Of a DNA stretch of 56,566 bases, positions 1 to 56,566 are shown piece by piece (the first letter of the stretch is position 1; the number at the start of each line of letters is the position of its first letter). Source of the stretch: Proteromonas lacertae (taxonomy: Eukaryota); NCBI GenBank assembly GCA_002245135.1, contig NGBS01000874.1, positions 310,001 through 366,566 on the forward strand. Direction: 5' to 3'. The translations under genes and the position numbers were made by a program. The notes below the pieces were generated by a model. It saw only the letters and a list, made by a program, of their open reading frames with translations. It made no database searches and had not been told where the DNA came from.

Positions 1-1110
1 TGTTGGTGATACTCCACTCAAACTATTCGTATTTCAACATCTGTCTTTACATATGGAGCCAAAACCAGGAAATGATTCTAATTCTTCTGAAGACATACCA
101 TGATAATCTTTTGTAGTTTTATATTTACCATTTACTCATCATCTAAATCTCCTTATGTAATTAATTTTATTTGCTTTTGTCTTCCTGATATTTGATCTAA
201 ATTTATTGTCATTGTACATGTATATACATCATTTCCTCAGTTTTATTATCACATTTTAATTCAGTTTTATCATCCTATAATGGCAATTACACCAACTGGT
301 AATCTTAACAATGCTTCTTTCCATCCTAACATAACAGTTTCTTTAGTAATTGAATTATCACCTTTACTTTGTTTAATTACACAAAATGCATCACTATACC
401 AAACTCTACCAAAATAATCTGTATATTCTAAATAAGCCATACATGGTTCTTTATCCTTACCATCTTTACTATATGAAAATTCTATTGTCTGTGGTGGATC
501 TGATGGAGCTTCACAATCTGATGTTCTAACAAATCCAGTAGGACATTTTCCTATTAATGATTATAAATACAATAAATATTCAATACTTTCACTACAATCA
601 ATACCTGTATATTCTTTATCACATACACAAGCAGTTGCTTGAGATTCTGTAATTTCGTTGTTTGTATAGGAAGTTTCATTAAGAGAAGCTTTGATATTAA
701 GTGAATCATATTGTACACCTAAATATTCTATTGGATAACAATAACCATGACCACTACAATCGTTTGGACATTTCATTCTTTGACAAGCATTGCCATTATA
801 TCCAAGATAACATTCACATAAACCTGTCTGACGATTGCAAGATCCTTGACCACTGCATTCTAAATAGAATGTTACATCATCACCTTCATTCACTTGTTCT
901 GCTCCTGCCACTGAGAAAGATTCTCCATAAGGACATGTACCTATAATAAATATTTCTAAAGATTGATATACGTAGGGAACAGTCGCCTTGCATCCATCCA
1001 GGATAACAAACACACGAGCCAGTCTCGCATGTACCATGCCCACTACATAGATTTGGACAAGAGAGAGATATAACCTTATAAATGCATATTAGTAGCAAAA
1101 AAACCTTCAT
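1..1110 (-). CDS. Secreted tenascin/EGF-like repeat protein (3' part indel-damaged, may run off the window)
   Basis: Signal peptide [20 protein letters not shown]_2-like repeats [54 protein letters not shown] introns at 941-971 and 551-586 join the ORFs in frame. The frame breaks down below ~270. Confidence 0.85.
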
Positions 1111-1208
1111 AGTAAAACAACGTAAAGAGTTGTGTAATTTACATTGTGACTGTATTTTTAATTTGAAAATAGATTCGTTTCTATTTTTTTCATTTCTTTT
1201 TATATTAA

Positions 1209-1814
1209 ATGGATGATGGTTATAATTATCTACCGTGGTATCATAGAGCTTTTGATGAGGGATTCTTCAGATTGAAATCTTTTATTGATAAATCAGAAGA
1301 AAGTCCTTGGAGGAAAGCAATTTTATCAGGAATTTTTGGTATAATATGTAATTATTATGATTGTAGGAAGTTTTGCTGGTGTTGGAATGGGTTTATTCTT
1401 TGGAACTTTCGAAGGAGCTCATGGCGATATTATAGGCAGTACAAGTTATGAGAGAATAAAATATGCATCTAAAAGATTGTTAAAAATATGTTGGAGAATG
1501 AGTTATCGATACGCTTATGTATTAATTCAAAATATCATATTAAATAGAATTTTGGTATAGCTGGTGGAGCATTTGCATATGTAGATTGTAAATTAGCAAT
1601 GGCAAGAGGAATAGATGATTATCTAAACACATATGCTGCTGGAGCAATATCTGGAGCATTTTTTGGTATTATACCAAAATTACATCGTATAAATACGCTT
1701 GGATTAGCTGCTATTCTTAGAAGTGGTTTATATGGTAGTTTTGGGTTTGCTTTTACTGCTATGGCATTTACTTTTGGAATGGAATATTTACATGAAAGTA
1801 AATTGAAGAAATGA
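1209..1814 (+). CDS. Tim17/Tim22/Tim23 family mitochondrial inner-membrane translocase subunit (Tim22-like)
   Basis: Three exons joined by ~29-nt introns (~1339-1367, ~1520-1548). Gly-rich TM segments [23 protein letters not shown], and [21 protein letters not shown], which is typical of the Tim17 family. Confidence 0.8.
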
Positions 1815-2424
1815 TGTTAGTGAGTTTTATTTTATCTATTTATTTGATTATGTCGTTATAATGTTATGGTTTTTTATATATTTGGAAGTATTTTGCATAA
1901 TTCTAATAATATGTGGTTAACTTCAATTATTACATCATCTACGCAAGTAAAGAAGTTCAACTCTTATTATAAAATCATTAATTTTATGGAAATCCTATAA
2001 AAATGTAAGAGGATATCCTAAACAATATTTCTTTTCCTTTTTATTTTCCAATCATAATTAACATTGAAACAAATTGAAAAAACACAAATGTAAATAGATT
2101 AAATACTCACTTTATAAATCATTAACAATCCTATCTAATTTTCTGAAAAAATATGTATAAATGATATGTAATGAGTTCGACAGAGGTTTGTAATAATGAC
2201 AGGACATAGCAAGATTGTTTGTGTAATTTAAACAGGAAATTTGATTAATTAACCCAAAAGTAAGTAATTCCTTTGTCAAACTGAGCTATATACAAATATC
2301 ATGTTACTAATTGGTAAATTGAAATGCTTTTCAGGAGTACGGAACATTTTATATTTAATTTCTCTATTTTTTATCAATACTTCCATCACTATAATTATCA
2401 TCATCAACATCTTCTACATAACTC

Positions 2425-4814
2425 CTATTTTTGATGTAATTCTTCCTTTTTATTTGGTTTGAGCAATTCATTATCCTTTGATTCTGATTCTATTGTTAAT
2501 AGAGTTGGAGTTATTGTAGCAATTGTACTACCTTCATTAAAACTTTCAATAACATCATCATCATAATCATCATCATAATCATCTCCATCAATTGCTTCAA
2601 ATGCATAGGATCTTTCTTTTTTACATTTTTCACAAATATCATTCTGATTCTTATTCTTGTGATGGACAATGAATACAAGACCAACTGTTAATACTACTAT
2701 TATTATTAATAGCATGTTCTTGTATTAATAGTTCTTCACGTGGAATTGCTGTATTACATTTCATGCAAATATCAACTGTACTATCATTTTTCATCCCACA
2801 ACTTGGACAAATCCAATTCATTATCATATCTTCAGGTATTGACAGTGGATTTGAAGATTGTGGTGTTATTTGTGGTGGTGGTGGAGGAGGAGGAGGAACA
2901 CAGATTAATGGTACTTCAGCATTAGACAATGAAAATTTCTTTTCAATTTTTCCATTAATATTAACATAACTGTTTGGATTATCACTATGACAAACATTGC
3001 ATTCATCTTGTAACAAATCATTCTTATTTCCACAAAATGGACAATACCATGGTTTCAATGTACCATCTTCTTTATTCACATTTTGTTCAAGTAATTGATG
3101 TGGATATGGAATTATATTATCATTGTCACTACTGTTATAAACACTGCTTTTATTATCACATATTTGCTGGAAATGGTTATAATCACCATTAGCATCACTT
3201 ATTTCTTCTACCTCGTCTTCAATATCAGAAGGTGTTTGTCTTGTATAATATATACGTTTTGGTTGTGGTTGTGATTTCTTACTATTCCTTGATCTTTTGC
3301 TATTCTGTTTTGAGGATAATAATAGCTGTTGTTGTTCTTCTTCTTCTTCTTTTAATTGTCGTATTTGCATTTGTAGTTGTCGTATCATGAATTGTTCTTC
3401 TTGATGTTCTATCTCTAACAAATGTAGTTGATGTTCTAATCTCTGTATTCTTACTTGTTGTTCATATTTATTAATGAAAGGATTGAAAAAATTACAATTA
3501 TTAAATTTACATTCTATTAAACCTGCTTCATTCTTATTTCCACAAGAAGGACAATACCATTCAACAATATAAGGATTTATTTCAATTAACCTTCTTCGTT
3601 TAGTTAAATTATGATTTGAAGAAGATGTAGGAAATGATGATGTAGAAGTTGCAGTTGATGATTGAAACAAATGTAAAAGTGGATCAGATGATGAATCAGA
3701 AGGATTACTGTTATTATTACCGTCATTTGGTACTGGTATTTCAATATTACCAATCATTTTATTATATACATTTGGTGGTAAATGTGAATACTTTCCTGTT
3801 GAATTAATATAAATACCATTAAAATTCTTGATTTTAAAAATATGATATGGATTTAATGCATAACATTGTAATTTTTGATGTCTTTTAGCTTCTTCTACTA
3901 ATACTTGTACTACATCTGATGTTTTTGCAGGTATTAAGACATTCTCATATGGTGATACGTCAACTTTTTTTATAAAGTCTTCTGGTCGAATTAACGATGC
4001 TGATAGAATCTTTGTTTCTGTAGAAGATCTATTTCTTGATAGTGGTGGTATAAATGATGATGATGATGGTTTTATTTTATTTTGCATTTCTAACATTTCT
4101 TGAGTTATTTCTAATTTCAAATTTAAAGATTTATTATCTGTTCCTGCTATTTTTGTATTTTCATATACTTTTGGGTTTTTTAATATTTCTTCCATTGTTT
4201 GATCTATATTAAGTATTCTGCCTTTGTCGCTTAATTCTCTTATTAACTTATTGTATCTATTCTTAATATCTAATTCTGAACGATTTGGTAATTGCGATTT
4301 AATCTTTGTCCACCTACTACCGTATATTTTTGAACTTTCTAGAATCTTCTTGTCTTCTTCTGCTGTCCACCTTCCTTTTACTATGTTTGGAGCTAATTGA
4401 TTGATATAATGATCTCGGCACTGCTTACTATTTCTTCCTATGGTTATATCAAATAAAATAAATGCTATGATACCCGGTAGTAGTGATGCCACAATGCTCC
4501 ACTTACCATCTCCGAACATCTTCACATATTCTCTCAACTTTATATTTTCTTGCTCTGTCCAACTAGCCTATAATTAAAAATAAATGATTTATTATCATAC
4601 AATTTTGGGTTCTTGAAGTTCTTTATATCTTTGAATATACTCTAGCTGTGTATGTTTATTCCCTAAGATTTTACATGATTTATCAAAATTTGCTTTATAA
4701 TCATAAACATATCGGAGTAGATTCTAAAAAACATCTAAAGAAAGTATATACGAAATCCTCCTCTTGAGTAAATGGTAATTCATTTTGTTCAACTGGGAGA
4801 GAATCTTTTATCAT
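2425..4814 (-). CDS. Multi-repeat Myb protein with four RanBP2-type zinc fingers
   Basis: Myb repeats WTEQENIKL..FGDGKWSIVA..RNSKQCRDHY and GRWTAEEDKKIL..GSRWTKI..RSELDIKNRY, plus a degenerate upstream repeat. W-x-C-x2-C-x3-N-x6-C-x2/4-C fingers; the fourth is split by a 1-nt insertion near 2665. Confidence 0.8.
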
Positions 4815-4951
4815 TTAAACTAAAAACCTTTTGTTTACTTTTTAAATACAATTTATATTCAAACTCTGATCAAGCTTACTTCATTCTAGTATTTACACCA
4901 AAAACTCCTCAAGGCAACATTTAGTAATTCAATAAATATTAAACGAATATA

Positions 4952-6263
4952 TTATTTACTTTTCTTTGTTTGACACTCTCTATTTCTTTTCTTTCTTACA
5001 TCACATTTTGCTTCTAACTTCCTATGATTGTATATCATCACTACTAACAGTGTGAAAATAAGCAATGACGCAATACCAACAATTGTATATGTCAACCAAT
5101 CAGGGAATGTTTTGTTTTCTATTAAATACAATAACTATAAGTATATTATGTATATATACTCCAATCCAGTTCAACAACCCCATATCCTCCGTTATATGAG
5201 AAATTATACTTTCCATCATATTCCATAATAACATTAAAAGAATAAACATCATCAAATTTTAAATCAGGAATTAAATAACTAACCTTTTTATCATCATCAT
5301 CATTCTTATCGTTATTATTACTGTAAGTATTTTCATCGTTTATTTCTATAGACTTATTGACTTTCTCATTATTTTCGCTATTCACAGTATTATTTAAATC
5401 AACTTCGTATATTCTTACATCACTTTTTGTAATTTCTGGATTCTGTTGGATATAAGTAATTCCACAATAACTATTAATGTTACATTCTATTTCATTACTT
5501 CCACAATAGATTTTCTTGCTATTTGAATGTCTTACACTGACAATATAGAATTTGATTCTATTAGTATCGTTTAGTTTATTACGATAAAACTGAATTAATT
5601 GATTTTGTGGAGTGTCTTTAGCTGGAACATAATCATCTTGATTTTTGGTTGAATTTATCATTATTTCACCATTATTACCTAAATCAATATCACCTTTATC
5701 ATCTATATATATAAATATAAAATATAAAATAAATGATAATAATACGAATGATATATGTTATTAAAAAATGAGAATTTTCTTCACCATTCACAGCTAGGAA
5801 ATACTGACCAAAATCTAAGCTTAAAGTAATTTTCAAATCTCCACCATTTGTACCATTAACTGTCCAATTCTCATACTGATTATATTGAGATGTTAATGGG
5901 AAATAAACAGGCGGTGCTATTGACAAATTGATTCTTCCTGTACATGCACTTGCGATAAAGGTAATATTCTTACGAGGTTCATCAAGGTATCTGCCTTCTG
6001 ATTTACTTAATGTCCAATGAAAATAATATGTACTTTTTTCATGAATTGAATATGTTTGATTACCTAGCAATGTTCTAGTAATACTTCGATTGGAATTCAT
6101 CTAATACTTCACATGGGATCACTTTGTTGCCTTTTATATCAGTACAGGGCTTAATTTGTGTTAAGTATTCACCACAGGCAATTCCATCGAACAACAAAAT
6201 AAATATCTACGAAATATTTATTATATATATTAATACTAACAGTAAACTTAAGTTGTACTTCAT
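4952..6263 (-). CDS. Predicted type I membrane protein of unknown function
   Basis: Multi-exon gene combining ORFs 5699-6100 and 5146-5661 with flanking exons. The last exon encodes the hydrophobic WLTYTIVGIASLLIFTLLVVMIY followed by a basic tail, with TAA at 4952-4954. Confidence 0.6.
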
Positions 6264-6459
6264 AAATCGGTTTTTAAAAATATGAATAAATCAAACCTCT
6301 CCAAGCTTTTTTCAAAATATTATGAAATTTCTTTTTTCCATCCTTGAAATTTAATATCAAATTATATACTGAAAGAAACAAATGAAATACAACATATACA
6401 AACATTTATAACTACTTCTTAAAAAAATAGCCAAATCACTTACAGTATTGATAAACAAG

Positions 6460-6853
6460 TTATTTCCCAGGTTTAATACTCCATTGAGTTGTATCTTCAG
6501 TTACAACATTTGGTCTTGATAATTGAGGTGGTTTGAATAATTTCAAAGTAGTTTTAGCTTGTTTTCTTGTTACACTGTTAATATTAGGTGATCTAGATCT
6601 TTTAATAGAATTTGAATTATCATTGGCTTGAATATCTGTATTTTTATTATCATCGAGTAAAGCAATTGCTGATGGTAATTTTATTTTATTTTCTGCAATT
6701 TATTTAATTAAATATACTTTTAATTTCACTTTCTGGCTTTGTGTTCTTATCTTCTGATTTTGTTTCTATTTCTTCCTTTTTATTATCTCTAATGTAATAA
6801 AATAAGTACTTATACTCACTATCATCACTTCCATATCCTGATAGTAGCTCCAT
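6460..6853 (-). CDS. Small hypothetical protein (three exons)
   Basis: Reads MELLSGYGSDDSE / DNKKEEIE.. / ENKIKLPSAIALL..FKPPQLSRPNVVTEDTTQWSIKPGK* after removing two short GT-AG introns. Absent from the ORF track. Confidence 0.6.
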
Positions 6854-6916
6854 TGAGAAATATAACACTTTAAAGACTCAAACTTGTTTGATTCAGAATA
6901 ATTTAATTTTTTAAAA

Positions 6917-8233
6917 ATGAATAGCTTAGACAGTTTAGATGAAGAACAAACAATGGAAATACAAAGTTGGATTATAGAGTATTTAGTTTATATGGAGAAA
7001 TTCAATGACTATTACTGTATTTTATAATTTTTATTTTTTAGCGTTTATAAAAGAAAATAAACATCTGAAAATACCTCAAAGCATAAGATTGTTTATTAAA
7101 TATTATGAAATGGTATAGAATAGTATGTTTTTATAACATTTATAGACAAACAAACTATCATCTATATCCACCTATTTCTTAATATTTTTAATGGATGAAA
7201 TATACACATTAGTTGAACATACTAACAAGAGATCAGAATTTGTTCAGCTATATTGTAATTTCTATGTAGAAAATCTTTTGGATGAATTAAAGGAATATGT
7301 TAATAAATCAAATGCAATGCAATATAAAAAGTATCTCACAAAACTGAGGAATCTCTCTTATAACGAGATAATGAAAGATGATATTGGAAAGAAGATCTGT
7401 AACAACACAATTAAAAAATACGAAAAAATAATAACAACAGAAAAAACAAATGAAATAATTAATTTAGCAATAGATTATCATTATTATATTGGTATAATGA
7501 AAGAAAATAATTTAAATAATTCATTTATATCATTCACTAAATTGATGAAATCAATATGTTTTGCAAATCCTCCAGTTTTAATTCAGATTTATAATAATAA
7601 AGATGAAATATCAGAGATTATATCTAAGAATGAAAATAATATCAATAATGAAGAAGAAGAAGGAAATGAAGAAAATGAAAATGGGGAAGGAAAAGAAGGG
7701 GCGGAAGAAGAAGAAGAAGAAGAAACAGATGATGAAAGTGATAATGATATAAAATTAAAACCATATAGTCCATCAGCTATTCCCAATAAAAGACAATCAA
7801 TCTATAATCCAATTGAAGAAGATAAAATGAATATTAAAATACGAAAAATAAATCCAATCACTAAAGAACTACAAATTCAAAATTCAAATATTCGTAGATT
7901 AGATGAACCGCATGACAGTGCTGAAGAAGTGAAGTGGGATGATCAAAATACACCTCCTTTTGACAAAAACAATAAAAATAATAAATCAGTGTTTCGATCA
8001 TCAAGTAATAAAAACTAAAAAACCTGAAAATTGCAAAAGATAAGACTGTCTATCAGAATGGAAGAGTAAGATTTACTCAAAAAGAAGTTGATAATCTGTT
8101 GAATGGAGTGAAAAAGTTTGGAGTTGGAAAATGGAAAGAAATATTAGGTTGTTATGAATTTAATTCGAAGAGAACAGCTGTTGATTTGAAAGATAAATAT
8201 AGGAATATTCAAAAAATGAGATATAATAGATAA
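6917..8233 (+). CDS. Telomere-repeat-binding factor-like protein with C-terminal telobox Myb domain
   Basis: C-terminal RFTQKEVDNLLNGVKKFGVGKWKEIL..RTAVDLKDKYRNI matches the TRF1/2-type telobox. It joins ORF 7191-8018 in frame through a possible 35-nt intron at 8005-8039 (or a frameshift). Confidence 0.75.
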
Positions 8234-8379
8234 TTATTTGAGTATTTGATTATATTTGTTGTGATATATTGTGAAAATACATCTTTAATGCTTCTTTTAT
8301 TGTTAAAATCAATTCAAGCCTTTACTCAAACTTTTTAAGATAAAACGAATATATTTATTGCAATAAGAAATTCTCATCA

Positions 8380-9309
8380 ATGACAATCAAAGTTGTGATT
8401 ACTGGTGCTTCTGGACTTTTAGGTCGTGCTGTATACTCTGTATTTAAGAAGGATCCAAGTATTGAAGTATTATTTTTTGTATTTAACGTGTAGGTTATTG
8501 GTTTGGCGTATTCACGTGTTTCTGGTGATTTAGTGAAACTAGATCTTACTGATAAAGAAGCAGTTAAGGAATTTATGATGAAAGAAAAACCAAATTATTT
8601 ATTTCACTGTGCAGCAGAAAGACATCCTGATATAGTAAATAACCAAGAAGATGTATGTAGAAAAATCAATGTAGAATGTGTGGAAACATTAGCAAAACTT
8701 TCACACGAATTAAACTGTTTTATGTTATATGTAAGTACTGATTATGTATTTGATGGTACAAATCCACCATACAAAACAACAGATAAAAGAAACCCTTTGA
8801 ATAAATATGGTAAAAGTAAAGCAGATGGTGAAGATGTGATGAATAAATATTGTAGTGAAGGTGCAATAGTTCGAGTAGGTGTATTGTATGGTATAAGTGA
8901 TGATTTAGAAGAATCTGCTTGTATTAGATATGCTAAGAATGTATTAGAAGGAAAAGAATGTTTAATTGATAATGTCCAGTTAAAGATTCCAACACTAGTT
9001 GATGATATTGGTGTATTTTTCTATAAATTAATGAAATTGAGAGAAGATAAGCATAAAGATATACATGGAATATATCACTTCTCAGCTGAAGAGAAATATA
9101 CTCATTATCAGATGTGTATGTTGTATGGTGAGATTTTAGGAGTTTCTACAGCTCATATAAAGCCTCAAAATGATCCTCCGCCAAAGACTGTAGTTAGACC
9201 TCAAGATAGTACACTTGATTTGACTCAAACGAAAGAATTAGGTATTTATTACACCATTAAGTTTAAAGATGGTTTGGTAGATGTATTAAAACCATGGAAG
9301 AAGGAGTAA
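8380..9309 (+). CDS. RmlD/MAT2B-like extended SDR (methionine adenosyltransferase II beta / dTDP-4-dehydrorhamnose reductase family)
   Basis: VVITGASGLLGRAV Rossmann motif, HCAAERHPD, YVSTDYVFDG, NPLNKYGKSK (YxxxK). One short intron at ~8468-8493. Confidence 0.85.
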
Positions 9310-9474
9310 TATAGATTTTATTTGATTTGCATTATATCTTTTTTTTAATCTTACATATTTGGTTTCATGGTTGTTTAATTAATCCATACATATAGTGAAT
9401 ATGGTAAAAAAATACATAAATTAATTAGTGTAAAAACAAGAATTTTTAGTAAAACGGTAAGTGTAAATTTAGTT

Positions 9475-11033
9475 ATGGGTAATTCAAGTGCAAAGTTAAA
9501 ATGCCTTCCAGCTGGTTATTACGTATATAATTAATAGATTTATAAGCTATAGAACCCTGTAAAACTAGAGGATGATGATTATTATGAAAAGTATGAAGTT
9601 ACAAACAATGAAAGTGGGAGAGAGGAAATTTTAGAAGCTTTTCATTGTCAGAGTCCATTAATGGGTTATTTGACCAAATATTTTAGCTCCTTGGATGCTG
9701 TAAAGACATCAAGATGCAAACATTTAGTTCAATATAGCTATTATGGTGTATTGAAGAAATATGTAGTGATTATACGACCAAAATTTAAAGAAAGATTAGC
9801 AGATAGGATATCACAATTATCAGAAAAAGAAAGAATTATAGAATATCAAAGGATATGTGAATGTTTAAATGAATTGCATAAGTTAACAACACAACCAAAC
9901 TCTCCACATAATGTTCAATGTATAGAAGAGAAGAATAATGCAGATATAACAAGTGGAAGTTTGTCACTATCAGATTTCTATATATCTACAGATATTAATA
10001 ATAATGAGATAGTGGTAATGGATAATTATTCAAAATATTTACTTTATAAAGCTGTTCAACTACCTTTTCCAATTAATGATGAAAATGTTAATACATTAAG
10101 TAAAAATTTCATCAATAAAATTGATGATAGATGTTTTAATATTGAAAATAGTATTACTAAAAATGATGATATTTGGAGTGTTGGTTGTATTTTATTTAAA
10201 TTATTGAAGAATATATACCCATTTCAAGGATTTAATGATAATAATAATATGAACGAAATAAAAGATAATATTAGACATTTTAGAATTGCAGATTATAGTA
10301 ATTTAGATGACAAGTATAAGAATATAATAAATAAAACAATAACTGTTGATTCTAAAGATGTAATGAAGACAGAATGTATTGTTAATGCTATTGACAATAT
10401 CATAAAGAATTTCGATGGAAGTAAAGTTGTTGTACATCATCATCATCATCATCATCGCCCTCCTCCTCCTCCTCCTTCAATACCAGAAGTAATTTATTTA
10501 CCAACTTCAAAAGATGAAGAAAAGTTTGAAGAAGTATTAATGAAAAGTGTACAAACTCACACAATTAATTTTTATGGTAATAGATATGGTGATAAAAAAA
10601 ATCAAACATATTGTTGACTATTTTTGTAAAAGATTAAGAAATAAAGATTTATACCAAGTGAAAGATGATGTTATTAATAATGAAGAAATATATTGTCTGA
10701 ATTTAGAAGGAAATATAATAACACATGAAGGGAATGAAAAGTTTAGTAACAATTTTCCAATATATGCCAAATTTAACTAAGTTATATCTGAATAGCAACA
10801 ATTTTGGAAATAAAGGAGTAGAAATATTAGCTGACAATCTTAAATATTTATTTTGCTTAAAAATACTTGATATATCTCACAATAAAATAAAAGATGAAGG
10901 ATTATATTATTTAAGTGATAGATGCAAAAGAGGATTAACCGTATTTTTAAATCAAAACAAATATACCAATTATGATAGAATAAGAAAAATGTTTAATAAC
11001 AAACACATAAATACTGGTGATTCAAGATGTTGA
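9475..11033 (+). CDS. Degenerate kinase-like domain plus C-terminal LRRs (pseudokinase-LRR), frameshifted
   Basis: MGNSSAK N-terminus (myristoylation-like). Kinase C-lobe DIWSVGCILFKLL..YPF. His/Pro linker. RI-like LRRs LNLEGN, LTKLYLNSNNFGNKG, LDISHNKIKDEG spread across three frames. Confidence 0.7.
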
Positions 11034-11343
11034 GAACTATCTTGATATATTTATTTTTATCTGCATATATATGTTTTTTAGTATTTCTATAATTGTTGTT
11101 TTGTTGCATTCTATTCTCATTTGAAAAATGTAAATCAACAACAAAACCATTTCTTTCTTACTGAACTGCAGAAAATACTGTACAGCATACTCCTAATGCA
11201 AAATAGCTTACCATACTAAACGAAAATGCAAATAATTTCATTTTTAATAATTTTTGAAACGGTTACTTTTTAAAATTCCAATTCAAATCGTTTTTTAATC
11301 TTTTATTTCTTGTTTGATAGAAGCTATATTAGTTATATGAATC

Positions 11344-12442
11344 ATGAAAAAGCATGACGCATTAAATATTACTGTATCATCAGCATCATCTCCTCCTTCT
11401 GGCAGAGGATTGACAAAGAATCTGTATTTTATATATTCTATTATCACAGTGATATACAATCTGCAATGCATTCTAAAGAAATACAGTATATTATTTATTT
11501 TTTATTATTCTAGATCATTATCAAATTCTGTATGAAATATGAATTTATCTTCACTAGAATGATTTACTTCCGCATGTAAAAAGCCCACGAATAATGACAA
11601 TATACCAACTAAGACAAAAACGTCATATGAGTGAACCATTTGTATTTTTCACATTCTATTTACTTTTATAGTTCAAATCACCTGCTTTTTATTATCCAAT
11701 AACACAAAATGAACACAAACCTATAAAATCAACTAGTTCAGACTGTTGGGTATGTAAATGCGAACAATTAAACAGTAACTTCTCATCAAAATGTACAAAT
11801 TGTGGCTATCGTAAATCTTTACTAGAGCACAATGCGAATAACATTCTTCCTCCTCTTTCTCCAACATTATCTTCGTCTATCTCTTCAGATACATTTAAAG
11901 TGAAAGAAAATAATGAAAATCTGTCAATTGAATCAACATCAAATACAATAAAGACAAATGAGTATAATAAAAATAATGACTATTCAGAATCAGATTCTAC
12001 TTCAGATTCGGATGATATTTTATGTGAATTAAATGACATAGGAGTAGAAGAATTCAATAAATATAGATCCAAATCACTTCCTGCATATTCACTAGAATTT
12101 CCTGATAGATTTATTAGAACATTTGGCGGAATTAAAAAACAAGAAGATAAGCCAATCAAATTGAAAATATCTTTGCAACCGCCTAAAGCAGTTGAAAAAC
12201 ATGATTCGATAGTAGTTGGTGTTTTTAAAGAAAATATGTCCTTTTATAGTAAGAAATCTAGTATGAATGATTCAATTAAGTCAAATATTAATTCATTTGC
12301 TTCTATTACTCCTCCTCTATTGATTAATTCTACACATAAATCTTCAGTGAATATGGCAAAGCCACTACCTCCAGCTCCAGTATTTAATGAGTCATTGAGC
12401 TGTCCATTGAAATTGAAAGTTAATAATGTTGCTACTCTTTAG
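11344..12442 (+). CDS. Hypothetical protein with a RanBP2-type zinc finger
   Basis: WVCKCEQLNSNFSSKCTNC at ~11747-11803 is in frame with ORF 11900-12442. Short upstream exons from ATG 11344 are separated by GT-AG introns, and their exact structure is uncertain. Confidence 0.55.
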
Positions 12443-12639
12443 TTATAATAGATAATCCGTATTTTTAGTGTATTATATATTATAAGCACAGTAATTATTG
12501 TTATTTACACATATATATAGATATATATACTTAAACTTTATTTAAATATATTAGATATTATAATGTGTTTGTTTGTTTAAAACCTCTCTCAAAAACAAAT
12601 GATTAAGAATAATCATCAACATAATAATAGAAATAGTAT

Positions 12640-15477
12640 TTAAACTGTCAGTTTCAAGTTTGGATTTGATTTAGAAACAGCTGCTTTAAATGCCTTAATG
12701 AGGTTATTATCAACAGTAGAATGAGCATCTCTAACATTCAACAATCTCAAATTAGGATAATTACCAATACTATTTTGAATAATTTGTATCTGTTTATCAT
12801 CAAATTGATTATCACTTATGTCCAATGACTCTAATTGCAATAGTTTTTTAAATGTAACGAATAGTTTTTTCAAAGCTTCACTTTTAATCTTACAACCAGC
12901 TAAACTCACTTCTTTTAACTTCTTCAAATATCCATTGTTAATACATTGACAAATATCATCAATTCCTGTACCTTTAATATCAGCATGATCCAACACAAGT
13001 GATTCTAAATCAACTAAATATTGGAATGTTCTAGAACATAAATTCTGCAATCCTGTTCGATCAAATTTATTATCTCCCAAGCCAAGATAAGTCAATTTTG
13101 TAAGATTCTTAAGATTCGTGGATAAGTTGAGAATATGGTTGTTATTTAAATCATTACCTCCTAATTCTAAATAACACAAATCTCTTAAATGATTGAGACT
13201 GTAACATAAATCAAGAACTTCTAAATCATTTATCTTGTTTTGTTGAAAGGTAAATGCTTTCATATGAAGACAATACATTAATTTTTTCATTAATACGTTA
13301 CTATCTCCATTGGTAGCTGTTTTTCTGTTATTAGAAAGCAATAATTGTTGTAAATTATTGAACATACCCATTCTTTCTCCTAAATAAGCAAAACCTTGAT
13401 CTCCAATCGAATTATCTATATTAATAATATTTAATAATATATATATATATATACTTTCAGCATAGAGTGATAATAAAGGTGATTGTTTAGATCCATCACA
13501 TGTTAAACCATTAATAATATTCTTAAAACCGTTTAAACCAATATTACAACTACTTATACCAATGGATTGGATTTGTGGATATCTTGGTAAACTACTTCCT
13601 ATTATATTTCCACCAGTTTGCTTTATGCTGTTATAACCAACATTTAATTCAGTCAAAGCTGTAGCATTAGTTAAAGCAGCCATAAATGAAGTGATACCAG
13701 CATCTGTAATTTTATTGTGACTTATATCAACAATAGTGAGATTATGTAACATATGTAAGTTTTGAAACAATTTATGGGAATTATCATCTAATCCAACATC
13801 TATTATAAATAAATTACAGTTAATATATATACAGTTTAATCTTAAAACTCTCATATTAAATAATCCCATACATGTCTGAAATGAACTTAAATCCAATGAA
13901 AAATTATAACCACCAATGATAGATATACTACGAACAGTTGGAGCTAAATTAGTATAAGTTAAACTTGTCAATATTCTATATAACATTGCATCAGCTGGCA
14001 ATGATTCACCTTCTATTTAGAATATATATATATATAATAATAATTATTATTATTATACGCTCAAATCTCAAACATCCAACATCTTCAATGGCTTTTAATA
14101 CAACATATGATAATTGTCCACTATAATTATCAAATAATGGTCTTACAGATGAATAATTATCAAATATAAACTTCAACAAACTATTAACTGTAATAACATC
14201 CAAATTTTTATTCACTTCAGCAGTATAAGTATTAAACGCTGTAATACAATATAAAAAGAAGCATATTAGTAATATATACTATTTACTAATTGTTGAGAAG
14301 CAGCAGGAGCTGGAGTAGGGATTGGAACTACTGGAGGTGGTGGATTAGTGAAAGAAAATGCTGATCTTGGTAAATTCCTTACTGTTCTGAATATCGGTCG
14401 ATCATCATCATCATCATCTCTAGACATATTCTCAGCTTTTCTTTTAACTGGTGGAGATGGTGGTGGTGGTGGTGATGGTGCTGGTTGAGATGCTGGTTTT
14501 GGAGCATCAGCCTTCTTTTTAGGAGAAGATGGTGGTGGAACTGAACCATTGGTTATTGAATTCAATATATCTCTAATCTTTTTAATTGGATATCTTTTCT
14601 TTTTATCTAAAGAAATCATATTCTCAAATAACCCATTAAAACATTCATATTTTCCAGTCTTTAATAATTCTCCATGTTTTCCTTCTTTGATACTTTCCAC
14701 TGTTGCCTTTTTAGGGAATGGATATTGTCCAGTACAAATATAATACAATACACAACCAACTGACCAAATATCACTATTAGTTGTACAATCATTCGCTTCT
14801 AATAATTCAATTGAACTACAGCTACTACTTGGAAATGTATCTGTAAAGACTTGACAATGGAAAATATCACCAATTGCAATAGTCTGATTGAGCAAATCAT
14901 TTGTAGTGAAGAAGATATTAGAAGGTTTTATATTACCATGAACTTGATATTTCTTTGGGATAGAGATGAAGGAAGTCAAGACTGTCAAGTATATTTAATA
15001 CAAATCCTTTTACTTCTTCTACTGATGGTTTTGTTTTACTTTTATGCAAATTATAAATATAATCTTCTAAATTTCCTCTTGTACAATAAGGAGTTACAAT
15101 ACAGACGTAAAGACTATCAATATAATAGCAGAAATTGGGTATTACTGCTGGACTAAACACTGGAGATAAAGAATTTAACTAAAAATTATGGAAATGTAAC
15201 TTATACTCTTGATCTTATTGATTCAGGTGTGATTTGTTTTAATTCACCCAACCTTTACAGCATATGTATTGCCGTTCAATTTATCTTGTACTTTATAAAC
15301 TTGATAAGTCCAACCTTTGATATTGTGACCTGATGCATTTCCAATCTTTTTCTCCGTCTAGAATGAATGAGATATAAAGTATTACTATGTAATTTAAACT
15401 TGGTATTTTGTTACTCTATAACATTATACAACAATATATACCCAGTTGTAACTAGGTGCGTCAAATGGTAAAGTCAT
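12640..15477 (-). CDS. NEK-like pseudokinase plus RI-type LRR protein
   Basis: Kinase features IVTPYCTRGNL, VHGNIKPSNIFF, DIWSVGCVLYYICTGQYPF. Pro-rich linker. Many LxxLxLxxNxI repeats in ORF 12640-14001. Several short introns. Confidence 0.8.
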
Positions 15478-15581
15478 GTTGAAAAATATGCTTTGTTTCT
15501 ATTCCAAAATTTAAATCTATCTTTCAAATTTTTGAGAAAGCTACAGCTTGGCTTGAGTTTTATTTTTGAGAAAAAATAAAA

Positions 15582-17446
15582 ATGAGTAAATGGGATAAAT
15601 TCCTGGGTCCTTCGAAAAAATGGAATGATCAATCAACTTTATTTGAGGAGTATTGTTGTTATTAATTTTTTGGTTAGACAAGACTCTGCGTTTGCCAAGA
15701 TCTCTTCTATATTCAATAGAGGTGTTGAAGATGATAATGTAAATATTTTGCATATAATTGAAAGAGATATAGCTAATAAGAAGTATGTGTTTACATTTTT
15801 ACATGTTATAGCTGTACAACAAACTCTTTTGATATAATAACACCATCAAAACGTAAGGCAAAAGATAATTTTGAAATAAAATCAAATTTATCTAACAAAC
15901 TTATCAAAACCAACCCACAAATCAAGCAAAACACTCCAAATAAGCCAAATATATCACATAATAAAGCTACTGCAAATCCTATTCAACCAATTTCACCGTT
16001 ACAACCGTTTAATTTAATAGATTCAAATAATTCAACTGAATCACAGAATGAGCCATCTCAAGATGATAATACCAAAACAAAACATAGTAAATTTGGCAAA
16101 GAAACAGTAGATGAAGCGAATGAAGATAATGATTTTGATTTATCAGAAGAACAGCAAGAAATATATGATGCATGTATAGATGGTTATGTATATTTTTATA
16201 TTATTGTTATTATTATTAATAGAATGTATTCTTTACAGGATATGCAGGAAGTGGAAAATCAGAATTATTAAAACGAATTAAAGCATCACTCAAACTAAAA
16301 TATGGTGATAGTGTATATGTAACAGCACCTACAGGAATTGCTGCTTTAAATATAGGTGGAATAACAATACACAAATATGCAGGGTTAGGATGTTCTTCAA
16401 ATTACAAATTAAACGAATTAAAAAAGAAAGCGAATGTATATAAATGGAGAAGTACAAAGGTGTTAATAATTGATGAAATATCAATGTTAGATGGTAAACT
16501 ATTTGATACATTGAATTCATTAGCCAAATATTGTAGACATAATGATAATAAACCATTTGGAGGAATTCAATTGATATTAAGTGGTGATTTTTATCAATTA
16601 CCACCTGTTGGCTTAGATAGAGGAGCAATATATTGTTTTGAATCATCTTGTTGGAATGAAACAATACAAAAAGCATTTGTATTAACCAAAGTGTTTAGAC
16701 AGAAAGAAATGGGGTTAACCAAAATTTTGGCTGAAATTAGGGAAGGTGTATTGAGTGATAGAGCGATTAAATTATTATCGAAATGTGGTACAAAAGCAAA
16801 TTTTGGTGATATCAAGCCAACTCGATTATTTGCTTTAAATAAATACGTTGAGCAAACGAATAAAAATTTCTTAAATCAAATTAATGCTAAAATGTACAGT
16901 TATAATGCAATAGATAGTGGTGATGATTATTTAATTAAATATTTAAAATCAGAATGTAATGCTCAAGATGTATTACAATTAAAAACAGGATGTCAAGTAG
17001 TATTATTGCGTAATTTAGATGTCAGTGATGGTTTATGTAATGGAAGCAGAGGCGTGATTATTCGATTTGAAAAAGCAACAGGTGAAGGTTTAACTTATCC
17101 ATATTATCCCATTGTACGATTTAAAAGTAAGAATAAAGGAACACAAGAAGTAGTAGTAAAAGAAGAAATATGGATTGTTGAGGATAAAGGAAGAATTGCA
17201 ATGAGAACGCAACTGCCATTGAAATTAGCATGGGCTTTATCTATTCACAAAAGTCAAGGAATGACAATTGATAGTTTAGAAGTTGATTTGAATGGTGTAT
17301 TTGAATATGGACAGTGTTATGTGGCTTTAAGTAGAGCAAGGAGTTTAGATGGTTTGATTGTGAAAGGATTGAATCCTAATAAAGTGAAGTGTAATGAGAA
17401 AGTGAAAGAGTTTTATAGTAAATTGATGAATAATAATAAAAGTTAA
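15582..17446 (+). CDS. PIF1: Pif1-family SF1B DNA helicase
   Basis: FFTGYAGSGKS, TAPTGIAALNIGGITIH, LIIDEISMLDG, PFGGIQLILSGDFYQLPPV, QLPLKLAWALSIHKSQGMT, GQCYVALSRAR. Has introns. 5' exons are approximate. Confidence 0.92.
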
Positions 17447-17538
17447 TATGTTGTTGTTGTTGTTGTTGTTTTTATGAAAAAATTTGTTTAAAAACCAAAA
17501 TTACAATAATCTAAAAAAGAAAACATATTAAACATAAA

Positions 17539-18845
17539 TTATATTTCATTATTTTCAAAATCAGCAGTTGTTAATATTTCATCATCTTCAATCACATTTT
17601 TTAAATTACCATCTTCTTTCACTTTGATTTTATCCATAACTTTCTTAATCTGTTTAACAATTTGTTTTTTATATTCTATTACACATTTCCCTTTATTCAA
17701 TTCCTCATATATACTTTTAATCTGTTGTTTAAATGATTTAAAAACAACAGAATACTTTCTAATTATCTTTTGATAAAAATTAATAGCTTCTACTTTTGAT
17801 AAATCCAAAGGGTTATCACTCCAATCAATTTTATTCATATTATTTTCATCTAACTCATAAAGCCATTTAATAAACTCTTTAATTCTCTTATATTCTTTAT
17901 TCCTTTCTTTTTCTACATCACTACTATTATCATCATTTTTGTCACTATTCTTTATAGATTGTAAATAATTCTTCCTCAATGTATGATATCTCATTTGTAA
18001 TATTTTTTCACAAACACCAGGAAAAAACATAGCGATTGTTCTATAAGATATGTGTTCTTTTGGATATTTAATATCATCCTCTGGATATCTTTCTTTATCA
18101 TGAAATAATCTTACTAAAGTCAATAATAAATCATCATATTCTGGTGTAAATTTGAAGTTATCATCTTGTAGTAAGTGCTTGTATTTCTGTTCTATTAAAT
18201 GAGGTGGACGTTTGATTATTTTTGCTATTTTATTCCATTTACATCCATATTCACTCATCTATTTAACATAATATAATAAAATTAGTTTTATACTAATTCT
18301 ATCAGTCGTTTTTTATCTTCTTCAGACCATTGTCCTTTTTTGCCATTATAATATAAATTTATAACTCTCATAAGTAAAGTGTTACTCCTTTCATTTGGGA
18401 AATGTTCCATTACACGACCCCAAAACTGTCTACTGAAAGATCTTGGTAGTTCACCACATGCTAACTGTTCAAGCATTTCTTCTGGACTTTCATATTGACC
18501 TCTATATACTTCTTTAGCTTCATGTTCAACAATTTGCTTGAGTCTTTCATTAAATTCTTTAGAAAGCGGTCTTCTATGTCGATCAGTTTTTGTATTTCTT
18601 GTTTTCTGCCTACATTTCACATATGTGATAATTGTGTGTTTTATGAATTTTTTATTTGGTAGTCTGTATAGCTGATGGTCTGGATCTAATACAGGAGCAA
18701 CATCACTTCTTTTAAGCTCTACATGTTAATCATAGCGATTATACGATATTTAAATAGTGGATACTTCCCATAAGGAGGAAATGCTATATAGATATATAAA
18801 CATAAGTATACATATCGAAGGAGACTTTTTCTTTGGCTCTTTCAT
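17539..18845 (-). CDS. Myb-like protein of the Reb1/TTF1/DMTF1 type
   Basis: FWGRVMEHFPNER, KGQWSEEDKKRLIEL / EYGCKWNKIA, and FIKWLYEL..KIDW resemble Reb1/TTF1-type repeats. Multi-exon; 5' end approximate. Confidence 0.6.
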
Positions 18846-19063
18846 GATTAGTAATTTTTCTATCAAACCCAATAGCAAGCTTAATATTAATGTTTATTTT
18901 ATGTTCATCTTAAAGGCATAAAATAGTGTAAATATGAATATTATGAGTGTTTGAATAAAAAATATCAAATCAACAAAATCTCACAAAAAAAAGAAAGAAA
19001 TATTATTATTACATTAACAACAGTTTTTCTCATAGAAAACTATTACAAAACAACAAATATCAA

Positions 19064-20627
19064 TCACTTTCTCTTATTCTTCTTCTTACTATGGCCAGGT
19101 TTTGGTTGAAATCCAACTTTAATCTCATTCTTCTTCCTATAGTTTATTTCAAATCCACCATCATAACTATTTTCATCAAAAATACTTTTTGCCTTTATTT
19201 TGGCTTTTGCAAATTTCTTCCATTCACCTGTCAACAATTGATCTTCGCATAATAAAATATCTCTTTCTCTTCCACCTTTTGGTTTTGGTAAAGAACACTA
19301 TTAAAATATATATAATAATAATAATATATACCATTGTTCCTTTTAGATTGATTTTCTTTGGTGCATTTCCATAATACACTCTTCCATCTTTAATATACAT
19401 TGCTATTCTTAATAAATGACTGTTTCCACAATTTGGACAGAATAAACGGTTTGTATCTCTTATCTTTTCAAAACAAGCTTCACATTCAAGTATCCATTGC
19501 TTTAATTTTCTAATTCTAAGACCATTGTAGGATAATATTCTCATTCCCATTTGTAATGATACATTCTAACATAAATATAAAGATAATTAAAATAATTATA
19601 CTTGCATATAAAAGTCTCCAGTTGTCATTCCAACTATTCCTCTGTCTTCATTCTTCTTATTCGTATTAACGAAGTTATTTTCAATTGGTCGGAATATATC
19701 CAACATCATTGGGAGTTATCCAATTACCTGCATCTTCATCATCTGCTTCTATCATTGTTGATGTAACAGTTGAATTACCAATAATGTGACTTTCTATAAC
19801 GGATGGTTTATCTTCACTCTTTCCATTATTATTTTCATTATTATTTTGTTCTTGTAGCTTTTTATTTTGTTTTTCTTCTTCTTTTCTCAATTGTTCCTGT
19901 AGTTCTTGCTCTTGTTCTTGTTTTATTCTAGCTTTCACTTCTTCTTCTATTCTTATTTGATCTTCATCTGTCATTATTGGTTCATCATCTATTATATTGT
20001 TTTTAATTGCATCTAGTGATGGGAAAAGTTCTTCTTCTTCTTTTGTTTTGTTTGTAGTTGATTCAGTTGTAGTTGTAGCTAGTAGAAGGTGGTGGTGGAA
20101 TATTCCATGTTTTGGTTGTAATTGGAATGTTTTTTGGTTTTGAATCTTCTTCATTTTTTATTTCATTTTTTGGCTATTTTGAATGAATATTAATATATAT
20201 ATATATATATATATACTTTTGGAGCAAAATGAATATGAGATGTTCCTACAAATTCTTTTTCTAATTGCAACTGTAAAGCTAATACTTTGATATCTACAGG
20301 AGATAGAAAACCTAAATCTCCAGTATATTTTGCAAACTCACGTACTATAATAAAAACAATAAAAGCATTAATTCAATACTCTGTTTAATGCATTCATCAG
20401 ATGGTTCTCTATATTGTATTGTATATGGTAGTGTATTTAATATAGCTTTTGATTGTTCATCTTTTATTTCATTCTATTGTCTCAGGAACGCTATAGAAAT
20501 TCTAATGTAATTTTACAAACTGGATGAATACCTTAGCTAAATGTTCCAATCGAACGCTATGAATAATAGCACCTGAATCAATAACTAAATGCTCGTATCT
20601 AGGCTCTACAACGCTTGAACCTTCCAT
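19064..20627 (-). CDS. NOB1: 20S pre-rRNA endonuclease NOB1 (PIN domain plus Zn ribbon)
   Basis: HLVIDSGAII, LSPVDIKVLAL, WITPNDV, TGDFYMQNVSLQMG, WILECEACF..FCPNCGN. Several introns and at least one 1-nt frameshift (~20474). Confidence 0.92.
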
Positions 20628-20692
20628 TAATGATAAAAAATGCTTGATAAAAGCTTGAAATTCTAAAAAGAGTCATTTCAAATTTCTTATAG

Positions 20693-21055
20693 ATGGAGAT
20701 TGAAGAGAACTCTGAGATTATCACAGTCGAAAATGACGATCAATTGCCATCAAATAAAAATAGAATTACTACCAGATATATGACTAAATATGAAAAAGCA
20801 AGAATATTAGGTGCCAGATCATTGCAATTAAGGTATTTTCAATGATAAAATGATTCATATATATAGTTTAAATGCACCTCCTATGACAGAAATTGGCCAA
20901 GAGACAGATCCGCTTAAAATTGCCGAGAAAGAATTAAACGAGAAAAAAGTATAATTGATGCTTATTAAAAATAGATTCCAATAATTATAAGAAGATATTT
21001 GCCAGATGGTTCTTATGAGGATTGGTCAGCTAACGAATTATTACCTTTAATATGA
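20693..21055 (+). CDS. RPB6: RNA polymerase I/II/III shared subunit RPB6 (RPABC2)
   Basis: RITTRYMTKYEKARILGARSLQLS / LNAP..ETDPLKIAEKEL / IPIIIRRYLPDGSYEDW. Two short introns. Absent from the ORF track. Confidence 0.95.
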
Positions 21056-21304
21056 TTGTACTATTTATTTAATCATTTTTTCTTTGTTTTTGTATTTCTA
21101 TGTTTATTGGTGGTGTTTCAAAATCTTGTGTAAGTATCAGATTACATGGACTGTAATAAAGTTAATATGTAATATTGCAGATACTGCAATATCCTTACCT
21201 ATTGATGCATTATGTAACGATCAAAAATCAAAAAAGTCAACGTTTAAAAATTTGGGGAAAAATTACTTAAAAATTTCAATTTTTTGATTAAGCAGTATTT
21301 ATCG

Positions 21305-23343
21305 ATGGATATCACTCGTCACACAATAGGAAGAACAGAATTGCTTGACTGGATCAATGATACATTCTCAACAAGATATACAAAGATAGAAGAGACTTGC
21401 GATGGAGCAATTGCGTGTCAAATAATCGATTGCCTATTTCCTGGTATATTTGGTGTTGTTATTTTTTTAGGTACTATTCTAATGTCTAAGGTTGGCTTTG
21501 CTTACAAAAATAGTTTTGATTACTTTAAAAACTATAAAGTACTACAAAGTGCCTTTACAAAGAACGGAATAGACCATGTATATAATATTGCTTTATGGTA
21601 AACATAGACAATTGATGTTGAGAATCTAAGTAGAGGGAAATATCAAGATAGTTTTGTATTTATGACATGGTTAAAGTTTTTTTACGATGAAAAATACGAA
21701 ACAATCTCAAACAGAATTGAAAATGACAAATATGCCAATCCACCTTACTTCCCATATCGATCCAGTACTTCGTCGTGAAAGAGCAAAAGGTGGCAAAGAA
21801 TTCAACAAGAAACACGGTTCAACAAGTAACGGTAATGACTCACCAAATAAATCATCAACCAAAAAAACAGGGACAGCCAAAAAATCCCCAAACAAGTCGA
21901 CCACCACAAAGAAATCAACTTCAACTTACGGAAATAAAAAGACAACAACATCAACTTCAACATTAAGAGGTGGAAATAATGATGTAAAGTCATTAAAAGC
22001 AGAAAATCAGAAATTAATTGATGAAATAAACGATTTAAAACAAATTCATGAAACATTACCAACATTAGAAGGAGAAAGAGATTTCTATTATAAGAAATTA
22101 TTAGCAATTGAACAGTTATTAAAGGAAAAAGGATGTAATGAAAGTGATGAAACTATTGAAGGACAGATTTTAAGATTATTATATATAACTGAAGAAGAAA
22201 ATCCTGATGATATATTGAATGAAAATCATCAAATACAAAATAAAACCAAGAGACAACCACAACAACCACAACAGGAAGTAACAAAGCCCAAAACATCACC
22301 AGCAAGTTCAAATTCAATGAATAACAGCAATAGACCCAAAACAACTCCAACTTTAGAATTATCCCATAACAATATGGTTAAAAGTAACAAGAACTTACAG
22401 TCATCTCAGAAGAAGCCAGATACTACTACTACTACTACTACCACTACTACCGACCACTACTAAAAGTATTGAACCAACAACAGAAGTTGTAATTGAAGAA
22501 GAAGTAGTTGAAGATGCTAATTATGGTGATTTACAATTTGATGAAAATGGAAATTTGATAGATGAAGGTGTAATTGAAGACCAAGTAGATGATGGAGGTA
22601 ATGCAGCAGCAGCAGATGAACAACAACAACAACAACAAGATGAATCTCAACTTGATTTAGATACACAATTTGATGAAGATGGTAATTTAATAGAAACTGG
22701 TTTAGAAGATGTTCAATATGATGAGAATGGAAATGTGATAGATAATGATGGTGCTGGTGCTGAAGTACAGTATGATGAAAATGGAAATCCCATTGAAGGG
22801 GGTGATGTTCAGTATGATGAGAATGGAAACCCTATAGAAGTACAATATGATGAAAATGGCAACATTATTGAAAGTGGAGATGTCCAATATGACGAGAATG
22901 GTAATCCCATTGAAGGAGGTGAAGTACAGTATGATGAGAACGGAAATCCTATTGAAAGCGAAGTGCAGTATGATGAAAATGGAAATCCCATCGACGGAGC
23001 AGAGGTTCAATACGATGAAAATGGAAATCCGATAGAAAATGAAGTTCAGTATGATGAGAACGGTAATCCTATTGATGGTGGTGAAGTACAATATGATGAA
23101 AATGGAAATCCCATTGAAGTCCAATACGATGAGAACGGAAATCCAATTGAAGGAGATGTTCAATATGATGAGAATGGAAACCCAATATACGATGATGGAA
23201 CTCAATACGACGAGAATGGTAATCCAATTGAAGTTCAATATGATGAAAATGGCAATCCAATCTATGATGATGGAACACAGTATGATGAGAATGGTAATCC
23301 TATTTATGATGAACAATACGATGAAAACTATGTTGATCAGTAA
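21305..23343 (+). CDS. EB1: EB1/RP microtubule plus-end protein with a long acidic QYDENGNPI repeat tail
   Basis: CH domain GRTELLDWIN..TKIEETCDGAIACQIIDCLFP..NYKVLQSAF, then YDPVLRR and the EBH motif LEGERDFYYKKLLAIE. Fusion to ORF 22555-23343 requires 1-nt corrections at ~21758 and ~22452. Confidence 0.8.
22534..23330 (+). repeat. Coding tandem repeat, ~17 copies of Q(Y/F)DENGN(P)I with 2-9 aa spacers
   Basis: Visible directly in the translation. Synonymous codon variation between copies indicates conservation at the protein level. Confidence 0.95.
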
Positions 23344-23469
23344 ATATTAATACTATAATTAAGTCGAATATATAATTTCTAACTATATATTTCTTTTTTT
23401 CTATGATTTTAATAAAATACACCAACATAGAATAAAAAATGTTATATGCCTCATATTACATATTTCACT

Positions 23470-24136
23470 TTAATTAGCTGGGTGAAATTCTGGGCATTTG
23501 ATGGCTTTATGTCCAGCCTTGTGACAATAAGCACAGGTTCTTTCTTCTTTACATTCTCTTATACGATGACCTGATTTCAAACAGTTTCTACATACTGGTT
23601 CTTCTTTACAATCAGTAGCTTTGTGTCCTTCCTTTAAGCAGTTGCTACATTTAGCTGTATTCTTACAGTCGCTCATACGATGACCATATTCACCACAGTT
23701 TCTGCATACACCGTTAAATGGTTGTTTACTTCTTTCTGGACATTCCTTTGTTAAATGGTCGGCTTTGTGGCATATTCTGCATGCAGGTTCATTTGGGCAT
23801 CCACGTGCTTGATGTCCAGTTTGGAAACAATGAGAACAGACTTCTTCATTCTTACAATCTGCAGCAATGTGTCTATAAATGCATTATTATTATCTAAAAA
23901 TACCCTTCTTGGAAGCATTTACGGCATATCTTCTCTTTTGGGCAATCTCTTACATTGTGACCAGGGAGATGGCAATTTGAACAAATACGTGGTCCAGATC
24001 TGAAATATCTGCCACCATTACGGTAACCTCCATAATAACCACCTCTTCTACCTCTGAAACCTCTTCTGCCTCTACCTCTACCTCTTCTTTCTCCCTCACG
24101 TTCTTGTGTATTCACTTGTTGCTCAGTGCTGCTCAT
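23470..24136 (-). CDS. CCHC zinc-knuckle RNA-binding protein (CNBP/Gis2-like) with RG-rich N-terminus
   Basis: Eight C-x2-C-x4-H-x4-C knuckles once the ~31-nt intron (~23874-23904) is removed. RGRGRGRRGFRGRRGG leader. Confidence 0.88.
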
Positions 24137-24282
24137 AGTTCTATAAAAATAGATTATTCAATTTTACATACCTCTTCTCTCTACAAAATAAATAAATTAG
24201 ATGATTCTTCTATCAACCAATCAGTTGCTTCCTAAAAGATGAATAATGTAACGAAACGAATTTATTTTTTGAAACAGAAAAA

Positions 24283-27200
24283 ATGAGCGATTACTCTTTA
24301 CACGATCTGCCGTCTGTCTTAAATGATGTGATAGAGAAAGATCCATCATTATTTGCTCCTGGAATCGATATTACTTCCTTCCCAAAAGGATTCCCTGAAG
24401 CTAAATCTATTGAAGAACTTACTAAACCTCCTGATACTAAGTAGACTTTTATTGATTATCTTTTAGAAATATTGTTAAATCAAAATCTAAGAGAATTTCA
24501 TTATTTCGTTCAAAACTAACTGGTGAAAAGCCATTCTTCCAACCAATTGAGCCTCTTGAAGAATCTCCAGAAGAGATAAATAAAAAAAGTGGATTGCTTG
24601 AATCAATGTCTGAAGATGAGGCATAATTTCTATTAATTTATTTGATTTAGATTCTAACTGCACAAAAAGAATTGACTGAACGTTTCTCTCCAGAAATTTT
24701 AGAGTACTTGAAAAAAAAGGGTAAAGAGAAAATCTTATATCAAACAACTGTCAAATCTGACAAAAACTGTCATATACCTCTTGCACCTAAAGAAGAAGAC
24801 ATAATTGATAATAACAACAACTCATTACCTCCAGAAATACCAAATTTTGATATAAAACAAAAAGAAACAATTTATGTTAATAAAAATGAAGGTTTATCAA
24901 AAACAATTGATTTATCTAAAATTGGGAATGAAGCTGATCTTGCGCAAGCTGCTTTAAAATACTTATCACCCTATGAAAAATCAAAATTAGAGTGGTTAAA
25001 ACCATTACCACAAATTAAAAAAGAAAAAGAAAAGAAAATAGAGAATGAAGAAAATGAAGAAAATGGTGAAACAATAAATACAAGATTGCAAAACACACGA
25101 TTCAATTTTGAAGGAAAAATTATAGAAAATGAAGAAGAAGTTCCAGTAACTGTTGGTTTACATCATCATGGAGTTGAACCAGAAAGGCCTGGATATACAA
25201 TATTTGAATTATTGACATTAATAAGAAGTAGATTTGCACCACAAAGGGGATTAGCTATTGAAATATTGAGAAATATTATCATAAATAGAGGAATAAGCGT
25301 ATGTATATAATAAAAATATAATTTTAATAGTATATGACTAATTCAATAATAATCCCAGATATGTTACCAAGTGAATTAATATTGAGTGTAAGATGTAGTA
25401 TAGATAGTGATAATATCAATGATATTGAAAATGGATTATTAGTATAAATGCATTGTATTTTATTGTATTATATAGTGTATTCATTCATTGCTTCAATATA
25501 CAGGTGAATATGAAAGGCTAAATATATTAAATAATATGTATAATGAATATGCATTAATTCCACCACTAATTACTCCACAAAGTGATTTTATTCCATTAGT
25601 TGGTGAAGAAAATAATAAAGAAATAGAATTATGTGAAAATGATATGATTATTGGCTTTATTAATATGGATATTATTGATAGAATTAATTATATTTTAGTT
25701 CATTATGGTGATATTGAATCAATAGTGAGAAGTTGTATGAAATTATTGTGTTTGTTTGCTTCACATTCATTGAATGTTGCTCAAAAAGTATTTTTTAATA
25801 TATTTTATTATTAATAGATATATAATCATTCATCATTATTTCCATTAATCATCAAGAATTATATAAATGTGACATTAACAGATAAAGGTGAAACAAGCAA
25901 TGCAATATCTATTATACAAATTGATGCTATTAATTTGTTGATTAATTTAGCTCAATCTTCAAAGGAAATTGCTGTTAGTTTAGATAAACAAGGAGTATTT
26001 AATATACTAAAAAGATTTCTGTTATTGCATGAAGATATAATATATCAAAATAATAATGAAAAAGTAGTAACAAATGAGAAAGAAAAAGATGAAAAAATAG
26101 TAGATAATGATAGAAAAAATGACAAGTTAAAATCAATTCAAATTAGGATATTATTATTATGGAGAATATGTTTACATTATAATATTGATGTTTCTAACGT
26201 TATTCCACTCTGTAGTGAATTTCATAATACTTTAATAGGATTAAATTCAAATGGGAAATATTCAAAGGAAGTGTTTTATTTATTAGAATCATTGTGTAGA
26301 AAGAATCTACCAGATGATGTATATTAATATATTTTATTATTTATAGATAAATACTTCTATATTATATACTCTCTGCCATGAATTACCAAAACAACATCAA
26401 ATAGTTGAAAATATAACAATTGATGAAATGAATATACAAACAGGCTATTTACACTATTTATCATCATTCTATTGGATGATTTATAATGATGATGATATAA
26501 AGAATAAAGAGAATGAAAATGTTCAGTTATTATCTATTCATTTAGAATCAATAATTCAGTTATTTAGTAAAAGTGAAGTGATTAGTAGACTGTTAGAAGA
26601 AATAACCAATAAAAAGGTAGAGTGTAATAATAATGAACAATACGAATACAGTTGTACTGTATTTGATTGGATTTATGGATATATTCGTCTTATTTATAAT
26701 TATATTGAGAATAATAATACAATTAATGACAAAAACAATATAATAATTGATTTAGTAATTAGTATAAGTAATAAATTAAAAGATTATTTAATCCATATGA
26801 CAATTTATAATTCACCATCATATATATATTATAGAACAATAGTAATAAACATAATTCATGAAATAATAAGAATATTGATGTTATATGATAATGTATATAT
26901 ATATTATAATGATTTATTTATTTACTGTAAATAGAGGCGTTACAAATATTTCAATGTTTATTATTCACTCTCCTATTTTATAATATCAAATTATTTACCA
27001 GGACAAGAGTATAAAGCAAAAGAAACACTTTCAAAAGTATTATTTGATCCTTTATCATTAAAACACATTTTTCAAACAAATAATAATAATTATAATAACC
27101 AATCAAAATACTCTGAATTAGATTTCAGAAATATCTTATATCCGTTATACCAACATTTTATTGGACAATCACCTTTAGTGGATTATTCTACCAAATTATA

Positions 27201-28276
27201 CTCCAAGTTAGAATTACCAAGTTATTTAGTATGTAAAAAAGAAATATATCATTCATTATTACCATTACCTCATCATTGGTTGTTTATTCCATTTTTACCT
27301 GTAAAAGTTCAAGAAAAGAATGAAGAAAGTAATGGCGAAGAAGAAGATGATGATAGAACAACAACAACAACAAGTGAAATGTTTCCAACAATAATTATAA
27401 ATTCACTTTTATATTTTATAAAGTGTTTAGAAACAATATCTTCTGATATATTATCAGTTCATTATAATGAAATTAAATTCTATTATATAATTCATTCGTT
27501 TTTATGTCATGAAGAGACTTTATGTAATAATGATTTTTGTGATAATATCAATTCATTATTAACTTATTATATAAATAATAAATGTTCAATTGATAAAGAG
27601 TTATCATTCGTATATATTTTTATATATTTTATTATTTATTAATATATAGTTTGATGGATATTGTAAGGTTGTTTCTGAATCATCTCTTAATCAATTGATT
27701 ATTGATTTATTTGACCATTATATTGAAGATTCATGGGGTAATATTTACTACACACATATCTTAAGATCATTTTTAAATATGAATGTTACTTCAAAAATCA
27801 GATATAATATATGGAAGAGTTTATTCAATAATAATTTGTTTAAATTATTCAATTATCGAAAAGAGGATGAATATCAATTAACCAATTATTCAAATTTACA
27901 GTTTTCTAGTTATATTATTCCGTATGAAACTGATTATAGTAATATTGAGTTATATAAGAATATATTGTTAGAGAATAAAAGTATAAACAATTGTGATTGG
28001 CTTTGCTCTATTTTATTAATTCATCTAAACCACTTCATTTTTGATAATACAACTGATCAAATTAGTTCATTAAATAGATCATTTCTGTATGAACTTTATA
28101 GAAGAAATGCAAATTTGTTTATTGGATTGTGTTGTTATTGTAATGAAGAGAATAAAGTAAAGTGTAGAAGTGAATATGTAACTGATATTGAAGAAATATT
28201 GAAGAATTCAAAATTAATTACGTATTTCAAAGAGAACAAAGAAATATACGACGCATTAGAGAAAATAAAGAATTAA
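24283..28276 (+). CDS. RPAP1: RNA polymerase II-associated protein 1 (Rba50/RPAP1)
   Basis: RPAP1_N-like AQKELTERFSPEILEYLKK, EKSKLEWLK, RFNFEG, and RPAP1_C GLHHHGVEPERPGYTIFELLTLIRSRFAPQR. Many exons separated by ~30-nt introns. Confidence 0.88.
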
Positions 28277-28397
28277 TCTTATCCATTTTGTATGTGTTAT
28301 TATAGTATTTGTGAATTAATTGTTACATTTACATAAAATGATAATAAAAATAAGTTAATTACTTTTTACAATACTTCTATTTACTATATGTAATAGT

Positions 28398-28864
28398 TTA
28401 AATATCTATAGAGCATAGTTCTTTAATTTCTTTTGGTATCATCTCTTCCAAGTCTCCAACTATTGATTTCCATTTATTCTCTTTTTCATCATAATGAAAA
28501 TCATTAGGACCGCTAGAATTGTTGTAGAATAATAAATTATACCTTACAGGCGAAGTCAACCATATTTCTTTCTTATAACTTTGTTTATTCATGATATATG
28601 TGCCTTTTGAACCCAACGATAAGCTTAGACTATCATGCTAAACAGTGAAATTGAGAAAATACTCCGTTATCAATATCTACTTCATCAGATATTCCCAAAA
28701 GCTTTTCAAAACGATTTTCGAATGAATTGAATAGCTTTTCTACTTTCTGGTTGTATTCTGTTGTTGAAATTCTGAGAATTTTATAATTATATTGTATACA
28801 ATCTATAGAATGGTGATAATGAAGTTAAACGTTTTGAAGAGTTGATTATTCTACTAATAGACAT
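28398..28864 (-). CDS. FXN: Frataxin (CyaY family)
   Basis: [23 protein letters not shown] is the frataxin signature. The basic/Ser-rich N-terminus [13 protein letters not shown] resembles a mitochondrial presequence. Three introns. Confidence 0.88.
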
Positions 28865-28934
28865 AGAATCTGAATTTCTAATTAATACACTTGTATTATT
28901 GTATTAATTTGTATTTGCGTTAAAACATATCATA

Positions 28935-29975
28935 ATGCTGATAGAAGAAAATAATCGTAAAAAGTATACTCAGTGTAAATATAGCGAAGAAGACCTAAGA
29001 ATAGAATTAGATAAATATAAAAGTGGATTAATCACTATGGAAGAGTTAACATCAATAACAGGAGTTTGTAAAAAACAATTAAACAATTACATTAAAAATG
29101 GGGTTAATTTACAGAAAGGACATGGAAGTCAAAAACCCTATTCTGATGAAACAGTATATAAAATAATGAGAATGCTTAGTGAAGGTTATTCCCAGGCTGG
29201 AATACGTAAAGAATTGAATATAAATAAGTCAACTTTATCAAATCAATGTAAAGTTCTAACTTTTGTCTCTCATGGTTGTTATATTCAATCTACTTGGTTA
29301 GGATATAATGTAGTGTTTGAAATATGTAATACAATAAAACATGGAATATTATATATGCAATTAATTATTAATGGGAATAAAATAGAGAGAGATGTTTTAT
29401 CCAATATTAAAAGAAATGAAGAATATAATAAATTTAATAATGAAGAATGTGACAATATTAGGGATATAATTATGAACAAAGCAAGTAAAGATTACTTTTA
29501 TTATATTCCAATAAAACCAACTATGGAATTAAGTGAAGAAGAAAGATTAGAAAAGTATAAAGAATTCTATAAAAGAATAATAAATGAAATAGATGATGAA
29601 GATATTTATCCATTGCTCAAAAGAATAATTGATAATCAATTAGTAGCTGGTAATGTAAGTGTCAAGGTAGGTGGTAAATCATTTAATGGTAATAATGTCA
29701 ATCCATTTATCATTCTTATAATGATAGTTTTAGGTTGTATAGATGATAAATCAAAAGTAATGGAATCTCAAAATACTTTTGATTTATCATCAGGTGTAAC
29801 AGTTGCAACATATAAAATTAAAAAAGGAAAATATATAACATCCCCAAAGAAGAAAAATATAAATATTCAAAGCAAAGAATTAATACCATCCCACACCTTT
29901 GTCTCATGTGTATTTATAGAGTATTTACTTATTTTATTTTTATTGTATATAATTATTTATAATAAATATTTCTAA
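28935..29975 (+). CDS. Hypothetical protein with two N-terminal helix-turn-helix-like motifs
   Basis: YSEEDLRIEL..GLITMEELTSITGVCKKQL and YSDETVYKIM..GYSQAGIRKELNINKSTL resemble psq/CENP-B/transposase-type HTHs. No recognisable DDE domain. Confidence 0.45.
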   Translation: MLIEENNRKKYTQCKYSEEDLRIELDKYKSGLITMEELTSITGVCKKQLNNYIKNGVNLQKGHGSQKPYSDETVYKIMRMLSEGYSQAGIRKELNINKSTLSNQCKVLTFVSHGCYIQSTWLGYNVVFEICNTIKHGILYMQLIINGNKIERDVLSNIKRNEEYNKFNNEECDNIRDIIMNKASKDYFYYIPIKPTMELSEEERLEKYKEFYKRIINEIDDEDIYPLLKRIIDNQLVAGNVSVKVGGKSFNGNNVNPFIILIMIVLGCIDDKSKVMESQNTFDLSSGVTVATYKIKKGKYITSPKKKNINIQSKELIPSHTFVSCVFIEYLLILFLLYIIIYNKYF

Positions 29976-30045
29976 GTAATAATTAATTCTCTTTTTGTTT
30001 CTATATTATTTTAATAAACACCATCATAATAATTAAATAGATATA

Positions 30046-31392
30046 TTAAATAGATAAATCATCCCACATTCTACTGTTCTGTAACAACTCTTTATATTTA
30101 TCTTTTATCTTCTCATCAGCATTATTATTACAACTACATATAAACAAAGTAATTGATGGATTCTTCAATATTCCTTTACATATTCCAATAAATCCATCAT
30201 TCTCTAATCCAATATCTATTTAACAAATAATAATAATAACAATATATTAATATAAATACTATTTAACCATAATTCTCTCAATTTCTTCAAATTAGGTAAA
30301 TAATTACCAATTATCACCACACTTAGTCGATTTATTTCCTCTTTCTTTGTAAATAATACATCTCCAGATTTACTTTGTTCTATTTACATATAATAATATA
30401 ATATAATATAATATACTTCCAATTATAAATGTATCTAAGACAGGCAAATTCATTAATAATTTACACAGTCTTTTCGTTGTATTTGGATTGATTAAATCTT
30501 TCACTTTTAATTGTATTTTCACACAACTATTGAGTGTGTTTTTATATATCATTGAATCTATTGCATTTATTCCCAAATATTCCTCATAATCAAATAATAT
30601 CTTTGCTTCTTCACTCTTCAATATTTCATCTAAACTTTTTCTTTCATTTTTCTTCTTTTCCAACATCATTCCAATTATTTTCATATATTCTTCACTAAAT
30701 AAATCTGGTGGATTGAAGTCTAATATTTCGTCACTTATATAATAACCGTATAAATCCTGAATACTGGCAAATGGTATAACTAATGTACTGACTGTATAGA
30801 ATACACAACCTAATGCAAATATATCACTTAAATAATCATATCTGTAAATATGATCATTACTATTTCCTGTATCATTTTCATTGATATTGTATGATTCTGG
30901 TGAAGAATATCCTATACAACCATTCTTTCCACTACAATTTACATCTAACAACAATGAACGATCATCTATGAAGAAGGAGGATAGTTTGATATGGCCATGT
31001 ATGTGACCATTGTGATGAATTCTGTTTAATGCTGTTATTGCTTGATATAACCAAAAACGAAGAGTATCTTCAGGAAAGTAGCTCCAATCAACTCGATGCT
31101 GTTCTACTAAATCTTCTAATGAATTTTGATATAAGGGTGTCTCTATTATTAGCATATACTTAGATCTTCCAATTTCATTTATTCGGATCAAATTTTTGTC
31201 TATTGGAAATTCTCGAGCTATTTGACATATTGTATCAGCCATTTTACCATTATGGTATTTAAATAAAGGAATTAACCTTAAAAAACATTTTTTACCTTGT
31301 TTTTCAGCTACATATGCTGCACCAGGCGATTCTCTCTTTTTCTCTTCTATTAAATCATAGTCATATAATCTCTTATTTACGATTTGGATCAT
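30046..31392 (-). CDS. Pseudokinase with short C-terminal LRR region
   Basis: IHGHIKLSSFFI, GYSSPE, SDIFALGCVFY. Downstream exons encode LPNLKKLRELWLN / IGLENDG. TAA at 30046-30048. Confidence 0.7.
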
Positions 31393-31478
31393 TTTTATAA
31401 ATCCAAAACGAATATGATTTTAAAACAATTTCAGAAAATTATAGCGTTTCAACTTATTTTGAAAAAATCTATAAATCA

Positions 31479-32645
31479 ATGAATAAGTTATATATATTTG
31501 CTTTGCTATTTACAATAACTTTAGCATGTAATAACTATTGTAATGGACACGGTAAATGTGGAGCAAAAGATAAATGTGAATGTTTTATGGGTTGGGGAGG
31601 TGCTGACTGTAGTTTAAGAAGTTGTCCATATGATGATGCATTTTCTGATATTCCATTAGGTGATATAAACCATGATGGAGTTGTAGGTGATAATGATGCT
31701 AAAGACGAATGGAGACCAAATGGAGGTATAAGTGAAAATTTAAAGGGATATGTCACAGCTACCAGAGCACATAGATATGCTGAATGTTCAAATGCTGGTA
31801 TTTGTAACAGAGATAAGGGTGAATGTGAATGTTTTGAAGGATATGAAGGTAGTGCATGTCAACGTCGTAGTTGTCCATCCAGTGCTGAAGGTAAAGTATG
31901 TAGTGGTCATGGTAGTTGTTTAACAAGTACAACAATAATTCATGATTCTGTTACTACTGGAACTGCATATTATGGTTGGGAAAGTGAGAAATATTTGAGT
32001 TGTTTATGTGATTCTGGATGGGAAGGTATTGATTGTAGTATGAGAACTTGTCCTAAAGGAAGTGATCCAGTTACAGCCACTAAATCTTATCCATTTTCAT
32101 ACACTTTTTCATCAGATAAAATATATGATAATACAAATGTTTATTATTTAAAAATAGTTTATGATGGAATTCAATATTCCACACCATCATTCTCTAAAGC
32201 TGATATGAAAACAACATGTGGTGGAACTAATGATGTTGATTATAAAGGAGCAATTGAAGATTCTTCTAAAAGATCATCTTATGCTGAGGAAATAAGAAGA
32301 GCTGTTTCTACTATTCCTGCATTTTCAAAGAGTAATGTTGAATTTGTATGTCCAGCAACTACAACTTCAACAACAGCAGATATTAAAATAACTCTTGGTA
32401 ATAGTGATTATGAAGCATTTAGTAAAGCATCTATATCAGTATGTGTTGAAGGTGGAGTATGTGCTACTGCATTACAATCTTCTAATCTAACTAGAAATCC
32501 AAATAGTGATATTAATAATGATCCAAAAGATAAACAATATTTATGTAGTAGAAGAGGTACATGTAATTCAGACACAGGTGAATGTGTTTGTTTCACAGGA
32601 TATAGTGGTGAAGCTTGTCAAAATCAAAGATCAATTGCTTTGTAA
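31479..32645 (+). CDS. Secreted tenascin/EGF-like repeat protein
   Basis: Signal peptide. EGF_2 repeats CNNYCNGHGKC, ECSNAGICNRDKGECECFEGYEGSAC, CSGHGSC, CSRRGTCNSDTGECVCFTGYSGEAC. Single intact ORF. Confidence 0.9.
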   Translation: MNKLYIFALLFTITLACNNYCNGHGKCGAKDKCECFMGWGGADCSLRSCPYDDAFSDIPLGDINHDGVVGDNDAKDEWRPNGGISENLKGYVTATRAHRYAECSNAGICNRDKGECECFEGYEGSACQRRSCPSSAEGKVCSGHGSCLTSTTIIHDSVTTGTAYYGWESEKYLSCLCDSGWEGIDCSMRTCPKGSDPVTATKSYPFSYTFSSDKIYDNTNVYYLKIVYDGIQYSTPSFSKADMKTTCGGTNDVDYKGAIEDSSKRSSYAEEIRRAVSTIPAFSKSNVEFVCPATTTSTTADIKITLGNSDYEAFSKASISVCVEGGVCATALQSSNLTRNPNSDINNDPKDKQYLCSRRGTCNSDTGECVCFTGYSGEACQNQRSIAL

Positions 32646-32764
32646 AGTTAATATCTTTAGATTAACTCACATTTCTTGTTTTATGTACATGTTTTTATTT
32701 TATTTCAATACAAATAATAACAATATATTATTATAAACACAAAATAATCTATTAATTTACTTAA

Positions 32765-35489
32765 CTATATCTCAGCTCTACAAATAGGGCATGTTGTTCC
32801 ATTCTCTATCCATTCATCCATACATTTGGGATGAAAAGCATGTCTACAAGGCAATACACAGATAGGAACTTGAGGATTAAAGTTTTCTAAGCATATTACA
32901 CACTCACCATCATTTATTATCTAATGTGAATTACATATATGAATTAAAATACATTCAAACCTTTCTTATATTGTAGAATTTCTATATGTTCTCTTCTTTC
33001 TTCTGGTAAAACTGACTATTCATATATATAGTCTCTATATAACATACAATAACATCTTCAGCTTCATTCATCCACTCATTCTCTCCATCATAAAAACTCA
33101 TATCATAATTTGCATGTCCTGGTAGTGGTTGTTCTAAATGCTGTTGTGCTCTTCTTATAGACTGTTCTATTTCCTCTGGACTTCTATCCATATTCTTAGG
33201 TTTTTGAAATACACTCAAATCGCGTCTTTTTTTGTATTTTTGTATTTTGTTTTTATCTTCATCAATATCCAATAAAAACACAAATATTGAAATACTTTAA
33301 TAAATATAGATTATAAGGAATTAGGTAAACATACATACTCTTGATATACATCCCAACTACCAAATTCTTTAATATAATTCTCTCTAACTTGATCTTTCTC
33401 ATATGATTTTAATGTTTCATATCTCAAACACCTGCCATTCACATCTCTACAATCATTTGGACAATTAGGTCTATGACATGCAAATCCTTCGTATCCTTTC
33501 TCACATTCACACTTACCAGTCTTTCTATTACATACACCATGACTAGAACACTCAGTAGGATATTTATTACTACTACCATCAGTAGAAATAACAACAGAAG
33601 ATGGACAAACTCTAGATGAACAATCAATACCAGTATAACCTTGATTACATATACATTTACCTCTATTACCACATGTGCCATGATTATTACAGAAATTAGG
33701 ACATAATTCTTTATGCTTATATATTAATGTCTTCTTTTTAATCTCAAATTTCATATTTCCATTATTGAAAATTTGTCCGTTACTATCAATACTCCAAATA
33801 TTCATATCCCAGGCATCTTCTACTACTGAATGAGATACAGTTGGTTCAGAAAAAATAAATTCATCTCCACTGTTATGCCATATAGGGAATATCAACCTAG
33901 ATAGTCTTAATTTCTTATCTCCAGTAACTGGATCTTTATAATAAGACCAATATCCATCAATACTGGAAGTAGATAATTTAATAATATTTTCACTTTCATA
34001 ATCCTTAGTTGTTAGTGAAGTTATATTCTCATAAATATCTATATTGATATTTCCATATATATAAGTGTTATTCTCTATCTCTATCTTATTTAAATCAGTA
34101 TATAACATTCTCATTGTATTGTTATTATTATTATTATTTATATCATCTGTTGTTATAAATTTCCATTCATTTTCATTATTATATAATTCCAATAAACACT
34201 CACTTAATATTGTTTCATCATTATCACCAACTATACTTCCAATAAATACACTTTTACTAGTGAATTCTACATCTGTATATCCTCTTATTTGAATATAACA
34301 ATTTGTATAACTTGAATTACCATTTTCTATCAATGTAAATCCACTAAAATCAACAGTTGGTAAATTATTATGTAAAATAGTATCTAATGTAATTATTGCA
34401 TAACAACCAATCATTTCAGTGTTTTTATTATCCAATAGAAATCCAGATATCTTATCTTTAGCATGAAGTGAAGATTTAGTAATTAATTCATCAAAATATA
34501 TCTTAGGGAATATAATGAATGAATTTACTATTCTATTATCTTCACTATGGCCAATAAATCCAGTAATATCTATATCAACACCACTATTCATATACAATTT
34601 ACTCAATCTACTATAACTCTTCAATATCTCACAACTACTACATACAGTAAACATCATAGCGAATAATATATTATTAGATTGACTTTCAGCATTGATAATT
34701 ACATTATTCAAAGAAATATAAGAATTGATCATTTTCATATTCTCACTTTCACTGGCTATTAATCCAATTTGACTGTATTTTCCATTGAAGACTATATTAG
34801 TATATTTATTATAATTTGGAATAGAAAATCTATCAATATTTACTTCACTAGATGGTGATGAATTTATTGATCCAGCTAATAAACCTACCATAGATTGAGT
34901 TGTACTATTAATAGTAATATTATGAGCTATTATTGACACTTTTTCTATATTTATATTATCACTCATTTCACCTGCTAAAAATCCAAATGTTTCTCCTTCT
35001 TTGATTGTATATTCAAAGTTATTGACAATTTCTATTTTTAGATCAATAATTTCAACATTTGAGATCTTTGAAAATATACCTACAAAACCTGAATCACTCT
35101 TATTGAATGAATCAAGAAGAATAATGTGTGAATTACCTTGTAATACAGTTCCATTCGCTTTTAATGGTACCCATCCTACCAATTCTATGTCATTCTCAAA
35201 AATACAAAGTGGTTCTTCGTTTGATACACAGTTTATCAAATCATCACTATCTCTTATTATATTTGTAGTTTCTTCCTCCGTTGTTAAATCTTCCACTGTT
35301 GAATCATCACCTTCATCTGTACCAGTAAATTCGTCGTCAGTTCCAGTATAATCGTCATCATCTATTTCTCTGATACTATTTCCTACCAGATGTTTACATT
35401 CAACATCTATAATATAATACACAAAATATCATACGTGATAGAGAAATACATCCTAACAAAAAGCAAAAAATAAGAAATCGGCTCGACAT
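32765..35489 (-). CDS. Signal-peptide protein with beta-strand-rich ectodomain, EGF repeats and a downstream RING-H2 exon (one gene or two adjacent genes)
   Basis: MSSRFLIFCFLLGCISLS leader. GLUG-like GFLAG/GLLAG/GFIG repeats. Three EGF repeats. The last exon reads ECVICLENF..LPCRHAFHPKCMDEWI..TCPICR*. A putative intron at ~33295-33338 joins the EGF part to ORF 32982-33281 in frame. Confidence 0.65.
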
Positions 35490-35804
35490 AGGTTTGATTT
35501 CAAATACGTTGTTTATTTTTTTTAGATTTAACCTAGATTGAACTAATATTTAAAAATAAAAATATTAAAAATCCATTTGTCACAGCATTATTGATTGACT
35601 GGTTGAATAATAGTAGCATTTACTCGAATTTTTACTTTTCATAATAATCTCTATTTGATAGGTCATTGACATAAATATTCTCATTTTGCATTTTCTTATA
35701 GTTTATTTTTATTATATAATTCAAAAATCATTATTAAAAATAGAGTCGTTTATTATAAATCTTTTCTGTTTTTCATTTTGAAGTGGTAATTGGAAGATAC
35801 AAAA

Positions 35805-37712
35805 ATGTCTCATGTATTAATGCCATTGTTATGTTGTTTATAGCATGTTAAATCTGGTAGTTTTGGATCATTCCGTCATTTAAGTGATAAGTTGAAAGGA
35901 GCAATGACACCTGAAGGTACTTTGAGAAAAAACAAATCTGAAAGGTCTCCATTATCTCACAAAGGTATTACAGCTGAGACTATGTATTGATTTTAAGATT
36001 ACTTATTAAATAGAAGGAATGAAACTTTTAAAATGTTTGATCAATTTATCATATGTGGGTTAAAAGCAGAACATATGGAACCAGAAGATGAAACAGGAAG
36101 ATATGCTCCAGTTGTCTTATCTCATTATCCAGTAGAGTCAGAAGTACCAAATGGTATAGAAAAATTTTGTTTCCCCAATGATATTTATTTATCTCCATGT
36201 AAACCGGAGTATTTCTAACTGTTATTAATTCTTATATTATATAGAGATGTAATAGCATCACTTGATCCTCCTGATGATATAGAGAAGATGTCCAAACATA
36301 TATTCATGATAAGCAATCATGAAGGAGAATCTTATGGAATTTGTTTAATCGAGTATCATGCTGTGTATGTAAAATCATTATCTAATTATTATCTTATACC
36401 AAGAGGCTATATATTCACCAGTTCCACTCCTTCGTTTTATACACATTATACTGTTTTATACAACATTATTGTCTTACAAAGAAATAAATTAAAAGTTAAA
36501 AGATTATCGTATGAATATATTTATAACTATTTAAATACAATAGAATTCTTCCAGAAGGTCGTGAAATCACCAATGATCATTTGAATAGAATCACAAACAT
36601 GTTTGACATGTACACATATGGTTTAAAACCATTACTAGAGCCAATTATAGAGAAATATCAAAAAGTAACACTTCCCAATCCAGGAGAAGCAGTAACATTC
36701 CAATTATTAAAAGAATGGCCAGATTTCAAGTTTTCTCGTCCTAAAGGTACTAATGACAGTATGATATCAGATCTGATCTTAGCTTACCGTGGATGGGAAT
36801 TGTTCCAATATTTTAGTGTAGAAAATATCTTATTAACTATTGGTTGTATTTTAACTGAACATAAAATCATTATTATTAATGATAATTTATATCAATTGAC
36901 TAATGCTGTTTTACAGTTTGTTGCTTTATTATTTCCATTTAAATGGACTACTAATACTATTCCAATACTTCCATCTGAATTATTTGTGTTTTTAGATTCA
37001 CCTGTTCCATATATAGCTGGTGTTACTGAATTTCCAGAAGTATAATGTTTTTTTTTTAATATATATATTATATATTTATTAGGATATTGATGATCCAGAT
37101 ATAGTAACAATTGATATGAATAAAGACCAAGTAAATATGTCTACACCTGATTATCATGTAGTAAAATTACCATTTTGTGATACATTATTCCATTCAGTTA
37201 CTCCATTATGTAATACAATTAGAACAACTGAGAATAAGAAAGAGAGAAAAGAAGCTTATTTTGCACTAGTAAGAAATATTAGAAAGTATATGAAAGCTTT
37301 AGATGAAACAGCTCAATATCTAAATAGAAATAGAAATCTATTAAAGTATATTATTATTTATTTATTGATATAATGTAGTACTGTTGATGATAAATTAATT
37401 GAAACTCCTCTAGGAAAAGTTGGTGAAACTGAATCATTTTTCTTTAATAGATTATTAGATTCACAATTATATACAATTCAAAAGAAAGGCACATTTTTAA
37501 ATATGTTATCAAAGAGTAAATTATTTCAAAAGAAACCTAAAGCGTGGAGTGAAAAACCAGATGCTGATGATGATATAAGCAACTTTACTCCTGATATGAC
37601 AATGACATTTAATAGTCCTCAAGCTGATATTATGAAGAGTATATATACTATTTATTTATTTATAGTTATACAATCTGGTATGGTAACTTTACCAAAAGAA
37701 TGGGAAGAGTAG
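35805..37712 (+). CDS. DENN-domain Rab GEF-like protein
   Basis: uDENN MFDQFIICGL..VLSHYP..IEKFCFP, YGICL, and cDENN LFQYFSVENIL..ILTEHKII..LLFPFKW..IPILP..FLDSPVPYIAG. Confidence 0.88.
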
Positions 37713-37837
37713 AAAATGTAATTAAAAATGTAAATTTATATATATAAATAAATAAATACTCTTCTATTTCATTATTATTTGTATGTATATGTGTTTTTAA
37801 AATTGCTAATCAAGTATTAATAAAATAAAACAGATAA

Positions 37838-38600
37838 TTATTGAAATGAGTATAATTTGTGTTGAATTATATAATTTAATACTTTATCACTTATTCTAGT
37901 CTTTAAAAACTCTACATCATTTGATTTTCTTATTTCTTTACATTCATTAAAGATTAAATTAGAAAAGATTATAAAAGATATGTTGAATTTATATTAGCTG
38001 TATTTAAATCAATTATCTGATTATTGTATGGATCATTATCTATTTCGTAAGTTTCTCTTTTCATAATAACAAAATGAACTGTCTTTAATAATCTTTCACT
38101 CTATATTATCATTATGTTAATATTTCTTTATACTTCTTTCCATAATCCTTTCAATATGTCTAGATAAGCATCAGATCCTAATAACCAACTAATTTCATAT
38201 TCATCTTTGTAATGAGATAATATATAATCTATTATATCTATTGATCCTATTCTTTTTGGCTAATTCATTTAAAATGATTAATAACAATACTTTCAATTCA
38301 GTCGGATTTTTCAAAAATTCTTCGTTATTCACATTAAACACGATTTCTTCTAAGTTAGATATTTTTATGCTGTTATGTACGATATCTTCATATTCAATCT
38401 TACACATACTCAATCTATCCTCATAACTTGCTAAATTCTGTTTACTATCATAAATATGTCTATAAACTGGAAGTATCCATATTTCATCAAAAGATTCTGC
38501 AATAAATATATTTTATACCTACAAAGTGTTCAACTGCTATTTTATGTGCGATGTGAGGTGGATTGAATGAACTTCCAAATATTAATAGCTTTTTCATCAT
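37838..38600 (-). CDS. nadD: Nicotinate/nicotinamide-nucleotide adenylyltransferase, bacterial NadD-like
   Basis: MMKKLLIFGSSFNPPHIAH (GxFxPxHxxH), DEIWILP, ASYEDRLSMC, WLLGSD, INST, and C-terminal VLNYIIQHKLY. Interrupted by short introns. Largely missed by the ORF track. Confidence 0.8.
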
Positions 38601-38769
38601 CAAAAAAGCAAAAGAAAATAATTGAAACGACTATATTTTAGAAATAGATTTAAAAAAGCATTTGATGATAGAAAGATGTTTTTCCAAACATTATAATATA
38701 TAATAGAGGAAAAGAAAACCATGTCTAGTTTAAAAATAAACAATTTATAGTAAAATCAATGTTTTTAGT

Positions 38770-39150
38770 TACATTTTGTAAACAATTTATATACATTTTG
38801 TAAACAATTTTACTAATTTGTAGTCAATTTAAGCTGATTTGTAGTCAATTTTAATCGATTAAACTCTCCAATTTAATATATTAAAAAAGTTAATATATTA
38901 ACTTGCTAAAGTGAATGTATCACTCTCTCTCTCTCTCTCTCTATAGGTTTTTTCTCTACAGATAGCTACGCCCTGGGGGTAGGAACAGATAGGAACACAC
39001 TATATTTATCTACTTTTCTACTGATAGAATATATTGGAATATTGGAATATTGGAATTATAATTATTTTTATAATACATGGTGGGATTTCACTAAAATTAA
39101 TAAAAAGGTGTTTATAATATAATAAAATTATAATAAAATTATAATAAAAT
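38770..39150. repeat. Non-coding repeat cluster at the left edge of the element (candidate terminal region)
   Basis: TTTGTA(AA/GT)CAATTT x4 at 38775/38797/38817/38838. Perfect 18-bp palindrome AAGTTAATATATTAACTT at 38887-38904. (CT)10 at 38923-38942. TAGGAACA x2, AATATTGG x3, and short ATAATAAAAT repeats. Confidence 0.75.
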
Positions 39151-39174
39151 ATACTGATGTTGTATTATAAAATA

Positions 39175-40056
39175 TTATAATGGATAGGCAAGAGGTGACT
39201 CCATATACATAGTTTCAATAACACCAGGTAATATACATTGTTTTTGATAACCTTCAATACTATCACTTTGTAAATGTAGATTAGGTTTATTATCATTTAT
39301 CAATATAAAATTTGTTGGTATATATTCTGGTGGGTATTGAGAATTATTATAAACTTGTAATGGGAATACTATACAATTACTACCATCATTAGGGTATGAT
39401 TGTATAAGTCTATTATAATAATCACTTAATATAGATTCATTATCATATAACTTTTTTAATAAATGATTATCATCTAGATAAATATCAATCAATTTTATAT
39501 CTGATCTATCATTATAAATTAATTGATGCATATTATAAATTTTGATTCTCATAAAATGAGTGAATAATGTAACTTTAATAGGTATCTGATCTATAATTGA
39601 TGATGTATTATCTGTTCTAGTAACTTTTACAGTCCATGTAGTATTTTGAATACTATAAGCCTGTGTGTTATATATATTTATTAATTTGATATGTTCATAG
39701 AGTGATTTATAATAACCATAACCTTCAGTATAATATAGTTCTTCATCAGTATTATAATCATTGACACCTATAACTTTATTAATATCAGATAGTATATCAT
39801 TTGATTCATCAACTTTATCTTCTATAATTTTTGTTTTTATATTAGTATTATCATTTATTGGTTCATTAATATAGGTTGATATATTATTACTATCTACAGT
39901 TATAATAGGTGCTGGTATTTGTATCTTTTGTGATATTGATGTTGCTAATGATTGAATATCTAGATCAATACTAATATTTTTTGATATCTCACTAGCAATC
40001 TCTTTTGTATCAATATCAATAATATTATTATTATTATTTCTATCACCAATAAACAT
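39175..40056 (-). CDS. Viral hypothetical protein, paralogue 1 (candidate fibre/spike)
   Basis: Probable start MFIGDRN at 40056. The C-terminal domain shares IPIK..F.HFM.IK.Y, YLD.N, YYN.L and FP motifs with the adjacent ORF. Confidence 0.6.
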   Translation of the reverse strand: MFIGDRNNNNNIIDIDTKEIASEISKNISIDLDIQSLATSISQKIQIPAPIITVDSNNISTYINEPINDNTNIKTKIIEDKVDESNDILSDINKVIGVNDYNTDEELYYTEGYGYYKSLYEHIKLINIYNTQAYSIQNTTWTVKVTRTDNTSSIIDQIPIKVTLFTHFMRIKIYNMHQLIYNDRSDIKLIDIYLDDNHLLKKLYDNESILSDYYNRLIQSYPNDGSNCIVFPLQVYNNSQYPPEYIPTNFILINDNKPNLHLQSDSIEGYQKQCILPGVIETMYMESPLAYPL

Positions 40057-40157
40057 AATATGATAAATTACAAATATAAAAAATATAAAATCTATTAAAT
40101 TCCTCAAGAAATTTAAAACTGATTTATATATACGTATTTATTATTATTATTATTATA

Positions 40158-40829
40158 TTAAAAGAATTCTGTTATATTTGTATTCATATAATCTGTGAAG
40201 AATGTCTGTCTTGGTATTGCTAAATAATCTTGATTAGGGTATTGATCAGCTACAATACATAATGTAGGTTGATTATTATTATTATTAACTAATGAATGTT
40301 TTATCTCATAATAAGGTCTATTAGTTAATGTATGATAAGTATCTTTAACATTTGTTGCTCTAATGGGGAATAATTTATTAGAGTATAATCCTAACAGTAT
40401 ATTATAATATTGTTGTAAATATTCATCTCTACCAGGTTCTGCTTTGATGATATCATTTTCATCTAAATATAATTGATAACCTACATATCCACTATAATTA
40501 CATGTAAATCCATCATATAATTTAATCTTCATAAAATGCTCAAACATTTCTATTTTGATTGGTATTTTAGTAATTTTAGTATCCCATACAGGTGATCCAT
40601 TAACTAAATATTTTCTTTTCATAGAATAAAATGTATGTTGTTTATGCAAACAATAAGGCCTTGGTATTATAGTACGAGGTATATCATTTACTACACTATT
40701 TATTGTATTACATACTGTTAGAATTTGATCTTTCACTTCATCTAATTTATCTGTAATATTATTTGTAATATCATCTACTAATTTATCTTAATCTAATACA
40801 TCAACTTTATTTCTATCCCCAATAAACAT
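40158..40829 (-). pseudogene. Viral hypothetical protein, paralogue 2 (candidate fibre/spike), with an in-frame TAA
   Basis: ATG 40829 gives MFIGDRNKVDVLD*DKLVDDITNNITDKLDEVKDQ.., in frame with ORF 40158-40736. TAA at 40788-40790. Confidence 0.6.
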
Positions 40830-40873
40830 TATTTTTATTAATGAATATATATATATTTATATAAAAATATTAT

Positions 40874-41634
40874 TTAAGAAACTTCAGAATGGTCTTCTAT
40901 CATAATATTAAAGTTTGCTCTAAAGACTTTTTTAACATTATCAATATATAAAAAATTGAATTGTGGTTTAGTGACTGCAAGATATAATTTTTTAAATGTT
41001 TCATACTCTGGGATCCATATATTTAATGAATTATATAAATCAAATAGATTTCTATTACTTAACCCATAAAATGTAAGACAATAATCAACTTGTGATCTAG
41101 CTGCTGGTACTATATCTGTTATATATTGACTGCTAATAATAATTTTGATTTTAAATGTCTATTTTCTTTCATCAGTACAGGTATTATTGTTGATGTTTTT
41201 AATTCTAAACTGAGATCATCAAAAATCATAATATGCTCAGCATATGAATAATTGTCTTTATCTACATCATTTATTTCTTTCATCATTTTCTCTACCACAT
41301 TTTCACCTGATTCTGGATCAATGAGTGAATCATATTCATCATAATCAATTTCGTGATAATCGAGTAACTCTTTGATTGAATCATATAACTTGTCTTGTTT
41401 GATAGTTCCCACAAAGAAGTGAACATGTTGTTTCTCTTTATATTTTGGATCCAAGACATGTCTTAATATATTATAGATGAGAGTAGTTTTACCACTATTT
41501 TTACGAGCAACAATAAAAATATTGCAGAATGGCTCATTGAAATAATCATAACCAACTATCTTCTTAGGATTGAAATCTTCACCACCATCTACTGGTTCAA
41601 CTTTTATGTTATTTATTTTTTCAAACTTAAACAT
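40874..41634 (-). CDS. A32-like (FtsK/HerA superfamily) genome-packaging ATPase, 1-nt frameshift
   Basis: Walker A IFIVARKNSGKTT and Walker B HIMIFDD. Adding one A in the run at ~41143 restores RHLKSKIIISSQY..ARSQVDY..FNFLYID, ending at TAA 40874. Confidence 0.9.
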
Positions 41635-41693
41635 ATATATATATAAGTAAAGTAAATAAAAAATAATAGAAATATTAAATTGTAATTAAATTT

Positions 41694-43244
41694 TTAAATC
41701 ACCTTCTCTACACCTCTAGCAGAGATGATTAACATCTTACCTGTTATGATATAGAACTTGTGATGATATGTCTTAGTTGCATTATTTAATACATTAGCTG
41801 TATTAAACTGACTATTACTTGCTTCGAATGTAATTTTTAAATCTCTACTCAAATCTCTACCTACTCTTTGTTTTATATCATCTAATACATCAGTCCCAAA
41901 ATTTAATATATCGAAATAATGTTTAAAGAAATCATTATATGTATGGCATCTTTCATAAAATGTACCTTTAATAATAGGATATAATTTTTCATATGTTTCT
42001 AAATTTCTTACATAAAGATAATCTGGCGTACATGGTGTATCATTTATTTGCCATTTAACTCTATCTTCATTTGTATCAAAAGGAACTATTTGCCTATTCC
42101 AACTTTCATTTTCATAACAACGATATATTATATATTTCACATATGGTCCTATGCTACTATTAATAGTAAAATTGTAATTGAATTTATTATCACCTTGAAT
42201 ACTATCTTTTACTAACTGAACTATATTAAAATCAGTGAAATCTATTCCATGATGAGTAACATAATTAATTGTATTTGCATTACACTGAGTACTTTTGTTG
42301 TAAGCAATATATAACTTAGGATTTCTTATATTCACTTTTAAATATTTACTTACTACATCTTGAATTATTTTTTCATTATGTTCTTCTGCATCATTATTCA
42401 TATGCGCAGGATTTTTACTTGTATTTATAATCCAATTATTTATTCCATTAAAGGTTATTGAAACATAAATTGTTTCACCAAAATATATATCACTTTTACA
42501 TGATAATATAGTATTAAATAAATCACCAAAATGAAAACAGCAATGTTTATTAATAGACAATTCTCTTGCATTTGCACCAGCAACAGCATTTGTAGGAATA
42601 AGTTCAACATTCTTTGCAAATACACCATAAGTAGGGTGTACGTTATTGTTATTACCATAGGTGCATAATAATAGATCAGTTAATTCATTTGATCTTCCTG
42701 CATATAAACCATCTACTGATACATGACATCCATCAAACACTTCTAAATGATATTCAGTTGATTTAAGATCATCTGGATAATGATAAGCTAATTGATGCAT
42801 TAAGTCTCTATATTCATTATAACTTTCGTCTATATCACATAATACAGTTCCTGTTTTATTATATACTTTAACTGAATTAAAATTCATTGTATTTCTTAAT
42901 CTAATAGCCCATGCATCATTAAGGTTTAATAATGCTATATTCGCTAGCATATCATTATTTAGTACAGGTTTTATTGTCCAAGGATTATTAGCAATATCTG
43001 TAAAATCTGCTGTATAAACTTGAGGCTCAATGTGTAATGTAAAATCAAGATATGATTTTGCTAAGTTCATACAGCTATCTGGTGATAACTCAAATGTTAT
43101 AGTATCAGTTGATGCTGTGTAACTTAAATTCACTACATCTCTTGTTTGGTTTGGTGTAATAGGGATGTAAACATAATCAGGTATTAATGTTGGTACGACA
43201 GTATTATGCACTTGTGTTTGAGGTATTGTTGTTATGCTACTCAT
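41694..43244 (-). CDS. Major capsid protein (double jelly-roll, Polinton/PLV type)
   Basis: Intact 516-aa beta-rich ORF between the penton and the ATPase. N-terminal ITFELSPDSCMNLAKSYLDFTLHI and FNSVKVY..DIDESYNEY resemble Polinton/PLV MCP motifs. Call rests on motif resemblance and synteny. Confidence 0.78.
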   Translation of the reverse strand: MSSITTIPQTQVHNTVVPTLIPDYVYIPITPNQTRDVVNLSYTASTDTITFELSPDSCMNLAKSYLDFTLHIEPQVYTADFTDIANNPWTIKPVLNNDMLANIALLNLNDAWAIRLRNTMNFNSVKVYNKTGTVLCDIDESYNEYRDLMHQLAYHYPDDLKSTEYHLEVFDGCHVSVDGLYAGRSNELTDLLLCTYGNNNNVHPTYGVFAKNVELIPTNAVAGANARELSINKHCCFHFGDLFNTILSCKSDIYFGETIYVSITFNGINNWIINTSKNPAHMNNDAEEHNEKIIQDVVSKYLKVNIRNPKLYIAYNKSTQCNANTINYVTHHGIDFTDFNIVQLVKDSIQGDNKFNYNFTINSSIGPYVKYIIYRCYENESWNRQIVPFDTNEDRVKWQINDTPCTPDYLYVRNLETYEKLYPIIKGTFYERCHTYNDFFKHYFDILNFGTDVLDDIKQRVGRDLSRDLKITFEASNSQFNTANVLNNATKTYHHKFYIITGKMLIISARGVEKVI

Positions 43245-43333
43245 TTATATGTATATATGTACGTATGTATATTTTTGGTAAGAAAAATGTTAATACACTC
43301 AAAAAATAAAATTTAATATATATATATAAGTAT

Positions 43334-44302
43334 TTAATAAAGTATTATTTCAAATTGAAATGATATATTAGTTATATCTATAGCAAAACCATCTTCATTT
43401 GATAAGTTAATTTTCATTTTTTGATAATCATGAAATTGCATTTTTTTAGTTGACCAATCTATCTGTGGGTTAACCCATGTTATATTTGTATTTGATATAT
43501 CAGTTACTGGTATATTTGCTAAAACATTTGAATTATCACTATTATTAACCCAACTACTTCTTACTTGAATTACATTACACCATATAAGTGATGGTGTTAA
43601 TAAAAATTTATGATCATAGTATTGTTCTTTTGTGCCCCAACTAAGTGATGGATTACTATTTAATATAATTAATTCATCATCTATTACATTACTACCTAAT
43701 AACCTACCAAATAGGTTAGGCATTCGCATTTTTATTTTTGTTAGTAAATAATTACCAAAGTGAGTATATATTGCACAATATAATTTTAATCTATTCGTAG
43801 TCTTATCATACCAGTCAAATAACTTATCTCCCGCTTGAGGATGTAAGAAATAATTAAAACGTTCATCTTCATCTCTTTCTTTTACAGGCACAATATTTTC
43901 ATGTACTGCTACGCTAAATCTTAATTCAGTTAACATACTCTTTGTTAAATAACTTAAAAACTCTTCACCACTATAATGATTTTGTGGTATCTTTATCTCT
44001 AATGTATTAAATTTTGGTCCGCTTAATATTACACTTGGATCATTCAAGGGTTTTATAGGATCATTTACATGAAAATATTCTATATCAAAACATACTTTTT
44101 CATTAACATCATTTTGAATAGTGTATATGTTATTGTTTGATATTCTTGCTATGTTTAACGTAATATATTGATGCTGTTCAGTTATCACAGGTGTTGATAA
44201 ACATTTAGTATATATATCTGACTCTGATTCAATAATATCAGTTGATGATAAAAAAATTGATCTTCTATGACCTAATTTATTATTATCACTCTTAGGTTGC
44301 AT
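43334..44302 (-). CDS. Minor capsid protein (penton, single jelly-roll)
   Basis: SIFLSSTD at the N-terminus, IKIPQNHYSGEEFLSYL, IQVRSS..NVLANIPV, and C-terminal MKINLSNEDGFAIDITNISFQFEI match the penton pattern of PLVs and virophages. Confidence 0.8.
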   Translation of the reverse strand: MQPKSDNNKLGHRRSIFLSSTDIIESESDIYTKCLSTPVITEQHQYITLNIARISNNNIYTIQNDVNEKVCFDIEYFHVNDPIKPLNDPSVILSGPKFNTLEIKIPQNHYSGEEFLSYLTKSMLTELRFSVAVHENIVPVKERDEDERFNYFLHPQAGDKLFDWYDKTTNRLKLYCAIYTHFGNYLLTKIKMRMPNLFGRLLGSNVIDDELIILNSNPSLSWGTKEQYYDHKFLLTPSLIWCNVIQVRSSWVNNSDNSNVLANIPVTDISNTNITWVNPQIDWSTKKMQFHDYQKMKINLSNEDGFAIDITNISFQFEIILY

Positions 44303-44378
44303 TATATATATATATATATATATATGTGAATGTATAAGAATTAATTAAATAAATAGTTATTTCATTTTTTCTCACATA

Positions 44379-47338
44379 ATGAACAACCGTAATAGAATAC
44401 GTAGAGATTTATTAAATTTTGATGATGATGAAGGTACAACAGTAGATAATACAAATAGCGATAGTAGTAGTAATAATTCTAGCAATAATGCTGTTAATAA
44501 TAATTCTACTAATAGTAATAATGATAATGATGATGATGATGAAACAGAAGAAGATACTGATTCTGATAATATAAGTAATGCAGATGATGATGAACGTCTT
44601 ACTAATAGAGATTTTGAAGATATCATTTATGATAATGCTAAAAAATTAGCAAGGTTTAGGTTAGATGAAATAATTGATAAAAGACTTATACCAGTAGGAT
44701 GGCCTGATCATGAGTTTAATAGAATTTATAATTTATATGATGTGCATATGAAGTTGTTTAATTGGGGTAAATCATTATATCAACACGGTCCATTTTCAAG
44801 AAATAAACCATTGCATCAATACAGCTATGAATCAAATAACGATGTTAAAATAATAATTGATAGATTAAATAAAGCAATTGATGAATTATGTATTGCTTCA
44901 AATTATATACCTAGGAATAATCCATTTGTTGTGCTTCATCCTAAAGAAAGATTGAATGTTGTCAAATTAGAAAATAAAAGAATAAGAAAAATACAAAAAG
45001 AGACAAAGGATCATACTCATCCATTTAATGAAGAAGATGATAAAGATATATATGATAATAATAATTATGAAGCAAATACATCAGCACCAGCAAATTCGTC
45101 ACGTAATGTTGTAGCACGTCAATCAGTTCAACCACATGCACAACAACAGCAATCACAAGATAATAATAATGATGATAATGATGATGAAGAAGATGATAAT
45201 GATTTACCTGATGATCCTTATGAAGATGATCAAGGTAAATTTTTACCTTTAGAAGATAATTCTATTCATGCTCAAACAATTCAAGTATATAGTTCAAATG
45301 CAATAAATAAGATAAGAATTTTTATAAATAAGTTACTGAAAACAAAATTTTGGTATATAACAAATCAACAAGAAAGAACTGCATTTTCAATAGCTGTATT
45401 AATATATAATTGTGTAACAGAATTATTTTACTTAAGCAAATATAGATTACCTAGTTTAAGAGATGGGCATACATATCCTGAACCTGCTGATTATGATAAA
45501 AGAAATATAATGAGTTTACCCTCATCTATTTCTAATGGATATCGAATGAATTATATAGCAACAATTCAAAAAATATTAGAGTCAAATAATATAAGGGAAG
45601 GTCAAAGATACACAAATCATTATGCAGATGCAATTATGTTCAATATGAATAGATTAGCTCAAAAGAAGAAATTTATTAGTTCTTATCCACCACTATTACC
45701 AGTAGAAGAAGCATTATCTAGAGATTATAAAGGAAGATATCAAGTTAGAAATCCTAATAGAGGTAATGTAAATGTAAATTTTAGAAATAATGTTCCTCAA
45801 CAACAACAACAGCAAGAAGAAGAAGAAGAAGAATTATCTCCATTATCATTTCAAGATAATCAATCACAAAATAGTTTTGATGATAATGATGATTCATACA
45901 ATCTTAGTTATGATGATGATAATATAGCACAACCACCGCCTATTGTTTCAAGTGATTATAATAATGATTCACCAAGAGAGGTATCACCAGTATATTCACC
46001 AATAACACCACCATTAGCTCCTCAACCTCAACCACGTCAACAACCATTACCACCATATCTTCCTCCATCATCAAATTATCATCCACCTCCTCCTCCTCCC
46101 ACCTCCTCCACCACCATCAAATCATCCACCACCGCAACCACCACCATCATCACAAGTTCCTAATATAGTTCATCATTTTAGATTAAATGGTACAACAAAT
46201 CAAGTTCCTTATACATCTGTTTTTGCAAATCAGAATAATAATAATAATAGTGATGATAATAATGATGATGATGATGAAGAAGAAGCTACTGATACAGATA
46301 TTAGTGTTAATGATAATGATGAAGGTAGTGATACAGATGTTTCTGAAACAGAATGGAATGATGATTATATTTTCCATTCACTTAAATTTAACATATGATC
46401 CAAATAATAGTAATAATATAAATTATACAAAAATTGCTGATTTAAAACCTCCTACATTTGTTTTATATAGATTTAATGATGAAGATCCTAATGTAGTAAA
46501 TAAACCTAAAAGGAATGTAAGAGCATTTACTCTGAAAGAATTATTACGTTATTATGCAATAGATTTATTTACTAAAGTAACTTATATATATGATATACAA
46601 GGCTATATGAATAATAAATTTAAAAAAGAAAAGATTGTAATAGTAAAAGATAATGTTCCTTATGATAATTTTAAAGAATATGTAAAAAAATTCAAAGTTC
46701 AATTACCAATTACTACACCAAATATATATCCCTTTTATACATTAGATAAAAAATCAACTATGCTAAGATTTTACGGTTATGACTATTATAATAATATTTA
46801 TACTGAATGTCAATTAAGATTCTTTAATAATAATTTAGCTAAAGCTAAAGAAGATTTATATTTGAGATGTCCTTTAATTAATATAATTGATGATGATGAA
46901 GCAATAGAAAGAGAAGTTTTATTTCCTAAACGATATAGAGTAAATTGGGGTGAACAACCTGGTCAATCTGAAGAAGAAAAAAGAATTATATGTGGAACCT
47001 TAAGTATTATTCCCAATTATTATGAAAATGATCAAGAATGGTATATTTTAGATGATTGTCAAACACAAATAAATGATTATTTATTAGATATGCCTAATGA
47101 TGGTATTTATAAATATTATAACTATCCATTTCTATGTAAATTTAATGATAAAGTTGTAGTTGTTATACATAGATCACTTAAAAAATTCGTATATATTTAT
47201 AATGAAGTAAGACATCCTGAGCGTGTAACAGATAATGATAATGTATTAGCTCATACTGAATTATATGGTAATGGTAAAAGAAGAAGAGATCATTCGTTAC
47301 ATAACGGCTATATATATAAAAAAAGCAAATATTTTTAG
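44379..47338 (+). CDS. Large viral hypothetical protein (~985 aa if two frameshifts are corrected), Asp/Asn/Pro-rich tracts between globular segments
   Basis: ORFs 44379-46163 and 46187-47338 are bridged by a third-frame segment (..PPPSSQVPNIVHH..DDDDEEEATDTD..). No introns. No recognisable catalytic motif. Confidence 0.55.
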
Positions 47339-47369
47339 TTTCAATTTTCCAGTTCAAAATAGCTTAAAA

Positions 47370-47777
47370 ATGTATATTTTCGATAAAAAGTATAAGTATT
47401 TTATTAAAATATGTTCAAAAGAGCAATTCAATAATATTCTTGATCAAGTAGATAATTTGCTCTGTGAAGCTAGTAATTATTATGATTTTTGGGAATATCA
47501 ATCAGTTTTTAAGAGAGAAGAAGTTAGAGAGATAGTAAGAAAGGCTTGGAAGAAATTACAAATTTGTAGAACTGTGAATGATGAAAGACATTTTATAGAT
47601 TCAAATAGAATTACATCATTAGAAGAAACATATCTACGTTTAGAGGTTAAGATGAAAACAAATGATGCATGGCATTCTATAATTGGTTATCATTGGGATA
47701 GTGATCAACCTGGCTATATAGAAGAACAGAAGTTTTTAAAAACAAAATCAACATGTATAGATAATAATAATAATTAA
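47370..47777 (+). CDS. Viral hypothetical protein (~135 aa)
   Basis: ATG at 47370 (MYIFDKKYK..) lies within ORF 47265-47777, just after the previous stop, and converges on the protease gene. Confidence 0.5.
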   Translation: MYIFDKKYKYFIKICSKEQFNNILDQVDNLLCEASNYYDFWEYQSVFKREEVREIVRKAWKKLQICRTVNDERHFIDSNRITSLEETYLRLEVKMKTNDAWHSIIGYHWDSDQPGYIEEQKFLKTKSTCIDNNNN

Positions 47778-47793
47778 TATATATATAAAATAA

Positions 47794-48360
47794 TTATATC
47801 ATCTTAAATTTATTTTGTAATAGTCTTGCTTTAGCTTCACCTTCAATTGTATTAAAATTAGTAGCTTCTTTAAATGAATTATTATATTCTATCACTGATA
47901 TTAAAAATAGAATTGCATGATAGCCACATCTTGCACTATCAACTCTTTGATGTTTCACTCTATTAATTTTTATTTGATATAATTCATCAGGGTATTTCTT
48001 ACAGCTTTGCATTCTCTTATAAAACTTTTTTATTTCTTTTGGTTGCTCACCAAAACTATCATAATATAATATCTCTCTTTTGTCATTATCAATAATTAAA
48101 CTAACCCAATGACCAATTTTCGATCTCTTATCAGTTGTTTTATTTGTGCTTAATATAACACACCACTTATTACAATCTTTATATTTATCTATATATTGTT
48201 TTTCATTCCACAAATATACACCTTTAAAATACTTGTTAGTTTTAGGAAAGAATCTCTTTATGATTTTAATTATATCATGATTTGATATAGCATCTATTTT
48301 AATATCATCACTAATATATGAAGTATTACCAGCACTATAATCATTATAGAATAATCTCAT
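47794..48360 (-). CDS. Adenain/Ulp1-like (clan CE) virion maturation cysteine protease
   Basis: GHWVSL (His), YYDSFG (Asp), HQRVDSARCGYH (Gln and Cys) occur in adenain order. Intact 188 aa. Confidence 0.92.
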   Translation of the reverse strand: MRLFYNDYSAGNTSYISDDIKIDAISNHDIIKIIKRFFPKTNKYFKGVYLWNEKQYIDKYKDCNKWCVILSTNKTTDKRSKIGHWVSLIIDNDKREILYYDSFGEQPKEIKKFYKRMQSCKKYPDELYQIKINRVKHQRVDSARCGYHAILFLISVIEYNNSFKEATNFNTIEGEAKARLLQNKFKMI

Positions 48361-48442
48361 ATTTTTAATATATTTAAGAATTTAATTAATGATTATTCAT
48401 TTAAAGAATTCTTAACGTATATATATATATTTATATATAACA

Positions 48443-49225
48443 ATGGGTAAATTTAAAGATTGGTTAAAAAAATCAAAAATTCTATCAAATGCAGCTAAGT
48501 TAATACCTTTTGCTGGACCAGCAATTGGTGATAGTATTGAGAATATGGGTTATGGTAGACGTAGAAGAAGAAGAACAGTTAGAAGAACAAGAAGAAGTAG
48601 TGTAAGAAGAAGATGTCCTTTAAGAAGAAGAAAGACAAGTGCTATTACTTTAACTTGTAATTGCATAAAGGTTAAACAAGGAAGAAGAAAAGCTAGAAAA
48701 ACAAGAAGAACTAGAAGACATAGATTTACTAGTGATGGTAGATTAATTAGATCAGCAGGTTTAGGTAGCTGGTTAAAAAAAGGAATAACAAAAGTTAAAG
48801 ATTTTGTGACTTCTGACAAATTTAAAAATGGTATTGAAAAAGCAAAAGAGATTAACAGCACATTGAGAGAGAAGAAGTATATAAGCAATATAGCAAGAAA
48901 AGCTCGTAATGTTGCTAATACATTAGGTTTTGATAAAGTTGCTGATGTTGCTGATAAAGTATATAATACATCATCTAAATTCGGTTATGGTAAACAAAGA
49001 GTTAAAGGTGGTTTAAGATATAAACAAAATGGTGCTGGTTTAAGAAAACTAATTGCAAGAAGAATGCCAGTTAGTAATGGTGCAGGTAAGAGAAGAAAAC
49101 TAATTGCAAGAAGTTTGCCAGTTAATAATGGTTTAACAAAACCATGTGGATTTAATAAAAAAGGTATTTATAATCCACAAGTTGATTTAGAAATTTTTTT
49201 AGCATACAGTGTTAAACATAAATAA
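48443..49225 (+). CDS. Arg/Lys-rich candidate virion core protein with repeated GxG/GG motifs
   Basis: Protamine-like RRRRRRTVRRTRRSSVRRR. Motifs MGYG, SAGLG, FGYG, KGG, NGAG x2. Divergent from the protease gene. Confidence 0.65.
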   Translation: MGKFKDWLKKSKILSNAAKLIPFAGPAIGDSIENMGYGRRRRRRTVRRTRRSSVRRRCPLRRRKTSAITLTCNCIKVKQGRRKARKTRRTRRHRFTSDGRLIRSAGLGSWLKKGITKVKDFVTSDKFKNGIEKAKEINSTLREKKYISNIARKARNVANTLGFDKVADVADKVYNTSSKFGYGKQRVKGGLRYKQNGAGLRKLIARRMPVSNGAGKRRKLIARSLPVNNGLTKPCGFNKKGIYNPQVDLEIFLAYSVKHK

Positions 49226-49303
49226 TAAAAAATTAAAAATATTATTCATTCATAAAATTCTTATATAATTTATATATATATATATATATATATATTATAA
49301 AAA

Positions 49304-49873
49304 ATGAATAGTAATAAAAATCAAAAAGTAAAAATTACACGTGATTATTATCATAGTGATTCATCTGATGAAGATGATTATAATACACCATTAGCACAAG
49401 ATATGAGTAAGACTGATAGAGAGATTGCAGAGTTATTATATAGGTTAAATAAAAATGAAGATGAATTGGTAAATGATAAATCTGAGTTTAATGAACTAGA
49501 TGACATTGATAATAAAAATTATATACCAACAAGGCAATCAGTCAAAAAGAATATAAAATTAAGTGAAGAAGCTAGATTACAAAGAATTAAAAACTTAGAG
49601 AAAGCTAGAGCAACAAGAATGAAAAATTTATATGAGAAGAGAAGGAGAGAAAAAGCATTAGATAATTTGAATATTAAAGAGGTTGAAAAGGATTTAGATG
49701 TTGATGAGACATGTACTCTTGATACAATTAAAAAACCTGTTAATAAAAAGAAATGCATTAAAGTACCTGGTAGTGATGATCCATTTAGTATAGGTGATAA
49801 AAAAGATGGTTTAGAACCAGTTCCAGAAGATGCTAAGATGCCTGGTGATGATGCAATATTACCAATATATTAA
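49304..49873 (+). CDS. Viral hypothetical protein, charged/coiled-coil
   Basis: Intact 189-aa ORF preceded by a (TA)n tract. Helical segment RLQRIKNLEKARATRMKNL. Confidence 0.6.
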   Translation: MNSNKNQKVKITRDYYHSDSSDEDDYNTPLAQDMSKTDREIAELLYRLNKNEDELVNDKSEFNELDDIDNKNYIPTRQSVKKNIKLSEEARLQRIKNLEKARATRMKNLYEKRRREKALDNLNIKEVEKDLDVDETCTLDTIKKPVNKKKCIKVPGSDDPFSIGDKKDGLEPVPEDAKMPGDDAILPIY

Positions 49874-49948
49874 TTTATTATAATATTTTTTATTATATGT
49901 TTTCTTAGTGGTTTTATATATATATATATACATATATACATATATAAT

Positions 49949-52900
49949 ATGAGTAATAAAAAATCAAAAAATAAGTTATCTAAAAAGATGACAAATTTAT
50001 TAATGAAGAGAATATTAAAACGTATTAGACGTAGAGCAAAGGTGAAGAAGTTTAATAAACATGTTAAAACTAATAGTGAAGCAGAACTTATAAAGTATTA
50101 TATGAATAGTGTTGAAAGAAATAAAGCAAGAGAGGAAGCATTTAATGAATATAATCAAAAAGAATATATGCAAGGTGTAAATCAAAAAAGAATTAATAAT
50201 ATGGATGAAGCAATGGAACATATTATCAATAATATTGAAAGATATAGAAATCCTGATTCAGATAGGCTAAAGAAAAATTTTGAAATGTATCAAGATGCAA
50301 TTAGACATGGAAAAGCAAGTGCTACAGATGCAGATAAATATTTAGGACCTATTGAACAATCAGTTATGATAGGTGATGAAATTTATCATCATGATCCTAA
50401 CTTTGTTTATACTAGAAATGCACATCATAAACCAGGTGATGATGTTTATAGAAGAGGTCCTCCAAAAAGAGCTTCGATATATTGACCTGATGATGGTGAT
50501 GATGGAGATAATGGAGGTGATGGAGGAAATCATAGAGTTAGAAATCCATTACCAGGACCAAATATACATGGTCCACCACAAGTACCAAATGATGGAAATA
50601 TTCACATAGTTCAAGACGGTGGAGGTGATAATGGTGGTATAGTAGTGAACCCACCACCTAGAGTTCCACCTCCTAGAGGTGGTATAGTAGTGAACCCACC
50701 AGTATATAGACATCCTCCACATAGAGTAGTAATAGTTAACCCTCCACCTAGAGTTCCACCTCCTAATGTAGTAAACCCACCACCACCTAGTGGTGATGGT
50801 GGTGTTAGAATAGTTAACCCCCCGCCACCTATAGATGTACCATCTAGAGTACCTGTAGTGAATCGAATTCCTTTAGAACATAATCCATCATCACCAGTGT
50901 ATGAACCAGCAAGAATAGTTAATCCACCAGGTATATCTGGAGGATTATCTATTCCAGAAAATAATGTTCCATTAATAGTTCCATCAAGAGATAGAAATTC
51001 AACAGATAATATACCTTTACCTAACAGTAAACCATCATCACCTATTTATGAAAGAGAAAGAGAAAGAAGTGCATCACCAATACCAATTAATGATAATGAT
51101 GATGGTGAGACAAGATATAATTTTAGACGTGAAAGAAATAGACCTAAAAGATATGAAGATGAATTTGTTGCTTATGATGGAACTACATATATTCATGAAC
51201 CATCAAATCGAGTATTAGAAAGTACTAGTCCTCAAATTTATGTAAATAAACCTCACAAGAAAAGAATATTATCTAAAATTACACCACATGAAAATATAAA
51301 TCAATATAATAGAAGATTATTAACTCAAAATAATTATGATGATATAGTAATTGAAGAACCACCTCCACCACTACCACCATTAGTAACAGATAATAGTACA
51401 TCACCAATACCAGTTAATGATAATGATGATGGTGAGACAAGATATAATTTTAGACGTGAAAGAAATAGACCTAAAAGATATGAAGATGAATTTGTTGCTT
51501 ATGATGGAACTACATATATTCATGAACCATCAAATCGAGTATTAGAAAGTACTAGTCCTCAAATTTATGTAAATAAACCTCACAAGAAAAGAATATTATC
51601 TAAAATTACACCACATGAAAATATAAATCAATATAATAGAAGATTATTAACTCAAAATAATTATGATGATGTAGTGATTGAAGAACCGCCTCCACCACCA
51701 GTAATAGATAATAGTACATCACCTATTACAACAAAATTAAGAACAGTTAATGATACATCTAATATAAATTCATATGTAAGATCACCTAGGCATTTAAGAA
51801 TTATAATGCCTTCTAGTAATGATATGCAATCATTAATAGTATCAATAAATGATAGAGCACAAAGATCATTGGTTAATAATGGAACAAGTAATTTATTATA
51901 TGATAATAATAATAATTTATCAATTCTTAACGATTCTACTGATTTTATAAATTCTAATAACCGTCATCTTAATATAAATATGGGAAATAATATAGATATT
52001 GATCCGCTACCTCAAAGTAATGATAATGAAGAACATCAAAGAGAGATAGAAAATAGATTAAATGCTGAGATACAAGAGAGAGAAAGAATAGAACAAACTT
52101 GTAAAGAATATTTAGCAGAAAGAGATAAAATTAGAAATACAATGGCTGATTATCAGAATCGAATATACAATATGACAGCAATAAATAATAATTTATTAAA
52201 TAAAATATCTTCTCTTGAACAAGAAACTGAATTACAAAATAAATATAATGCTTTAGCTGCTCATTATGAACATGTAAATAATCAATTAAATGAACTACAA
52301 AATAGATTAAATGTACCACATGTTAATAGTAGCACAAATACTATACCAGTTAGTGAAAATGATGAATCAACTAGTCCTATTCCATTAGATATAAATGATC
52401 AATCAACTAGTCCTATATCTATTTCATTAAATACTCAAGATGCATCAACGAATACAGATAAAAATTTAGGAAAAAGAATATCTGTTAAATCAAAACGATT
52501 AAATAATGATGATTATATAGTTGATTGGAATAGTACAGGAAAATATAAAGATAAAAAAGGTGAAATAAAACTTATAATGAAAGATTCAAAATCAGATAAA
52601 AGAAGAAATGTTTTACACAATAGAAGAAAAAATAAAAGATTAGATACAGTATCAACTAAATCAACGACAACACCTATTCAACAACCTCCGCCACCAACAC
52701 CAGTACCTATTCAACAACCACCACCACCAACACCAACACCGGCACCTATTCAACAACCATCACCACCAACAACAACACCAACACCACAAACACAAGTACA
52801 AGTTCCACCATTAAATTTATCTAAAGTAGAAGAGTCAACTTCACCAATACAAAAAGCTAATACTTCTCAAGTACCTTCAATTAACATAAATGAAAAAGCT

Positions 52901-53764
52901 AAACAAATGCTTAATAATTTCTTTCATGGTGCATCTAAAGCAACTGAAGTTATAAAAAATATGAGTCAAGGAACAGTTAATACTATATCAGATATATTTC
53001 ATACAATAAAAAATGTTACGGAAACAGAAAAAAATGAATCAGAAATAAAGAAGAAACAAAAAGAATTGGAATTATTACAAGAAAAACGTGTAAGAGAAAA
53101 ACGTGCAAGAGATGAAAGAGCAGCAAAAAGAGAAAGATTAAAAGAAATAAGATTAAGAGCAATTGAAGAGGCTGAAAAATCAGAGAGGAGAAGAAAAGTA
53201 GCACAAATAAATGAACCACCTCCACCATTACCAGGAAGAGTATTAAGAAATAAAGATGAAAGACGTAAAAATTCGAAATATTATAATAATGATAATTTAG
53301 TTGATGCAAGTGGAAATGGAACATATAAAGATATTAATGGTAATGAAGTTACAATTACAATTGGTAAAAAAGTAAATAAACCTGTTAAGAATAAAAGAAG
53401 AAAGATAAATATTACATTAAATAATGATAATAATAATAATCAACAAAATGAAGTACCAATTACAAATAATAATAATGAAGTACCAGTTGCTGTAACTGAT
53501 AATGAAAAAGAAAAAGATTATGATGATGATCCAGATTCAATTATGGCTGTAGGCTATAATACATTTTATCGTCCTATTAGAGAAGATGCTGATATAAATA
53601 GACCACTTACATCAAATGCAATTCACTTTAGAGATAATCGAGATAGAATTGATTACTTCCAAATGATTCAAAGTAATGGTATAGATCCTGCTAGAGCACG
53701 TTTAAGTGATGCTGATTTAAATAGATATTATGAATGGCTTAATAGGTCACATAATAAAAAATAA
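49949..53764 (+). CDS. Very large Pro-rich/coiled-coil viral protein (~1270 codons) interrupted by one in-frame TGA
   Basis: ORF 49949-50485 ends TGA at 50483-50485. The same frame continues (CCT GAT GAT GGT..) without another stop into ORF 50645-53764. Confidence 0.65.
51074..51720 (+). repeat. Near-identical tandem duplication, period 327 nt, inside the large viral ORF
   Basis: TCACCAATACCA..GAAGAACC starts at 51074 and again at 51401. The translation duplicates SPIP.NDNDDGETRYNFRRERNRPKRYEDEF..VIEEPPPP. Confidence 0.95.
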
Positions 53765-53826
53765 TTGATATATTTATATTTTTTATTTAGACATATATAT
53801 GATGTTTTATATATAAATAACATAGA

Positions 53827-54990
53827 ATGAATGATTTACAACATAAAATTTATGAATTATATAAAGACTTTGGTTATTTAAATAAGAATGATTTCATAAA
53901 TTTTAGTGTTGATGAATTATCATCAAAGTATTCAAAACCTGATATAACAAAAACTGCTAAAGAGTTAGTTGAATCAAAACCAGATTACCAAGTAGCAGTT
54001 AAAAAAAAGAATAAATATTAAATATGAAATAGAAAAGATACCAGGTTCATATCAAATGGATATTATATTTTTTAATAATACAAAATTACCTTTTTTATTT
54101 ATAATTGAAGTAGTTAGTAGAAAAGTGTGGATATATTATGTTAAAAGTAAAACTGAATCAAGCGTATTTCCAGTTTTTGAATCATGGTTTTATCAAGGTC
54201 TTAAACATGTTAATGAAAATGCTAGATTTGTAGGTTCTATTTGATGGATCAAGAATCTGGTGTAATATATGGTAATAAGTTTTTGCAGCTATTTAATAAA
54301 AATAATATTAGATTTATAATGAAAGATACTGATGAACATAATATAATGAAAATATTAGATAGCGCAGTAAGAACTATTAAAAATATGTTTTATAGATACT
54401 TGAATACTTTTGATGATAAAGAATTTGAAAAGTTAAATAATCTTAATGGTCTAATTGAAATAGTTAACACTGTAGTATTATATTATAATTCAAAACCACA
54501 TAGCTCACTTAATAATTATACACCAAATGAAGTACATGATGATTTTGAATTACAAGATTTGTTTTATAAAGAATCAAGACAAAGAAATAAAGAACGAAGA
54601 TTAAAAGATACTAAATTGATAGAAATGAATATGTTAGAGTTAAAGAGAGAAGAAGAAATAAGTTAGATAAAAGTAGATATTTTAATGATAAAGTTTATAT
54701 GATTGATAAAAGAACACCTTTTTCTTACTCATTAAAGAATATAGATGGATCAATTCCTTCTGAATTTAATCCTAAAAACCTTGGTTTATTTAAATTTAAA
54801 CCATATGAATTAAGAAAAATTAAAAATGCTATTAAAACAAAGGGTAGATTTAGGTTAAGTGCAATAAAAAAGCATAAATTCAAACAAAAATGATAGTGAT
54901 AAAAATGATAAAGTAACATATATTGCACCTAAAAATATAAGAAAGAGTTCTTTTGGTAGAACTATAAGACCTAATTCAAAATATACATAA
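53827..54990 (+). CDS. Retroviral-type (rve) integrase of the Polinton/virophage type, split by about four frameshifts
   Basis: Reconstructed order: PGSYQMDIIF..LFIIEVVSRKVW..KSK / MDQESG..F / ILDSAVRTIKN..YNSKPHSSL..TP / YVRV..YSLKN..FKPYELRK / SFGRTIRPNSKYT*. Confidence 0.85.
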
Positions 54991-55149
54991 AATAAAAAAT
55001 TAAACTAACTATATTATTTAATATTTTGATTTTATTAAAATAAGCTTGAAATCATCAAACATTTCATTAAAAAACGGTTTCTTTCGATTTTGAAATCATT
55101 TTTTATTTTTCGACTTTCTCAACACCTTATTCAATATTTCTTTTTAAAA

Positions 55150-56566
55150 ATGAGTGTACGTGTTAAACATACTTCACCTAGAGATAATGAAGATAATTCT
55201 TCATCAAAGACATTTAAAAGTTGTTAAGAAGAGTATATAAATACATCATTAAATATATATAGATGAAAAGAAGACTCAACAAAATGAAGAAGCATTAGCA
55301 CTACCTTCATCATCGAATTCTAATCAAAAAACAGGTATCTATATATATATTATATTATATTATATTATATATACATAGCTTTTGTGCATAGATTTAACAG
55401 AAAAAGCATTAACAGCTTAGATGTCAAAGAATGGATTAAAATTAGAAGTATTGCACAAAACATTATAAATTATTGTGATGATAAAATCAAATATATTCAT
55501 TATAATAACAGTCCAAGTTTATTATCCTTATCATCAGTAATTAGATATGCTAGTTCATTAAATTTATTCTTTGATGCAGTTGAAAAGAATCCTCAATACA
55601 TAAATGGTGAGGTACTAAAAGATATTGATGAAGTCTTATTAATTAGCCCATATTCTCTAGGTGACAATTTTACAACTGATAATAAGTTATTAGGTGGTGT
55701 GAAAAGAAAAGCTAATATTGATGATGATGATGAAGATGATGATGGATGTATTAAACGCAGTAAAAGATGTAGAAAACTAACACCTAAATCAAATATTGGT
55801 GGTGAAAGCATTAAAGTGCATAAAATAAATACTACTATCAAAAAGCCTTTAAAGTCTGAGAAGAATTTAGTTGATGATGCATTAAAAAATAAGGAGACTG
55901 ATTGGATTAATGATAATGATGTTTTTGAAGATTTTGATGATGATAATGAAGTTATCAAAATTAATGTATCAAAACCAAAGGTAAATATAAAAAAAATAAA
56001 ATTACACCAGTAGCTAAAGTTATTACTGATGAAACTAAAATTACACCACCAGCTAAAGTTATTATTAATAAAGATACATTAAAGGAAATGGAAGACAATA
56101 TTAACAATGATAAAGATTATTATTACAGCAAACATAATTGGGCTAATCCCAAAAAATTATACAACCAACACTTAAACCGATATTACCTAAAGTGAATTAT
56201 GAAATTGCTGAACCACCACCAATAGTTCATGAAAAACCAATTGTTAAAGAAATAGCACCATCATTACCACCTAAACCTTTAGTTAAGATTGCACCTAAAC
56301 CTTATGGTACAATCATTAAAGACAATACTCCACCAGTTAAAGTTACACCACAAGATCAGTATGATGTCTTTAAAAAGAAGGTTGAATATCAAAATGAATT
56401 AGAAAAACAAATTGCTTCATTGAAAAAGACATATGTGCAACAGTTAAGAGATGAAAACCCTAATCTCAAGTTTGATGATGATGCAATATTGTTGATGTTG
56501 ATATTGATAATGATATGATTTCAGTCCAGATGAAAGTATATTTGATGACTTTCTTAAATAAAAAAA
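55150..56566 (+). CDS. Intron-containing hypothetical gene (probably host), frameshifted, runs to the window end
   Basis: GT-AG introns at 55233-55262 (30 nt) and 55335-55378 (44 nt). The second joins the upstream exon in frame to ORF 55384-56013. A Pro/Lys-rich continuation follows in ORF 56192-56518. Confidence 0.5.

Follow-up and report, generated by a model that had tools for sequence, protein, structure and literature searches.

A probable Polinton-like provirus with a lost right end in the gut protist Proteromonas lacertae

Layout of the locus and its flanks

The window analysed here is a stretch of 56,566 nucleotides from a Proteromonas lacertae contig (NGBS01000874.1, positions 310,001 to 366,566, assembly GCA_002245135.1). 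It contains a block of ~16 kb of virus-type genes, encoding capsid, packaging, protease and likely integrase functions, between intron-bearing host genes. As assembled, host-type spliced genes come within about 150-160 bp of both element ends. The features are listed below.

37840..38600 (3' end approximate), minus: left flank, host gene resembling nadD (nicotinate-nucleotide adenylyltransferase) and interrupted by tiny introns; N-terminal motif and intron in the sequence
38750..39170, no strand: non-coding left end, likely the surviving terminus; repeats and palindromes in the sequence
39175..40056, minus: paralogue 1, 293 aa; no Pfam or PHROG match
40158..40829, minus: paralogue 2, in-frame stop at 40788-40790; N-terminus in common with paralogue 1, ATG checked
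40874..41634, minus: A32-like packaging ATPase, one frameshift near 41150; collinear with relative P0011
41694..43244, minus: major capsid protein (MCP), 516 aa, predicted double jelly-roll, intact; AF2, Foldseek, VIA
43334..44302, minus: probable penton (minor capsid protein), 322 aa, intact; Atlas and profile of relatives
44379..47338, plus: ORF A, large, acidic and rich in Pro, in three pieces; no Pfam or PHROG match
47370..47777, plus: 135-aa open reading frame
47794..48360, minus: adenain/Ulp1-type maturation protease, intact; Pfam C5 and C48, catalytic residues
48443..49225, plus: Arg/Lys-rich 260-aa protein with Gly-x-Gly motifs; 28% R+K, GYG twice
49304..49873, plus: 189-aa charged ORF; upstream motif present
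49949..53764, plus: large ORF B of low complexity; an in-frame TGA at 50483-50485 separates 178 aa from a further 1092 aa in the same frame
53827..54990, plus: likely rve-type integrase in five pieces (four frameshifts); weak matches in the expected order
55151..56566, plus: right flank, probably a host gene, spliced at two tiny introns (55233-55262 and 55335-55378); runs off the window

Intron-like stretches were found at 2 per 15.8 kb in the element compared to 27 per 38.6 kb in the host part, and tiny GT..AG introns bridged 14 of the 18 junctions between host ORFs picked by hand versus 0 of 7 element junctions. The block, which an earlier note on this DNA had called intronless, is therefore nearly so. 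Codon usage sorted 15 of the 16 element pieces from all 16 host pieces. CpG was depleted in the element and host parts alike (observed/expected 0.30 and 0.40, respectively). The host had been described as Blastocystis-like, which fits, but the window's GC content of 27.4% is closer to that of P. lacertae (27.0%) than to those of the Blastocystis genomes compared (21.5-23.1% or 39-55%). The Blastocystis downstream motif TGTTTGTT had 7 raw occurrences in the host part and 0 in the element.

The nadD-like gene on the left has host-like codon usage, and one of its exons matched NCBIfam NadD models at E values of 2e-4 to 0.04, all below cut-offs. The frame of the right-flank gene stays open across its second intron, and the gene carries frameshifts of its own. 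Its GC3 was 0.157, compared to 0.140 in the host and 0.086 in the element. Its codon log-odds of -2.4 bits are ambiguous, though its introns and GC3 are host-like. An element running off the window end was considered and rejected because the last gene carries host-type introns.

The virion genes

The penton, MCP, ATPase and paralogue genes form the co-oriented minus-strand cassette that the earlier note had described, and the two paralogues are 32% identical over 105 aa (E 2e-11). The MCP was modelled by AF2 from an 11-sequence alignment (pLDDT 63, pTM 0.68); a single-sequence fold with pLDDT 33.8 was set aside. The best PDB matches of the model in Foldseek were iridovirus, mavirus and Sputnik MCPs (E 7e-10 to 1e-8), and VIA aligned it to a PBCV-1 capsid chain with a Z of 17.1 and an rmsd of 3.5 over 311 aligned residues. 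AF2, Foldseek and VIA thus agree on a predicted double jelly-roll, the fold that had been named beforehand as a check. The MCP profile had 0 matches among PDB sequences, and none of the 153 pattern matches to the MCP family in viral_contigs or of the 225 in metagenome_contigs was confirmed.

The ORF upstream of the MCP is a probable penton. Its best Atlas match was the Sputnik V18/19 cluster (0.98, low recognition), and its C-terminus weakly matched a profile of 17 relatives' penton-like ORFs, at 9.9 bits compared to 9.4 for the best of 488 scored shuffles. The ATPase is collinear with P0011, an intact 254-aa relative, with 88% and 80% identity on either side of the frameshift. P0011 and a further relative, P0016, exceed the Pox_A32 cut-off, and intact ATPase relatives exist at 83-88% identity. 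No matches were returned by ATPase queries of viral_contigs or by P0011 against the phage collection.

The protease contains the H-D-Q-C residues that had been read from the sequence (H84, D101, Q138 and C145) and matched Pfam Peptidase_C5 (E 2.6e-7) and C48 (E 3e-7), both past the cut-off. It is 33-38% identical to the proteases of aquatic relatives, and as a query of viral_contigs it gave 2 confirmed stretches and 0 loci. The adjacent protein, noted earlier as Arg-rich, is likely to be a DNA-binding core protein and a substrate of the protease, judging by its composition. ORF A has one clear frameshift near 46095, and its last piece may be a separate gene. ORF B contains a 327-bp tandem duplication with 97-98% identity between the copies. 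Collectively, the MCP, probable penton, A32 ATPase and adenain-type protease support the earlier reading of an endogenous Polinton-like virus with a virion module, and the MCP, penton and protease ORFs are uninterrupted, as had been stated.

A shared upstream motif, WTTCTTR followed by TA repeats, stands before 8 of 12 element genes, with 0.57 expected for a motif that was chosen after inspection of the same sequences it was counted in. The genes preceded by it include those for capsid, penton, protease and core protein. Aquatic relatives are without it, as only 5 of 100 ORFs in 11 loci had it upstream. We propose that WTTCTTR-(TA)n may act as a promoter.

Integrase, replication genes and element ends

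Consecutive pieces of the integrase matched Pfam rve (E 8.5e-4) and rve_3 (E 0.017), weakly and below the curated cut-offs. Matches to IS30 (E 0.004) and transposase PHROGs (E 0.012) were also weak, and the gene could not be linked to the integrase of the aquatic contig L008 or to PDB sequences. All of these matches fall in the expected order. The rve assignment made earlier likely holds, but more weakly than the MCP, protease, ATPase and probable penton assignments.

Motif, Pfam and tblastn searches of the window recovered neither a DNA polymerase gene nor a helicase gene. Strict polymerase motif patterns were absent from its six frames, and DNA_pol_B_2 matched no element ORF. With tblastn, 0 of 6 replication-type proteins of the relatives matched the window at E<1, a weak negative since the L008 integrase also missed the window integrase. 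The absence of pPolB may be due to loss by truncation.

The left end (38750..39170) holds 11- and 21-nt tandem repeats, 14-18-bp palindromes, a (CT)10 tract and 8- and 11-nt repeats. The single-strand DNA fold of 38720-39020 had a z of -4.0, and 0 of 100 shuffles were as good. No terminal inverted repeat (TIR) was detected: the best inverted alignment scored 29 compared to a mean of 29.4 for 200 shuffles, no TIR was present among the longest inverted-repeat pairs of the window, and the left end had no inverted partner at the right end. Rfam gave no matches. At the right, the last piece of the integrase stops at its own stop codon and is followed by an ordinary spacer of ~160 bp and then the spliced gene. 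Of the two ends of the element, only the left one resembles a terminus.

A truncated provirus and its alternatives

We consider the locus most probably to be a Polinton-like provirus of an Opalinata gut protist that has lost its right end and DNA polymerase and needs intact sister copies. Because the polymerase would have been lost with the right end, replication or packaging could occur only with the help of such copies. The earlier note had suggested that the insertion is recent or still competent. As assembled, however, the copy is not competent, because frame breaks disrupt its ATPase and integrase genes, the right terminus is missing and the search for a replication gene gave nothing. It is probably a one-ended, decaying member of a high-copy family.

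From knowledge of the family, an rve integrase would insert the linear genome. Upon activation, the virion genes would be transcribed from the common WTTCTTR-(TA)n element. The MCP, by its predicted fold, and the putative penton would form an icosahedral shell into which the A32 ATPase would pump DNA, and the protease would mature the Arg-rich core protein. The DNA would be copied by a polymerase or helicase, as shown in aquatic relatives and not found in the window.

Of the 11 breaks listed, 7 lie in the last 2.6 kb of the window, including 3 in the right-flank gene. Since this gene is broken too, some of the breaks near the contig end are probably consensus errors, and their clustering points to a poor consensus, with a possible misjoin near 55 kb. 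The in-frame stops at 40788-40790 and 50483-50485 are not indel-type errors and are far from the window end. Of 9 frameshifts, only 3 fall in homopolymer runs unusual at the 5% level, so the remaining frameshifts are shown neither as decay nor as error. Homopolymers as the source of all frameshifts were thus rejected. Tiny introns do not account for the breaks in the element either, as they fit at 0 of 7 junctions. The ambiguous codon log-odds of the right-flank gene and the break-rich last 2.6 kb, with its possible misjoin, count against a truncated provirus.

These observations would suit a complete, intact provirus whose breaks are multi-copy consensus errors and whose polymerase and right TIR were cut off by a misassembly at ~55 kb. 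The breaks crowd toward the window end and affect the right-flank gene, the MCP, penton and protease are clean, and the ATPase has intact relatives. Bellas 2023 (PMC10120064) also describes many stops in such elements as assembly artefacts. We nevertheless regard an intact provirus as unlikely, given the two distant in-frame stops and the passage from the integrase's own stop codon through an ordinary 160-bp spacer to a spliced gene.

The element could instead be naturally polymerase-free, either as one segment of a split genome, carrying the virion genes and the integrase, or as a satellite that borrows a helper's replication and transcription, with the motif as the helper's promoter. The virion genes are all there together with a likely integrase, and no replication gene was detected. 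The motif stands before 8 of 12 starts, and virophages and PgVV reportedly rely on promoters of their helper virus. The left end has hairpins, and in Halocafeteria terminal palindromes accompany elements without pPolB. Matching ends, however, would be expected of a true segment and were not detected; the element's genes are disrupted in the assembly, the motif was picked from the same sequences, and no helper virus for the host was identified in the present analysis. This makes such an origin of the present copy quite improbable. The broader proposal of a gut-protist virus lineage naturally without DNA polymerase, relying on a separate segment or on an as yet undescribed helper giant virus of Opalinata with WTTCTTR-(TA)n as late promoter, is a long shot that we rate marginally higher.

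A free culture virus chimerically assembled into the host contig is highly improbable: although the junctions are known from the assembly alone and related viruses occur as metagenome contigs, it would require two misjoins, each between genes, the element's genes are broken, low GC and CpG depletion are common to element and host, and the tables of Bellas 2023 appear to place the family on many P. lacertae host contigs, at some positions beyond 100 kb.

Comparison with known systems

Protists commonly carry endogenous Polinton-like viruses, and since the capsid family also appears to be tabulated already, the find is unsurprising. Bellas 2023 (PMC10120064, Tables S1, S3 and S4) lists 285 MCP hits in P. 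lacertae, a protist of the lizard gut, forming one cluster. Compared by eye, the 450-aa P. lacertae MCP given there has family motifs in common with the longer window MCP (516 aa) and the relatives of the latter, along the whole length: FTINSSIGPY is exact, CMNLAKSYL corresponds to CINLSKSYL, and LNFG is present in both. According to the same tables, that MCP was also recognised by structure prediction alone, with a PBCV-1 match. The P. lacertae MCP lineage is named in a 2026 preprint (bioRxiv 10.64898/2026.07.28.741278). The earlier note's description of a divergent lineage is accordingly right as to divergence but overrated, as the lineage, by this comparison by eye, appears not to be new in print. 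For the P. lacertae family the Bellas 2023 tables hold MCP hits only, without a gene map, promoter motif or replication module, and in the literature we did not find a published gene map, WTTCTTR upstream motif or ties to polymerase-bearing aquatic relatives for this lineage. The present locus supplies a gene map for a lineage otherwise described, in those tables, by capsid hits alone, and a candidate late-promoter motif with which gut metagenomes could be searched for a helper virus.

With Polintons/Mavericks (Polintoviricetes, including adintoviruses and Gosseviruses) the element has in common the MCP, probable penton, A32 ATPase, adenain protease, likely rve integrase, 16-kb size and apparent integration. 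Unlike in these viruses, neither pPolB nor a TIR was found in the window, nor, with ends not placed to the base, a 5-7 bp target-site duplication (TSD). By eye, its MCP shows no recognisable likeness to that of the Gossevirus GKS1 in the same Bellas 2023 table. The Blastocystis hominis MELD virus (Starrett et al. 2021, PMC8502044), from a related host group, has an integrase and divergent virion proteins, as here, but carries an adintovirus-like PolB, of which none was found in the window. A 'MELD virus sp.' protein matched the MCP model at only 12% identity. Old electron microscopy of Blastocystis recorded unexplained virus-like particles (PMC12835684). Some measured 30 nm and were associated with dsRNA, others reached 200 nm, features that do not tie them to the present element.

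Virophages, including mavirus and EMALEs, share the MCP, probable penton, ATPase and protease set and conserved upstream motifs, and mavirus also the likely rve integrase. The window MCP is only 8-10% identical to the mavirus and Sputnik MCPs, with VIA Z scores of 13.6-14.0, below those of several NCLDV capsids, so its fold shows no preference for virophage over NCLDV MCPs, and neither it nor 25 relatives matched the virophage MCP Pfam.

The aquatic protease-encoding PLV-type contigs compared (L001, L003, L004, L008, L011, L021-L024 and L044) encode ATPases 27-47% identical to P0011, and the MCP profile matched 17 ORFs in 16 of 50 loci at E<=1e-3. Their proteases are fused to a long N-terminal part, unlike that of the window, and in a tree of 18 sequences their MCPs cluster apart (support 100/100, with long branches, a midpoint root and no named references). 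L003 carries a DUF5906 helicase-like gene, a type not found in the window. In L008 and L021 the penton lies directly upstream of the MCP, and both combine this MCP, ATPase and protease set with pPolB, which was not found in the window. The shared set ties the P. lacertae lineage to polymerase-bearing aquatic relatives.

A distinct virus-gene block follows the host genes

The first 38.6 kb (the host part) consists of densely packed eukaryotic genes, including those for DENN, RPAP1, PIF1, EB1-like and EGF-repeat proteins, rmlD and nadD; GC content is 27.4%. Host introns are 28-46 nt long and of the GTAT..TAG type, with the frame restored at 14 of 18 hand-picked ORF junctions and a single bridging intron absent at the other four. 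Comparison figures for GC and introns came from Lind 2025 (PMC12129017). Together with the capsid family, GC content and intron length suggest that the host is one of the Opalinata gut protists, either Proteromonas or a Blastocystis from cold-blooded animals. The earlier note had described an intronless block after 38 kb of host genes, and this was largely borne out: 2 intron-like stretches were found in 15.8 kb of the element compared to 27 in the host part, and a leave-one-out codon model separated the two, giving element-like scores to 15/16 element pieces and host-like scores to 16/16 host pieces. The virus-gene block at ~38.75-55.0 kb is distinct and real. Its features are as follows.

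38750-39170, left end
39175-40056, minus, paralogue 1
40158-40829, minus, paralogue 2
40874-41634, minus, ATPase
41694-43244, minus, major capsid protein (MCP)
43334-44302, minus, penton candidate
44379-47338, plus, ORF A
47794-48360, minus, protease
48443-49225, plus, Arg-rich protein
49304-49873, plus, ORF
49949-53764, plus, ORF B
53827-54990, plus, likely integrase

Within the host part, the nadD-like (37840-38600, with a tiny intron) and rmlD-like (8494-9309) genes are of bacterial type in a protist genome and are possible old horizontal transfers. A 355-codon frame at 28908-29975 has weak HTH matches (MerR_1, CENP-B_N) and is possibly a transposon remnant. The EB1-like gene (22357-23343) ends in a tail of about 20 QYDENGNPI-type repeat units; its reading frame switches near 22450, where no canonical tiny intron is seen.

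The MCP is predicted to adopt a double jelly-roll fold

A sequence search with the MCP returned 9 relatives (29-52% identity) and a profile search 10, Logan being the sole source; against a 50%-clustered library, the MCP profile matched 13 proteins at E<=1e-30 and 401 at E<=0.001. Single-sequence folding was unsuccessful; a model built from 11 sequences reached pLDDT 63 and pTM 0.68. The top PDB matches of this model in Foldseek were iridovirus, mavirus, Sputnik and PBCV-1 capsid chains (E 7e-10 to 2e-8, 7-10% identity), in agreement with a viral structure library. VIA-align superposed it on a PBCV-1 capsid chain with Z 17.1 and rmsd 3.5 over 311 aligned residues (span 14-516). The double jelly-roll that had been expected for 41694-43244 is present in the predicted structure.

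Other virion genes and a shared upstream motif

The nearest Atlas cluster to the penton candidate was Sputnik minor capsid V18/19 (0.98, with low recognition), which is a lead only. Its C-terminus scored 9.9 bits against a profile built on 17 penton-like ORFs that an N-terminal pattern had picked out in related loci, a value reached by 0/488 scored shuffles (best 9.4). The protease cleared two Pfam cut-offs, C5 and C48. Intact relatives of the ATPase, 254 aa long, are 83-88% identical to it, and 2/7 relatives scanned passed the Pox_A32 cut-off; the window ATPase needed two frames to align with one intact relative, P0011, and the alignment breaks once. Composition, Gly-x-Gly motifs and the analogy of adenovirus core proteins suggest that the Arg-rich ORF likely encodes a core protein. 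It also has two amphipathic-looking Trp/Lys stretches that may recall membrane-lytic virion peptides.

In 8/12 element genes (MCP, penton, protease, Arg-rich gene, both paralogues, ORF 49304 and ORF B), the motif WTTCTTR precedes the ATG by 14-48 nt, usually with TA repeats after it. Dinucleotide shuffles gave a mean of 0.57 and reached 8 in 0/5000; these statistics are inflated because the motif was defined after viewing the same sequences. It occurred in 16/253 AT-rich host ATG windows, in 3 of the 12 element windows when these were read antisense, and before 5/100 ORFs in 11 related loci of the 50 listed. WTTCTTR may act as a late promoter. Promoters shared with a helper virus are described for PgVV, Sputnik and mavirus in 10.1101/2022.07.28.501842.

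The element appears one-ended and polymerase-less

The left end begins some 150 bp upstream of the host gene nadD and contains many palindromes and short tandem repeats; its fold was better than 100/100 shuffles (z -4.0). Polinton termini carry simple repeats such as (CT)n. A (CT)10 run at 38923-38942, within this left-end region, nevertheless has the orientation expected of a right end. On the other side, the integrase ends at 54990 and a right-flank gene that contains two tiny introns begins at 55151; its GC3 is host-like and its codon log-odds ambiguous. No repeats joining both ends, inverted or direct, exceeded shuffled controls.

Strict polymerase motifs were absent from all six frames of the window, and no element ORF matched polymerase or helicase families. 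The strict Walker A pattern matched only host PIF1, the viral ATPase variant having escaped it. A tblastn search with 6 replication-type proteins and 1 integrase of relatives gave nothing in the window at E<1, a weak test because a true integrase was missed. Even so, apart from the two low-complexity ORFs, none is of sufficient length to encode a polymerase. The most likely reading, which we hold with fair confidence, is a one-ended, polymerase-less copy.

The integrase is in five pieces, with rve, rve_3, IS30 and transposase matches that are weak but in the expected order. Paralogue 2 and ORF B contain in-frame stops, and ORF A at least one frameshift. The ORF B TGA at 50483-50485 follows a 178-aa ORF and precedes 1092 open codons, the first 440 without ATG; it could reflect a nonsense change, an error, or a codon that is read through. 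ORF B also carries a 327-bp (109-aa) tandem duplication at 51055-51681 (97-98% identity), either recent or an assembly duplication. Since 7/11 listed breaks fall in the final 2.6 kb, with three inside the right-flank gene, part of the damage is likely consensus error near the contig end, but only 3/9 frameshifts lie in unusually long homopolymers. That assembly error hides an intact provirus is unlikely.

Relatives in metagenomes

An ATPase alignment search of metagenomes found at least 50 related loci. Among the 50 listed, MCP profile matches covered 17 ORFs in 16 loci, and protease matches 11 ORFs. The aquatic contigs L008 (2839-15665) and L021 (2634-11762) encode protease, penton, MCP, ATPase and a protein-primed B-family DNA polymerase (pPolB), L008 also an rve-chromo integrase; their MCPs matched no Pfam family. 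L003, another locus, has a DUF5906 helicase-like gene. These genes suggest that the wider group normally has a replication gene, on a family scan of 30/300 ORFs. A natural polymerase-free segment or satellite is improbable, and chimeric joining of a free virus even more so. A tree of 18 MCPs left out the related proteins P0005 and P0010 as well as locus MCPs that were short or nearly identical; in it, the window MCP and 8 Logan proteins stood apart from 9 locus MCPs (support 100/100; long branches, midpoint root).

Comparison with known systems

Bellas 2023 (PMC10120064) assigns 285 MCP hits from Proteromonas lacertae to one cluster marked new; among the rows listed, 10 Blastocystis assemblies have no hit. 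By eye, its printed 450-aa P. lacertae MCP (400 letters compared) appears to share motifs with the window MCP family along its length. A 2026 preprint (10.64898/2026.07.28.741278) names P. lacertae Polinton-like viruses and describes, in Halocafeteria, fragmented copies and copies without terminal inverted repeats (TIRs). Starrett 2021 (PMC8502044) reports a MELD virus of Blastocystis that has PolB and an integrase, and group definitions follow PMC7805220, PMC11161782 and 10.64898/2026.06.19.733378. A gene map of this capsid lineage was not found in the literature searched; figures, bioRxiv supplements or the P. lacertae genome paper may hold one. The most fitting placement for the element is with endogenous Polinton-like viruses of the P. 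lacertae type. Unlike a Polinton, it has no pPolB or TIRs found in the window; like a Polinton, it is predicted from sequence to integrate, encode a virion and mature that virion by a protease.
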